A DNA stretch of 63,881 nucleotides, counting the filler, from Collodictyon triciliatum (lineage: Eukaryota): the NCBI GenBank assembly GCA_043381765.1. It is 15 parts of 15 records of this genome, joined end to end, with 100 filler letters (N's around TTAATTAATTAA, not from the genome) between each part and the next. Parts side by side here need not be neighbours in the genome. Positions count along the whole stretch, not along the records: positions 13,371 to 17,726 come from JBHJMP010006201.1; 14 more parts are not named here. The stretch is one strand, 5' to 3'. Shown one piece after another: positions 1 to 63,881 of this stretch. The position numbers and the translations under genes were made by a program. Positions within the stretch are counted from its first letter, which is position 1; each line of letters starts with the position of its first letter. A model generated the notes under the pieces. That model searched no databases. It saw only the letters and a list, made by a program, of their open reading frames with translations, and had not been told where the DNA came from.

Positions 1-2
1 GC

Positions 3-3000
3 ATGGATTTCAGAGGGATTCAAATTCCAAATGCCGACATGTCACAGTCTGTTGCTGATGGTGCTGACTTCACTGGTGCCAACTTGGAGGGTGTTTTGTT
101 CTATAATGCGTGTATTTCAAACTGTGTTTTTGATGGAGCGAATATGAAAGGCGTTAATTTTGGTTGCTCGCCACTGTTTTTGGGACATACAGAGCCAGTC
201 TTCAGTGTTTGCAGTATTCAAGGACCGAATGGTGAAAATTGGCTGGCTTCTGGAAGTATGGATAATACGATACGTATTTGGGATGTAGCCACAGGAAACC
301 AAATCAAAACATTAGAGGGTCATAAAGAGCCAGTCATGAGTGTTTGCAGTATTCAAGGACCGAATGATGAAAATTGGCTGGCTTCTGGAAGTGTTGATAA
401 AACAATACGTATTTGGGATGTAGTTACTGAAAGCCAAATCAAAAGATTAGAAGGTCATACAGATGTTGTCAATAGTGTTTGCAGTATTCAAGGACCGAAT
501 GGTGAGAATTGGCTGGCTTCTGGAAGTTATGATAAAACAATACGTATTTGGGATGTAGCCACAGGAAACCAAATCAAAGAGTTAGAAGGTCTTATAGGAT
601 GTGCCAGGAGTGTATGCAGTATTCAAGGACCGAATGGTGAAAATTGGTTGGCTTCTGGAAGTGGTGATAGAATACGTATTGGGGATGTAGTCACAGGAAA
701 CCAAATCAAAACATTAGAAGGTCATACAAATTATGTCGAAAGTGTTTTCAGTATTCAAGGACCGAATGGTGAAAATTGGCTGGCTTCTGGAAGTGTTGAT
801 AAAACAATACGTATTTGGGATGTAGCCTCAGGAAACCAAATCAAAACATTAGAAGGTCATACAAATTATGTCAGGATTGTATGCAGTATTCAAGGACCGA
901 ATGGTGAAAATTGGTTGGCCTCTGGAAGTGAAGATAAAACAATACGTATTTGGGATGTGGCCACAGGAAACCAAATCAAAACATTATATGGTCATGAAGC
1001 TACTGTTGTAAGTGTTTGCAGTATTCAAGGACTGAATGGTGAAAAGTGGCTGGCTTCTGGAAGTGAAGATAAAACAATACGTATTTGGGATACAGCCACA
1101 GGAAACCAAATCAAAAGATTAGAAGGTCATGCAAATAAAGTCACAAGTTTTTGCAGTATTCAAGGACCGAAAGGTGAAAATTGGTTGGCTTCTGGAAGTG
1201 ATGATGATAATCCCTTTGATAGAAATAATGATAATACTACAATACGTATTTGGGATGTAGCCACAGGAAACCAAATCAAAACATTAGAGGGTCATAGAGA
1301 GCCAGTCACTAGTGTTTGCAGTATTCAAGGACCTAGTGGTGAAAATTGGCTGGCTTCTGGAAGTGAAGATAAAACAGTACGTATTTGGGATGTAGCCACA
1401 GGAATTCAAATCAAAAAATTGGAAGGACATACAAAACCTGTCATGAGTGTTTGCAGTATTCAAGGACCGAATGATGAAAAGTGGTTGGCCTCTGGAAGTA
1501 AGGATCGGAGACTATGTATTTGGGATGTAGCCACAGGAAACCAAAGAAAAATATTAGAAGGACATATGCATATCGTCATGAGTGTTTGCAGTATTCAAGG
1601 ACCGAATGGTGAAAAGTGGTTGGCCTCTGGAAGTGTAGATAAAACAGTACGTATTTGGGATGTAATCACAGGAAACGAAATCAAAATATTAGAAGGTCAT
1701 ATAAGTTCTGTCAGTAGTGTTTGCAGTATTCAAGGACCAAATGGTGAAAATTGGTTGGCTTCTGGAAGTTATGATAAAACAATATGTATTTGGGATGTAG
1801 CCGCAGGGAACCAAATCAAAACATTAGAAGAGCATACAGATTATGTCACTAGTGTTTGTACTATTCAAGGACTGAATGGTGAAAACTGGCTTGCTTCTGG
1901 AAGCCGTGATAATACAATACGTATTTGGGATGTAGCCGAAGGAAAACAAATCAAAACATTAGAAGGTCATACAGGTGAAATCAACAGTGTTTGCAGTATT
2001 CAAGGACCGAATGGTGAAAATTGGTTGGCTTCTGGAAGTAATGATAAAATAATACGTATTTGGGGTGTAGCCCCAGGAAACCAAATACATAGCCTGCAAA
2101 AATCAGAAATGACCAACAGTGATAAGGTCTATTTGGTCATGAAAGATAAACCAGAAGAATTCATTGCGATATTCAATGAAACAAGTGATGTGATGAACAT
2201 GATTGATACAAACAGAATAATGAATGTGAGAACTGTTCGAATTATCGGCCCAAGAACTGTTGAAGCTGTTAATACTCGTATCAATAGAGCTGAACTGGGT
2301 GCAATGAACAAGAAACTATTCCTGCAAGAAGGTGCTGTTTCCTTTGATGCGGAATTTGTTTCCTATTGTGAGCAGGGTAAGTTCACCATGTTTCAGGCTC
2401 AAATGACGGCTGAGTGCTATGAGAATGGATGGGGTGTTGAAAAGGTCACTAAAAAAGCAGCTGAATGGTTTGGAATAGCTAAGAAATTTGACAAACTGAA
2501 GCAACTTGCGCAACAACGCTCAAAAGAGGCATTCGATGTTTTGAATGAAATGACTGAAATGAAGGATGAATATAGGGAATACAAATATCCACAGGCTGTT
2601 TCTATTGTTGCTGAATGTTATGAGAATGGATAGGGTGTTGAGAAGGACACTTTACTGTCTCTTAAATGGGAAATATTCAGTGGAAAAGCTGAAAACTTTG
2701 ACACATTGAAGCAACTCGCACAACAAGGCTCAAAAGAGGCATTCAATGTTTTGAAAGAGATGGCTGAAATGGAGGATAGGATATACATATATCCACAGGC
2801 TGTTTCTATTATTGCTGAATGCTATGAGAATGGATGGGTTGTTGAAAGGGACACTGTATCATCTCTTAAATGGGAAATATTTGGTGGAAAGACTGAAAAC
2901 TTTGAAAAACTGAAGGAACTCGCACAACAAGGCTCAAATGATGCATTCAATGTTTTGAAAGAGATGGCTGAAAGAAATGATAGGAGATACATATATACAC

Positions 3001-4357
3001 CAGCTGTTTTTATTGTTGCTGAATGCTATGAGAATGGATGGGGTGTTGAGAAGGACATCACATTATCTTTCAAATGGGAAATATTTGGTGGAAAGACTGA
3101 AAACTTTGAAAAACTGAAGGAACTCGCACAACAAGGCTCAAACGATGCATTCAATGTTTTGAAAGAGATGGCTGAAATTGAAGACGAAAAATATTGCGGA
3201 TACGAAAATCAACCAGCTGTTTCCATTGTTGCTGAATGTTATGAGAATGGATGGGGTGTTGATAAGGACACCGAGAGGGCTATCGAATGGTTTGGAAAAG
3301 CTAAAAACTTTGACAAATTGAAGCAACTCGCACAACAAGGCTCAAAGGAGGCATTCAATGTCTTGAAAGAAATGACTGAAATGGAATATGGAGATGGCAA
3401 ATACAAATATCCACGTGCTGTTTCTATTGTTGCTGAATGCTATGAGAATGGATGGGGTGTTGAAAAGGACACTGTATCATCTCTTAAATGGGAAATATTC
3501 AGTGGAAAAGCTGAAAACTTTGACAAATTGAAGCAACTCGCACAACAAGGCTCAAAAGAGGCATTCAATGTCTTGAAAGAAATGGCTGAAATGAAGGATA
3601 ATGTTGGGAGATGGGACGAAAAATACAAATATCCACAGGTTGATTCTATTATTGCTGAATGCTATGAGAATGGATGGGGTGTTGAAAAGGACACCGAGAA
3701 AGCAATTGAGTGGGGTCTATTGGCTCTGAAAGCAGCTCAAAACTTTAACAGGCTGAAGCAACTTGCACAACAAGGCTCAAATGATGCATTCAATGTCTTG
3801 AAAGAAATAGCTGAAACAAAGGAATATGGAAGGTACAAATATCCGCAGGCTGTCTCTATTGTTGCTGAATGCTATGAGAATGGATGGGGTGTTGAGAAGG
3901 ACATCGAGAAAGCTGCTGCATTGTTTGGAAAAGCTGAAAACTTTGACAAATTGAAGCAACTTGCACAACAAGGCTCAAAGGAGGCATTTAATGTTTTGAA
4001 AGAAATGACCGAAATGAAGTATAAATATGGCGGATACATATATATACAGGCTGTTTCTATTGTTGCTGAATGCTATGAGAATGGATGGGGTGTTGAGAAG
4101 GACACTGCATCATCTCTTAAATGGGAAATATTCAGTGGAAAAGCTGAAAACTTTGACAAATTGAAGCAACTCGCACAACAAGGCTCAAAGGAGGCATTCA
4201 ATATTTTGAAAGAAATGGCTGATATGAAATATGATTGGAATGAAAAACACAAATATCCACAGGCTGTTTCTATTGTTGCTGAATGCTATGAGAATGGATG
4301 GGGTGTTGAGAAGGACACTGCATCATCTCTTAAATGGGAAATATTCAGTGGAAAAGC
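3..4357 (+). CDS. Pentapeptide-repeat + 14x WD40 + Sel1-like repeat protein (C-terminal part of a probable NACHT/STAND-type receptor); partial at both ends, one in-frame TAG at 2631-2633
   Basis: ORFs 3..2633 and 2706..4409 are in the same frame and separated only by TAG where every other repeat has TGG (YENG-W-GVEKD). Pentapeptide repeats at ~3-165 (DFRGIQIPNADMSQSVADGADFTGANL). 14 WD40 units of mostly 45 aa at ~183-2085 (GH..V.SVCSIQGPNGENWLASGS.D.TIRIWD). Cap motif NTRINRAELGAMNKKLFLQEGAV. Ten AECYENGWGVEKD Sel1-like units. Confidence 0.85.
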
Positions 4358-4457
4358 NNNNNNNNNNNNNNNNNNNNNNNNNNNNNNNNNNNNNNNNNNN
4401 NTTAATTAATTAANNNNNNNNNNNNNNNNNNNNNNNNNNNNNNNNNNNNNNNNNNNN
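4358..4457. other. Artificial contig-joining spacer N44-TTAATTAATTAA-N44 (first of 14)
   Basis: Identical 100-bp spacers at 4358, 8815, 13271, 17727, 22182, 26636, 31089, 35538, 39986, 44431, 48875, 53317, 57759 and 62200. TTAATTAATTAA gives stops in all six frames. Contig lengths fall from 4357 to 4341 bp. Confidence 0.98.
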
Positions 4458-4940
4458 CATTCATACATACATTCATACATACATTCATACATACATTCAT
4501 ACATACATTCATACATTCATTCATACATACATACATACATACATACATACATACATAGATACATAGATACATAGATACATACATACATACATACATAGAT
4601 ACATAGATACATAGATACATAGATACATAGATACATAGATACATACATACATACATTCATACATACATACATACATACATTCATACATACATTCATACAT
4701 TCATACATACATTCATACATACATACATAGATACATAGATACATAGATACATACATACATACATACATACATACATACATACATACATACATACATACAT
4801 ACATACATACATACATACATACATACATACATACATACATAGATACATAGATACATACATAGATACATACATAGATACATACATAGATACATACATAGAT
4901 ACATACTCACATACATACACACATACATACACACATACAC
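4458..4940. repeat. (CATA/GATA)n tetranucleotide microsatellite
   Basis: Read directly from the sequence; it generates the spurious MYVC ORFs. Confidence 0.97.
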
Positions 4941-5249
4941 AGCAGAAAACACATAATGATAAATAATTGCATTTTTTTGGGAAATATAAGCATATGTTAA
5001 ATAAACAATAGATGGAGGAGTTAAAAATAATTAAATACTGATAATAAAACGAGAAACCATAAGTACGTCAAGACTTATGTCAATGTTTAGCAAAGTGCAA
5101 ATTACCAGCATATTTTCATGAATGATTTCAGTGTCACGAAATAACATAATCTGACACAAACATAATATATTTTTTTTTCACTATTTAGTTCATATGGTTG
5201 TTTATTTTATTTCTTTCCTTAAAAGCTTGTCTAGTCCATTCTTCGTTAC

Positions 5250-5475
5250 TCAGACCCTGTGAGAAGAGACATGTGGAAAGAAACTGAAAAAAAGAAATTA
5301 AGTCTCGCTTTACCTCTCATGCAGGCACAAGACACAGGCTACAGACCAAACCGTGAGATGCAATTCCTGATCACCAACTACTTCACCAATCGGGTGCCAA
5401 TGAGTGCCCATATGAACAAAGGTTAGAAAACCGAGGATAAAAACTCTACCACCTTGTAGAAATAGAAAATAAAAC
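5250..5475 (+). mobile_element. Dispersed repeat family B, decayed 3' end of a probable non-LTR retrotransposon
   Basis: Aligns over ~200 bp with the reverse complement of 33268-33510 (shared CCCTGTGAGAAGAGACATGTGGAAA and GCAATTCCTGA). Its distal end aligns with the TSD-flanked insert at 16315-16364 and ends in an A-rich tail. Translation: DPVRRDMWK...YRPNREMQFLITNYFTNRVP. Confidence 0.7.
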
Positions 5476-5644
5476 AAGTTGAGGAAATGGCAGACAGAGA
5501 ACCTTGCATGCAGGCCCATCGTAAATCGTTCCATCCCGTAGCCAAGAAGCCCGCTAATGTATGAATCATTACAAACGAGCAGCGTTACCAACACATGGAA
5601 ACTTTGGTGTTCAAATTATGTTTTTGTTCAGTTGATTTTGCATG

Positions 5645-5975
5645 TTTTTTTTTCTATTTCTTCTACATGGTTTTGCACAATTACCAACTGCACACGCAGT
5701 TTTACCCAGTCCTGATTCAATCTTCTTGCAATCCATCATCGTTGTGGTGATAGGCGTGTTTGAATGAGGGTATATTATCGCCTCGGTTGTCATCCATTTG
5801 TCGTGAATTTCAATAAGTGAGCTTCTGCAGCCATGGACATTCCTTGATTTTCCGCTTTCTTTTATATGGCATTTTTTAAGATTTTCATAATAACTGGGCT
5901 TTTGTATGCTTGTGATTTGATATCATCGTATACGAGAATGTCACGAGTTTTGTATAATTCATATGTATCCTCCAT
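5645..5975 (-). mobile_element. Decayed non-LTR retroelement 3' end, probably related to family B
   Basis: Minus strand ends GTAGAAGAAATAGA-A8, like the tail of the 5250 copy. Frameshifted remnant ...KECPW / GCRSSLIEIHDKWMTTEAI resembles KWLATKANIF of family B. Confidence 0.35.
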
Positions 5976-6179
5976 CAGACATGATGCTTTAGTGGCAGCA
6001 ACGAATTAAGAATCATACACAAGTTGAGAAAAATGTGCGAAGACCAACGCGATAACCCAAGTACAGCTGATATGTGACGTGTGGGTGTGTAGAATGACTC
6101 CTCTGGTTTAGATAGTCGCTCTTTGACAATAAACATACTAACAATGAAGCAAGAAAGGAGCGACGCTTTTTGCGTATAA

Positions 6180-6550
6180 AAAGAAAAGATAAGGAAGGAA
6201 AAAAAAAAAGAAAAGAAGGAACTGAAAATGAAGAGAAAAACGAAAGGAAAAGACAACCAAACCGAAAGATGAAAGAAAAATGAAAAGAAACATATAGAAA
6301 ACGAAAAAAAAATAAAGTAAACTAATAAAAAACGAAAACGAAAAAAGGAAGAGGAAAAGGAAGAGAAAAAAGGAAGAGGAAAATGAAGAGAAAAACGAAA
6401 GGAAAAGAAAACCAAAGAAGAAAGGAAAAGGAAAAGGAAAAGGAAAAGGAAAAGGAAAAGGAAAAGGAAAAGGAAAAGATAAACAAAAACGAAAACAAAA
6501 ACAAAAACGAAGAAAGGAAACAAATATAGAAAAAGGAGAAGGAGAAGGAA
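6180..6550. repeat. Purine-rich low-complexity tract with (GGAAAA)n
   Basis: Read directly from the sequence. Confidence 0.9.
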
Positions 6551-6979
6551 ATATTCAATTCTTACTCTTTTCCATGATTTCGACGAGATCCTCAAAGGAC
6601 ACGGTGTGCTGCCGGCGATCGGCTCGAACAGTTGCTGGGAAAGCCCGAGGTTGGCTACACAGTCCACATCGGTTTCTTCTCCAGCGTATTTCACTGCGCA
6701 GTAAAGAGAGTATTTATGCTGCTGTTATTTGGGACTCTTCACAACACGCTTGCTTTGAAAACATATATGCAGCGTATCATTCTGCTTCGTCTCTGGCTTT
6801 CCTGCCTTGTGAGTTGCTGCGATTTCCTGTTTGATTGTGATCCTGCTTGATCGAAGAAATCGGTTTGATCTGGAAAGACTGAAGATTCATGGAAATACAG
6901 CGTATGCGGTGGACTGAGATTCGTTAGCTAAGGGTGGAAGTGCGTCTGCAACGCCACTAAATCTTCCATTTTTCTATTA

Positions 6980-8130
6980 TTTTTTTTAATTCTGGTTTTT
7001 GGATGAGTGTTTGCTAGCTCTTCGATTGGTCGATGCAATAGTGTTTACTTGGGATTGAGGACGGCGATGCATTCCCTATCAACATGGGCATCACAAGGAA
7101 GACCGATGGCTGCGTAACAGGCGCGGGCGGGAGGTTTCTTGATGAAGACTTGTGAATGGCAGTTATATGCTGTGTAAAGTTTTTGCCATTCCTGATTCCC
7201 AAGAACACAAGATACATCGGTAGAAAAATAATAAGGTATCAGATAGGCTATACGAGATAAATGATATACATGAAATGATTGCAAAGAATGAGATTTGGAT
7301 TCAATCTTTTCTGGTGATGGCATGTGTCAATAATCTATCCAGTGAATGATTATACATGGAACGGGGATTTTATTAATCGCAGCAAAGTCTTTGTGTCACG
7401 GAGAAGGACAGCGGTTTGACAGCATTTGCAAGAGACTATCTGCCAGTCTCCAGAATGACCTTCATATTCTCCAAACCAGGCTGAGTGCCTTTTGAATGGC
7501 GTGAAAGTGACTCGGCACAGTATACGCACACACAGATAGCCCAAATAGTATTCTATCATGATGAGGAGCTATATTGAAAAACAACATAAAGACATGTCTT
7601 TGGGCAATTGATTGTTTGTGATAAACCCTGGCGAGCTTGAGCTTTGGACATCGGCTGCAAGCTCCGTGTTCTGCTATGATGAACATATTTTCTTTCAGTT
7701 TGGCTTATTGAGTGAGGGTTTTTGTTGAGTTTGTGAGAAGTACTTTTGTGCAACGAGTTTTTCTTTCTGCATTTGATAAACAAGAAAGTGAAGGAGTGCT
7801 TGGTTGTGAAGTATCCACCGAGGGATTCATTCCGCTTTGCCCAGAGGCGAAGAGGAAGCCCTTTGCTGCGGTCGCTTGGCTAAGAATAATATGCGACTTT
7901 GTTATGCGCAAAAGTACTTTAGTTGAGAGAGAACTTGTGCAAGTATTGGGATGATACATTAACTTTAAGGGCCGATCGCTTTGGGGACAGATTCTGTGTG
8001 GATGATGTCCTTCGTAGGGCGTCTCTTTGGGAGTCAACCATTCCTTTGGCTGGGGCGGTGTTTTTTATTTTGTGAAAAGTCTGCTCACCCAACAAAAAAC
8101 ATATCTTTGAAATCAATAAGAATCCTATTG
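6980..8130 (-). mobile_element. Possible highly decayed LINE 3' region
   Basis: A-tract on the minus strand at ~6980. Broken-frame peptides LWAKRNESLGGYFTTKHSF and SCVLGNQEWQKLY...AAIGLP loosely resemble the zf-RVT region. Many stops; weak call. Confidence 0.25.
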
Positions 8131-8914
8131 TGCGGTGGTTTATACTGACGCCAAAACAATTCCAAAAATTACAACAAAATAATAACCAAAAAAACTATTG
8201 GAAAAGGAAAAGAAAAGATAAATGCTCAATAGAGTTTCCTTTCTTAAAAATAACGCTAGATAAACTGAAAGCAAAAGGGATTATGCTTGCAGCGCGCCAT
8301 CCTTGATTTGCGTACGAAAAAAAAAAAGAAATAAACTCTTCTTAAGCACAGAATAGAAAACAATAGTTACGTCCGCAGGCTATTGCTGTAAGTGAAAATA
8401 TCTTCGTGACTCTTCATCTATACATTCACTTTTTCTCTTCTATTTCTCTCTATCTTTTTGTTCTTCACTCCAATATCTTGCTAACACGTCGATACCAGGA
8501 AAAAGTGGCCATCAAGAGACCAAAAACAATCAAGCTGCCTGCAGAGAATGCTTCTTCCATTTGGTTGATACAGATACACCAAACGAATGTCATCAACAGG
8601 TCCTGAAATTGAGAAAAGCGTGACTATTCTTGTTCAGTTTATTGTTTTTTGCCTCATTCCTACATTATAAGACTCAATAGAAGTCACCAAGTCTCATCGA
8701 ACTTTTCAAATGTTGCTTATTCGACAGAGGCGACAAAGCAGCGATTGCAGCGTCGAGTGGGAAAGGTAGTAGAATCACGCAAATTATCATATCTGGCTTT
8801 CTTGTAGCATATTTNNNNNNNNNNNNNNNNNNNNNNNNNNNNNNNNNNNNNNNNNNNNTTAATTAATTAANNNNNNNNNNNNNNNNNNNNNNNNNNNNNN
8901 NNNNNNNNNNNNNN

Positions 8915-9350
8915 CATCACCGTTGCTGCAAAGTGTGCATTGTTGGGAGACTTTGCCAGCTTTTGCCGCGCGTGTGCCTATCCATAGCTCCCTATTGGTG
9001 ATATTAAGCATTAGAAAGCGATAGATGAAGGTTGTGTCGTTGGCATATTGCAGGAATCAGTTGTGGATTTTGTTGTTGTATCCCAAGTGGGTGCAAGATA
9101 ATTTGCAACAAACTTGAAGAGAAAGCCACGGCAGTAAGCAGCCTTGGTAGACGTTTGGTCATGTAACTTCTTGGTAAGTGTGGTGAACTTCGAGCAGGGT
9201 ACCTACTTTTGAAGAATAATTTCCAGAGCTTCGTGATTCACAAAGCCTCACGTTTCCTCGAGGTCGTAGCATATCATGATGCATAGGTCTTTATAGATTC
9301 GATATTTCCACCTTGACATTGTATTGAAACATCCACTCCAGGGCTGATTA
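8915..9350 (-). mobile_element. Degenerate, internally deleted non-LTR (LINE) reverse-transcriptase fragment
   Basis: Minus strand reads YKDLCIMICYDLEET*GFVNHEALEIILQK*VPCSKFTTLTKKLHDQTST (RT D..kAfD.V.H motif). It continues to FLQYANDTTFI (decayed YADD, 9036-9047), then directly to RFLMLNITNRELWIGTRAAKAGKVSQQCTLCSNGD (zf-RVT CxxC). Confidence 0.7.
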
Positions 9351-10128
9351 AATGGTTTTAACTGTTAACGCAGTTCTTCATATGTTTAATAGCCGAATAA
9401 ACACACATGAACCTTCAGTCAAGTAAAGAAAAAATGTAACATGTATAAGTATATGAATGATATAGGCACTAAAGTCTGCTATGAAATAAAGGCAAATATT
9501 GAAGAGAAACGTCATAAATCAGGGCTCATGGCTCGCAGAAAAGTCTAAAATGGGTGCATCGTGAGATTTTTTTATTTGAAAATACAAAGTTTGATAATAT
9601 CATCAAACATTCTGGAGAATCTGAAAAAAAAAAGCCTTTTTTTTGCATGATTCTTCTGTTACTTTTTTTTTTTTTTTTTTTTNNNNNNNNNNNNNNNNNN
9701 NNNNNNNNNNNNNNNNNNNNNNNNNNNNNNNNNNNNNNNNNNNNNNNNNNNNNNNNNNNNNNNNNNNNNNNNNNNNNNNNNNNNNNNNTTTTTTGCTGGA
9801 AAAAAGGGCCTGAGATATTTTAGAGAAAAATCTTTTGTAATCTAGTCCAAATCTTATCTTTATACTTTATTTTAATCATAGTGCAGTGCATTTTTAAACG
9901 ATTAAATTTTCAGAATTCCTCAAAAGTCGGATATGGCAATGATATTTTATCTGAATGTCGCCCTTCAGTTTATTTGGAAAATGTGAAGCATTCCTGACAC
10001 GCAAAGAAAAATTCCTTTCATCCAATATAAGTACGTATTACAATTCATCGTCCACCTTCTTCCTATAAGTTTTCATTTTGAATGTGGTTTTAGCGCAACA
10101 AACAGAAATAATCAAAGTACACTGTTTT

Positions 10129-12972
10129 TTACTCCAAAAGAAAAAAACTCAACTGTTTTTGTCCATTTTCTTTCTTTTTTATAGCCTCATTTACCAAAGA
10201 AAGCAACCGAACGGAACGGCACATACCACTTCGCTCAACAAGAGATTGAAGCTCAGATGGCTCGAATTTTCTTCTGCTGGCTGTGTATTCTGCAAGGCGA
10301 TAAAACCCTTGACATATTCCAAGGTCTGCAGCTCTATTGTACCTTTGAAATATTTCACTCGAAGAAAATCCAACAAAATCCGCCATGGTCTTTAAAAGGC
10401 CAGGTTTTCGATTTCTCACAACATCACCCACAATCAAAGACATCACCCCTTCTGCAGCTATGTTCCGCACAGATATAATGGTGTCTAGAAGATCTCTCCC
10501 TTGGAGAATAGTATCTCGCTCGATATTCTTTTCAAAGTTGCTGAATAAAGTCATGAAATTTGGAGTCTTCAAAGTTACGTGTGCATCCCTATATTCGTTG
10601 TCATTGCATTCCTCTAAGAGATTGTGCATGCCAAAAAAAACCAATGGGTTATTTGGATTTAATTTGTTTGCCTTTATATAATACCGATATGCTCTATGGA
10701 AATGGCGAGCAGCGTGATTTTCTAGGGCCAGAATAAACTGAAATTCAACAGAATTCGAAATCTCTGCTAAGACCATTCTCCCTCGTTCATCTGAGTTGTT
10801 TCGTAGACGAAATAAATAACTGACTGCCTTTGTGAGATTTTGATTAATTACTCTATCTTTCATATGGATAGACCCGAGTGCATATAAGACATCGCCCGAA
10901 TTGTCCCGACTACTTTCCATCACACATTTTTCCATATTACCGACAACTTTCACAATCATTTCTGTGTTCTTTGTCTGATTAAAGTATTGATAGAGCTTCA
11001 AGGAGTATTCGGGAACTTTTGAGCCACATATGAGATATAGTAATCTCCGCTCAGCCTCGTCTGTCAGGCCTACCTCATAGAGCCCCCTATTATCGAAGAC
11101 AAATGAGTTCACAGACTCGTACCCTTTTGCATAGATGGCATATAGTAACTGAATTGATTTGCTATATGACTGATCACACCGTGTGCCTTCCAAGTATTCA
11201 ATACCCATGAAAAATGATGCATCAGGGTCGTCCAAAGCTGATGCTGCTCTAATTATATGTATATTGCAACTTTTCGGATTTTCTAGAACGAAACATTGTC
11301 TGAAGAGCTCAAGGATTTTCTTTTGCGCACGCAAGTGACCTGCTTGGGATGCTGCACCTAGAAGCTGAATAAAATCAAAAGGCGACTCATAATTCCCCTC
11401 TGCATTTGCAGTAATCATGTAATGTTGATAATATGCGTCGATTATCTCAGACATCACCGCTAGCTCGATAAAACGAATTCGATGCAAACCATTTAATCCG
11501 TCAAGCATGGTCTTGTAGTATTTACTAGTAAATATCTTTGCTTCATTTGAATCAACATCAAACGCAATTTCCAGTAATTTGTATGCATCCATAATACCTG
11601 TCGAGTTGACAGGGTGGGTAAGTAACTGATTTGCCTTATGAATCAGTGCCTTTATGTGCCTACTGAGAATTCCGATTTGAAGTACCTCAGCGGCTAGTGC
11701 ATGATTCCTTGAAACCTTTTTCATCAGAGTATCATAATTTTCATTCACGTAAAATAAAGAATCAGGGAACTGACCTAGAACAGCTGATTTAAGATATTTG
11801 AGACCCATTTCTATACTTTTTTGCTTTTTTTTTGGAAAGAATTGGCACTGATGTAAATGGCAATTCATCATGTAATGTGAGGCCTCTGGGTGGCCTTTGT
11901 GAGAGACCATTTGATTCAACATGTAAATGTTTTCATCGCTAGGAAGGTATAGTATGAATGAATGATAGTTGTTCATGACGAAATCTAATGCTTTTGAATG
12001 GTTCATTTCAACTGCTCTCAAAAAGTTTGCAAATGCTTTTGGAACATTACGAGGGACATGCTTTCCTTCAAATAATAAATATGCAAAGCGATAATGACAG
12101 TGGGGTATTCCAAACTCACTACATGGCCCATATAGTTCATTTATACTTTTCTTGTCAGTTTGAACATTATCGAATATTGCTTCAAGTCCCAGAAATGTAA
12201 TCGACTCCCCGATCATGAATTGAACCACGGCCGATATCTTGGGGTTCCTTCCAGGTCTCTCCAGAAGCTGATTTTGAATAATTTCGATTGCTTTCTTCTT
12301 CTCGCTACGGCGAACATGCTGAAAATCATGAGAATGGATAACCAGCATATGGTCAGAGAACAATTCCTCTGGCTCTGTTCGTTCCTGCACAATTAAGGAG
12401 TGAAGAATCTTTGGCATCACTGCATCAGGATTCAAATACATTGCGTGCGTTAGTTTGCTTAAGGCCTCACGTAAGTTCATATTTGCATAATGCTCGGCCG
12501 CGATGAGGAACAAATCTGTCTCTGAATTCATTCGCATTCTGTACAGTTTTTCTGCCTTGGGGTAGCCCTGTGAGATTGCACGCTCCAAGTGATGCATAGA
12601 GTCTAAGAAGCTTTGGTTTGTGCCTTTGCCGAGCCACAAATGGATACTGAGTTCGTAAAGAGCAGACGGCTCGTTGAATAGGGAAATAACTCGGAATAGT
12701 CTGACTAAATGGTCATCCCTCTTCAAGAATGGCCTCAAATAATTATATTCTTTGTAAACAGTATTTAGGAGGATAGGATTGAGTGATTTCTCTCGACCTT
12801 GCAAATTTTTTTCAAAGGAAGCGAGTGCCTCCAGGTGCACGGGGTCCGTTTCTTGGACTGCTTCTTCAGGGGTATGATAAAAGCTTACCAAAATATAAAG
12901 ACAAGCTGCAGATATTAATAAGCCAAAGAGAATTTTCAAGTTCGATGGATAGGATTTAAATGTGCGCATCAT
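10129..12972 (-). CDS. Intronless 947-aa Sel1/TPR-like repeat protein with N-terminal transmembrane anchor
   Basis: Long ORF. Hydrophobic ILFGLLISAACLYILVSFY near the N-terminus. Sel1 motifs ALYELSIHLWLGKGTNQS, HYRFAYLLFEGKHVPRNVPKAF, ASFFMGIEYLEGTRCDQSYSKS and YALGSIHMKDRVINQNLTKA. Confidence 0.88.
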   Translation of the reverse strand: MMRTFKSYPSNLKILFGLLISAACLYILVSFYHTPEEAVQETDPVHLEALASFEKNLQGREKSLNPILLNTVYKEYNYLRPFLKRDDHLVRLFRVISLFNEPSALYELSIHLWLGKGTNQSFLDSMHHLERAISQGYPKAEKLYRMRMNSETDLFLIAAEHYANMNLREALSKLTHAMYLNPDAVMPKILHSLIVQERTEPEELFSDHMLVIHSHDFQHVRRSEKKKAIEIIQNQLLERPGRNPKISAVVQFMIGESITFLGLEAIFDNVQTDKKSINELYGPCSEFGIPHCHYRFAYLLFEGKHVPRNVPKAFANFLRAVEMNHSKALDFVMNNYHSFILYLPSDENIYMLNQMVSHKGHPEASHYMMNCHLHQCQFFPKKKQKSIEMGLKYLKSAVLGQFPDSLFYVNENYDTLMKKVSRNHALAAEVLQIGILSRHIKALIHKANQLLTHPVNSTGIMDAYKLLEIAFDVDSNEAKIFTSKYYKTMLDGLNGLHRIRFIELAVMSEIIDAYYQHYMITANAEGNYESPFDFIQLLGAASQAGHLRAQKKILELFRQCFVLENPKSCNIHIIRAASALDDPDASFFMGIEYLEGTRCDQSYSKSIQLLYAIYAKGYESVNSFVFDNRGLYEVGLTDEAERRLLYLICGSKVPEYSLKLYQYFNQTKNTEMIVKVVGNMEKCVMESSRDNSGDVLYALGSIHMKDRVINQNLTKAVSYLFRLRNNSDERGRMVLAEISNSVEFQFILALENHAARHFHRAYRYYIKANKLNPNNPLVFFGMHNLLEECNDNEYRDAHVTLKTPNFMTLFSNFEKNIERDTILQGRDLLDTIISVRNIAAEGVMSLIVGDVVRNRKPGLLKTMADFVGFSSSEIFQRYNRAADLGICQGFYRLAEYTASRRKFEPSELQSLVERSGMCRSVRLLSLVNEAIKKKENGQKQLSFFLLE

Positions 12973-13491
12973 CTAGAGAATTCTCAACTCCCTATTTCTG
13001 TTTGAAGGTAAGCATAGTTAAATAGTATGATTTTGTGGTTTAGTTCCTTTCAAGGTCCTTTTCAAACTAGTAGGAAACTTTTTTTTTCTACTTTACATAC
13101 CTTAAAATCAACTGAATATCTCATATAGATATCAAATATGGATTGGTCATTTATGGCTGTATTTTTTTTTGTTTTTTGTTTTTGTTTTTTGTTTTTTTTG
13201 TTTTTGTTTTTGTTTTTGTTTTTGTTTTTTTGTTTTTTTTGTTTTTTTTGTTTTTTTTGTTTTTTTGTTTNNNNNNNNNNNNNNNNNNNNNNNNNNNNNN
13301 NNNNNNNNNNNNNNTTAATTAATTAANNNNNNNNNNNNNNNNNNNNNNNNNNNNNNNNNNNNNNNNNNNNTAAAAATAAAAATAAAAATAAAAATAAAAA
13401 TAAAAATAAAAATAAAAATAAAAATAAAAATAAAAATAAAAATAAAAATAAAAATAAAAATAAAAATAAATGAAAAAGGCAATATTCTGAC

Positions 13492-16400
13492 CTGTAAATT
13501 TGTTGTTTGAAAGTTCAGCGTATTTTAGTGAAGTTAGGTTCATAAAATTTGGCAGAGAACCTAATAGAATCCATAATTAGACGGTATAAATTTTGTGACA
13601 TTTATAAACATAAGTTATTTTTACCTTCAAAGTGATTGTATTGAATCGATAATGCAATTAATCTTTGCATGAATCGGAAATCAGGAAGTGTCCCTTTTTT
13701 ATTTTATTTTATTTTTATAGTGCCTCATTCAATCATAATGTTGAAATTATCTGAAATCAAATTACATTATAAAAAATATGGATGTATTATAAAAACCAAC
13801 TCAGACCTTTCAAAAAATTATTGTTTATACCAATGAATTCAATAATACGAACATTAATGAAATTTGGAAGCGCTCCTGCATTTTTAATCCAAATATTAGC
13901 AAAGGATATCATTATATTCTTTATGGAGAATATGGTGACTATTCCATTCAAATTACCTGTTAATTGATTATCCATCAGAGCTAGCTGAATAAGACTTGGT
14001 ACATTTTCGAGTTTTGGTATAGTGCCTAGAAAAGGCAATCCAAAGGTCAAAATGGCGGGAAAAAAATAAATTACTTGCTATATACTTGATATGGGAATAT
14101 AGGAATAATCACCGTTGATGAAGTTGTTTGAAAGATAGAGATATTTCAGCCTCGGCAGATGGAAATCAGGTATTGTTCCTAAATATATCCGAAAATATTG
14201 GTTTTTAAAGAAAACCTTGTTCATTTGTAAACCTAAACCAGAAAAATTCAGTTATAGCTAAAAATGAACATTTCAGTTATCAATTATGCGACAATTACCT
14301 TCTAGCCTATTGTTCATGAAGTAAATCTCCTGCAGATTGGACAGTTGGTCGAAGTTTGGTATAGTCCCTGAGTCGAAAGACGCACGATGAGTAATTTGTA
14401 ATCACCGTAAATATTGCATTTCTTGATTTTGGTCAGTTACCAGACAAATAGGTATTAAATATAGATAGCGACGTCAACGATGTCTGGTTGTACTCAGGGA
14501 TTGTTCCTATGTTTAGTAGTTTAAAAAAAAATAAAAGAAGGTAAAAATCAACGAGAATTAAATTAAATTAAATATAATAGATATTGTAATATTACGATGA
14601 TAAACCTGAAAGCTCATTATTAAAGACAATAATTTCGTTTATTGTAGAGCAGTGTAACAGTTTTGGCAGTGTCCCTGGTTAGTGTTGCAAAAATAAGAGA
14701 TACAATTTATTTATCATGATATAAAACCTATACATGAAATCAAAGACTGTGAACTTGAAATTTTCCTGTACGAATGTTTACATATACTAATGTGTGCAAT
14801 ATTGAAAGGAAGAGCATGTAGAGTAAATTATGTGCTCATTTTACCAGTGAGGTCGTTCATATCCAATCCTAGCACTGATAGAAACGGTAACTTGAACTCT
14901 GGTATTGTCCCTGTTCAAAATGCAATTTACTTTTATTTTTTAATTGTTTTCGTAACATAATTATGATTTGATATAAACGGGCACATACCCGACAGGAAAT
15001 TAGAGCCTAAAAACAATAGCTGTAGTGAGGGGCAGCTACTCATAATTGGTACGGCGCCTAATAAAACAATTATAAATTCGATAATATTGCTTTATGTCAA
15101 GAGCCAATTCTTATACACACCGTTGTGTTGATTGGCTATTCCATACATATCCACTAATAATGGCAGCTCCAAGTCTGTCGGAATGGTTCCTTTGACAAAA
15201 AGTATGTTAAAATGCTATTCAGTTCTTGATTCATCGTAAAGGCGACTGGCGAATTCTCTTTATACCAAAAAAATTAAAATACCAGAGAGCTGGTTGAAAG
15301 CGGTGCCCAGAGTGTGCATTCTGGGGGCAAACTCTACTCTAGGAAATGAGCCTAATAATTTTATGAGATATTGTTAAAAATTACAATCATTAATCGAAAA
15401 AGAAATCATATAATGCACTTAATATCTAAATATAAGGTTGCTGAAGGGATAAATTCTTTACCCGAAAGACAATTATTATGAAGATAAAGGACTTTAATAT
15501 CTGGTATATTTCTTACATTTGGGATAGTGCCTGATGTATAAATGTAAAAATTCATTAATTAAATATGTGCTCTATTACGTACAAACTATTGAGCTTACCA
15601 GTGAATGCGTTGGAATAATAGAGTATGTATATGAGAGCCGAGCTTTCTGGCCAAGGAGGAATGGTTCCTTTGAGAAAAAAAGGAAAGAATTTTTTTTGTT
15701 AGATTGGATATCTGACTTGATTAACTCACTAATANNNNNNNNNNNNNNNNNNNNNNNNNNNNNNNNNNNNNNNNNNNNNNNNNNNNNNNNNNNNNNNNNN
15801 NNNNNNNNNNNNNNNNNNNNNNNNNNNNNNNNNNNNNNNNNNNNNNNNNNNNNNNNNNNNNNNNNNNNNNNNNNNNNNNNNNNNNNNNNNNNNNNNNNNN
15901 NNNNNNNNNNNNNNNNNNNNNNNNNNNNNNNNNNNNNNNNNNNNNNNNNNNNNNNNNNNNNNNNNNNNNNNNNNNNNNNNNNNNNNNNNNNNNNNNNNNN
16001 NNNNNNNNNNNNNNNNNNNNNNNNNNNNNNNNNNNNNNNNNNNNNNNNNNNNNNNNNNNNNNNNNNNNNNNNNNNNNNNNNNNNNNNNNNNNNNNNNNNN
16101 NNNNNNNNNNNNNNNNNNNNNNNNNNNNNNNNNNNNNNNNNNNNNNNNNNNNNNNNNNNNNNNNNNNNNNGTAAAACTTCTGAAGATGAGGGAGATGTTC
16201 GAAGGACGGCAAAGTCCCTGGGTTCAGATTTCATATAAAAATAGATACAAATTGGATGTATGGATAATTTTGAAAGAGAGTAGTATAATGCAATTAATAA
16301 GAAAAGGCTCATTCCAACATCTTCACCATCCTGCACAAAATTGAAAGGAAGATTAAAAAGAAAAAAGAAAAGGCTCATTCGTACCACTGAGGCGTGAATT

Positions 16401-17391
16401 TTCTGCAAGATATATGGCGTAAAGTAGTGGAGTTTCACTGAAATTTGGTATCTCCCCTTCAATATGTGTCGCACTTGCAGATAAGAGCAAGAGGGATGGA
16501 ACGTTCCGGTAATCTGGTATAGTACCGGTAATAAAATTGCCATCGTAGACGATATATTCCAACCTGGGATGATTTATGTCTGTCAAGGTTCCATAAAGAT
16601 TGTTGCCAGAGAGCACAAAATAGGAAAGCCATGTGAGCTTTTCCAAATATCTTTCGCCTTCAGTGATGTTTCCTATGAGCATATTTTCTTCCAACAGAAT
16701 GCCAACAACCGGACACGTGTTGTTCTATGATTATCATAGGTTAATTATTACTATCGAATAGCGATTAATACGGGGATTCAAATATTATGATGATTCGTGT
16801 GTATGCAAACGCATGTGACCCATCTCAGCTTTGGGATCATTTTTCTGTATATAATCAAACACATTCATTAGATTCAAACTCACCGCTATCATCGAATCCG
16901 AGCATTGCTCATAACACTTGATACCGTACCAATAGCAGACAGGAATGGATGCATTAACCCAACCTCGTTTTTTAATCCATTTTTCTCCTCCAAAATTATA
17001 AAACAGACTCGTTAAAATATCCAAATTAGATTCAGATGTTACATTCTCTGATGTTTGTTCAAAATAAAGTCGTTCGTTGTAAGCGTGGTGATAAAAAAGC
17101 GCATTCCATCTGCCAGTTGGCTCTGATATATCCTCTTCCTGACTAACTTGGCCGCTCGTTTTGTCATCTAAATCCTCATTAATTTTGTCCATCTGATCAT
17201 GAACGAAGATGGAATTTGTATATTGCGTAGCCTTCTTGATCCGTTCGATTTGCGTCGTATTATCTCCAACATCACTGTGTAAACACATTTCACGGTAGAT
17301 GTTGCGTAGGAGAATAATGGCCTCCTCGTAGGTCAAGCTTTCGATAGTTTTTCCTTTGCTCTGACAGATTGCCTCAAGTGATGCGAGGCTG
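13492..17391 (-). CDS. Multi-exon extracellular LRR receptor-like protein (LRRNT cap followed by a one-LRR-per-exon array); partial
   Basis: Exon ~16884-17391 has the LRRNT motif (LFYNFGGEKWIKKRGW...CYWYGIKC). Exon 16385-16724 has about 4 LRRs. Partial exon 16171-16217, then an N gap. Single-LRR exons at 15599-15667, 15462-15530, 15283-15351, 15121-15189, 14989-15057, 14845-14910, 14606-14674, 14441-14506, 14299-14367, 14113-14178, 13957-14025, 13807-13875, 13625-13693 and 13492-13560. All are AG/GT bounded and read G-T-I-P-x..L..L.L..N.L. Confidence 0.92.
16299..16380 (+). mobile_element. 50-bp 5'-truncated family B retro-insertion (16315-16364) with 16-bp target-site duplication
   Basis: AAGAAAAGGCTCATTC at 16299-16314 and 16365-16380 flanks CAACATCTTCACCATCCTGCACAAAATTGAAAGGAAGATTAAAAAGAAAA. 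The insert matches the tail of the 33268-33510 copy. Confidence 0.85.
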
Positions 17392-17425
17392 CTATAGGAA
17401 AGAATGTATAAATGTTTCTTTTTTC

Positions 17426-17726
17426 AGAAATAGAAATAGAAATAGAAATAGAAATAGAAATAGAAATAGAAATAGAAATAGAAATAGAAATAGAAATAGA
17501 AATAGAAATAGAAATAGAAATGGAAAAAGAAATAGAAAAAGAAATAGAAAAAGAAATAGAAAAAGAAATAGAAAAAGAAATAGAAAAAGAAATAGAAAAA
17601 GAAAAGTACTGACTACCTGTGATGCAAATAAAATAAAAATAAAAAATAAAAAATAAAAAATAAAAAATAAAAAATAAAAAATAAAAAATAAAAAATAAAA
17701 AAAAAAAAAAAAAAAATAAAAAATAA
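17426..17726. repeat. (AGAAAT)n, (AGAAAAAGAAAT)n and (AAAAAAT)n microsatellites
   Basis: Read directly from the sequence. Confidence 0.95.
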
Positions 17727-17826
17727 NNNNNNNNNNNNNNNNNNNNNNNNNNNNNNNNNNNNNNNNNNNNTTAATTAATTAANNNNNNNNNNNNNNNNNN
17801 NNNNNNNNNNNNNNNNNNNNNNNNNN

Positions 17827-20800
17827 TGAGATTGAGATTGAGATTGAGATTGAGATTGAGATTGAGATTGAGATTGAGATTGAGATTGAGATTGAGATTG
17901 AGATTGAGATTGAGATTGAGATTGCTTTAGTGATGTTAAAATTTTAGAAAACGATGGTCTTGACTGAGATGAATTGTAAGTACCATTTACAATCAAGAAT
18001 GGTGCTATAATGTTATCGGATTCTTGATATAAAGTAATCATTCTATCATTGGCGCTTTTTTGGAACGCATCATATGTTCTTAATCTTATGGAAATCCCAA
18101 TCCTAGTATGACTAAATGTGTGAGCTTCGACAATGAATGAGCCGTTTTTTAGGCTCTCTGATTGTACAGATATTATGTCGTTTTGGTCCAATAGTTGAAC
18201 TCCTCTTATTATCTGAATTCCATAAGATGGTGAAGTTAAAAAAAGAATATCATAGCTGGTCTGAGCAGAAGAATATGTCATATCAGCCTTTCTTGAATCA
18301 ATCGTTATTCTCAAAAGTGAGTTTGTGATGGACGGGGCGATGACGTTAACATCAAAAAATCTCCATTTGTTTGCAAGAACTCTTATCAGATATATCGCGT
18401 CTTGAATTTGGAGTTTACCATTTTTGTCAGCATCCATCATTCTATATTGATATTCAGCTATTGTTGTTGTGACCATACCAGCGAGGTATTTCAAGGTGAA
18501 CTGAACATCTGCAATTGAGAATTCACAATCTCCGTCTGCATTTCCAAGGATTCTTGATGGGACGCATGTTGGTGATGTGTTTTTTTTAAGATGTATTATC
18601 TGCAAAGTTCTTCGACTATGATAATAATGTGTAGTATCTTCCTCTCTTAACTTGCTCTCTAGAACACCACCAGTTCCACATTTGATCCAAACAGCACCTG
18701 ATACAACACTTCTTCGCTCTCCCTGACCCAACCAGGATCCTATAACTGTTGTTGAAGCGTCGTTGGAAAGTAGCTTGGTTATGAAACCAGTCAAGAGATA
18801 TATTCCGTCCAACTTACATTTGAAATCTACCGTGGTAATCTCAAGGATTCCTCGGTTTGATGTAGATGGGTTTGCAGCTCCAACTATTCGGATGATACCG
18901 GGTGGGTCATTCAGAGTGACTTCAAGTTGACCTCCAGGCCAGTTTCCGCCCTTCCCGTAAGATGACACATCGATGGCATCCTTGTTGTAAGTCAAACTTA
19001 TATCTAAACTCCCTATTGGTTTTGTCCCTGTATTAATCCTCACGGGTACAGATGTGACCAACCCGATGGGCCTGTCAGTGATCGGTAGGCCTGTGGTGAC
19101 TCCTATATCTACATCCCCAATATCTGGAGCGAGGTTTGCAGCCGTAAATGATGATCCTTCGATTCCATCGCAAGTGCGTGCGGACAATTTGACAATTTTT
19201 CTAGAATTTGATATAATAGTGGCTAACCCAACATTATCTATGGTAATAGAAGTTGCATCATCGCTTTTGTACTCAAGAAGACCTGAAATTAAGTGAGCGG
19301 AGACGTATTTCGTCCCATCCCGGAAGATTACTGTGGACAGCAACCTTTGTGTTGTTTTACCTGCAATAGATGTGTATGTGGAAGGAAATGATGTTGTAAT
19401 GGTTTCTGCTTCGATACGCTCATCCAAAATACCAAGAACGATATACGCCTGTTTGTTGTAATATGAGCCTATAATCGTGATATTGCTCCAGGAACTACCG
19501 GTGGGTGATACAATATTCTTTGAAATTATTTTAGCTACATCACTTGATCTTTCAGGAATAGAAAACACAGTGTGTACCGTGGAACTTACATCGTAAAGTG
19601 TCTCATCAGAAAGAGCTATCGATAAAGAAAGCACAGAACGTTGGTAAACTTGAGTACATGTATACCGTCTTAGTTTAGTCAGTGATTGCGTATTTGAGCC
19701 CATGTAACTTGGGTACGGTGTGGAAGTCATGTTAATGGTTAAAAATCCTACAACTTCGATACTAACCCTCCCTTGAATATTCGGAGCATTCAAAACTGAT
19801 ACATAAATGCTGACACCTCCGAATCCATTACCAGTGGCTGTAATATACATATTGTTTCTTCCATTTTCTACCATGTACTGTTTGATTTGTACTAAATTGT
19901 GCGGATCTCCTGTTTGATCATCAAAACGTGTTCGAGAATCTAAGGTGTAATCGATTTGTTTACCATTTTCTAGAACACATATCACTTGTAGCATGCTTTG
20001 TGTTGGAATCCCGACAGTTGATGCAATATCACCTGTAGCTGTAATTTTCAAGTTGTTTATTGACACAAGAATTTTGATTATCTTTGGTATTTTAAGATTG
20101 ACTATCCCCAATCCTGATTTGATTACTTTTCCACATGACTTCAGAGAGACGTTTACATATTTCCCGCAGCCACTTGAATTAACAATCACACGAGGGGGGT
20201 CTCTCGATATAGACACGGCATAGTTTGATGAAGTAACCTCCAAATTTTCATAACTTGATAGCTCTAGTTGCGACCCATCTGAGAAGATGGCATATGTGAT
20301 TATACGACCTTCCATATTCTCAGAGTTTAGATTTTGCTCTATTCTAACTCTCAATACACCAATAGAACTTGGTCTGAATCCCCCATTCGGTGATACTATG
20401 GTAGGTCTTATGTCTGTGATGATAATTGGATGTATTTTCTCCACAGTAACATAGCTATCGCTGACCACAATTTGAAGAATATTTGATGTATAGCCCTTTA
20501 GTCTTAATGTCGACACTCCAGGACTTCTCCCCTGGATCGTCATATTACTCACGTCAATCACATTTTCATCAGATACGGAGTATATAGAATATCTCGATAT
20601 ATCTGCAAGAAACTCGTCTGTCCCGCTTGCAAATGTTACGATGGCATGAATTTGACTCCATTGATATCGAGGTTTAAGACAGTCTTGCGTCTTGTAATCT
20701 TGAATGGCATTCAGTATATTATCTTCCGCCGATAAATTTGCAGGGCCTTTGGGATAATATATACGAACGCTACTACGGGCCTCTTGATACGTAATGACCA

Positions 20801-22181
20801 CTGAATCTGAACCTGTTATCTCTTTGCCATTTAATTTGATTCTGCAGCCTTCCAACGTCACCGCTGCAGTATCAGGAGTTAGGCAGATAGAGTTATTTGA
20901 AATATCTTTAACTCCTTGAAACTCATAAAACTCTAAGACTGTTAGTGGAACAGTAATAGGCTGCTGAGATATCACTGCTGTATTAACAATATACTGTTGT
21001 GTAGACCGAATAAAGTGACCTCTCACCATATCTTGTCCCACGTTCAAGAATCCTATATTGCTAGATTGAGCTATGTCACATACAATGCCATATGTGAATT
21101 CTTGCACCATTGGTACATTCTGTACATCTGTCATTTGCCTAATGGTAAAACTCACGGATCCACTTCTTTCAGCAGGAGATGAATTTGTTTTCCATGATAT
21201 AGTTGCGATTTTTACTGTTCCGGTTACAGATATGTCATTGACTCCATTTTGTCGAGTCCATACTATAGAGGCACTAGAGTCTAGGATATTCGTTGCACCT
21301 GAAAACTTTCCGTCACCTTGAATACTTGTGATTGATGCTACATTTTTTGGTATTGAGAAAACTACATTCAACCCTTCAAGAATTTTTCCGTCAGTGAATG
21401 CAGTTAACACTGTTGTGAAGGTAGAAGACGGAAGAATAGGTTGTTGTGGTAATTGCAACTTCATTCCTACCTTTGGAAGCTCAGTGTAAGTTGGTAAAGC
21501 AATCATAGTTGCAAATTTCAACGGTATTATAACAGATCCATGCGAAATGTTAGGAGTAATAGTTACATTTTTGTTTGTGAACTTTGATAAAGGTATATTT
21601 ATAGCGACCATGCAGGGTATGACGCCATCATATATGCAACTCGAAGTCAGTAGAGGATTGTCTGCTATCCAAACTGTTATTTTACCTCCTAGGTTATTTG
21701 TTTCCCCTTTAGTCCCAACAAGCCAGACTCTAACATATACCGTTGGTGAGCTACTATAAATGTTTGTCGACAATGTGATTCCACGAGGCTCCGTTGGACT
21801 GATTTTGGAAACAGTGACAGAATCTGAGAGGAATTTTATATCACCCAAATAGGCATATACTGAAGGTGGAGGAGTAGTGTCTATTATACCTGTTATATTA
21901 TAATAGTAAGTCCAGTGAGAGATAATATCCATTTTGCCACGAGTGAATCCGCTGGAAGCAGGTGCGAATTCGAATGTCAGTGCAGGCTCGATTTCTTGAC
22001 TTACCGGAACACAAAAGCCACACACATCTTTCACCTCACCATGATCGCAAGGAATTGGTAAAGACTGAGACTGAGACTGAGATTGGGATTGGGATTGGGA
22101 TTGAGACTGAGATTGAGATTGAGATTGAGATTGAGATTGAGATTGAGATTGAGATTGTGATTGTGATTGGGACTGAGACTG
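17827..22181 (-). CDS. TMEM132-like cohesin/bacterial-Ig-like protein with an additional cohesin and a dockerin; intronless, open at both contig ends (>1450 aa)
   Basis: The frame is open across the whole contig, with (SQ)n at both ends. TMEM132-type motifs: IVNTAVISQQPITVPLTV, CRIKLNGKEITG, VRIYYPKGPANLSAEDNILNAI..C..PRYQ, TYAIFSDGS and SGCGKYVNVSL..C...I.SGLG. Cohesin-like VSVPVRINTG..IGSLDISLTYNKDAIDV..NDPPGIIRIVG at ~18770-19070. Dockerin-like GNADGDCEFSIADVQFTLKYLAG...DADKNGKLQIQDAIYLIRVL at ~18367-18570. Confidence 0.85.
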
Positions 22182-22358
22182 NNNNNNNNNNNNNNNNNNN
22201 NNNNNNNNNNNNNNNNNNNNNNNNNTTAATTAATTAANNNNNNNNNNNNNNNNNNNNNNNNNNNNNNNNNNNNNNNNNNNNTTATTCACTTTTTTTTTAT
22301 TCACTTTTTTTTTATTCACTTTTTTTTATTCACTTTTTTTTTATTCACTTTTTTTTTA

Positions 22359-22446
<88 letters not shown>

Positions 22447-23699
22447 CTTTTTTTTTATTCTCTTTTTTTTTTTTATTTACTTTTTTTTATTCACTTTTTT
22501 TATTGACTTTTTGTGTGGCTATTTTATTGACTTTTGAGCGGCTTTCTCCAGTTGGTGCTAGTGGGGACAAGAAAGGAAAAAATGAAAGGAGAAAAAAATG
22601 TGGGAAATTTCTTTTTTTGAAAACGAGTATAGAAAGTTCATAGAAACAGTTGGCAATAGGGAGCAAATGTATGGAAATTGCCAGCGCGTTGGGGTAATGA
22701 GGAGGCAAGCGAGCGAAAATGAACTGTGTTAATTTATTAAACTATTAACAAATGAGCTATTGAAACAAAGCTAATTCCTCGGTGTTTGAAAGTAAACTAT
22801 GTCCACGGGAAATATAATAAAATATATTCCACAACAGAAACATTGTTTGTGCATAATTGGAATACATTTCTGGAACAATATTTCGATATTTTTAATTGAA
22901 CATTTCTTATTTTGAACACATTGAATGAACCTAGGCAGAAAGCATACCAAAATGAAGCTATATCGGCACCATGCAATATTCAGTGAAATCAGACCAAAGC
23001 ATCAAATCTTTTTTGAAAATCGCCGTCGCCTTCATCGAACCGAACCAACAATCAACCTCGCTGTCCCACCGCGCATCGCGTCGGAATCGCACGGACGGCA
23101 AACGTAATCCACATCCGAGAGAGACTCGCGAATCGCAAGGCAAACGTTGTGCGGCAGCGCCGGTTCTACTTGAACCCTGACGGACTTGCTCGTGGGGGAA
23201 ATGACGAAGTCGCAAAGAGAGCGAGCAGGCTGTGTCGCGCTTGCCGCTTGCTTACGATCGACTTTCTTCTTTCTTTCTTTTTTTTCTTTTTATTATTTGG
23301 TATTATTTTTTTCTTTTGATGTTTCCTTTTTTTTATTTCACTATTATAAGCTGTATTCTTTTCTTATTATTTGTCGTTCTGTTTTTGTTTTTGTTTTTTC
23401 CCCCTCCTTTTTGTTCTATTTGGGTCCTGGAGGAGGACTCTGAGTTTCATGAATCAACTCTCAAACCTTTTCGTGACTGATCAAGCTCTTCTCTAATTTT
23501 TTATCAAGACAATTTTCCCTTTAATCTCCCCCGAAGCAGGATTTCTTTTCTCTTTATTTTCTTTCACCCCCACAAAGATCTGTAGTGTATCCTTTTCCAA
23601 TAGAGAAAAAAAAAGACAGAAAACAAACAGAAAACAAAAGCGTCAGCGATCATATGTGTCGTCAATTCCGAAGGGTCTTTCAAATAGCAGATATTGATA

Positions 23700-25183
23700 A
23701 TGTATGATAACAGGCTTTCAGACCAAGGCAGACTTTCAAGGATGAACCCGGGAGACGAACTGCACTCAGCAGAAGGCAAGCACGAGGCCACTGGGGCAGA
23801 AGACGGAAGCCAGCGTTTCATGGGCCAGAAAGAGCGCCGCCGATCGTCTGCGAGTAAGATCACTTTCTATGGCGACTACGCAAACATGCAGAACAACGCG
23901 GCAGTGATGAAAGCGTTAGCAAAGAACGGTTTGTTTTGCCCCTTTCATGCTACTTTCACGAATGTGCTGCTATTCATTTAATTATGCATTTATTACTCTA
24001 TAATTAAGAAGCAACCCATCATTTCGACTGTTTAATATCTATCAACCTTTAAAATGGAGACAGTGACTGAGCAAGCCGCAGATATATATTATAGTCGCTT
24101 TTAATGACGTTATGCTGCTGTAATGTTATTATTTTTCACCTGTGTGTTTCTCTTTTCATTACTCAGGTGATAAGAATGTCGTATTCTCCGATATTGTGAT
24201 CAAAGTCAACAAGAGAAACAAGATGCAGGAGCGCATTCTGCTTATCACCGAAAACAATGTGTACAACATCGATCCAAGCAACTTCAAATTCAAAAGAGCC
24301 ATCAAGCTTTGTATGACACATATATGATCTTATTTTTTTTTATCTTTCCTCTGTCGCTTTATGTCTTATTTCCTGAATAATTCAACCATATTGTATCAAC
24401 TATATTGCTTCGGTTATTCTTTCGTGTTCTACTTTTTGGAAAAAAAAATCTTGAAAAATTAAATCACAGCCTAACCGCTTGCGCAATTCTTAAAAATCAA
24501 ATTTGAACCATTAACACTGTCTTATATTCAATATGAACTATTTATCAGTACCATCAGTATAGTGACATTCCATAAATAACATAACTAACAAGTATTTGTC
24601 TCTTTTTTTTTTCTCCCTCACTCCTTGCATCATTTTGAATCGCAAACGCAGCTGAGCTGCAAGGTGTCAGTCTCAGCTTGCTTCCCGACAACTTCTTTGC
24701 CCTGCATGTGCCATCGGAATACGATTATCTGATGGTCAGCAGCAAAAAGACTGAAATCGTCACCCGTCTTCGCGAAACATTCAAGACATTGGTTGGTTCA
24801 GATTTGCGGGTCAACTTCTCCAACTGGTTCGTAGATTTAATCTAGAATACTTTATTTTATGCTTGTTTGCTTCATTCTTCTGTTCTCTTTAATTTACAAT
24901 TTTTTTTCCTGTTTTAAAATCTACGCCTACAATTTATAGTTTTGAATACCGCATCGACGACGACACCATCAAGGAGATTACCTTCACTCGCGTGGATGGT
25001 ACGTTTTCATGAATCATACCGATACAATGCCACACCAATCTGTATATGTCACTCTTTGTACAGTTTATCCACTTATCTGACGGATTTCTTCTCTTCCTCT
25101 GTGGCCCCTCTAACTTTCTTTTTACCACCTGCTCAGGCGGAGTTAGCACGCAAATCAGTAACAAACCAAAGCCCAAGAAGTAA
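23700..25183 (+). CDS. Stand-alone myosin-I tail homology 1 (TH1) domain protein
   Basis: Exons 23700-23928, 24167-24310, 24652-24826, 24940-24998 and 25137-25183 splice in frame. They read KERRRSS..FYGDY..GDKNVVFSDIVIKVNKRNKMQERILLITENNVYNID..KRAIKLSELQGVSLSLLPDNFFALHVPSEYDYLMVSSKKTEIV..VNFSNCFEY. Confidence 0.9.
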
Positions 25184-25613
25184 GATCGCCTCATATTTTC
25201 CCCGACTCATCACTCACCACGCGATCGCATCACGCCACCACACTATCAACCACACACATACATCTTCAATCTCGATTCACTCTGGCACAAACACTATGGA
25301 ACCCAAGTCCAATCCATGCTTATGTCCAATACGCCCACTTTTTCTTTTGTCATGGCTGTTTCTCCTTATGTCTTTTTTTTTCTTTTTCTTCTTTTTCATC
25401 TTTATTCAATCACCTTCTTTCGCGATTGTCTCTTATCGGTTGTGCGAGAAGCATAGTCACCCCTTTGATTCCACCACCACACCATAAACAAAAAAAAAAT
25501 GAGAGAAAAACTATTTTACTATTGTTATTATTTTTTTTTAAGAAAAAAAAATGTTGTGGTTATTCATCACACAGCGTATGCTGGACGCAAACTATCACCC
25601 GTCTCTGCCGCAC

Positions 25614-26354
25614 TCACGAGTCCTTCGAGTAAACACCCTTTGGCGCGCCCGGATGGTGTGGAGAAAGCTGCGGCTGAACCTGCAGCGGAAAAACAGGCGC
25701 CTGATGAAGCGGGTGATGAAGATCGTGCGCGTGTGTGTTGATTGGGGGGAGTGATATGGGCGGTGGAATCGGGAAGGCCTGACTGGAGGCCATATCGCGG
25801 AGGGCGTTTGCGGCTTCGGATGCCATATCGTGGGTTGTCTGTGCGTCGTTGGGCTTGTGATGATGTTGGTGATGTTGGTGATGTTGATGATGTTGATGAT
25901 GTTGGTGATGTTGATGATGTTGGGGAGATGCTCGTGCTTGGATTTGGGGTATTGATTGGATGCTGTTGATACTTTGTTCGGTTTGCGACTGTATTGGTGT
26001 ATGAGTTTGCGTTTGCGGTAGAGTGGGTGTTTGGGTTTGTGTCTGTGTTTGCGTCTGTGTTTGCGTTTGAAGCGGCGGTTGATCGTAGAGCTGCCTGATT
26101 TGATTCTTTGCCTGGGCGCGCAGTTCCTTTGGGATGAGATCGTCCATCAGGCGGCGCATTTTGTTGAAGGCGTGCATCAGCTCTGCTTCTTGCTCTTTGG
26201 TCAGCGGCTCTGTTGTTGCCTGGTTGGAGAGGCGGCGGATGTTTTCGCAGAGATCCTCGAGCTGCGAAGCGTATTTGCGGGTGATTGAGTGTGATTGATT
26301 GTGATGGAGTGTGATGGAGTGAGGACGAGGATTTACTTGTCGGACGCTGGCCAT
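25614..26354 (-). CDS. Hypothetical protein with helical N-terminus and Q/T- and H/Q-rich low-complexity tracts
   Basis: 246-aa ORF with coding-like composition. Probable short intron after MASVRQ (GTAAAT...TCGCAG). No recognisable family. Confidence 0.5.
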   Translation of the reverse strand: MASVRQVNPRPHSITLHHNQSHSITRKYASQLEDLCENIRRLSNQATTEPLTKEQEAELMHAFNKMRRLMDDLIPKELRAQAKNQIRQLYDQPPLQTQTQTQTQTQTQTPTLPQTQTHTPIQSQTEQSINSIQSIPQIQARASPQHHQHHQHHQHHQHHQHHQHHHKPNDAQTTHDMASEAANALRDMASSQAFPIPPPISLPPINTHAHDLHHPLHQAPVFPLQVQPQLSPHHPGAPKGVYSKDS

Positions 26355-26538
26355 GGCTTCGGCTTGTGCTCTGCGGGTGATCTGCTCTGGGTTCTCTCGC
26401 GGTGGCCTTCTTGGCGATCTATTTGGTTTGGTTTTGGGGTATTCTTATTAGTGCGTCATTTGCTGATTTATGCTTTGTGTGCATTCACATTTTACTGTTT
26501 TCTTTAGTCAGGCGTGATTCTTTGTTTTTTGTTTTTTT

Positions 26539-26635
<97 letters not shown>

Positions 26636-29600
26636 NNNNNNNNNNNNNNNNNNNNNNNNNNNNNNNNNNNNNNNNNNNNTTAATTAATTAANNNNNNNNN
26701 NNNNNNNNNNNNNNNNNNNNNNNNNNNNNNNNNNNTCAAGAAGGAGGCGAGCGCATCTGTGAGCGTGCGGGCCTTGTTCTTGTTGTAAACGACTTGCTCG
26801 ACCGCATGCAAAAAATACTGTCCGCTCAGATAGACTTGCAGGCGGCTTCCTTGCACGGGTCATCCTGGACTTACGTGCAACTCGGGGGTTTTCCACACCA
26901 GCGTTGGAACCAGAAGAACTGGATGTAACTTGCAAAAGCTTCGATGAGTCGCGACAAACGCCAATCTCCCCTTCTCGGCTTGCTTTTAATATGAAAATTA
27001 TCTTCACAATAGTTTTCTACAGATTAAAAGTAAATTTATGGATGCAATATTAATTACAGAAGTATTAATGTGATAAATTTTCGGAATATACAATTTATAA
27101 TCAGATTAAATCTCATTTTTGTTATATGTTTAATAAAAAAAGAGAATTAAAATTTAAAATATTGAATTGAGAAAACTTTTCACAATATATCCAAGTTGCT
27201 GCCCTGTAAAAGTTTTATGAATAACAAAAAATTTATAATCTTAAAAAAATAGAAATGGAATGTAACAATTGTATAGACTATGTATTTATTTGTGGAAATA
27301 TGAGCTGTTTTAATGAAACTAATATAAGTATATAATCTTAGAAAAGGTTAGTTTCTACGCAATTAATTTAGATAATAAAACTATTGAAATTAAAATATTG
27401 ATAAAGGCTTTTTGAGCGAAGAATTCATGTATTTATTTCTGCACAATAAAATAAAAATATCATATTCTTAATAAAGAATAAAACAAGAACTGTCTATTAT
27501 GTGCATAAAGAGTTTAAATCTAAGGCTGACATCATTAAGACATTTCAAAGAATAAGAAACCGACATCTTTCAGCAATTTTACATTAAGAAATATAAAGGC
27601 TCATCTGTACCATTCTGTGTAATGAGTGGATAGGTTACAAAAGAAATTAAAATTCAATCCAAAAAACCTAGATGTTGTAATATATCAGCCATATAATCTC
27701 CTGCATTCATCAACCTATGAATATTTTTCCAAGCAGGAGATTCTGATTTATGCGTTAAGTACCTATATTCTGACTTATTTACTAATATTTTCTATGAATT
27801 AATATTTCATATAATTTTTAAAATGAGAAACATTAATTGTGATTATTTATGATTAAATTAGACAGGATTGAAATTTTTTGATAAAAATAAATAAATGTTA
27901 AAACTTACCAAGTAATAAATCTTGAAAAATAATTATTTGAAGCTACAGCTAAAATCGTGATTTGGATTGCACGCAAGTTTCATAAAATAATATATGAATA
28001 TGTATGCATCACCTAAGTTACCTTTTAAAATAAGTAAAGTTAAATTTTGGATCAAACAAATGAAATATACCTAGTTCATCGGACAAAAAATTCTGGAAAT
28101 TTATTTTTCAATACTAATACTTCGCAATCAGTGACTTTCATCCAGAAAATTTTTGAGGAAGAAAAATAGGTCGCGCTGTGAATAGTCGATGTTTAATATA
28201 TTTTTTTTTGCTTTTCAAATAAAAAATTTTTTACAATAAGTAATGGAATATATGGAAAATATATGAAAGATCTTTGAGAGCCTTACTTAATCAATTTAAA
28301 CCATATTTCTAACCTTTAGTGATTAGATCGAATAAATACAAAAATTGGGATTAAATAATGAACATATAATTGATTACTTCTGAAATAACTGCAGGAAATT
28401 AAAACTCTAAACCCAAAGATATTTGTTTAGGTAACAAAGAAAGAACAGACGCATGTTATAACGATTTTCATCATGTTTAGGAGCTAAGAAAAATTACAGT
28501 GATAGCGGTATAGTCACCGGCTTAAAATCAAACTACTGGAGTTAGCAAACTTAGGAGAAAATTTTCCTATGCCGTTACTTTTGTCGTGTATTTTTATGAA
28601 TTTTGGCACGCAACAGGGTATTTTTCAATAAAATTTCGATATTTTGTATTCTTTCTTTGAATTTTGCTTCTATTCGCGGTAAAAACTGTCAACAGAAGTG
28701 ATAGACGAATTTTAGATTTTGAAATTTTCTAAACCCATTATTTAACAAAATTTCCTTGATGAATCTTTACTTCTGTAAAAATATTGAGAATTTTCTTTTT
28801 TAATCTTAACAAATATTCACTCTTGAATATTTATTGTGGACATAATAAACTGATCGTTTTTAATATGAAATTCTTATTATTATACATTTAAACCATTTAA
28901 ATGGTAAAAATGTCGAAAGAAAGGAAAAATGTTCAACAAAGAAAAGAATTAAGAAACTCAAAAATACTTATTAAAACCTAATAGAATGGTGTAATAAAAG
29001 ATCCTATGATCATTTATCAATTTTTATTTCATAATTAAAATTAATATTCTATAGTATATCTCCGTGGCCGATTACTTAATAGATTATTTCATGAAAGGAA
29101 AAGCAAATTTATTTATTTAAATATTTCATAATTCAAGAATTTTTCTGGTTAATATATTGGTTTTTTTAATTTTTTGAAAAAAAACGAAGTCGTAAATATA
29201 GATTCTTTCATCAGCTTTTATACTTACATATATTGTGTATGGTGTAAAACATTCAAATATGATTTTATAATTTATTACTATTAAAATCTTAAAATTTTTT
29301 ATTTTAATAATTTTTTTCTTTCTTAGGTCTGTCTTGGTAATTTTTTTAGTATGAGACTAAATAACAAACAAACCTTGAGAAAATAAATATTTACAAAAAA
29401 ATCACAAGATCCTATGTACATAAAAGAATTTTATATAATTAAACAGGATCTCGCAGACAGCATTTAACCCTCAAGTGCCCACATTTCCATACATATTAAT
29501 TCCACGATTGTTCCGAATAACCATACGAATTTTTCTAAGTTCTTTGAATCTTTTTGTCTTGGAAAAATGCATATATAAAACAATTTTGAAGCGTGATTGT

Positions 29601-29857
29601 CTGTCGTTGAGCAAATAATTTACATAAGGACTGTTCCTTTTTGCACAGATATCAAAATCGTGCAAAGCAAAGTCCCTATCATTGAAGGCCAAGTTAAAAA
29701 TGAAACTACCAAAGACCCTTGAAACTTAAAAAAATGATGATTTCTCTTATGGCGCACTAGACAACCTAAGAATATGAATTAACCAATCAAGAAGCGAGAA
29801 TCTTTTAATTAAGGAATAATTAAATATGTAATAATTAGATAAAATTCAATACTTTGG

Positions 29858-30361
29858 ATGGAGAAAGTCGCATGTCCACATTGCTCGAAGAAGCTGTCCT
29901 CAAAACGCAATCGCCGGCTTCATTTAAATATCTGCAAGCACAATCCTCAGCGCCACCGGATCGCTTTTCATTGTCCTACTTGCCCAGCCTGGCGCGGCTA
30001 TTCTGAGCAAGCCAGGACGGAACACTTCAAGTCCAAAATGCATCGTGCTCATTCTACCAGTAACACATGCTTAGACACTAATACGTGTGCAAGCATGAGC
30101 ACTAGCATGAGCTCTGGTACCCTTCCATTATCAGTACCTGTAACTCGAAAAACTTCTGCCAAAGCGACAGTTGAGTATGTTCCTCGCCCGTTTAATTACC
30201 TAGAAACAGTTCTTGCTCCCCCCTTATCTTCGGACGAAGAAGACTTTTGTGCTAGAATGAAACCTATTCGCACGCAAAATACAGTCAATTCAAATACTGC
30301 CGCATTATTGTTACTCACTTTATGCAAGCCATCTAAACCTCCAAAAACCGTTCTTTCTTAA
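29858..30361 (+). CDS. Small intronless zinc-finger protein (C2HC + C2H2 type)
   Basis: CPHCSKKLSSKRNRRLHLNIC and FHCPTCPAWRGYSEQARTEHFKSKMH. The ORF is GC-richer than its very AT-rich flanks. Confidence 0.75.
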   Translation: MEKVACPHCSKKLSSKRNRRLHLNICKHNPQRHRIAFHCPTCPAWRGYSEQARTEHFKSKMHRAHSTSNTCLDTNTCASMSTSMSSGTLPLSVPVTRKTSAKATVEYVPRPFNYLETVLAPPLSSDEEDFCARMKPIRTQNTVNSNTAALLLLTLCKPSKPPKTVLS

Positions 30362-30904
30362 TCTTTTGTGTGTTAACAATGCGAACACAATGAAAAAGTA
30401 GCATTATTATCTCTAAAATTCCTCTTATTCGACGATCTCGGCAAAACAATAGGAATAAAAAAGAATTGAATATTTACTTAGATTCTTTCCTACCAATCAT
30501 TTTAAATAATTTATTATTCTATTATTTCATTTTCTTGATACTCAGTTTTTGTTCTCGCTGGTTAATTCTCCTTATTTCCCAATAAATTTCACAATATCTT
30601 AAGTGATTGTGATTTTGAAAGGCTTGGTCAATATTAATGGTTATGAGCAAAGTATCAGTAGTATTACATTTCATAAATGCATCAATCAATTTTAAGAAAT
30701 AATACAAGATATTGAAATTTATTCGATTTGTTTATTATAGGAAAATAATAAATTACGAAAACAAGCTACTTGGCATATATGATTATGGCTATCTTATCAA
30801 TGAAAGCTTTTTCCATGGTAAGAATTTTATAAAACGTTGTGCATTCAACATGGAGAGTTTGAATGAATTTTACGTTTTAACCAGCATGCCTATTATCAAT
30901 TACA

Positions 30905-31088
30905 TTTATTATTATTATTACTATTACTATTACTATTACTATTACTATTACTATTACTATTACTATCACTATTACTATTACTATTACTATTACTATTACT
31001 ATTACTATTACTATTACTATTACTATTACTATTACTATTACTATTACTATTACTATTACTATTACTATTACTATTACTATTACTATTA
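30905..31088. repeat. (TATTAC)n microsatellite
   Basis: Read directly from the sequence. Confidence 0.97.
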
Positions 31089-31393
31089 NNNNNNNNNNNN
31101 NNNNNNNNNNNNNNNNNNNNNNNNNNNNNNNNTTAATTAATTAANNNNNNNNNNNNNNNNNNNNNNNNNNNNNNNNNNNNNNNNNNNNTAATTTTTTTTA
31201 TATTATTTTTTTTATTTTTTTTTTTTTTTTTCCTTTCCCTCCACACATTCCTATATCTTCAACGCTGAAAAGTTTACTAATTGGCGCTATACCTTCTTGT
31301 TCTTGTTCTTGTTCTTGTTCTTTTCCTTGTACTTGGTCTTTTCTTTTTCTGAAACAAAATATATGCGACAACGATGAAGGTGCGGACTTGCAG

Positions 31394-32669
31394 ATTCAAA
31401 GCCGGTTTAAAGCGATAGAGGCCAGCCTGACTAAAGTGTTGGACGAACTAGTCACAAAGGTGAATGTTATCACAGCACTGTTTTTATGTCATAAGACCCT
31501 CCTACATTGCTGGAAACTTGCATCACCCTTTCCTCTAAAGAATTGTTTAATGATAGGTGCGTGTTATAAGGTCATCATCACTAAAGGAATTAAGCACGAA
31601 GGAACAAAGCTGTATCCTCCAGCAAAGACTGCTTTCCTCAGTTTTTTCGTCTAGGAATACCAAATCCACATCTTACCAATCGAAAAGCGCACTCCAAAAG
31701 ATTAAGGGAGCTCATTTACTCGAAAAAATAGCTCCGATGGATGTTACAAACCAAATCGATGTTATTCAATTCCTTGCACCAGCGATTTTCTCCACTGAAG
31801 ATGCAGACTTTGTGATTAAAACATATGTTTTTGTAGGATTTTATGTCATCCCGGAACCTGATATACTTCCAAACAAGATTGCGATGAGCAGTGTTGCAAT
31901 GCCGAGTAATCTACGCCTCTCTAATCCCCATGCTTTGTCGGTCGATAGAAAGTCAGGAGACCTCTACCTTGCTGATCAATCCAACCATCGAGTCTTGGTC
32001 TTGTCACCATCTCTCATTTTGAAGAACGCATTCATTTCAACAAGCGAGCGAACCAGGCTCTTTAGTAATACTTCTGGTGTTTCTGTTTGCCCACTGACAA
32101 GTAACTTTGTAGCGGTTGACTTTGATGTGAACTTAATCCATATTTTTCGTCAGGATGGCTCATTTATTCGGACAATCGGAGCTCCAGGTGATCAATTGGG
32201 GCAGTTTCGAGGCCCTGCAAATGCTGCATACGACCTTCATGGGAACTTTTACGTCTGCGATTCAGGAAACAATAGAGTACAAAAGTTCTCTGGTGAAGGA
32301 GTGCCTTGTCAGAAGTGGGCGGAAATGAGAGATACAAAAATTCAAAAACCTTACGGGCTCACAATCAGTAACCACAACCAAGTCCTCGTAGTTCCTCTAT
32401 TTGGCCATACTGTGCATGTTCTGAGCGATTCGGGTGTCCTTTTAAAACAAATTGGAGTGGTTGGGACAAACTACAATTCGATGTGTCGAGGGCCCAGAGG
32501 TGGTTTTCTGTTGGGCGACTACACTGGCAATAAGATACATTTCTATGACGGGTGCGGAAATAAATACCATGAGTTCAGTTATCCAGGACCGTTGGGAATG
32601 CAGTTTGGACTGAATGGTACCCTCTATGTCGTCTCTAGTACACAGGGATTTATTGCAACTTGCGAGTAA
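31394..32669 (+). CDS. Coiled-coil + NHL-repeat beta-propeller protein (TRIM-NHL-like C-terminus); 5' partial
   Basis: Exons ~31394-31459 and 31557-32669. NHL motifs LSNPHALSVD..GDLYLADQSNHRV, GQFRGPANAAYDLHGNFYVCDSGNNRVQKF and PYGLTIS. Confidence 0.85.
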
Positions 32670-32738
32670 AAGTGGGATTGGAACAGCAACAGTTGATAAT
32701 AATAATAATAATAAAAAGGAATACTTTAGTATCAATAA

Positions 32739-32795
32739 TTATTTGCATCGGAAATATTTTTTCTTTATTCGATTCAAAGTTATTTGTGTCGACAA
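32739..32795 (-). mobile_element. Older family A micro-insertion (~25 bp) with degenerate 16-bp TSD
   Basis: TTTTTTCTTTATTCGATTCAAAG lies between TTATTTGCATCGGAAA and TTATTTGTGTCGACAA (12/16 identical). Same tail as the copies at 33655 and 62436. Confidence 0.65.
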
Positions 32796-32898
32796 CATAC
32801 TTCCAATGGGAAAGAGATATATATATTCGATTTGAAAGCAAACTGATGATTTTTATTTATTTTCTTCTTGAAATGTCCAGACGGCATAAAAATCCATG

Positions 32899-32994
<96 letters not shown>

Positions 32995-33267
32995 TTTATC
33001 ATACCTCTTCCAACGATAAAAGTTAAAAAAATATTGCAAAAATATTCTCGCGCTCGTTCATTCAGGGCAAGCAGCTACTGATTGGATTTCATAATCACTC
33101 ATTAGAGTGTCATATAAGAGTCTCAAGATTACATTTTTCCTTCCGTGATTGTATATAAATGAAGAGAAGTAATAATAATTATAATTGGTTCGAGTGTATT
33201 AGCATGGTTTCAATTATACGCGCTATTTCAATTACTAAGTTGACTGTTGAACTTGACTTTTTTTTTT

Positions 33268-33510
33268 ATTCTTCTTTATTCTTCCTTTCGATTTTTGTGC
33301 AGGATGGTAAAGATGTTGGCTTTGGTTGCTAGCCATTTTTTGCATGGACGCTACTTGGTGGCCGGGTGGCGGAGAAGTAGTCGATAGTCAGGAATTGCAC
33401 CCTGCGGTTTGGCCTGTAGCCTGGGTCTTGTGCTTACATGAGAGATACAAGGCAAGGTTTAATATCTTTCTCAGCTTTTTTCCACATGTCTCTTCTCACA
33501 GGGTTTGTTA
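33268..33510 (-). mobile_element. Dispersed repeat family B, 3' end with poly(A)
   Basis: Homologous to 5250-5475 and 16315-16364. Minus strand reads NPVRRDMWKK...YRPNRRVQFLTIDYFS.../KWLATKANIFTILHK, followed by AATAAA and an A-run. Confidence 0.75.
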
Positions 33511-33639
33511 AACCGGACTCTTCCTGTCTCTTTCCCTTTAATCAAAGCCGAATTCTTGTCTTAATTGTATACTCTCAACTAACTCAAAATACAAATCGTC
33601 TCGTAATGTACTTATCTGGTAGTTCTAATGTGCATGCGC

Positions 33640-33962
33640 TGTAATCTATGGATTTTTTTTCCTTTATTAGATTCAAAGTGTAGCGAGGTTATGCCATACA
33701 AAGGGGCGGGATGGGGGCGCATGGGAGAGAGCAAACGCGAGTAGGGGAAGATACTACCGTGGAGAGGGTAGCACTGGAAAGAAGTCAGTGATAGCGAGCT
33801 GGTCAGGTGGGCGTCCCAACTGGTTGATTGGTTGCGTGGGAAGCAGGGGTTGGATATGCTGTGGGAGATATCTTACGACACATTCCCACATCTCTCTTCG
33901 CTTGCGGTCAGAGTAGCGAAGAATGCAAGCGTGTTTCAGCAGGCTGATGTAATCTATGGATT
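33640..33962 (-). mobile_element. 5'-truncated non-LTR retro-insertion, family A (293 bp), with AATAAA, poly(A) and 15-bp TSD
   Basis: TGTAATCTATGGATT at 33640-33654 and 33948-33962. The insert on the minus strand has an unbroken ORF end (SLLKHACILRYSDRKRREMWECVVRYLP...GRPPDQLAITDFFPVLPSPR*), a C-rich 3'UTR and CACTTTGAATCTAATAAAGG followed by an A-run. Confidence 0.88.
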
Positions 33963-34889
33963 GTTTGCAAACTCCCAGTATGTGTACAAATAAATATAAT
34001 GGTGTTTTTCTCTCGTACGCGAATAAAGGCGGGAATATAGCATCGAATAATGAGACATTAAGTATATACATTATTATAGTTTGCGAATCATTTACAATCA
34101 GCATGCTTGAACTATTGTTTTACAAAAAAATAATTTATATAATATATTCCACAAATAACTAAATCTTATCATTTGCACTTTGCTCCATATTTGTATCGGC
34201 TCCAAGAAAAGCCTTTCTTATTTGTTTGGAAAATCGGAGAACTACAAGAGGATATACCAATACACAAACACAGAAAGAATCACTGCCGCATTACCTACCA
34301 CGCGGACAATCGCCCCACAATAAAACAAAGCATATGATAGTGATGTAATAAATCCCTATCTGCCATTTTCTAGCTCATCCTATGCGCGGGTAGTGTAGGT
34401 GGCACATCAGTGTTAAATCACATCTTTCCAACGTTCCAAAGAATGTGCGCGCTTGCCCTGCTTCATATATTGTTGCACGTGTGGGGATACTTGGGCTCGT
34501 GCATAGCAGGCGCGTGTTATTTTGGAACGCGACATGCACCATAATTTTGCAATCCTCACACCAACCGCCAAGCAAAGTTATCTTTTTTATCCACCCAGGG
34601 AGATGTTCCTCATGGGTATATATATGCAGGCAACGCATTGGCGCCGATATTCAAGCATGATGAAAGATGTGGCATTACTTCACGGCCTTCGCTAGCGCGG
34701 CACATCAACGGGTGGTGCAGATCCTGGGGTATTGTCTCCTGTGGCAACAATCTGTGAACCAAGGGCTCGAACATAATGGATTGCTAAGCCTTTTCCTACT
34801 GCCAAGTCTCACAAGGCGCTTTCGCACAATGCAAAGCCTTTCCCTAACAACCCTCTCTCTGAACATTAGCATTCAAGATTGCATCTGCC

Positions 34890-35375
34890 ATGGCCTTTGT
34901 CGTGAAAGACCAATTTGGTCGCGACTCGTTTATACAAAATCATGATGATCTTCTGTACTTGGACCTAAGCGATATGTCGTGGGGACGCCCTCTCACAAAA
35001 CCTCCGCAACCAATACTGATACACTCAGTTGCTGTTTCATTGCTTTCTACAAACAACACTGACATCGGAGCACTTGTCGTGCCTTCAGCCACCAACGCAC
35101 ACGCAGGGGTAGGAGCTTCAAACTCCTTCATTCCACCTGTGCTCCAAGAAGGCCGCCCTAGTCTCTACGAGAAACCTGTAGAGATGCAAGGCCGTCCGTC
35201 GATAACTGGTCGCCCAAGCTTCATGATGGGTATGGATATGCCTAATGTTGATGTAGTCACAACTTGTGCAAACAAAGAGCCCTCGCTGATTTTTCAGGAG
35301 GCTCGAGTGTCCTTCGATTTGACCAAAAAATCGTCGAAGGTTTTGGAAAAGGCTGAGTTGAAGAAAGTTGAGATT
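34890..35375 (+). CDS. Partial exon of a hypothetical protein, possible kelch-like remnant
   Basis: ORF with DDLLYLDLSDMSWGRP (kelch-like) ending at a GTAAGT donor. Remainder is outside the contig. Confidence 0.4.
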
Positions 35376-35766
35376 GTAAGTTACAACACATTTTTTCATC
35401 TTGCCACAATTATTATATTAATATTCGTTGAAACCACCACACTTCAGATATTTTACAACTAACCTAAATTAAGCCTTTCTATTGAATGGGTTATTAACGT
35501 AGTAACCCCCCCCCCCCCCCCCCCCCGCGCATGCACGNNNNNNNNNNNNNNNNNNNNNNNNNNNNNNNNNNNNNNNNNNNNTTAATTAATTAANNNNNNN
35601 NNNNNNNNNNNNNNNNNNNNNNNNNNNNNNNNNNNNNTCTATCTCTCTATCTCTCTATCTCTCTATCTCTCTATCTCTCTATCTCTCTATCTCTCTATCT
35701 CTCTATCTCTCTATCTCTCTATCTCTCTATCTCTCTATCTCTGCGTGTGAATGTATTGATGTACAG

Positions 35767-36672
35767 GTGACATCTATTTGCATCCATTCAAATCAAACTG
35801 CAGACCCCGTTTTCTTCTGGGAATATGACACAAAAACGCAAGCAACAGAGGCCATTAATCGCATTCAGAGGTACAAAGAGCTTGTGCTATCTGCCAAGGC
35901 TGCAAATGGAGATGAAAGTCGGGTGACCCGCTCTTTTGCTCTTGTTGAATCTCGCTGGGGCTACTTTTACCTAATGATCTCCTATCTGGTTTTGATCCTA
36001 CTTTGCTTCACTCTGGTGCCATGCTATGAAATCCTCACGTTTGACTTTGACCGGAATACCATCTTTATTGGCCAGTACAATATATTTGGGTTGTCTATCC
36101 TGCATTGCAACAGAAATAAATTGCAACCAAGAGATATACTGGACTTCCATGAGCACGTCATGGAGCATCGCGATAGGTTTAACCAAGTGGTCAAGCGCTA
36201 TGGCATCCAACTCCGCTTCGCTCGAACCCCACAGTTTGCAGATGAGATTGACGTAACCCTGCTGTGCGGGCAATTCTATTTGTCATACCAAGACATCTCT
36301 GGGACCCTCGCAGACTTGAACAAATGCCACCATGCTATTCTCCTGGGCAAGTACACGCATACTTTCGCGGAGTCCCTTTCAGCCCCGAGTCCTGATGACC
36401 AAGAAGGCTCTGCCGATTCGACGCCGTTGGAAGAGGAGGCGCTTGTCCACGAGCGGGAATGCGATGCAGCTTCGGCGATATCTACCTCACAACACTTGAC
36501 ACGCATCCGCTCTCGACTTGGCTCGTGCATTGTCTGTGCCTCAGCCTCGGGCTCTGTTGCATTCCTTCCGTGTGGCCATGCGTGTACCTGCTTTCAATGC
36601 GCCTACGGTGTCTCAGTGTGTCCCGTTTGTCGCACGAGCGTCACGTTTAGGCAGCCCATCACAGTCTCCTAG
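35767..36672 (+). CDS. Membrane-anchored C-terminal RING (C3HC4, IAP/MGRN-like) E3 ligase; terminal exon
   Basis: Acceptor TACAG at 35766. TM segment YFYLMISYLVLILLCFTLV. RING CIVC...VAFLPCGHACTCFQCAYGVSVCPVCR immediately before the TAG stop. Confidence 0.88.
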   Translation: MTSICIHSNQTADPVFFWEYDTKTQATEAINRIQRYKELVLSAKAANGDESRVTRSFALVESRWGYFYLMISYLVLILLCFTLVPCYEILTFDFDRNTIFIGQYNIFGLSILHCNRNKLQPRDILDFHEHVMEHRDRFNQVVKRYGIQLRFARTPQFADEIDVTLLCGQFYLSYQDISGTLADLNKCHHAILLGKYTHTFAESLSAPSPDDQEGSADSTPLEEEALVHERECDAASAISTSQHLTRIRSRLGSCIVCASASGSVAFLPCGHACTCFQCAYGVSVCPVCRTSVTFRQPITVS

Positions 36673-36963
36673 TCCGTCCCGTAAACCGTCAAGAGATCGG
36701 ATTTGGAGTAGGAAGGAAAGGCAAAGGAAGAAAGATAGAGAGGAGAAATGGAAGAAAAAGAAATCATGGAAGAACAAGAACAACAAGAACAAGAACAAGA
36801 AGAGAAAAAATCACATAAAATGATGTAATATATAGAGATACATGGATTGGAGAGTAAGGAGACGAGCCTATGTCCAAAATCTTATTTTAGTTATTTTATT
36901 TTTATTTTTTTTATTTTGTTCGAAGCATAGTATGGTTTTGTTTTTGTTTTTGTTTTATCCGCT

Positions 36964-39770
36964 TTATGTCTTGTCTGTGATTGGTGGGACAACGATGTTC
37001 CAATCTTCATGTTCATCCGCATCGTTGGGCTCTGGTGGAGATTCTGTATCCTCAACCACATTCGACAGAGAAACCTCTTTCGTGTGTGCTTCGCTTGGTC
37101 CCGCCGCTTCACGAGAGGATTTTGGAGCGTGGACAGTATCGACCGGAGAACAGCTTTCTGAGTGCGGCGAAGGCGGATGCTCGAGCTGCAGCAGAAAATC
37201 TTGGACGTCGGCCACCTTCAATATGGAAGCGCTCTCCTTTCTGGTGTTTTTTCTTCTTGTAGAGGATACAGGCAAAACTAGCAAGGAAGAATATTTGCCG
37301 GGTGAATAACCTGATAGACCTAACCCACCCTTCTGTCCTTATCTAATTTATCGATACATGAAATAATGCAGGGGAGAAAATGAGAAAAGACCCAAAGACT
37401 GGTGATGAAATAAATATGGGACCAGCAGGTCTTTGGCCAAAGTGTATGTCAATTATATGTATGCGGGTGCATTGGAGGAAAGAAGGAGAAAGTCCTTTGG
37501 AAAGAAGCTCTTACGACTTCCAGGAGACCCTTGTGACTGCGGTGGCTCGAACTTGGGCGCACTGCTTTCCTGGCGTTCATACTTACTGCCTTCTATGTCA
37601 CTTGCCGCACCAAGAGTGCTGTGCTCCACTCTGCCAATTGACGCAGGAGATGATGACCCAGAGTCTAATGATATTGCTTCTGGAGCTTGTTTGCTGGGGG
37701 CGATTGACCCAAGAAAATCGCTATATGACCTTGATTTAATTTTTGCTTGGGTCTGACCAAGGTATCCTTTCATCGCACTCCATCCTTTCCCGCTAGCCAC
37801 TAGAAGATGGCTGGACATTTCGGCTGCCTTCTTCGTTATACTAGCTTTTGATTCCACGGATCCATCATTATGGGCCTCAATCGCTGGATTGATGTCGTTT
37901 GATGGTTGCTCTTGGGTGCTATCTAGATTGGATATATCTTGATTTACAGGTGATGAATCCGCGTGGTAGAAATCAATCTCTGTTGGTTGCATCTTCGATT
38001 CGTGCTCTGTGCTAGTAGATGCTGTTGTTGGGGCTTGGGTAGGCGATGGACCAATTTCTTTCTTGATCGAGGACACAGCCGATGACCAGCCACTATGCAA
38101 GGAGGACCACCCCTTTCCGCTGGACACTCTCAGCCGCTCGATGATTTGTGATTCTTGGAGCTTTGTGGCTGCTGTTGATGCAGCTCTCTTGGACGACGTT
38201 GTCAAAAGCTGAATACCTTCATCGCGGTTGATTGTTCCGATCAGTGTCGATTGGGAGGAACAAGAATAATTGTTTCAATTTATAGCAGAATATATTTATT
38301 ATCAAAAATATTCACCCACGTCAATCGGAGTGAGATAATGTTTGGCTCATATATTAAAGAAGAATATAGAGTTGGCTATAGTTAAAAACTCATTAAGTGT
38401 AACACTTCTTTAGAAAGTGTCCATGAAGCAAGGATTTAACCTTTTTGCATCGATTCTACGGATATGTCTACATTGAATCTCAAAATATCATCATCGTCAG
38501 TGTGTTCATGAGACTCGACACTTTGGCCAGCTAGATCGACCTCAGCGCTTGAGTAGGTATGATGCCCACTCTTTTCTGAACTGAATACACTTGCCCTATG
38601 ATAAAAGAAAAAAAGAATACGGCATTCATTTTAGTATTATTTAAGTGATATCTTTGACGAATGTGACCTAAGGGTATTTTTTTCCATTAATATTATTATA
38701 TACGAAAGACTTCGGCACAGTATAATACTACGATAAAAGAAGACATACATCATTCCTGTCAAGTGCGAAGAGTCAAAGGACATTATACTTTTCTCCGAGT
38801 GTGCGTTTATAGAAGCGTCTTTGAGTTCATCCGGCCCTTTGTTTACTTTTGCTTTCAAGCTTTCTCTATTTTCGAAAAAAAAAAGGCATTAGGGTGAGGG
38901 TTGTAATACTCGCAATTGATTTAACTATACTTTGCTGGCGGTTCTCCTCTCTCGTAAATGTTAAGATAGAACAAAATATGGAATATAAAACTTTTAAACG
39001 ATATACTCATATTGTAAAGTTTTCTTCTCCCTTCAAATTAGTACAAGCAAAATGTCGACATATACTAATATATAGCGTAACTAGGATGTTTAAGCCTTTA
39101 AATACTGTAAGGATACCAAAAAAAAAAAAATTGCTTATCACCTGTAGAGAGTGGAAAGGTTACTCTTGTACTTATCGACACTCTTCGTCTCAGTTTTGAT
39201 ATCTTGCTTTCTGAGATAATCTAAGAACTCCTTATTGCCTCCCAGTTCCATGTATCGCATTTGGTGTGGAGTCCACTTGTCCATCGTGAGAGAGCGTACG
39301 AGACTATAATTATAGGGAAATGACGGAACGAATTAAAAACTAGCCTAATGGTATGAATATTTTAATCAATTATTCTACGATATTGTAGATATTTGGTTTA
39401 TTGGGCTGTGAGCTAGTTGACTTTGCAGAAGGTATATGGTGTTGTGGAAAAAAGAGAATATTAAAAAAAAAAAAAAAAAGGAGCAATATTTGAATACCAA
39501 ACCTGGTCAATAGAATGTAAATTGACTTACCTTATCTGCACCCCTAAGGTTCTATGCTCTACAGAACATTCAAGACATATGAATATGCCGTTGTTCACTA
39601 ATTAAATTATTTGCTTTTTTTTAGGAAAGCCTATTTAATTATTAAATGAGCAAGACGATGTCCTGTTTCTTAAGCTTCACAATATCCAGGTGAAAGATAT
39701 ATAAAATAGTATGTGGCCGAAGCAGACCAGAAGCCCACTGCGGGTTGGGACTAGAGCAGTCAACACAATG
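36964..39770 (-). CDS. ArfGAP1/Gcs1-like ADP-ribosylation factor GTPase-activating protein; 5' partial
   Basis: Exons 39728-39770 (HCVDCSSPNPQWAS), 39531-39597 (VNNGIFICLECSVEHRTLGVQI) and 39142-39303 (SLVRSLTMDKW..MELGGNKEF). Further exons at 38749-38865, ~38440-38595, ~37515-38216 (GKGWSS repeats) and 36964-37311. Confidence 0.9.
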
Positions 39771-40217
39771 CTAAAATGTTAATTTAAATAAATAAATTAA
39801 ACTTCAAATACTATCAGTAGTGTAAAAGCGCGGGGTTGGCAGTTTAGGTAAGCTTAAGTGTGGTTCTAGAACAGAAAAATAGCGGCAGATTTTTGGTAGT
39901 TGTGATCGATCCTCTTTGTTTTTTTTTTTTTTGGTTTTTTTGGTTTTTTTGGTTTTTTTGGTTTTTTTTGTTTTTTTTGTTTTTTNNNNNNNNNNNNNNN
40001 NNNNNNNNNNNNNNNNNNNNNNNNNNNNNTTAATTAATTAANNNNNNNNNNNNNNNNNNNNNNNNNNNNNNNNNNNNNNNNNNNNAAATAAAAAAAAGGG
40101 GAAGAGAAAAGAAAAAAAATAAATAAAAAAAAAGAAACGAAGCCAAGAGAAAAAATATGGGATAAATTAATTATTTTTTTTTATAAAAAAAAAAAAAAAG
40201 AAGCACAAAATACGTAC

Positions 40218-40664
40218 TATAATAAGTGCGATGTTGTTCTGTAAAATGGATATCCATTCCTGTTTATCTTGCTCATTTTCTGCTTGGAAGTAGAAGCTAC
40301 GGTAAAATAGAGGAAAACATAGCCAAAAAATAAGAATTTTTTTTTTGTCATGAGTACAGTGCCTATGTTCACCACTAAAAACAATAAAGGGCGCATTTCT
40401 TTACAATAAAAAAAGAAATGATAAGGAAAAAGATAAAGGATTCTTAAGAAGAAAATACAATACAGGATTGTATTCAACCTTCTGTTTTGCCTCATCGATA
40501 CGAGTTCGAAACAATGATATTTGTCTATAGCTTTTGGTGCATCCTTTACTGAAGATAACATTAATGGAATCGAGCCGGCTGGCGTAGAATCCTTCGAGTT
40601 TTTAAAATATAAAAGACATCCATCTCTTATTGTGCACCAACGCCTCTTCCAATCTCCTACAACG
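40218..40664 (-). CDS. Two exons encoding a PH domain; partial gene
   Basis: Exon 40479-40664 (GDWKRRWCTIRDGCLLYFKNSKDSTPAGSIPL..HCFELVS) splices in frame to exon 40218-40296 (SFYFQAENEQDKQEWISILQNNI). Confidence 0.88.
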
Positions 40665-41274
40665 CTACAGTTTTATGAGCCAAAATAGACCAAATAAGCG
40701 AATTAGATTTCGCTCATACCCAAACTAANNNNNNNNNNNNNNNNNNNNNNNNNNNNNNNNNNNNNNNNNNNNNNNNNNNNNNNNNNNNNNNNNNNNNNNN
40801 NNNNNNNNNNNNNNNNNNNNNNNNNNNNNNNNNNNNNNNNNNNNNNNNNNNNNNNNNNNNNNNNNNNNNNNNNNNNNNNNNNNNNNNNNNNNNNNNNNNN
40901 NNNNNNNNNNNNNNNNNNNNNNNNNNNNNNNNNNNNNNNNNNNNNNNNNNNNNNNNNNNNNNNNNNNNNNNNNNNNNNNNNNNNNNNNNNNNNNNNNNNN
41001 NNNNNNNNNNNNNNNNNNNNNNNNNNNNNNNNNNNNNNNNNNNNNNNNNNNNNNNNNNNNNNNNNNNNNNNNNNNNNNNNNNNNNNNNNNNNNNNNNNNN
41101 NNNNNNNNNNNNNNNNNNNNNNNNNNNNNNNNNNNNNNNNNNNNNNNNNNNNNNNNNNNNNNNNNNNNNNNNNNNNNNNNNNNNNNNNNNNNNNNNNNNN
41201 NNNNNNNNNNNNNNNNNNNNNNNNNNNNNNNNNNNNNNNNNNNNNNNNNNNNNNNNNNNNNNNNNNNNNTGCAG

Positions 41275-41477
41275 AAAATGACCCACTGCCTGCCTGGCTT
41301 ATCAGCTCGCACTTCCTTACCCCGTTGATGACAGCCTATGATGATCGTCTGCATGAACTTCAGCTTCAATGTGATGATTTTCGAAGTCAAGTCCAGATAC
41401 TGAAGAAGCGGGCTGAAGTTGTTGTCGAGGAGAACGGGCGATTGAATAATGAGGTGGGATGGCTATCTCTCTCGCTG

Positions 41478-41530
<53 letters not shown>

Positions 41531-44293
41531 GTGTGTTACAAAGACACCACATTGTTTGAAATTGGGCACTGCGCTCTCCTTGCTCCTCCTGCTTCTAATG
41601 AAAAATCAAATTGATAAGTTTGTCGAACACATGATACTCGGAACCCCAAAATCAAGATGTGGCTTCGAATGCTAGATTTGCTAATAAAGCTGACTGTCCA
41701 GGTGAAAGCACAGCTGGAAACCCTTTTGAGACGTGAAGAAGAGGAGGACACGAAGGCAAACAGACCAGGATATACCGCTCGAGTTTCTGTCGAAGATTGG
41801 TACACTCTCGAGTGAATGAATAACATAACAATAACAATAACAATAACAATAACAATAACAATAACAATAATAATAATACGATAAATATGTAATATAATAA
41901 AGTAAACATTAGCAATCATTAATAAGTGCCCTCTTAATGATAGAACTATTAATGTATAGTGCGTTTGTATGAAAGTCTAAACCTTCTGGTTGACTTTAAA
42001 CCTAACAAATCCATGATTTTCATCAAAGGGACGGACTTCAGGATTACTCTGCCCAATTATCACAAGAAAATGAGGTATAATCATGTTTAACATACATCAA
42101 CCCATCAACCCATCAATCCATCAACCCATCAATCCATCAATCCATTAATAACTCAAGAATAAAATGTAATAGACGCTCTCCGAAGTTGTGGCTTTACAGA
42201 AGAAGCAGATCGAAGCAACATCAACGGAGGCTCGCCGGCTTGAGATCGAAAGTAATCACCATAGAAACACGGGAAATACAAGAAAACGAGGAAAGAAATA
42301 ATATTAGAACGACAACCTCGTAACATTCTCCCAAAATATAATAATACAAACTAATTTCAAACCTGGTGTGTTTTAAATCCCTTACGGTAGATCAAGACCT
42401 AATCAAACTGATTGAAGAGTTAAAAATTGATCTTGAAGAGCGTGACAGAGTTTTGCAAGATATGAGAAATGAAAGGCTCAACATTACTGGACAGCTACAG
42501 ACTTACGTGAATGAGGTAAATTTTAAGTAATTTTAAATTCCGTAATTTTTTTGTTCTGTAATTAAATAAAAATAAAAGGAATAATGCACACGTCTGTATA
42601 TTTTTATATGAACCTCATTATCTATTTAGAATGCAACATTTTGTCGTATTATCTAAAAATTACTTCGATTTCATGTTAAATTTGCAAATATCGAATAAAG
42701 GAAAAAAAATGTTAAATTTGCAAATCTCAAGGTTGAATCTGCCAGAAGAGAACGAGACAGAACACAATCCGAACTGAAAAAACTTAGAGATGACCTCGTT
42801 TCTTCTAATACAAGACTCCCTCCACAAATGCAGACTGAAATAGGGATTATAAGCAAGTAATAGCAAAACGTACTTTTTGTGTACTCTCATTATATGTGTG
42901 ATATCTATGACATTTATTTTGAAATTTTCACTCCAACTTTTAACTGCTATGAGTGTCAATCTTACTATATTTTCAATAATTGCCTTTTTCTTTCTTTCTT
43001 TCTGCAAATGGAAAACTGTCTTAAATGATACCCACTAATCATTCTCGGGATTAGGGGTCTTGAGACTATTATCACGAGACCAACTCAGGTTATTGTGAGG
43101 GACTCCAAAGAACAGGAACTATGGGCAAAACGTGAGCGCGAATTTGCAGTGGCGTCTGAGGCGGTTGAGAACGAGCTGAATTGTTTGTAACCTGGACATC
43201 TACATTTTTTAACTTTACTGTAAAACCCACACCCCGCTATTAACATTTTTTTCTTGAGGTCTGATATAGTAGCCTGAAGACCTTTTTTTTTTGAGACGGA
43301 AGAAAGTAATTCTTAATCAATTTTAATTGCTTTACATTCTACAGCTCTAAGAAATAGACATCGACAAACACTTGCTGAATTGCAGCAAAAAACTAAAGAA
43401 TGCCAAGACTTAATGGAGGTCTATTACTACTTGTATTTCACTTAAGATGTATTTTAATTTCTTTTTTTCTGTTATCCTCACGTGATTCATTTTAAACAAA
43501 AATAAACATGGTACCCAGTCTTGAAAAAGCTCAAAGATATAAATTACTTGTGTTTTTACCATGTATTTATCATTTCAGCTATTTATTTTCCAATAACACA
43601 ATTCTGAAGAATATTTATGTTCATTACTATGAACTTAATTTTATTTGCTTTTTTCTTCCTCTCCACAATCGTTACATCTTGGAAATCATTACTAGTTGAA
43701 ATCTAGTGCCAATTTATCTATTTTATTGTATGGGGGAAAGCACCTTAAACCAAAAAATTTACAAAAAAAAAAAAAACTAAAAGGCATCCATCGCCCTGGA
43801 GAAGAGAATCACAGATGGTCAACAAAGAGAGGTTTCTCTCAGTATGTCCGAACAGGCTGCCCTAGAACTAGTTGAAGAGGCAAAACTGGAGCGGGATCAG
43901 GCTCTGAAGAGGGAAGAACAATCCGTGCGAGAGTGCACTCGATTGAATGACAAGATTAAACTTATCCAATCAGAGTTTCGAGAAAAGATTGACGCTGAAG
44001 TTGCCAGGTAGATTAAGGAATCCAACATATAGTGAAATGTCCCCCTGACATTGAAACACAACAGAATATTAATATCTATGAACGTACTAAGGCCGAAAAT
44101 TTGATTGTTTCATCCTTTGCACTCATGTGTATTCATCTTTTTGTTGTCAGCAATAACTAAGCGATATTTATATATTTAGTATAACCATGCAGAGCAGAGC
44201 CCAAAACAATGCACTTGTAGAAGAGATTAAGTCTCTGGAGTTATCTGTTTCTGATATGCAGGGGAAAATGGAAAGGGCACTACGAGAGAAGAG
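41275..44293 (+). CDS. SCLT1/CEP89-like centriolar distal-appendage coiled-coil protein; multi-exon, partial
   Basis: About 10 exons (41275-41453, 41702-41799, 42029-42074, 42173-42251, 42391-42515, 42732-42856, 43055-43183, 43345-43418, 43784-44007, 44180-44293; some boundaries approximate). Motifs PAWLISSHFLTPLMTAYDDR..VVEENGRL and ELVEEAKLERDQAL..LVEEIKSLELSVSDMQGKMERALREKR. Confidence 0.7.
42673..42725 (+). mobile_element. 19-bp tail-only family A retro-insertion with 17-bp TSD, intronic
   Basis: ATGTTAAATTTGCAAAT at 42673-42689 and 42709-42725 flanks ATCGAATAAAGGAAAAAAA, the extreme 3' end of family A. Confidence 0.8.
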
Positions 44294-44530
44294 GTATGTA
44301 TTTCGTATGTTTGTGTCTTTTGTGTCTTTTGTGTCTTTTGTGTCTTTTGTGTCTTTTGTGTCTTTTGTGTCTTTTGTGTCTTTTGTGTCTTTTGTGTCTT
44401 TTGTGTCTTTTGTGTCTTTTGTGTCTTTTGNNNNNNNNNNNNNNNNNNNNNNNNNNNNNNNNNNNNNNNNNNNNTTAATTAATTAANNNNNNNNNNNNNN
44501 NNNNNNNNNNNNNNNNNNNNNNNNNNNNNN

Positions 44531-44572
<42 letters not shown>

Positions 44573-44638
44573 AAAGTAAAACAAACAAAATCAAATAAAT
44601 AAATAAAAAAAAAAAGAAACAGCGAACCGCAAAGAGGA

Positions 44639-45584
44639 ATGCTGCACCAACTGGGCCGCCGAGCCGGACGCCTTCTTGCAGCTGCACAGCGCCACGCAAC
44701 CATGACAACTGGAACGACAACAACAACAACAACAACTGGAACGACAACAACAACCGGAACAACAAGCGCGCGCCCCACGCGCCGGGTGCCGACCGCGCCG
44801 CGCCTGCCGCTGGTGGTGGCGGCACCGACGGCGCGGATGGAGGGGGGCGTCCGGGCGCCGCCGCGGCACCTGCTTGTGGCGCTGGTGGACAACGAGCCGG
44901 GGGTGCTGAGCAAGATCAGCGGGATGTTTGCGGGGCGCAACTTCAACATCGACTCCCTGACGGTGGGCCGCACAGACACGCCCGCCTTCCGCCGCCTGAC
45001 GATTGTGGTGCGCGCAGACCACACGCAGGTGGCGCAGCTGCAGCGGCAACTGCAGGCGCAGGTCCACGTCTGGAGCGTCGTGGCGCACCCGCTGGAGACC
45101 GCCCTGGAGCGCGAGCTGCTGCTGCTCCGCATCCCGGTCGCCGACCCCGCGCTCCGCTCCCAGCTGCACCACACGCTCGCGCTCCACGGCGCCTCCGTCG
45201 TCGATGTCGGCCCGGACGCCCTCGTCGCCTCCTGCGTGGCCCACCCGGACCGCCTCGAGGCCCTCCTCCGCTCCCTCCCCCGCTTCCGCCTGCCCTTCGA
45301 GATTGCCCGCTCCGGCTCCGTCGCCGTGGCCGCCTGCTGGCCCCTCGCCCCGGCCGCCCTCGCCCGCACCCGCACCCCCGACGCCCCGGCCTACGCCGCA
45401 GACGACGACCCGGCCCCGGACGCCGATCCCGACAACTTCGACGCCTCCCCGAATCTGGTCTGCCGCACACACACACACACACACACACATTACCGCTTCC
45501 TGTCCCTGATTCCTGCCTATCCTCTTTTTTTTTTCTTTCTTCCAGACAGAGAAGGTCGACCCGAGTCTGCTCCCCCCGAGTTAA
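44639..45584 (+). CDS. ILV6: Acetolactate synthase small (regulatory) subunit with probable mitochondrial transit peptide
   Basis: ACT domain HLLVALVDNEPGVLSKISGMFAGRNFNIDSLTVG; ERELLLLRI; FEIARSG. Intron 45458-45545 gives the C-terminus VDPSLLPPS*, similar to the fungal Ilv6 ending LPPG. Confidence 0.92.
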
Positions 45585-45901
45585 ATCTGTCGCCGCCTCT
45601 TGTGCCCTGGTGCCGGGCGTCGGGCGTGCGTGCGGCCTGTTCATACCAATTGTGGATGCTTTTCTTGTCTGCGATTCATCTTCCGCCGGAACGGGCGCCG
45701 CCTCATAAACACCCGTCTCAAGAGCAGCCCCCATACCGATGCAGCCTTCTTGAATTCACCGTGCCCCTGCGGCCCGGCCAACCCCTCTTTCCTCCCACAT
45801 GAAACAGAGAAGGAACCGTCTGAAAGACACTGCCGAGCCTCGTGGCAGTCACCAGCAATAACTAACCAAGAAAATAAGGGGGAGGGAAGAGCGAACAGAC
45901 C

Positions 45902-47552
45902 ATGGCCCAAGCAGACAACTCGTTCCTGCACGTGGAGGGTCTCCGCTATGAGGCGGGTCCGCACAAGACCGTCGTCCTTGACCAGATCAACATCTCTCTG
46001 CCCATTGGCAGCCGCTGCATCCTGGTCGGCCCCAACGGCTGCGGCAAGTCCACGCTGCTCCGCATCTTTGCCGGGAAACACTACGTCGGCCCGATGGGCT
46101 CTGCCAATGCTCGCGTGGCAAAGATATTTTCCAGAAATATATACCACGACCCTCTCCTGACCCCAAGCATAGGCTACATAGCCGAGCGCTGGACTTCCTC
46201 GGGCGACATCGCCACCAGGCAGCTTCTCAAGTCCGAAGTGGATTCCTACCACCGCATCCCAGCCGAAATGCACGCAAGGCTCTGGGCTCTCACAACACCT
46301 GTATGTAGTTTGGTCTTTGGGTCTTTGATTCATTTTGGCTGTGAACGATTTCTTTATTCTGTCATTTTATCATTCAAATACTTTTATTTTATTTTATTTT
46401 ATTTTTTTATTTTTTTATTTTTTTATTTTTTTATTTTTTTATTTTTTTATTTTTTTATTTTTTTATTTTTTTATTTTTTTATTTTTTTATTTTTTTATTT
46501 TATTTTATTTTATTTTTTTTATTTTTTTTATTTTTTTTTATTTTTTTTAAAAGTTCAAAAGTTCCTCACACCAACCTGATAACCACTCTCCTAGGGGGAA
46601 GGTGCCTCTCACACACCAACCTACCCTGTTCTTGACGAGGACCGAATCAACAGCCTTGTGCGTGAGTTGCAAATCTCGCTCAGCTGGAGATACAGCCGCG
46701 TGTCCCTCGGCCAGCAACGAAGAATTCAATTGGCAAAAGGCCTTCTCATTCCTCGACCCATCCTGCTTCTGGATGAAGCCACCACCCAGCTAGACCCCCC
46801 GGCTCGGAGACGTCTGCTGGAGTTTGTGCGCCTAGAGTCTGAAAGATACAGAACTAGCATCGTTCTAGCTACCCACTTGATTCATGGGTTGGCTGACTGG
46901 GCCACTCACATCGCGTGCCTCAACCATGATGGAACACGTCTTGAGACTCACTCGATGAGCGATTGGATCGCCTCCCGTGTTCTCACCGGGCAGTCGAAAA
47001 ATCTCTTGGATTCGCTTCATCTTTGGCTTCGCATTCAATGGGAAGAACACATCCAAGCAGCGCTAAGAAGTAAGGCGGAAGGTAAGCTCAGGTATCACCC
47101 AGTCGAGTTAGACTGGCAATATTTAACTGGTGGATCAAGAAGCGATAACCTCCCAGGTGAAAGGAATGCCCCAGAGGTTCGCAGAGAGAAAGAAAGATTA
47201 ACAGAGCTTGTTCGTGCAGAGGTTGCTGCGCGGCTAGAGGCTTCTGAGGTAAGTTACCACAAGCCATCTCTACTCTCTTATCTACAATATTCCTTCCCAT
47301 CATCACCCCAACCATGTAAATCATATAATAACCAGATATGTGAAAGTGACTTTATTCCAATAAAAAGAAATGTATATATATATATATAGAATAAGAGAGA
47401 GAGAGAGAAAAAATTGGGATAATAAGGCGATAAACTCAAGAGAGAATTAATATATTTTAAAAAAAATATCGACATTAATTCGTGACTATTGACACCCTAA
47501 CCCTTTCTAATTTACATCTACTCTAAACCATCAATAGAAATCAAGCAGCTAA
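45902..47552 (+). CDS. Soluble CAF16/ABCI-like ABC ATPase
   Basis: Exons 45902-46300, 46595-47248 and probably 47538-47552. Walker A GPNGCGKS, signature [16 protein letters not shown], Walker B LLLDEAT and H-loop LATH. No TM domain. Confidence 0.88.
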
Positions 47553-47794
47553 TTCAGCGTTTCGTCTCACAATAAATTGACAGCATGCATCTCTTTTTTC
47601 TTGTTTTTTCTTGTGTTTTTTCTTACATGAAAAGAATCACTACTTCAATAAATCAATCAAAGAAAGAAATTACCAGCCAACTATATCCTTGTATCGGACA
47701 AAAGGGTTCAAAATCTCAACTACTGACTTCATGAACCAATCGTTGTTATGTATCGCCACTGGTGCTCATAAATAGATACATATAAATTTTTGTA

Positions 47795-47828
<34 letters not shown>

Positions 47829-48136
47829 TGTGAGTCGTAAGGTACGAGATGCGTAGAAAAAAATATACATCAACAGAACACTACTCTCAATTCTAGGACC
47901 ATGAAATAATTCATTTATTGATTAAAGCATGTCATTCCAAACTCCTGACCAGACGGGAAGCTCTTGCTGTTCCTTCTTTTTTTCTTTTTTTTTCTTTACT
48001 TTTTTTTTTCCAAAGAGAATTTACCCACCCTTAGCGATGATTTCCATGATGGGTTGTTGGTCACGATTTCGGTAACAACAACAACAACAGTAATTTCAAA
48101 ATCACCAGCTCAACATAACCTAACCCGTCACCCTTC

Positions 48137-48378
48137 TTACTTAGACTTTGCGGGCTGACTTGTAGCTTTCTGAGCGACTGGCGCCGGTGACAACAGAGGC
48201 GGGACTCGTGGCACAGAATCCTTCTTTTGTGGCTGTTGTGGTTGTTGTGGTTGCTGAATCTTCGGGGGTGAATCGTTGTCTCTGTCTGCAGGTACATACT
48301 TCTCTTCCCAACTGTCCAAAAGCTCCACTTCCTTGACCTCCGCTTCATGAATCGCAACCGAGTGTCGCAACGAATGCT
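48137..48378 (-). CDS. Terminal exon of an unidentified protein (P/Q-rich tail)
   Basis: Acceptor TTGCAG, then HSLRHSVAIHEAEVKEVELLDSWEEKYVP...SQPAKSK*. Confidence 0.4.
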
Positions 48379-48974
48379 GCAATCGGGGACTTACTCCATC
48401 ATGCCAACCAACAAACATGAATAAAGGAAAAAGGACGGTCAGACATGGATGCACAAGCAAGTCTGATCGGAAAGAATATGTAGGGCTGATGCAAGTTCAT
48501 CGTTGAGGACGATGGTTCGATAAATGCTTTATATAATTGATATATATGCATATAGCAGCATGCTTTGGTGTTACCTTTCGTGACCTTTCTTGGGAGATTG
48601 CAGCGACGTGACGAGCTGTGTGGGTTTGTGTCTGGACGTTGTTTCAAATGAATATTGGATGAGGATTTTATTTAAGTGATTTAACCTCCTGTTTCATTAT
48701 ACCATTAACTTGATTATTTACATTTACTTATTTACTTTTTTAGTACTCTCTTTTGTCCCTATGATATGATTATTGTTGTTTTTTATTATTGTTTTTTATT
48801 ATTGTTTTTTATTATTGTTTTTTATTATTGTTTTTTATTATTGTTTTTTATTATTGTTTTTTATTATTGTTTTTNNNNNNNNNNNNNNNNNNNNNNNNNN
48901 NNNNNNNNNNNNNNNNNNTTAATTAATTAANNNNNNNNNNNNNNNNNNNNNNNNNNNNNNNNNNNNNNNNNNNN

Positions 48975-49470
48975 GAAACAAAAAACAACAAAACAACAAA
49001 AGAAAAGACAACAAAACAAAACAAAACAAAACAAAACAAAACAAAACAAAACAAAACAAAACAAAACAAAACAAAACAAAACAAAACAAAACAAAAGAAC
49101 AAAACAAAACAAAAGAAAAGACAACAAAACAAAACAAAACAAAACAAAGAAAACAAAACAAAAACAAAACAAAGAAAACAAAACAAAAACAACAAAACAA
49201 AACAAAAAACAAAAAACAACAAAACAAAACAAAAGAACAAAAAACAAAAGAAACAAAAGAAACGACAACAAAACAAAACAAAAGAACAAAAAACAAAAAA
49301 CAACAAAAAAACAACATCAAGAAACAACATCAAAAAACAACATCAAAAAACAACATCAAAAAACAACATCAAAAAACAACAAAAAACAACAAAAAAACAA
49401 CAAAAAACAACAAAAAAACAACAAAAAAACAACAAAAAAACAAAACAAGAAACAAAGCGAAGCAAAGCAA
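48975..49470. repeat. (AAAAC)n-type low-complexity tract
   Basis: Read directly from the sequence; source of the F/C/V/L-rich spurious ORFs. Confidence 0.95.
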
Positions 49471-49619
49471 ACAACAATACATCATGAACTTTATAAAACT
49501 GTGGCTATATTATCATTCATTATTTGTTTTTATCCAACATTTGCTACCCTAATCATGGACATATGTGCGAAATTAATATCATATTTCAGTCTTCCTCATT
49601 TATTTTCATCAATTCCTAG

Positions 49620-49741
49620 TGTGTCTTCGCATGCAGGTGAACCCCGTAAATAAAATGGGTATTTCCAAAGGCCGAGCTTTTGCTGATTTTGTCTTTTGCC
49701 ACATCATCCTTTTCCTCGTCTCTACTAACTTTCTGGGTTAA
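49620..49741 (+). CDS. DAD1: Oligosaccharyltransferase subunit DAD1/OST2, terminal exon
   Basis: After the CCTAG acceptor: (V)[39 protein letters not shown], matching the DAD1 C-terminus. Not in the ORF track. Confidence 0.9.
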
Positions 49742-51298
49742 GACCAGTATCGCTCGACTTTCACGGTCACAAAGTGTGATTTTCGGCGTGAAATCATCTC
49801 TATCTATGCCGGCTTAATAGTCAATCAGACATCTGAATTACTCAAGTCGTATGATGGGAATATTTTCTTTTCTTCTTTTTTTGCAGTCGCCTGAAAACAC
49901 ATTCATTCCTGCGTTCCGCTTTTTTCATTCTTTCTATGCGACTTTCCCGTTTAACTGGAACGAATAAAAACATACTGAAAAAACAAGGAAAAAATAAGTC
50001 AATAATTGTATTTACGTGCGAGTCAAGCCTTATTCTTCTTGCATCACCAATATGTAGAGAATATCCATCGTAGTCGATTATTTTAGGCTAAATTATTTTT
50101 ATAAATTGAGGACAGAAAAAAGTCTACAGAGCAATCATGCAAGTTGGGCTACACTTTAGGGCAAAAATGAAGCATACATGCATACAACTAGAGGATAGAG
50201 AGAAACGAGCCACCAAGTCCATGGAAGTATCTGCTGACAGCCTCTTATTTCTTTTTTGCGTTGCTCGGATGCACAGGAATTCATTAAAAGATACGCATGA
50301 GAAGGAATGTGTACTCCAGCAGATATAAAGCAAAATAAAACAACATGAGAATGTGCGCCCAAATGAGGCACCTGAATCACGCAATCAAGGTACTTTGGAA
50401 CTCCTCCACGGACAAAGGTGGGATAATTGCCAAAGAATATGCACATCTGGTGCACAAGGGAATGGCTTTATTCTGTTTTCTTTCACCACTAAAATTAATC
50501 TGAATGGAAAAAAAAAAAAGCAAATAGCAAAAATTGATGCGATTAGACACAAGTATCCGAAAGTCTTGTCTCTACGACGATATGGTCTAGATGCTTTATA
50601 GTGGTTAATGTAATTTGTTTTGGCTTGAGGTCGGCCTGATTTTAATCAATTGCCACAAGGTAGGCAATCACGGGAGACAAAGCCTCTTTGTTTGGGTACA
50701 CTCTTCTTGGTATGCGTAACTGGGATGTCGTGGTCGCGCAATATGCCTCGCGTTTTGCACACAAGAATACTTTTGCTTAGTTTCCGTCTTTGTTACTATT
50801 CTTTGAATGTTCTCCTTTTTCTGTGGCAGGTGTCATTTGTGTCTGAACAAAATGTCACCAGGTCAAAAACCTAATAGGGTTGAGACGAAAAGCCAGAACA
50901 GAGGTAAAGGAAAATACTGCCAGAGAAAGAGGAAGAGGCAGGACATATTTCTTTGGACAAAACTAAGAGCCTCGACACTGAGATTGAACGAAATGAAGAC
51001 GTAAATCAAAGTGAAGGGGAAAAAAAACAAGGCACCAAAGAAGCGCCTTGGAACCGCGATCGAAACATCTTATCTTTTCTTTTCCTCCAGGGAAGCACAC
51101 AAGCACACCAACGAGAGCAACGCACGGGTGTCACCGACGCAGATCACACAGTCTCCACTGTTTTCACTCAAAGCCAGCAAACCCGAACCTGGAACATAGT
51201 CTAGGCACTCGATCACCACATACAACCGCAAGTCCATCCAATTGTATCTGCAAAATAAATAATTTAGGAACTGTTCGGCCTGTTACCAATCAAATACG

Positions 51299-53035
51299 AT
51301 GGAAAGGCCCTATTCCGCAGCTGACAACACTTCCGGCCACAAAAACACATCCCATTCGGCCAAGGTGGAGCAAGATGGCCTGCAGCAAACTCAAACCATA
51401 GAGGAGAGAGTTTCGTCAAAGAAAGATGCGCACCCTGACATGGAAAACTGCATCGCGAGAAGCTCAGAGCAAAAGCAAACATCGGAAGAGAGTAGTCCCA
51501 ACCCACCAGACGGTAATATGTCCTCGGTACACGATGCGCCAGCCTCGCTGGAGAGAAACCGAAGTTGGAGAAATTCAGTGGAATATGGAGCGATAACATC
51601 CTTCCATTTATTACTTCACTCTGCGCTGCTTGGAATGATACCATCGCTCTTTGCATTTGCTATATTTGGGTCGACATGGATGCTGGATATCAATTACACA
51701 GAAGTTCTGGTGTATTACCTTGTAACTGTCGATATATTCATATTTTTTACATATATATGTGTTTACCACATCGCTGTTTACATGTTTGGGGTAAAGAAAT
51801 CCCGATATCTCTTCTTTAAAATCAGCATCCCTTTGGTTATAATTCACATATTATTGTATAACTTGAGGGTTTTATATCAAATTTCAGCTCTTTCGATTTC
51901 CTACTACGGTGTTTTCGTAATTTATTGTTGCACAATGTTGTTCAAAGGAAAAGAATATGACCACCAGAATTCAGATATGGCTACTGTAAAACCTCATTAT
52001 CGCATCCTTTCATCCGATGGAACACTGAAGGCTATAGCCAAGGGATTTATTCCCTACGTTGTGGTATACTATTTTGCGGTTAATTATTTTATGCCAAGCA
52101 TTTTGAAGTCCACCATAACAGTCCGTATCATATGCAGAACCTTATTGCTGCCCTTGCTCTTTAGTATAATAGAGAGCCATCAGTCTTCTCAAATTATAAA
52201 AAAGTCTTGTGCGCAAATGAAATACCGAATGATAGTGGGAAATTTTTCTCACTTTATAACACTGAGCATGCTAAGGCTTTTAACGTCTAATTCAACCAAT
52301 CTTATAGAGACTTTAATAATGTCAGCTTCGTCGGGATTTACTAAAATTCTGATGCGTTGGTCATACATCCCTAGAACAATAATAATCAGAAACCTATGGG
52401 AAAATATATCTAACGCAAAAATATTCTCTTGTTTTAGTAAAGTTGAAGTTGAAAATTTCAGTAATCTGCCTCATTCTAGCCAACCTAGCTCCTCTATAAC
52501 AAAAGGATTACGATTGGGGACCGCATTCGATGTTCGGTCGGAGACAAGGAATGAAAATAGGGAGAACGCGGCGAACCAAGAGGAACATGTTTTAGATTCA
52601 AATTTTGGGGTCTCCAATCTGAAGAATATATTATTCAACATCGACAAGGAACTCGGAATGAATAAGAATATAATGACCCATCATTTGTATCGTTCTTACT
52701 TCGTATCTTTATGCGAGTTTCAACTTGTTTTATTCATTCCTGTTACTTTATTTTTACACCGGCCTGTACGAGACTATGTCATATTTCAAACCTTTTCCAG
52801 CTTTGAGCTGTCACTTTTTAGTTTTTTGATTCAATTGCCGATTGAAATTGCTACCCAAATCATCTGCATATCCTTGGATAACTATTTCTATGGAGTTGAA
52901 ATACCAATGAAAAAATCATTGAAGAGTCTGTCAAAGGCTTCTCATTTGGTTAGAACAGCTCTTGTTTCAATCAGTGTTTTTTACCTTGCCACAAATTCTT
53001 TCTGGCTCTCGATTAGTTATTGGCCAAAAGACTAA
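51299..53035 (+). CDS. Intronless 578-aa multi-pass membrane protein of unknown family
   Basis: Long ORF with a disordered N-terminus, roughly 10-11 hydrophobic segments by eye and a large hydrophilic loop near aa 370-460. Confidence 0.8.
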   Translation: MERPYSAADNTSGHKNTSHSAKVEQDGLQQTQTIEERVSSKKDAHPDMENCIARSSEQKQTSEESSPNPPDGNMSSVHDAPASLERNRSWRNSVEYGAITSFHLLLHSALLGMIPSLFAFAIFGSTWMLDINYTEVLVYYLVTVDIFIFFTYICVYHIAVYMFGVKKSRYLFFKISIPLVIIHILLYNLRVLYQISALSISYYGVFVIYCCTMLFKGKEYDHQNSDMATVKPHYRILSSDGTLKAIAKGFIPYVVVYYFAVNYFMPSILKSTITVRIICRTLLLPLLFSIIESHQSSQIIKKSCAQMKYRMIVGNFSHFITLSMLRLLTSNSTNLIETLIMSASSGFTKILMRWSYIPRTIIIRNLWENISNAKIFSCFSKVEVENFSNLPHSSQPSSSITKGLRLGTAFDVRSETRNENRENAANQEEHVLDSNFGVSNLKNILFNIDKELGMNKNIMTHHLYRSYFVSLCEFQLVLFIPVTLFLHRPVRDYVIFQTFSSFELSLFSFLIQLPIEIATQIICISLDNYFYGVEIPMKKSLKSLSKASHLVRTALVSISVFYLATNSFWLSISYWPKD

Positions 53036-53253
53036 TTGCAAGAATATCTGGTACTGCTTCATTAATCTCATGACATTATATAAATTGCGAAACGTATATC
53101 TTAATATTGACACATTCATATTTATATCATTTTCTTCCTTTCGACCTCCCATTTACAAGAGTATTGTGGTTCTATTTACTTTTTTTTTTATTGAAGCTCT
53201 TTTGTTTTCTTGTTTTCTTGTTTTTTTGTTTTTTGTTTTTTTGTTCTTTTTTT

Positions 53254-53316
<63 letters not shown>

Positions 53317-53824
53317 NNNNNNNNNNNNNNNNNNNNNNNNNNNNNNNNNNNNNNNNNNNNTTAATTAATTAANNNNNNNNNNNNNNNNNNNNNNNNNNNN
53401 NNNNNNNNNNNNNNNNCTTCCAGACCCACCAAAGCCCCCAAATCTGCCCTAGTCTGCACACACACACACACAACACACACACAGATGTCCTCTTCACAAA
53501 CCGCGGGGTGGGCTGCACAACCCTGACACAGCAAGAATAGCTTTCCCGGCATCCTCTTCGCTCTTTTAGCCTTTTAGCTGTTCATGTGTGTCTGCTTGTC
53601 TGTCTCTTTTCCCGCACTTGTGCAGCTTTCTTCCTATCGACATAATAATAAAAAGTTTTTTCTTTCTACAGGCTAACGCAGTTTTATCAAACACGTCCGT
53701 CTTTCGCCTCAGTACAAAGCGATGATACAGTAAAAAACAAAAAACAAAAAACAAAAAAAACCCATTAAATAAGAAAAAAGAAAAGGAAGATAAAAAGTAC
53801 CACTCCCTTTCCCCTACGAGCCAG

Positions 53825-55361
53825 ATGGACAGCGAAGTAGAGCAGCCCAAGAAGAGCGAGGCTCAGTTCGTCTGCATCCTGTTGCGCAGCGGTTTAGGGC
53901 CCCAGGTTGACTCCCTTTCGCCCAGCGACTTTGACACTTGGCTGTCCTCACAAGAGCAGAGTCGTTGGGCGATGGCGTTGGAAGCCTGCCCAAGGCAGGA
54001 GCAAAAGAACAGCGACGGGTGCGAAAGTGATGCTTTGGCTGCAGATCGCCCGGGAGACAACCAACAAAACTTGACTTCGCCCTTCGGGCAGTTTCGGCTC
54101 TTGCTGGTGGGTCTGGGACATAGTCTTATATTTACACCGATATATGAGCGATTGTATATACGTGCATGTGATGATACTAGGGACGCATGTCAACTTTGTA
54201 TTATTTATCTCATGCGACCTTTTCTTCTCTTTTTCTTTTTTCTTCTTCCTTCTTCCTTCTTCCTTCTTCCTTTTTGCTTCTTCCTTCTTCCTTCTTCCTT
54301 CTTCCTTTTTGCTTTTTGCTTTTTGCTTTTTTGCTTTTTGCTTTTTTCTTACGAAAATACAAGCATAATATATGCACGTAAAATAGCCGTCTCTCTGATA
54401 CATAGTGCGATAGTGTCAATTTCATGTGCCATTAAACTTTATTATGCAAAGTAAAATATAATCAAGTCATATGATTCAGACAGAGAAGATAAAACAAGCT
54501 TTTGACTGCCAAGACTTTGGACAGATGCAAATATATCACCGCAGCAAATTACGTATCGACGAAAACCCAGATTGTGAGCATAATCTTGGAGAGACCCAGA
54601 AGTGTAAGTGATTAATCAAGAAAAGCAGATGGAATTGAAAAGAAAGTGCTTTCTTTCATTTATCACATATATCATCATATAAACCGATTCATACGAAGCA
54701 ACCCTCACCCTCATTATATTTTATGTCTTTATTATCGACTACATTCTCATTAGGTATCTTGGTATCTGTTGAAGAGGCTTACTTTCAGAAACTGTATGAA
54801 GATGATAACGTCTCATCAGAAAACCCTAAAGTGCTCTTAGTGGCCGTTGAATCAAAAAAGCCAGATACAAGTGAGGCGCTAGAAGAGACGTCTCAAAGTA
54901 TTGAAAAAGTACTTGTGGAATCAGCACCAAATGAGCCCATATCACCCATTTTACCTTCCGTGTATGCTTTCATAAATTCCTGTACACTCTTTTGCAATTG
55001 TTGGTCAGCTTTTTCACTCATTACCGAGCACAAAATATTTTATCAATTCCAATTTAACGAGAATTTGTGATAAAAAAACGATATCTTAAGCTACGGAAAA
55101 GAAGTGGAACTTAGCGAGGTGGAATGTTGTGTTGTTGTCAACGCACAATCAACATTCGAATATTCATCTGGGGACGACAATTTGCCTCCTCGGGTGCGTT
55201 TGGTCTTTTCCTCATACTTTTTTTGTAATTAGTTATGCTGCTTTTTGTTTGTGACCTCTTATTTTTAAATCAGTTTATTAAATTTCAGATGTATTGTTGT
55301 CAAAACATTATAGCAAACCTAAAATTCAATTACATTTATCCATTTCTTTTCGTCCATTTCC

Positions 55362-55415
<54 letters not shown>

Positions 55416-56243
55416 GTCCCGATTAAAGCCGTTTCACAAAAAAAGGAAGGCAAACGACAGCTCTGATAGCGACTTTTTTACAGCTGATGTCAATTTGGTC
55501 GGAAATCCGAATAGAAAGAAAGGAAGGAGAATATCATGTGAGATTGATGATGAAAGTGATACCCAAAATGAAGAGGAGATCTCTATTACAACAGAAAACC
55601 ACGTTAGTATATTAATTTTTCAGAAGAAAAAAATACACTCAGCAGCTTTTCACTACTATCCTTTTTATTTATGTAAATGATCTAATTTCTGGTTATCCGA
55701 CATGGTCTTTAGTTGCCTTAACAATTTGGAAATCTAATCGCTGGCCTAAATCACTGATTATTGTTATTATTATTACAACAAGGACTCGAGAAAAAATGGA
55801 GTCAGAAAGGCCACAGTCAGGAAAGTTATCTGGATGCCCGCAGGAAATGCGTTGCTTCTCGTTAATGATGTATGTGATCTTATGCTTGCGAGCTACCCTC
55901 GAATGAAAATTATGTACTTATCAGGAAGCCTCCTCATAAACAAAAGAAGATTAGTTGGGGTGTCATTTTTTTTTTCTGAGACAGAATCCTACACTACCTA
56001 ACCCATTTTTTTTTTTAAGTATCTAAATAGTGCGGGGGTTCCTCTAGCGAAACCGAATCAGTTTCTTGTGATGGACGAAGAGACTCGTTGCTTGATTCTT
56101 CGACAAGAAATCAAGAAGTTCGGAATTGACGTCTTTTCGAGGGACGCCAACAAATTGCAACTCCAGCTGTTAACTATCCTCGTGCATCAATCCATCGGCA
56201 AAGTTAGAAGGGACGCGAGTAACAGATATGTTCTGGTAAAATG
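53825..56243 (+). CDS. Multi-exon hypothetical protein
   Basis: ATG at 53825. Apparent AG/GT-bounded exons at ~53825-54106, 54480-54603, 54754-54959, 55091-55192, 55418-55602 and 56020-56243. No recognised domain; boundaries approximate. Confidence 0.55.
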
Positions 56244-56301
56244 AGAGTGCTATAGGCACAGGGTGCAAATTACGCTTCAGGTCGAGCTGCCTGAAAATTT
56301 T

Positions 56302-56333
<32 letters not shown>

Positions 56334-56716
56334 ATGAAAAATAACCGGCGACATGATTATAAAGGAAATTATATATTCCTGAGACACGTTTGCGCTCTTA
56401 ACTTGGTTTATGTCAGGGACTGAAAGAGGAATAAATATTCCATCTTCTTCGTAACGGTAACATAAACGACGTGTAGGTTGGTGATATGTGTGTTGGAGAT
56501 AAGTTGATTTTGAAGGAGGAAACATCCTGAACACTCACACACAAAAGAAAAAAAATCCAAAAAAAATCATTTGTGTAGAAAAGGACAAAGAGCATTTGTA
56601 AGTGATAATAATAAATCGAGTGAATATGGGAAGTTTCTGTATATATCCCTCCCTCTTGCCTTCCAATATCCTGTTATTGAATATTCGGTGTATCTCATAT
56701 CGCAGAGGGGTAGTGA

Positions 56717-57603
56717 TTAGCTTGTTGCACAGTTTCCAGAGCCTGCCCTATCGAACTTCTGCTGGGCTACAAGGTCACCTGCATCGGCAGCTTTACCGTA
56801 CCAAGCCATCGCACTTCGAAGGTTTTTCATCGTGCCGAGGCCTTTGGCAAAGCATTCTGCAACATTTCTCATGGCCTCTGCGTGTCCCTGGTTGGCTGCA
56901 AGCTTATACCAATCGAACGCTTGTGCCATATCCTTTGGTACACCTTTGCCTGTCGCGTAGCGTGTTCCCATAATGAATTGGGCCTCTCGGTCGCCATTAT
57001 CAAAGATAAATTGGCATAAATCTGTCCGTACGTCGATTGTTGGGGCGAACTCTGCATCTTTGGCCTGTGTGATAATAGATGTGGTTTTCGTCGGAGAGGG
57101 TAGCGTTTCGCTTAAGGGGTTATCTGGTCTAGGGTGTCCTTGTGTTGTTAGATTCACTTGGTAGCTCTTTTGGCTTCCAGCTTGTCGGAACCTTGTGATG
57201 GCTTCCGTTTTATCTTTTGCAACACCGTAACCCTCACGAAACATCAGTCCCATCATTCGTTGAGAATATGAATGACCCACATCTGATGCTTTTTGGTACC
57301 ACTTTGCGGCTGTACCGTAGTCTCTGGTGAGAAGGGTTCCCTGGAAATAGATGTCACCGAGTTTTGCAAAGGCGTCAATAAGCCCATGGTCACCACATAT
57401 TTTCAAATGCTCCACAGCAGCATCGGCATTTGGTTTCGTTCCTATACCATCCAGCAGGCACAAAGCCATTTGATAGCGAGAGCGAGTGTGGTTCTTCTTT
57501 GCGCCTAGCTTGAACAAACCAAAAGCCAGCTGGTAGAGAGGAGTATCTTGATGATTCTCAACCATCCTTGGAGTACTCGGACTAGATGATTGCCCAAAAG
57601 AAC
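56717..57603 (-). CDS. Sel1-like repeat protein, terminal exon
   Basis: Canonical SLR motifs AFAKLGDIYFQGTLLTRDYGTAAKWYQKASDVGH and AQFIMGTRYATGKGVPKDMAQAFDWYKLAANQGH. Confidence 0.92.
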
Positions 57604-57723
57604 CTTGAAATTAAGGTGAATTGTTATTGGTATTTTGAGAATACGAACACACCACATGAATTACGAACTCCAGAGTTCGGTTGAAATTAAAAAAAAAAGA
57701 AAAAAAGAAAAAAAGAAAAAAAG

Positions 57724-57758
<35 letters not shown>

Positions 57759-58071
57759 NNNNNNNNNNNNNNNNNNNNNNNNNNNNNNNNNNNNNNNNNN
57801 NNTTAATTAATTAANNNNNNNNNNNNNNNNNNNNNNNNNNNNNNNNNNNNNNNNNNNNACACAAGACACAAGACACAAGACACAAGACACAAGACACAAG
57901 ACACAAGACACAAGACACAAGACACAAGACACAAGACACAAGACACAAGACACAAGACACAAGAAAAAGGGAAGGAGAGATTCGAATATTTCGTTTTGAA
58001 ATACGGTGTCGTATGGCAACAACAATATTTCCATAGGAATGTCCAGCAAAGCTGCGGTAAGTTGCATTCAC

Positions 58072-59514
58072 CTCGGTAACATCAATCGGAATGCCACCGA
58101 CATAGAGTCGACGGATGATACGGGTAAGCTGAGGCAATGCGCCTGGTGTTAAGATTGGAATGTTTGGCAGGATGGTGGGCACTATCGCATGCATAGGCAT
58201 GTTTTCAATTCCGGGGGGTTTCATATCCCAATTATTCGAGCGTCGTGGTGCCTGGTCAAATTGGCTAGTGCTTCGAACGAACGTTAGGGCACTGAATGAA
58301 AGATTATATGTACTTCACGATTATCAATCGGGTATTTCAAACAACCAACAAATCAACATACCAACAAACATGCATATAAAAAACTGGACAACTTCTTCTT
58401 GAAAGAAAAAAGGAAGAAAGAGTTGACAACGCCATAGGTAGAACATGAACCATTTTAATACCTGCGAGACGACGGACTAGAGCCACGTTTACGATCACCT
58501 TCCATTAAAATACACATGTTGTAAGGCGTGATTGTAATTGTCATAAGGATTTTGTATGATTACAAATGCAGTGAGGTAATGATGAGGAAATAATGCTACT
58601 TTCAGGAGAACGCTTGCGGTCTTTTTCACGGTCTCTTTCACGGTCTCTGTCACGGTCTCTATCACGGTCTCTGCCACGGTCTTTTTCGCGGTCTCTATCA
58701 CGGTCTCTATCGCGGTCTCTATCACGGTCTCTGTCACGGTCTTTTTCACGGTCTCTGTCGCGGTCTCTATCACGGTCTTTTTCGCGGTCTCTATCACGGT
58801 CTTTTTCGCGGTCTCTGTCCCTCGCTTTCTCCTTTTCCTTTTCCTTTTCGCGTCCTCTATCCCGTTCTTTGTCTTTGTCCTTTTCTCGGTCTCTGTCGCG
58901 GTCTCGCCCTTTGTCCTTTTCCCTATCACGATCTTTTTCCTTCTCCTTCTCCTTTTCCTTTTCTCGATCTCGGTTTCGGTCCCGGTCTTTTTCTTTGTCT
59001 TTGGAGCGATCCTTGTCCTTTTCTCCCTCTTTTTTACGTTCCTTTTCTCTTCCCTCATCTCTGCTTTCTCTTTTTCTTTGCTCCTCCGTTCCCGTCTCTA
59101 TTCCAGGCTCAGTCTCTCCCTTCGCTGGTTGCGGCCCCACTTCCATCAGCTGCGTTTGTTCTGCAGACGAAACGGTGTCCTGCAGCTGAATAAAAATGTG
59201 ACAGCATCAATAGCAGCTCCGTATAATAACACGAGGATTAGTGTAAGTAAAAGTGTAACAAGAACGCAATATGTGGTGAGCTACACGCCCAACATTACTT
59301 TTTTCTTCTTCCTTTTTTCTTTTGTGTTTTTGCAATATTTTCTTCCTTTTTTTCGTTGATTTTGTCTTGGCTTTTCAGTTTTCCTCTTGGTCGAATGATC
59401 GCTCTTCTGGATGTTTTTCTATAGTCAGGAGGGACATACCTGGGCTTCGGAATCAGGGGCAGAGTCCAAAGCCGAGTCAAAAGTCTGGTCAGCCAAGCGG
59501 TTCTCTTCGCTCAT
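58072..59514 (-). CDS. U2AF2: Splicing factor U2AF large subunit (U2AF65); 3' partial
   Basis: Exons 59440-59514, 58600-59187 (RD/RE/KE repeats), 58462-58498 and 58072-58291. ULM RRSNNWDMKPPG and start of RRM1 LTRIIRRLYVGGIPIDVTE. Confidence 0.9.
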
Positions 59515-59716
59515 TCTCGGGCCTGTTGTGTTTATTTCTGGTGAGGGTCGAAAGATTATGCGCTGTGTATGCTGTGTTTGCTATATTAGAAGTGTGACAT
59601 TATCCCAGTCTGTACCCATCAAAGTATTTGTGCATATATGTTATGCTGTTGCGAATCAGGCGGTACTTTTGCCGTGGTTTTCAGAATTGCGAATCACTCT
59701 TGCGAGGGTTTGTGGC

Positions 59717-59775
<59 letters not shown>

Positions 59776-59776
59776 C

Positions 59777-59807
<31 letters not shown>

Positions 59808-60314
59808 GTGTTTTATTTTTATTTTTTTATCCGGTAAACAAACAAACCACTTTTCTGATTTTCGTGAATCAGGTTTCGTTGTGGTTGGAAATTCATGATC
59901 AGAGGTGGTTGATTTTGTGCGAGCCACAGATTCCATCAGAGCGAATCGTATCATGCCAACCGAGGCCATACTGCTCACTTCCTACTCTCGCAGAAGCATA
60001 CGAAAAGAAGTCGCCCATCTTCTAATCACTTGTCTTTTTATTTTGCAAAGGATAATAACCGCAGCTCTTGATTTTGTATCACAAGTGCTTATTTAGGATT
60101 ATTACACACAATCTCACCTTTCTCACCAGAAGTATCCCATGTGGTGTTTTCAGGACTTCCGGGTAACCCGTCCCTAATATCTGGGTGGCTGCATCCATGA
60201 TATGGATTTTGTCATCTTTCTAATTGTATTTGGAGCAACTTTTGGATTCCCGTGGTTTTGGATGAAGTAAATCTTGAGGACTATGGCCATATTATCTTAT
60301 TCAAACCCGCTCGT

Positions 60315-60480
60315 ATGCTGCATCTTGTTCACATCTCTATTCGTCCATGGTATTACCCCTGATAAAAAGTACCATTTTCTACTCCCGTTCTCCATGAGCT
60401 GCAGAGCTCTTATTGGTCGTTTTGGGAGTTTGAGACAATATCTGCGCCAGCCGCGAAGTAAAATTACGTATTATATCAGG
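60315..60480 (-). mobile_element. Possible decayed non-LTR RT thumb-region fragment
   Basis: IIRNFTSRLAQILSQTPKTTNKSSA / frameshift / YFLSGVIPWTNRDVNKMQH resembles the RL..IL...NK..AIN...Y..GVI.WT..EL motif downstream of LINE RT domains. Confidence 0.35.
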
Positions 60481-61954
60481 TAAGAATGTATACCAAACGA
60501 TTGTGTTGTATATATTAATATTAAACTGTGAGAGACGCATGGGTTATTGCACTGGTTTCGTTGCTTCAAAGTATCAGCTCTTTATGACCGACATTCTTAT
60601 TGCTCTCTAATCGATTGGAATGGTTATGATTCCCTTGTGGCAATATCAGAGCCATGTGGCATTCCGTGAGGTGCCATATCCTGCATTTTCATTCATATAT
60701 AAAGTAGATTGAATACCCTAAGGTCCGAAATAGATAAGAATAATAATCATATTTAGAGCAACAGAACAAATAGTAATTAAACATCAAATGAAGAAAAATG
60801 AGGGCCCAGGCGATGCAAGCTCGCGCATGAGAAATAATACTAAATCATTGTGCGATAAATCTGTTTATGGCGTGCGAATAAGCATTGCGGTCCTACACTC
60901 ACAACATCATCGAATTTGTAGGCAATAAAGTATTCCTCTCAAGGATGACGGATAGCTCTGGAAACATCAGCGCACTTCATGGTTCGTTATTCAGCCTGTT
61001 GTCTCTCAACCATGAGTGAGTGAGTGAGCGAGTGAGTGAACTTGGCCTGTCCACCCGACCCAATCCAAGATATGTGTGTCTGTTTTACGTTTCAGGATTT
61101 TGAGGTAAGGTGTCTGATGAGAAGCCCGTCAAAGCTACATATAGATACAGCTTATGCAATATTTAGTAATGTATGAACGTGGGAAATAGTGCTAGATGGC
61201 AGTGTTTGTATGGAATGTTGTTAGATGAGCCTGTAAGTAATTAAAGGAAGCACGAAGCAAAAGGAGGGCTTTGGCTGTGATGAAGAGAGCTTTTGAGCAG
61301 GTTAGTCGCACGGCCCTTTGTTGACCAGAATAAGAAATCCAGCTTTGGGGAAAGGAGGGATTGTGTGGCCGGGTGCCTGACTGCCTGTTCGATAGACGTT
61401 ATAACATTCGATAGCAAACAAATTCGATAAATCTAGAGCGGTGTGCACCAGCGCGTTGATTGAAAATTAGAATAGTGGTTATATGGAGTATTTTGTTGGT
61501 TGTTAAATGTAATTTCCAGATATATAAAAATAATTTTCTTTGAAATCTGACCGAAGTGATAAAATGACTAATTGGGAACTGTACCATAAAAGTAAAGAAG
61601 CAAAGTATGCATGTATTTTTGTAATATATATCATGTTTTGTATTATATATATGAATTATAAAGCAATTATTGAATATCATAACTATATGTGTATTAAATC
61701 CACATTTGCATATCATTTTGGTTTTAAATTTTCAAAGCGTCATCCTTATGCAGTCGTTGAGCGCAACAGACAGGAAAACATTTGCGTCGATAACCTTATT
61801 CCTGTGTCTCACCACCGCAGGAGCAATGTTGCGAAGCGGCTGGAAAGGCATCACAAGTCGAATCAATATACCAGTGCACACTTCTCAGCCGAATACTATC
61901 GCTCCTGAGACAAGCCTCTATCGATCTCCCAATATTATTTTATTTCATTTATAG

Positions 61955-62045
61955 TATCATTATCATTATCATTATCATTATCATTATCATTATCATTATC
62001 ATTATCATTATCATTATCATTATCATTATCATTATCATTATCATT
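61955..62045. repeat. (ATCATT)n microsatellite
   Basis: Read directly from the sequence. Confidence 0.95.
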
Positions 62046-62301
62046 TTTATTCGAATCTCAGGGAAGCGTCTTCCGCACCGCACGTCAGAATGACGGAAGT
62101 TTCCAAGCTTAAGCAAATACCTACTGCGCATATTTCGATGGTGATTTTATAAAATTTATGTAACATTTCTTGTCAGACTTTGGGGCCAATTGCCATGAAN
62201 NNNNNNNNNNNNNNNNNNNNNNNNNNNNNNNNNNNNNNNNNNNTTAATTAATTAANNNNNNNNNNNNNNNNNNNNNNNNNNNNNNNNNNNNNNNNNNNNA
62301 T

Positions 62302-62372
<71 letters not shown>

Positions 62373-62419
62373 TTGTAACTCGCACAAGATGAGAATACCA
62401 AGGAGCCCGAAAGAATTCC

Positions 62420-62485
62420 CGAGCTGTTTTATACATTATTTTTTTCCCCTTTTATTCGATTCAAAGTGGCGAGCTGTTTTATACA
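62420..62485 (-). mobile_element. 34-bp family A retro-insertion with 16-bp TSD
   Basis: CGAGCTGTTTTATACA at 62420-62435 and 62470-62485 flanks TTATTTTTTTCCCCTTTTATTCGATTCAAAGTGG, which matches the 3' end of the 33655 insert. Confidence 0.85.
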
Positions 62486-63141
62486 CAAAGAAAAATGACG
62501 CTAAAGCTCCAGCCCGGCAGACACCAGTACTTGGATATATCCGAGACTGAGATGTACATATAAGAGGTCGAAGAAAGAAACCCGTCATTAATACAGAGTT
62601 GTTAACACTCAGCTTCGCTCTCTGTGCAAACTGTCGTTTCGTGTGGCGGGTTGATGAAGAGGGAAGCACACGGACACGTTTCGGTGGGGCGACCGAAGGC
62701 CTCTGCTGGAGCAGACAATCAGACCCGTTTAGGCATAGATGACCAGATTGTTTCAACCCCCTCGTCGCAACACGCTTTGGCTTCAAGTGTTTACATATTT
62801 GGATAATATACATTATACTATTATAATAATTATAAAAGAAATAAATAAAGTTATATACAAAAAATATGGTTAATAAATATGGTATATATTACATTTTAAT
62901 CTTTTGCAATCTGTTCCCACACTTGGTGCTCCACATTAGTGATAGGCATCCATATTTGTCATATACCCGCCAGATTTTATACAGCGCTTTCTGGCACCAG
63001 AAACGTTGAAGCCCGTGGAACATTCTGAAAAAGACATGGATCCGAACAACTAAAACGCCAACAAAGAATCTCCATCAAGTCAGCACACCACAACGAAAAG
63101 CCGCGCAACAGGAAAGAAACGAAAAGACTGGAGGAAAAACG

Positions 63142-63202
<61 letters not shown>

Positions 63203-63277
63203 AAATAAGAAAAAAGACACACTCCATGTCTCATTCATGGTAAATGTTACCAGCAGCAGCAACAACAAAAGCAAGCC

Positions 63278-63804
63278 ATGTCCAAGACCGCCATTATCGT
63301 GGGAGTGAACGGAGGCCTCGGCCGCTCAGTCTGCGCCGCTTTCCAGAAGGCTGCATACCGTGTGGTTGGAACCGATCTGAAGCCCACAGTCGCCGACGTC
63401 AACATCGCCCTTGACTCTGCCGTCTCCTATGCTGAGAGCTCAAAGGAAGCCGCTCGCCAAGTTGGAGAGGCTGCCCCCCAAGGTTTACTTCCAAGCCTCT
63501 CTCTTCTTCCTTGTTCTTTCTTTCTTTCTCTCTCTTTTTTTTTTTTTTAATCCTTTTCTCCTATTTTAAGCTGCACTCTTAGTCCTCTTATAATGTGATA
63601 CAACCCAGACGAAAAAGCTACCCACTGACGGGTTTTGTTTGGTGGAATTATGTTCTTGCAGCGGACGCTGTGATCTGTGTTGCTGGTGGATGGAACGGCG
63701 GGTACCCAAAAGATGACGAGGTCTTTAGCTCCCTGGAAAATCTCTATAACATGAACTTGAAGTCTGCCCTTCTTGCTGCCCACCTTGCTGCAAAGTTCCT
63801 CAAG
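63278..63804 (+). CDS. QDPR: Dihydropteridine reductase (SDR family); 3' partial
   Basis: Exon 63278-63482 (IIVGVNGGLGRSV Rossmann motif) and exon 63662-63804 (DAVICVAGGWNGG) splice in frame. Confidence 0.9.
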
Positions 63805-63881
63805 GTAAGCGAGTCTCGCTGCGTTGTTTATTGATTGGGACTTGAATCGTTGTCGATCCCCAGCTTTTTTTTTTTTTTTTT

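Follow-up and report, generated by a model that had tools for sequence, protein, structure and literature searches.

Exon-per-LRR arrays have been published for rice (PMC3050792), brown algae (PMC3341825, PMC11378527), and Tetrahymena (PMC6564038), and also for human NLRs (PMC6642158). The introns of rice LRR kinases are in phase 2 and split the codon for the first Leu of xxLxLxx; the exons are mostly 72 nt long (PMC3050792). Brown-algal LRR exons measure 72 bp and are also in phase 2 (PMC11378527). Recent shuffling in brown algae is seen in recently duplicated genes that carry 13 versus 17 LRR exons; in addition, intact exons lie on the non-coding strand, non-coding exons lie in introns, and splice variants have been annotated (PMC3341825, PMC11378527). 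Shuffling, alternative splicing, and the idea of a receptor repertoire were all proposed for these algal genes (PMC3341825, PMC11378527). Tetrahymena LRR genes have exons of exactly 90 bp with phase-2 introns, a layout attributed to clonal expansion of the exon-plus-intron unit (PMC6564038). Vertebrate NLRs, which are cytosolic sensors, have exons of 171 bp, each encoding two RI-type repeats of 28/29 residues (PMC6642158). Gonadotropin receptor introns are in phase 2 (as cited in PMC11378527). Genes with one LRR per exon turn up in widely separated lineages, and each time the layout has been taken as raw material for diversifying receptors; one lineage is added here.

The window, i.e., the whole stretch of DNA that was analyzed, comprises 63,881 nucleotides from the protist Collodictyon triciliatum and contains such an array on the minus strand of contig JBHJMP010006201.1. 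The layout is already known; here only the exon size, phase 1, and the position of the intron in the Gly codon differ. The plant and brown-algal precedents that the earlier note named do exist (PMC3341825, PMC11378527, PMC3050792). With plant ERECTA/ERL and rice LRR kinases, the locus shares the LxxLxLxxNxLxGxIP chemistry, an LRRNT-like cap, and a run of short one-repeat exons whose intron position and phase are fixed (PMC3050792). However, the rice report describes phase 2 and mostly 72 nt (PMC3050792), whereas the introns here split the Gly codon of GxIP in phase 1, and the exons have 66/69 nt for 22/23 residues. Because intron phase, intron position, and exon size differ from those of the rice LRR kinases, the cassette structures probably arose independently.

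The ROCO and LRR-kinase genes of Ectocarpus and Saccharina are similar in having tandem one-LRR exons in a eukaryote that is neither plant nor animal (PMC3341825, PMC11378527). In contrast to the brown-algal ROCO genes, 72-bp phase-2 exons are absent here, signs of recent shuffling were not found, and a ROC-COR domain is not visible in the fragment. The 90-bp arrays of Tetrahymena likewise occur in a protist and combine exactly sized LRR exons with one uniform intron phase, but the exons here have 66/69 nt, phase 1, and 22/23 residues (PMC6564038). Vertebrate modular LRR genes (NLRs, PMC6642158; gonadotropin receptors, as cited in PMC11378527) share the strict exonic modularity of the LRRs, with the border at the same point of the repeat, so that skipping in frame is possible. 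In all four published cases (rice, brown algae, Tetrahymena, and vertebrates), the introns either are in phase 2 or lie in the beta-strand. None of these matches a phase-1 intron in the Gly codon of GxIP, which argues that the modular layout arises repeatedly through duplication of whatever unit is at hand. Among the literature matches listed, none describes 66/69-bp phase-1 LRR cassettes, which is a weak negative.

Limits of the gene fragment

The window is a chain of contigs of ~4.36 kb, joined end to end via 14 artificial linkers that lie ~4.45 kb apart. One linker between concatenated contigs (44 N + TTAATTAATTAA + 44 N; no strand) occupies 13271..13370 and a second one 17727-17826. As the window consists of concatenated contigs, the gene is cut off at both ends, and the flanking ORFs are no true neighbors. 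On the minus strand, the intron that follows the last cassette begins at 13491 and runs into an (AAAAT)n microsatellite before the contig ends (13371..13491). The gene lacks its 3' part beyond 13371, where the contig ends inside this intron; extension in the 3' direction is therefore impossible within the window, and any TM or kinase part would lie beyond reach. Two metagenome scans gave no extension of the gene; in one of them, an exact 28-mer of the last cassette had no match in metagenome contigs.

The array is interrupted by an assembly gap of 436 N (15735..16170; no strand), which, if its size is real, would leave space for about two further cassettes at the mean unit of 155 nt. In its long ORFs, the assembly uses the standard stop codons. 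Rfam and tRNA scans of the window returned no match, and the 1411-aa ORF of the next contig had no homologues at E<=1e-3.

Exons upstream of the array

Exon A (16884..17393, minus strand) is an open frame that begins with a region lacking detectable relatives and continues into an LRRNT-like cap with a W..C.W.G..C motif; its match to LRRNT_2 (E 0.087) is below the cutoff. Its 3' end (16884) is set by a joint (16724>16884) in the contigs of a public sequencing run, X6, described below. At the 5' end, the AG at 17393-17392 probably marks the border. The X6 contig 19 match ends at 17393, with 126 further letters in the 5' direction, and the compared stretch is only 7 bases longer; with just these 7 bases available for comparison, this border is weak. 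The exon A protein had no matches among longer proteins, none of 47 pattern matches in metagenome contigs was a confirmed relative, and the ESM Atlas provided no usable match.

Exon A is followed by a phase-0 GT..AG intron of 159 nt (16725..16883, minus strand), which corresponds to an X6 joint that "skips 159" (side 160; CT..AC ends on the plus strand). Exon B (16385..16724, minus strand; 340 nt) has no internal introns and encodes four whole LRRs, each bounded by GxxP, as well as the beta-strand of one more, in agreement with the earlier statement that the first four or so LRRs share one ordinary exon. It ends in phase 1, inside a Gly codon. The intron predicted downstream of it (16218..16384, minus strand; 167 nt) has GT at 16384-16383 and AG at 16219-16218, and no X6 joint is listed for it.

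The cassette array

A mechanical scan of the minus strand for open phase-1 frames flanked as AG|exon|GT yielded 14 complete cassette exons; with one further exon cut by the gap, all lie in 13492-16217, just as the earlier note had counted them. The gap-cut exon (16171..16217, minus strand) is visible over 47 nt, 5' of the 436-N gap. In a contig from metagenome run X2, which over 121 nt departs from the window by 4 letters and one gap, a loose end before 16171, read by hand, extends this exon in frame by 22 nt to a GT; with that extension, it would also be a 69-nt cassette.

Counting from the gap in the direction of transcription, all on the minus strand, cassettes 1 to 5 lie at 15599..15667, 15462..15530, 15283..15351, 15121..15189, and 14989..15057 (69 nt each), followed by cassette 6 at 14845..14910 (66 nt), cassette 7 at 14606..14674 (69 nt), cassette 8 at 14441..14506 (66 nt), cassette 9 at 14299..14367 (69 nt), and cassette 10 at 14113..14178 (66 nt). 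Cassettes 11 to 14 again have 69 nt each (13957..14025, 13807..13875, 13625..13693, and 13492..13560). The scan gave the positions of all of these, and the GT donor behind cassette 14 shows that the gene continues. As had been claimed, the exons are exactly 66 nt (3 of 14) or 69 nt (11 of 14), and each is cut in a Gly codon. All 14 have the form AG|G...G|GT with phase 1 on both sides; since every cassette ends in G and starts with G followed by any base, the split codon is always GGN, i.e., Gly. A strict cassette pattern matched nine times in the window, always in the array, and not once in any of 20 shuffles.

The cassettes have diverged strongly. Exon-to-exon DNA identity is 0.58, compared to 0.54 for shuffled sequences, and reaches at most 0.68; it does not fall with distance in the array, and neighbors are no closer than distant exons. 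A cassette HMM run over all six frames of the array, introns included, found no extra, antisense, or decayed cassettes, and the other contigs of the window contain no such exons by either the strict pattern or the HMM. One HMM match outside the array (33182-33220; 9.3 bits, E 0.25) was rejected as an LRR exon; a copy of a dispersed repeat lies nearby.

The 13 introns from cassette 1 to cassette 14 measure 68, 110, 93, 63, 78, 170, 99, 73, 120, 87, 81, 113, and 64 nt. They are as dissimilar as the earlier note had them, with an intron-to-intron identity of 0.52 versus 0.50 for shuffled sequences. The intron position is identical, down to the base within the codon, at all 15 visible cassette junctions. 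The sequence just ahead of the donor differs among them (CTG, CGG, ACG, CAG, and AAG). In-frame stops occur in 12 of the 13 introns, which must therefore be removed; only intron 11 (81 nt) is open in frame. Seven of the 13 intron lengths are multiples of three, which is indistinguishable from chance.

Repeat type and protein relatives

The fragment encodes at least 20 visible repeats with the pattern LxxLxLxxNxLxGxIP, and the cassette repeats are plant-type "GxIP" LRRs with a period of 22/23 residues. Aligning the 14 cassettes gave the consensus GTIPxxxxxPxLxxLxxxNNxLx. The scaffold is retained, as had been noted: G and P are present in 14/14 cassettes and N in 13/14, L/I/M occupy the core positions, and the third position of GxIP is I, L, V, or F in every cassette. 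The other columns are variable (entropy 2.3-3.4 bits). The list of variable motifs drawn up earlier is right for 13 of the 14 cassettes and left out one, NEIIVFN of 14674-14606. The plant-specific (PS) LRR class is defined by a 24-residue period. Tested against this class, the cassettes have the core LxxLxLxxNxL and the GxIP signature, but the 24-residue period is absent; the period is 23 residues in 11 cassettes and 22 in three.

Pfam searches, conducted with contiguous pieces only, remained below gathering thresholds (LRR_4 with 21.6 bits versus 27, E 2.6e-4, for exon B; LRR_1 with 15.6 versus 20.6). The LRR fold is not in doubt. Exon B has 6206 matches to LRR proteins at E<=1e-3, and all of the 30 matches that were scanned were LRR proteins, six with LRRNT_2 and none with a kinase. 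Against the PDB, exon B matched 52 sequences at E<=1e-3; TDR (7.9e-17) and ERL1 (1.4e-16) rank highest, with GSO1, MIK2, FLS2, BRI1, and ERL2 also among the best matches (E range ~1e-16 to 1e-10); the cassette profile matched 60 sequences at E<=0.01. The closest solved structures are the ectodomains of plant LRR receptor kinases. The likeness to ERECTA-type kinases that the earlier note put forward therefore holds for the chemistry of the repeats (ERL1, E 1.4e-16) but does not extend to gene structure, given the phase-2 introns and 72-nt exons of rice LRR kinases (PMC3050792).

In the full library, the best matches to exon B have 31-41 % identity, and none reaches 50 %. Among the top 150, the commonest GxIP spacing is 23 (110/150), followed by 22 (37/150). 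These matches include T9SS proteins from Saprospiraceae MAGs and transcripts of Diphylleia rotans, and 22/23-residue GxIP LRRs are common to T9SS surface proteins of Bacteroidota, to protists such as Diphylleia, and to the locus described here. The bacterial proteins differ in having no introns and in ending with T9SS sorting domains. The resemblance of exon B to the Bacteroidota and Diphylleia proteins amounts to generic repeat similarity.

By analogy with the plant LRR ectodomains that it resembles, the protein most likely forms a ligand-binding or adhesion surface. Its location would be extracellular, and the fragment itself includes no signal peptide or TM segment. The ~600 residues contain 8 NxS/T sequons, which, by a rough estimate, is about what chance would give for an Asn-rich composition; the sequons are therefore not counted as evidence for secretion.

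Splicing of the array

We compared the window to assembled (Logan) contigs of one public run, X6, whose library type is only guessed as RNA. Of the 15 predicted introns that are fully specified, 6 are missing from X6 contigs, which there contain the joined form with exact borders and GT..AG ends. The joints connect exon A to exon B and cassettes 3 to 4 (skips 93), 4 to 5 (skips 63), 5 to 6 (skips 78), 6 to 7 (skips 171, with 1 letter between, which gives 170), and 13 to 14 (skips 64); all of these are consecutive exons. The depth of the X6 bins follows the exons only. Bins for cassettes 1-2 and 8-11, part of cassette 12, and the gap-cut exon are without cover and uninformative on the use of these exons. 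Metagenome runs X1-X3, in contrast to X6, provided 151-nt pieces that include the introns, i.e., the genomic form. Given that the library type is a guess, the joined form in X6 could, formally, also be that of a DNA retrocopy.

None of the six joints skips an exon, a count to be read with the reservation that just five cassette junctions are covered and that contigs drop rare variants; minor exon-skipped forms could exist, as rare isoforms are dropped from Logan contigs. In these six joints, the data show exons spliced in order, one after the other, as is ordinary, rather than a combinatorial receptor system.

The window differs from the X6 contig in 13 codons, 11 non-synonymously and 2 synonymously, with 12 of the changes in exon A and 1 in exon B. 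Such a ratio is unlike that of a quietly conserved gene; relaxed constraint, a paralogue, or membership in a fast-evolving family would agree with it.

Origin of the array

We consider the locus to be an internal fragment of a spliceosomal gene that encodes an LRR solenoid, whose array arose through duplication of a unit, followed by divergence, and is spliced colinearly (probability about 0.8). In the protein, the LRRNT-like cysteine cap precedes a long solenoid, with the first repeats in one exon; after exon B, every further repeat length sits in a 66/69-nt exon of its own, and in each case the intron falls behind the first base of the Gly codon in GxIP. These exons most likely stem from ancient tandem duplication of one exon-plus-intron unit, with every copy inheriting the position and phase of the intron; duplication in frame is open only to units with symmetric phases and a length divisible by three. 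The copies would then have diverged to the point that exons and introns are now barely or not alignable. The introns would be removed one at a time, in the ordinary way, to leave a colinear mRNA, as seen for six of them. This duplication origin is suggested by the uniform intron position and phase, rather than by a tree.

A second explanation is that the shuffling is still going on in the germline: in a large family, unequal recombination would duplicate phase-1 cassettes, remove them, and swap them between paralogues, and so produce fast-evolving receptors. The precondition is present, as each of the 14 cassettes is in phase 1-1, with Gly as the codon at every junction. The 66-nt exons are found at alternate positions (6, 8, and 10), a possible trace of the duplication of a two-exon unit (10 of 364 placements are alike, in a post hoc count). 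In addition, 11 of the 13 codons that differ from the X6 contig changed non-synonymously, and shuffling has been proposed for the Ectocarpus ROCO/LRR genes and the 90-bp exon arrays of Tetrahymena (PMC3341825, PMC11378527, PMC6564038). However, the DNA identity of the cassettes is at most 68 % (mean 58 % versus 54 % shuffled), the introns are at the level of shuffled sequences, and neighbors are not closer than distant exons. The array also lacks cassettes on the opposite strand and decayed ones in introns, both hallmarks in Ectocarpus (PMC3341825), and such exons do not occur in the other contigs of the window. The X6 cassette bins are one contig deep, so that the run contains no paralogous cassettes at >=90 %, although X6 is a small run and this point is weak. 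We regard ongoing shuffling as unlikely.

The earlier note had gone further and envisaged a combinatorial receptor repertoire. Its premise is sound: with phase 1-1, lengths that are multiples of three, and a Gly junction that is always kept, any cassette can be skipped or duplicated in frame. Under alternative splicing, subsets of cassettes would be skipped or chosen in single cells, and one gene would produce many receptor forms, with Dscam as the extreme parallel. That any subset can be omitted in frame agrees with this, as do the skipping of a modular LRR exon in human NLRP3 (exon 5; PMC6642158) and the exon skipping reported for Ectocarpus ROCOs (PMC11378527). But the repertoire found no support here: 0 of the 6 X6 joints skip an exon, the cassettes are only ~58 % identical, there are no extra or decayed cassettes, and the introns contain no shared motifs. 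In contrast to Dscam-like mutually exclusive splicing, conserved docking or selector sequences were not found in the introns. K-mers shared between introns (k = 7-10) are within the range of 200 shuffles, and the reverse-complement matches that are common among introns are only A/T-rich 8-mers, in 3 introns per side and without a shuffle control. With k-mers at the level of shuffles and no shared complementary motif, a docking/selector system is not evident. The introns, with 63-170 nt around short exons, also present the setting of intron-defined splicing. Short introns around short exons usually mean intron-defined splicing, in which the common variant is retention and not skipping. Combinatorial splicing is very improbable on these grounds.

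Parallel intron gain, in which an intron-less LRR array acquired independent introns at the same proto-splice site of each repeat, would agree with introns that are unrelated in sequence and with the first four repeat junctions in exon B, which share the GxIP motif without an intron, but it is hardly credible, as the intron position agrees, down to the base within the codon, at all 15 visible cassette junctions, unalignable introns are expected of old duplicates anyway, and the varied bases before the donor leave no strong shared proto-splice site to account for such precision.

With what is known now, the locus is an ordinary, if tidy, gene fragment. It also calls for caution, as an exon-per-repeat layout alone is no proof of a repertoire; in this array, the cassettes are of old age, and the one line of splice evidence points to colinear joining. 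If the full genome showed hundreds of exchanged cassettes, a new protist model for germline receptor diversification would be at hand. We think it doubtful that the array belongs to a large, fast-evolving family of surface receptors in a poorly sampled freshwater protist lineage, with a lineage-specific 66/69-nt phase-1 cassette that evolved independently of the phase-2 cassettes in plants, brown algae, ciliates, and vertebrates and that, to diversify binding surfaces, is still being swapped between paralogues or spliced variably. If it did, the 11 of 13 non-synonymous codons and the lack of relatives of exon A would be the first traces of such a family.

A dispersed repeat

The predicted intron between exon B and the gap-cut exon (16218..16384) carries a copy of a short dispersed repeat at 16314-16371. 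In X6, this repeat has a depth of 403 and loose ends on both sides. A second copy in the window, at 33259-33319, is 88.5 % identical over 61 nt.

Exon array and gene anatomy

Searching mechanically for exons bounded by AG and GT that stay open in phase 1 recovered the array on the minus strand as 14 complete exons (cassettes 1 to 14 in the 5' to 3' direction of the gene, 15667 to 13492), 69 nt long in 11 cases and 66 nt in three. Every cassette starts with G plus one further base and ends with G, which gives a split GGN (Gly) codon. The 13 introns between cassettes measure 63-170 nt, with a GC content of 0.17-0.37 versus 0.26-0.54 in the exons. The strict cassette pattern had nine matches in the window, all inside the array, and none in 20 shuffles; in a six-frame search, a profile built from the 14 cassettes otherwise matched only the repeats of exon B. 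Exon B (16724-16385, minus strand, 340 nt) lies upstream of the cassettes and holds four complete repeats without introns. Further upstream, exon A (about 17393 to 16884, minus strand) carries an LRRNT-like W..C.W.G..C cap; its 3' end was set by a joint between exons A and B in contigs of the public run X6. A fifteenth small exon (16217-16171, minus strand) is cut by a 436-N gap. Here a contig from another public run, X2, differs from the window by four letters and one gap in 121 nt, and in its loose end, read by hand, the frame goes on for 22 nt and then reaches GT; the fifteenth exon is therefore a 69-nt cassette as well. The earlier note had described this array correctly (14 complete cassettes and one partial, phase 1, split in a Gly codon), although it omitted one variable motif and overlooked the concatenation of contigs.

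The 66-nt cassettes (14845-14910, 14441-14506, and 14113-14178, minus strand) each lack the same residue, at repeat column 7, and occupy alternate array positions (6, 8, and 10). They are otherwise no closer to one another in sequence; the alternation may reflect an old duplication of a unit of two exons. In-frame stops are present in 12 of the 13 introns. Only intron 11 (13876-13956, 81 nt) combines an open frame with a length divisible by three, and its retention would add 27 residues without a stop.

Assembly setting

The window contains 14 blocks of 44 N + TTAATTAATTAA + 44 N, recognizable by their N-run pattern (4358-4457, 8815-8914, 13271-13370, 17727-17826, and further ones), spaced at about 4.45 kb between stretches of 4355-4357 bases. 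The window is therefore a pseudomolecule in which contigs of about 4.36 kb, apparently sorted by length, are joined via artificial six-frame-stop linkers. Gene order carries no meaning from one side of a linker to the other, and findings extending over a linker need to be reread in this light. The LRR gene is confined to one contig (13371-17726), which also contains the 436-N gap (15735-16170), and the large flanking ORFs (10129-12972 and 17775-22229) cannot be counted as its genomic neighbors. Both ends of this contig are microsatellites; the long contig-end repeats (13140-13270, 13371-13470, 17425-17726, and 17827-17925) are (TTTTG)n-like, (AAAAT)n, (GAAATA)n, (AAAAAT)n, and (GAGATT)n. Breaks in the assembly at simple repeats account for the truncated genes; the LRR gene is cut at both ends.

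Splicing evidence

Small shares of the compared stretch were present in ten public runs, and four of these (X1, X2, X3, and X6) were compared with it. X1 to X3 are freshwater metagenomes, whose 151-nt pieces match with 0-2 differences, introns included, and thus represent the genomic form; pieces of the LRR gene fall within 13480-16291 (four without differences in X1, two in X2). The freshwater runs with such pieces come from two studies. Samples of this kind therefore contain the organism itself or a very close relative; since the assembly may derive from one of them, these pieces do not count as independent support.

The contigs of X6, an RNA library by guess only, are about 97-99% identical to the window, cover only exons, and contain six joints, which leave out 64, 170 (given as 171 with a single intervening letter), 78, 63, 93, and 159 nt between cassettes 13-14, 6-7, 5-6, 4-5, and 3-4, and exons A-B, respectively. 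All six lie at predicted borders with GT..AG ends and connect consecutive exons. Of the 15 predicted introns that are fully specified, six are thus confirmed, and no joint contradicts any. None of the six skips an exon; rare variants drop out of contigs, and there is room for minor isoforms. Formally, the intron-less form in X6 could also be a DNA retrocopy.

Divergence of the cassettes and the repertoire question

The reading we favor, with a probability of roughly 0.8, is a fragment of an ordinary LRR gene with constitutive splicing, in which the layout of one repeat per exon would be left over from an ancient tandem duplication of an exon-plus-intron unit. The earlier note had instead raised a combinatorial receptor repertoire. 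Its formal point holds, in that phases and lengths allow any subset of cassettes to be removed or duplicated in frame, and its precedents for the one-LRR exon layout were right; the repertoire itself found no support, and variation at the xxLxLxx positions is common to LRR proteins in general.

Ongoing germline shuffling of the cassettes is unlikely. The alternation of the 66-nt exons speaks for a repertoire, as does a comparison with an X6 contig (about 97% identical), in which 11 of 13 differing codons are non-synonymous (exon A, 16884-17393; exon B, at 16634), among them W>L and Y>H changes within or close to the cap motif, although the sample is small and the contig an unproven orthologue. 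This excess suggests fast evolution, relaxed constraint, or a paralogue in X6. Against shuffling, the signs behind others' proposals are absent in this array: cassette DNA identity averages 58% (54% when shuffled; maximum 68%), intron-to-intron identity is at shuffle level, amino-acid identity does not drop with array distance (0.30 at lag 1, 0.35 at lag 5), and the cassette profile found no antisense or decayed cassettes in the introns in six frames of the array. Combinatorial splicing is very improbable, since the introns share no k-mers above shuffle level and no recurring complementary motif, hence nothing resembling a docking/selector system, and no X6 joint skips an exon.

Comparison with known one-LRR exons

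The exon-per-LRR layout is of an already known kind. The exons described here are 66/69 nt and phase 1, with one repeat each and a split Gly codon, whereas rice LRR-kinases have 72-nt single-repeat exons with phase-2 introns interrupting the codon of the first Leu in xxLxLxx (PMC3050792), and the LRR exons of brown-algal ROCO genes, 72 bp and phase 2, undergo shuffling and come with annotated splice variants (PMC3341825, PMC11378527). Gonadotropin receptors also have phase-2 introns (as cited in PMC11378527). In Tetrahymena, LRR exons of 90 bp number in the tens of thousands, >96% between phase-2 introns (PMC6564038). In human NLRs the exons are 171 bp and hold two repeats, and for NLRP3 the skipping of exon 5 is proven (PMC6642158). 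The present array departs from these cases in exon length, phase, and the place where the introns fall, which suggests that the cassette unit arose independently. No description of 66/69-bp phase-1 LRR cassettes appeared among the top-ranked literature matches listed, a weak negative.

The encoded protein

Exon B matched 6206 proteins at E<=1e-3 in an exhaustive protein library (identity <=41%), led by giant LRR proteins with scores drawn from many stretches; named matches include Saprospiraceae MAG proteins and Diphylleia rotans transcripts. All 30 medium-length matches scanned for domains were LRR proteins, many with T9SS sorting, Ig, or PKD domains and six with LRRNT_2; none of the 30 had a kinase domain. 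The commonest GxIP spacing in the best 150 of the 6206 was 23 in 110, 22 in 37, and 24 in three, in agreement with the 23/22-residue cassettes. The best solved structures for exon B were ectodomains of plant LRR receptor kinases (TDR, 7.9e-17; ERL1, 1.4e-16), followed by GSO1, MIK2, FLS2, and BRI1, and the cassette profile matched solved LRR proteins of all classes. Pfam LRR models scored under their cutoffs on contiguous, unspliced pieces. The fragment therefore encodes a long LRR solenoid of the plant type whose period is shortened. Exon A had no relatives among longer proteins, metagenome contigs, or the ESM Atlas, and metagenome contig scans found no longer contig extending the gene.

Other features in the window

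A dispersed repeat of about 60 nt (16314-16371) lies inside a 167-nt intron of the LRR gene, with a second copy on another contig in opposite orientation (33259-33319, 88.5% over 61 nt). Its depth in X6 is 403, and loose contig ends occur on both sides in X1, X2, X3, and X6; either the element exists in multiple copies or it belongs to an abundant transcript.

Long, intron-free Sel1-repeat ORFs lie on three separate contigs (2634-4355, plus strand, Pfam E 1e-41; 10129-12972, minus strand, 947 aa, 4e-11; 56717-57610, minus strand, 7e-36) and may represent an expanded family in Collodictyon triciliatum. Within a stop-to-stop ORF of 1484 aa (17775-22229, minus strand), the 1411 aa scanned (17949-22181) are intron-free and flanked by (SQ)n-coding microsatellites; a word-indexed protein search found no homologues at E<=1e-3, and Pfam matches were to TMEM132-type Ig domains and cohesin. 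The contig at 44531-48874 stands out by its GC content, much higher at 0.54 (44-46 kb) than the 0.25-0.47 (mostly 0.28-0.41) of the rest of the window. Its long ORFs overlap one another in several frames, and a fragment of an ABC-type ATPase lies at 46595-47389; the contig may be of foreign origin, a contaminant, or a region of unusual composition.

Follow-up and report, generated by a model that had tools for sequence, protein, structure and literature searches.

A TMEM132-like protein on an apparently eukaryotic contig carries a conserved cohesin–dockerin cassette that may pair within its own chain

The window (the whole stretch of DNA analysed, 63,881 nucleotides, here 64 kb) contains at 17775-22181 a minus-strand translation of 1469 codons with zero stops, which lies between two N runs and is open at both ends. 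With ~6% stop codons per position, simple arithmetic puts the chance of a stop-free frame of this length at ~1e-40, and the uninterrupted frame of more than 1450 residues described in the first-pass annotation stands. Positions 17827-22181 form a separate contig of 4355 bases, because N44-TTAATTAATTAA-N44 spacers flank it on both sides. Such spacers are ~4.4 kb apart along the window, which consists of unrelated contigs joined by them, and the neighbours of 17827-22181 therefore give no genomic context. The other contigs have a similar composition, encode PH and RING domains and contain poly(A) tracts of >100 bases; an ABC gene in the window is interrupted by an AT-rich repeat stretch resembling an intron. 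Both ends of the contig are a CAATCT/CAGTCT microsatellite, read as (SQ)n; the 5′ linker runs into the contig end, and the true N terminus and any signal peptide are missing. No REJ, GPS, transmembrane (TM) helix or signal peptide was found in the 64-kb window, nor any continuation of the frame. From N to C terminus the protein consists of an (SQ)n linker, a TMEM132-type core, three to four Ig-like domains, a cassette of cohesin, loop, dockerin and β-sandwich, and a second (SQ)n linker:

22062..22181, minus strand: 5′ (SQ)n linker, 40 codons of CAGTCT/CAATCT, from translation; reaches the contig end
21492..22061, minus strand: N-terminal Cys motif (PCDHGEVKDVCGFC) and first β-sandwich; matches the TMEM132 region ahead of the cohesin
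20085..21659, minus strand: TMEM132-like ectodomain core, aa 135-659 (hhalign, Pfam)
21093..21470, minus strand: first cohesin-like domain, aa 198-323, the TMEM132 '3rd domain' (family HMM, profile, hhalign)
19185..20081, minus strand: three to four extra Ig/BIG-like β-sandwiches, aa 661-959 (AF2, family HMM, profile)
18684..19142, minus strand: second cohesin, type I-like, aa 974-1126 (Pfam, Foldseek, profile)
18600..18659, minus strand: disordered cohesin–dockerin loop, aa 1135-1154, with YYHSRR at 18609-18626 (pLDDT, motif)
18360..18593, minus strand: dockerin-like module, aa 1157-1234 (duplicated Ca loops, family profile, AF2)
18507-18545, minus strand: Ca loop 1, NADGDCEFSIAD; a helix follows
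18399-18434, minus strand: Ca loop 2, DADKNGKLQIQD; a helix follows
17961..18359, minus strand: conserved β-sandwich after the dockerin, aa 1235-1367 (AF2 strands 276-400; HMM 4.4e-23)
17827..17924, minus strand: 3′ (SQ)n linker, from translation; reaches the contig end; the gene's downstream portion is missing

The middle of the protein follows the TMEM132 motif order, as first proposed. In hhalign, the family alignment (A4) matches fish TMEM132D (P0002) over 511 columns (probability 99.7%, E 1.2e-26), placing residues 135-659 against TMEM132D 166-781 with the order kept: a conserved region, a cohesin-like domain and three BIG/Ig domains, the same series as in animal TMEM132 (PMC6030884). Pfam Ig_TMEM132_4th (32.8 bits, cut-off 27; 20769-20999) and Ig_TMEM132_6th (35.9 bits, cut-off 27.8; 20133-20351) both exceed their cut-offs; the Pfam 3rd and 5th TMEM132 domains and the N- and C-terminal families have no match in the protein. 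The first cohesin-like domain falls within the TMEM132D match and is recognized by a cohesin HMM made from the family with the query left out (iE 0.0026), and profile positions 80-174 match cohesin 5m2s_A at E 6.3e-3. Ahead of it, the Cys motif and β-sandwich segment aligns with a relative, P0003, from residue 149. The further Ig-like repeats noted earlier are borne out by an AF2 model of residues 1-959 that is all β (mean pLDDT 90.4); their region has a pLDDT of about 90 and a family HMM match of 2.4e-87, and profile positions 690-759 match the LigB BIG domain 2mh4_A (E 2.7e-4).

Relative to animal TMEM132, the protein adds three to four Ig domains as well as a second cohesin of Pfam grade, a dockerin and another β-sandwich. 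TMEM132 also has a signal peptide, a single TM helix and cytoplasmic PP1 and WIRS motifs; any counterparts in our protein would fall past the contig ends. The TMEM132 architecture also occurs in lefftyrin, coherin and hedgling, which are choanoflagellate and sponge cadherins (PMC6030884), and relatives with Pfam Cadherin (P0029, P0041 and P0055) share the module, including the cohesin and dockerin-like match. In contrast to the holozoan TMEM132-type cadherins, our protein has no Cadherin match at E<=1 in the 1411 residues scanned, although the missing ends could hold some, and it lies outside the cadherin-motif proteins in the tree.

A second cohesin-like domain had been placed at ~19070-18770, close to the 18684-19142 found here. 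It passes the Pfam Cohesin (PF00963) cut-off of 24.1 marginally, scoring 24.2 bits when the whole protein is searched and 26.7 bits as a segment. AF2 models it with a pLDDT of about 95-98 across the domain as the nine-stranded jelly roll of the type I fold, and Foldseek matches it to solved type I cohesins at TMt 0.72-0.78 (6kge_A 0.78, 3ul4_A 0.77, 1aoh_A 0.74). Cohesin 2xdh of Archaeoglobus fulgidus is at rank 26 of these fold matches (TMt 0.75). The family profile matches cohesin 4ums_A at E 1.9e-5.

The duplicated Ca loop read as dockerin-like in the first-pass annotation is intact in both copies. Each loop has D/N at positions 1, 3, 5 and 12, in columns conserved across 41 sequences; D226, D251 and D262 are invariant in these sequences, loop 1 contains an invariant Cys, and the AF2 model has helices at 224-234, 244-250 and 260-270 with pLDDT >90. 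Taken by itself, the sequence at 18300-18650 has no Pfam Dockerin_1 (PF00404) match at E<=10, only EF-hand_1 at E 0.14. Searched against PDB sequences, the family profile A1 matches dockerins (4fl4_A 6.7e-5, 6kg9_A 8.4e-5, 2ccl_B 2e-4, 1ohz_B 7.7e-4) in alignments that cover both repeats and their Ca loops. At the equivalent position, a scan of 20 relatives at E<=0.001 finds Dockerin_1 in a single one (P0024, 32.8 bits, cut-off 22.9), and the precomputed Pfam annotation of P0204 has it as well.

Cohesin, dockerin and β-sandwich form a recurrent unit. Among the best 150 of the 584 relatives, in which domain order was counted, a cohesin directly precedes 191 of 197 dockerin-like domains, and the conserved β-sandwich follows 182 of the 197, once per module copy. 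An AF2 model of the 407-residue cassette has a mean pLDDT of 87.1 and a pTM of 0.85; since this pTM is reached despite three domains and a disordered loop, it suggests a confident relative placement of all three, and, judged from the pTM alone, the dockerin is predicted to touch the binding face of the second cohesin. When cohesin and dockerin were folded as separate chains and the alignment was not used, they scored 0.39 against 0.01 for the best control, with contacts agreeing to at least 93% and a partner pLDDT of at least 61; this supports the pairing weakly and may reflect model memory, because cohesin–dockerin complexes have already been solved. In such runs 51 of 78 solved complexes attain the mark, as do 2 of 108 mismatched pairs; only 5 of the 78 complexes, and all 4 of the mismatches that pass (of 180), reach it at a score of 0.60 or under.

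That 191 of 197 dockerin-like domains sit directly behind a cohesin fits pairing within the chain better than head-to-tail polymerisation. Cohesin and dockerin lie side by side, and on balance we consider that the conserved cassette most likely clasps onto itself; as part of the same reading, the contig probably encodes a central section, ~1400 residues long, of a far larger surface protein, secreted or membrane-anchored, from an AT-rich eukaryote. Cohesins and dockerins are, however, classical binders between separate proteins (PMC6030884), and the dockerin of one molecule could bind a second molecule's cohesin, whether or not the loop is cut, yielding polymers joined head to tail or a lattice that serves as cell coat or in adhesion. 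The separate-chain score is compatible with such assembly, and a cut in the loop would let both halves exchange partners. We nevertheless regard it as unlikely, given the strict 1:1 adjacency in constant order, the giant relatives that hold several complete cassettes (3 to 6 matched stretches each), the modelling of the cassette as a single rigid unit and the near-zero linker of Myxococcota-type relatives; moreover, no other ORF with a cohesin or dockerin was found in the 64-kb window, which is part of the genome only. The polymerising scaffold envisaged in the first-pass annotation is disfavoured by the adjacency, the recurrent β-sandwich and the rigid-unit model.

A second alternative is that the dockerin-like element has lost cohesin binding and is a structural, EF-hand-like Ca spacer that stiffens the stalk, while the cohesin domains bind something else, for example glycans or matrix. 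The weak EF-hand match of the module's own sequence and the weak separate-chain score are in keeping with this, as is the retention in vertebrate TMEM132 of a cohesin for which no dockerin is detectable (Sanchez-Pulido & Ponting 2018, PMC6030884). Yet the family profile aligns to solved dockerins across both repeats, and the cohesin ahead of nearly every dockerin-like domain is hard to explain without an interaction, and we judge a pure spacer to be distinctly unlikely.

The basic linker YYHSRR, earlier placed at ~18610, lies inside a loop of pLDDT <50 (cassette model residues 176-195) that has a single dibasic RR. Across the best 150 of the 584 relatives, 114 of 191 cohesin–dockerin linkers contain R-x-[KR]-R and 159 contain a dibasic pair; per 100 aa, R-x-[KR]-R has a density of 1.94 in these linkers versus 0.016 elsewhere in the same proteins. 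Within the clade of our protein, a dibasic pair is found only in that protein (RR) and in P0003/L002 (KR); the linkers of the near relatives L001 and L006 contain no dibasic site. Myxococcota-type relatives almost lack the linker (median 14 residues including margins) and have dibasic sites in 0 of 6, so cleavage is not universal, and with so short a linker the canonical fold-back of dockerin onto cohesin may be sterically different in them. By its sequence, the loop of our protein is a possible convertase site. The proposal that the two modules re-associate after cleavage is plausible for the family, with furin-like sites in 114 of the 191 linkers, but weak for this protein, where there is only one RR and cleavage is no more than possible.

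If the cassette pairs within the chain, the dockerin, with both Ca loops intact, would bind the cohesin of its own cassette as a Ca-dependent clasp and would lock cohesin, dockerin and the following β-sandwich into one rigid stalk joint. In most eukaryote-type relatives the furin-like sites in the loop would allow the chain to be cut yet held non-covalently, and the cut cassette would be a joint that force or the loss of Ca could release. GAIN/GPS and Notch S1 are cleaved, non-covalent receptor joints of comparable kind. The cassette would resemble them in placing a protease-sensitive loop between two possibly associated domains, here a predicted cohesin–dockerin pair.

Bacterial type I cohesin–dockerin pairs (2ccl, 1ohz, 6kgc-6kgf) share with the cassette the cohesin fold, at the TMt values given above, and the dockerin profile over both Ca loops and helices. 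The cassette differs from the cellulosomal pair in that both modules adjoin 1:1 in one chain and Ca loop 1 contains a Cys, and the system has neither enzymes nor a multi-cohesin scaffoldin. A cellulosome-type assembly, with scaffoldin cohesins and separate dockerin cargo, is not what the data show: 191 of 197 dockerin-like domains directly follow a cohesin of their own chain, and there is no separate cohesin or dockerin ORF in the 64-kb window. Non-cellulosomal cohesin and dockerin in one protein were reportedly described by Peer et al. in 2009. Such proteins resemble ours in pairing the modules on the same polypeptide outside cellulose degradation; here, by contrast, the pair is embedded in the TMEM132-like Ig chain of a eukaryote-type receptor and has a conserved third domain.

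The family is large and barely described, with 584 representative clusters at E<=1e-3, of which 151 pass E<=1e-30. The nearest relative, P0003, is 38% identical over query residues 3-1192 and 36-38% over the whole length. Downstream of the module it has REJ (6.9e-50) and GPS (8.8e-11), together with a single TM helix and a tail that is long, acidic and rich in Ser. REJ-GPS receptors include those of the polycystin-1/PKDREJ type, with which P0003 shares the REJ, GPS and single TM helix behind its module, whereas the window lacks REJ and GPS. L006 continues from the cassette into REJ, and L001 ends in (SQ)n like our contig. Extrapolated from the sequence of P0003, the missing C-terminal part probably comprises REJ and the GPS cleavage motif with a single TM helix and acidic tail, which would make the protein an adhesion-receptor-like molecule.

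In the tree, the clade of our protein is sister to 20 Myxococcota-type sequences (support 0.94). Giant Myxococcota surface proteins (P0011, P0020 and P0204, 'Myxococcales bacterium'; L003-L022) have the whole ~1200-residue module with the order kept, on Myxococcota-labelled genomes with contigs of up to 9.3 Mb, and in 17 of 19 Myxococcota loci a TMEM132-like core (E<=1e-30) lies upstream of the cohesin. Besides their near-absent linker and lack of dibasic sites, these proteins differ in GC (0.59-0.77) and in the module flanks, which are Dicty_CTDC/Cys-rich, EGF or Laminin_G repeats as opposed to (SQ)n and REJ.

The sister grouping, and the 'Bacteroidetes bacterium' labels of the nearest loci (L001, L002 and L006), could mean that the contig is a bacterial contaminant, Myxococcota-like or Bacteroidota-labelled. 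Those three loci, however, are MAG contigs of 2.7-4.1 kb, two of which consist of one frame that runs off either end while the frame of the third nearly fills its contig, consistent with mis-binned eukaryotic DNA. The contig itself has a GC of 0.39 and a GC3 of 0.32, against 0.59-0.77 for the Myxococcota-labelled loci. The (SQ)n microsatellite linkers, the REJ, GPS, TM helix and tail of P0003, and the sibling contigs with PH and RING domains, long poly(A) and an intron-like interruption of the ABC gene also speak against contamination, which we consider very unlikely; the host looks eukaryotic. The first-pass annotation had named a bacterial record with an ortholog as grounds for refutation, and this applies in part: the closest loci do carry a Bacteroidetes MAG label, but they themselves look eukaryote-like.

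The same annotation suggested that a non-holozoan host would push back the origin of TMEM132. This is undercut by the whole module in Myxococcota-labelled genomes and by the tree: because the present copy groups with whole-module Myxococcota proteins, not with the cadherin type, it says little about the vertical origin of TMEM132. A wider reading, which we offer as doubtful taken as a whole, is that an undescribed protease-primed, Ca-dependent, force-releasable non-covalent joint, akin to Notch S1/HD or GAIN/GPS, would be present in hundreds of giant eukaryotic surface receptors, cadherin-type included, that the module would have moved between Myxococcota and protists, and that the TMEM132 architecture would have originated in or passed through bacteria, not early holozoans.

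TMEM132 proteins are disease-linked adhesion molecules, and we know of no partner for their cohesin. Our literature search returned no paper linking dockerin and TMEM132 beyond PMC6030884; Peer 2009 and Nichols 2012, which lay outside the search, may bear on the question. By joining a TMEM132 core to a second cohesin and a dockerin in one chain, the family offers a eukaryotic cohesin a concrete candidate partner, and furin-like sites flank what may be a breakable joint built into the chain. The occurrence of the module in Myxococcota, and the grouping of our protein with those sequences, changes the reading of an 'ancient holozoan' origin of the TMEM132 architecture.

The reading frame of interest lies on a contig of its own. 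Spacers of the form N44-TTAATTAATTAA-N44 recur about every 4.4 kb (4358-4457, 8815-8914, 13271-13370, 17727-17826, 22182-22281 and onward), bring stops into all six frames and separate pieces that shrink by about one base each from left to right. The window consists of about 15 contigs of about 4.35 kb in descending order of size, and the recurring spacers and the size order indicate that these are unrelated contigs in series. Flanking genes were therefore discarded as context, because the neighbours of 17827-22181 are simply unrelated, size-sorted contigs. This separate contig is 4355 bases long and is filled by the following feature:

17827-22181, minus strand: single reading frame of 1469 codons with neither end closed

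With stops expected at about 6% of codons, we estimate the chance of a stop-free frame of this length at about 1e-40. An identical hexamer microsatellite, reading (SQ)n, is found at both ends of the contig, and the assembler probably stopped there. The relative encoded at locus L001 has an (SQ)n terminus directly after the same last domain, indicating that (SQ)n is a genuine protein linker and not solely an artefact. A first word-based protein search with the window protein matched only fish TMEM132D, an outcome probably due to swamping by SQ words; P0027, a listed relative, was the sole match in a second.

The middle part of the protein had been annotated as following the domain order of TMEM132, and this assignment holds. 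In a Pfam scan of the 1411-residue protein, Ig_TMEM132_6th (35.9 bits, cut-off 27.8) and Ig_TMEM132_4th (32.8 bits, cut-off 27) both exceed their thresholds. The family alignment A4, which comprises 31 members, matches fish TMEM132D with a probability of 99.7% (E 1.2e-26, 511 columns), and the order is kept, with aa 135-659 of the window protein corresponding to residues 166-781 of TMEM132D. A first cohesin-like domain (aa 198-323) falls inside this match; a family HMM of the second cohesin, with the query left out of its construction, picks it up weakly (iE 0.0026), as does the solved cohesin 5m2s_A (E 6.3e-3). The AlphaFold2 model of aa 1-959, built from 31 sequences, is an all-β chain of sandwiches (mean pLDDT 90.4, pTM 0.64). 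Foldseek returns only generic Ig chains for this model (NUP210 chains, S-layer proteins and DSCAM, TM ≤ 0.19), which says no more than that the predicted structure is a string of Ig-like domains.

Beyond the Ig chain lies a cassette of second cohesin, loop, dockerin-like segment and β-sandwich. The Pfam Cohesin model scores just over its cut-off in the whole 1411-residue protein (24.2 bits against 24.1) and 26.7 bits on the second cohesin segment alone. The AlphaFold2 model of aa 960-1366 (41 sequences, mean pLDDT 87.1, pTM 0.85) places a β-sandwich, a 20-residue loop, three helices and a second β-sandwich in that order; the loop holds the YYHSRR sequence and has a pLDDT below 50. Foldseek superposes the first of these sandwiches on solved type I cohesins (TMt 0.72-0.78), corroborating the second cohesin proposed in the first-pass annotation. 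Look-alikes in the atlas belong to bacterial Big_2, Dockerin_1 and Cohesin clusters (0.82-0.89) and serve as leads only.

The dockerin-like duplicated Ca loop is borne out by its ligands and by the family profile, and not by the protein's own sequence, which gives no Pfam match to Dockerin_1 at E ≤ 10; EF-hand is the only Pfam match at this segment (E 0.14). Both 12-residue loops carry D or N at positions 1, 3, 5 and 12 and are followed by a helix. Across 41 sequences the Ca-loop columns are conserved, and D226, D251, D262 and the loop 1 Cys are invariant. Searched against 177,635 sequences, the family profile matches the solved dockerins 4fl4_A (6.7e-5), 6kg9_A (8.4e-5), 2ccl_B (2e-4) and 1ohz_B (7.7e-4), with both repeats covered by the alignments. 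Among 20 relatives scanned with Pfam, one (P0024) has Dockerin_1 at E ≤ 0.001, at the same position and with 32.8 bits, and the Myxococcales-labelled relative P0204 has a precomputed Dockerin_1 annotation. A less likely reading takes the element as a purely structural Ca-binding spacer; the weak EF-hand match speaks for it, and the alignments to solved dockerins speak against it. The invariant Cys, seen throughout the listed relatives (P0003-P0152), occupies position 6 of loop 1, where Gly is usual in dockerins, and a conserved C..P.C..C motif precedes it in the cohesin-dockerin linker family-wide. As read from sequence, these cysteines suggest disulfides that may pin the dockerin under extracellular conditions.

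With 1200 residues of the window protein as query, a full HMMER search recovers 584 representatives at E ≤ 1e-3, of which 151 also pass E ≤ 1e-30. Many of the proteins recovered are giants in which 3 to 6 stretches match. The best match, P0003, is 38% identical across query residues 3-1192 and continues after the module into REJ, a GPS motif, one transmembrane helix and an acidic Ser-rich tail; further relatives bear cadherin repeats, a 7tm_2 domain or Dicty_CTDC repeats. A protein search with the A2 family profile matched mostly Dicty_CTDC repeats, and P0003 is not among the matches listed.

The cassette is close to invariable across this family. In the best 150 of the 584 relatives, local HMMs identify 197 dockerin-like domains, 191 of which have a cohesin directly ahead and 182 the same β-sandwich behind. 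The intervening linker is Arg-rich: 114 of the 191 contain R-x-[KR]-R and 159 contain a dibasic pair, and the density is 1.94 per 100 linker residues against 0.016 in the rest of the same proteins. Broken down by protein type, the furin-like motif is present in 59 of 86 linkers from cadherin-motif proteins, in 0 of 6 from Myxococcota-type giants with the CTDC motif, where the linker is nearly missing, and in 55 of 99 others. In the clade of the window protein, dibasic pairs are confined to the window protein itself (RR) and to P0003/L002 (KR), and the linkers of L001 and L006 have none.

The order of the domains, their folds, the complete set of Ca ligands and the constant 1:1 cassette are established. 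From these we propose that the dockerin would bind the cohesin of its own cassette as a clasp. We favour this arrangement because adjacency of the two domains is invariable and because the pTM of the cassette model, which includes three domains and a disordered loop, implies confident relative placement of all three. If the loop were cut, the halves would still be held non-covalently, and the joint could then be released by force or by loss of Ca. Notch S1 and GAIN/GPS are comparable releasable non-covalent joints. Loop cleavage in the window protein itself is a possibility. Modelled as separate chains, the cohesin and dockerin score 0.39 against 0.01 for the best control, with contact agreement between runs of at least 93% and partner pLDDT of at least 61. 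This support is weak: of 78 solved complexes 51 attain the complex-score mark, as do 2 of 108 mismatched pairs, and the passes at 0.60 or under include only 5 of the 78 solved complexes and all 4 passing mismatches (of 180). The score may also reflect model memory, because cohesin-dockerin complexes have already been solved. The weak pass for separate chains also speaks for a less likely rival to the clasp, polymerisation through dockerin-cohesin contacts between molecules; the fixed adjacency within each chain speaks against it. The observation in the first-pass annotation is confirmed, and its interpretation is backed in part.

A further, unlikely rival is that contig 17827-22181 is a bacterial contaminant. 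The other contigs of the window point to a eukaryotic host through PH, RING, WD40, Sel1 and NHL domains, poly(A), microsatellites and an intron-like interruption of an ABC gene. Pfam matches in the 46 other window ORFs are limited to WD40, Sel1, NHL, RING, PH, ACT/ALS_ss and ABC_tran, with no lineage-diagnostic domain among them; Rfam has 0 matches and no rRNA across the whole window, and there is no tRNA-grade marker either. Features seen on these contigs are:

3-4357: WD40 ORF of 12 blades and 876 aa, open at the contig start, with a Sel1-repeat ORF directly after it in a different frame
10129-12972 and 56717-57610: more Sel1 repeats
16353-17423, minus strand: plant-type LRR protein whose cap reads W..C.W.G..C, divided between two ORFs with about 90 bases between them; near the break, 16 bases of the form GT..AG are a candidate mini-intron
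17430-17720 and 22282-22500: simple-repeat tracts near contig ends, namely over 100 bases of poly(A) flanked by (AAAAAAAGTGAAT)n, and extended microsatellites of (TCTATT)n and (TTTTTTA)n at the ends
44531-48874: contig richer in GC (0.54 over the first 2 kb), with an ORF resembling the acetolactate synthase small subunit, and an ABC_tran gene interrupted by AT-rich TTTTCTTTTATT-like repeats with in-frame stops

The AT-rich interruption is probably an intron, simple repeats seem to be where the assembly breaks, and the genome appears to have expanded repeat-protein families.

The family also occurs in genomes with bacterial labels. Screening bacterial and archaeal genomes with the A3 alignment confirmed 22 loci among 75 candidate stretches. 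Nineteen carry labels such as Myxococcales or Deltaproteobacteria (GC 0.59-0.77), some on contigs of 1.2 to 9.3 Mb, and in 17 of these the cohesin is preceded by the TMEM132-like core (E ≤ 1e-30), with the order kept; the exceptions are L010, truncated by a contig end, and L022, with a core at 6e-19. The remaining three, L001, L002 and L006, come from one metagenome-assembled genome, Bacteroidetes bacterium isolate H1_MAG_00027 (GC 0.46-0.49, 2.7-4.1 kb), and are 38-39%, 38% and 32% identical to the window protein. L001 and L002 are one frame each with both ends open, the L006 frame covers almost its whole contig and continues into REJ, and L002 is nearly identical to P0003. These three are probably eukaryotic DNA of REJ-type relatives mis-binned in a bacterial genome.

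In a midpoint-rooted FastTree phylogeny (LG+gamma, 159 sequences, 465 columns), restricted to proteins with both the post-core Ig region and the second cohesin, the window protein clusters with P0003, L002 and L001 (support 0.998). The sister of this cluster is a group of 20 Myxococcota-type sequences (0.94), and both lie in a 68-member clade that contains no cadherin-motif protein (0.993). Support drops to only 0.28 one node deeper, so the cluster may instead be nested among the Myxococcota. Given this position, the window copy tells little of vertical TMEM132 descent in eukaryotes, and transfer between Myxococcota and a protist lineage, in either direction, is a live possibility. Among the Myxococcota-type loci, L012 (OW818691.1, a 9.29 Mb record) and L007 (a 1.24 Mb contig) encode giant ORFs of over 4300 aa. 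These ORFs are open at either end of the locus, contain the whole TMEM132-like, cohesin and dockerin module, and add to it a Laminin_G_3 domain and as many as 37 EGF repeats, a strikingly animal-like matrix architecture in bacteria.

Literature searches brought up nothing further on dockerin together with TMEM132, coherin, Dictyostelium or myxobacteria, and an earlier mention of a dockerin in coherin-type proteins is possible. The window protein adds a divergent new member to a large family that has hardly been described, and its point of interest is a fixed cohesin-dockerin cassette with a protease-type loop.
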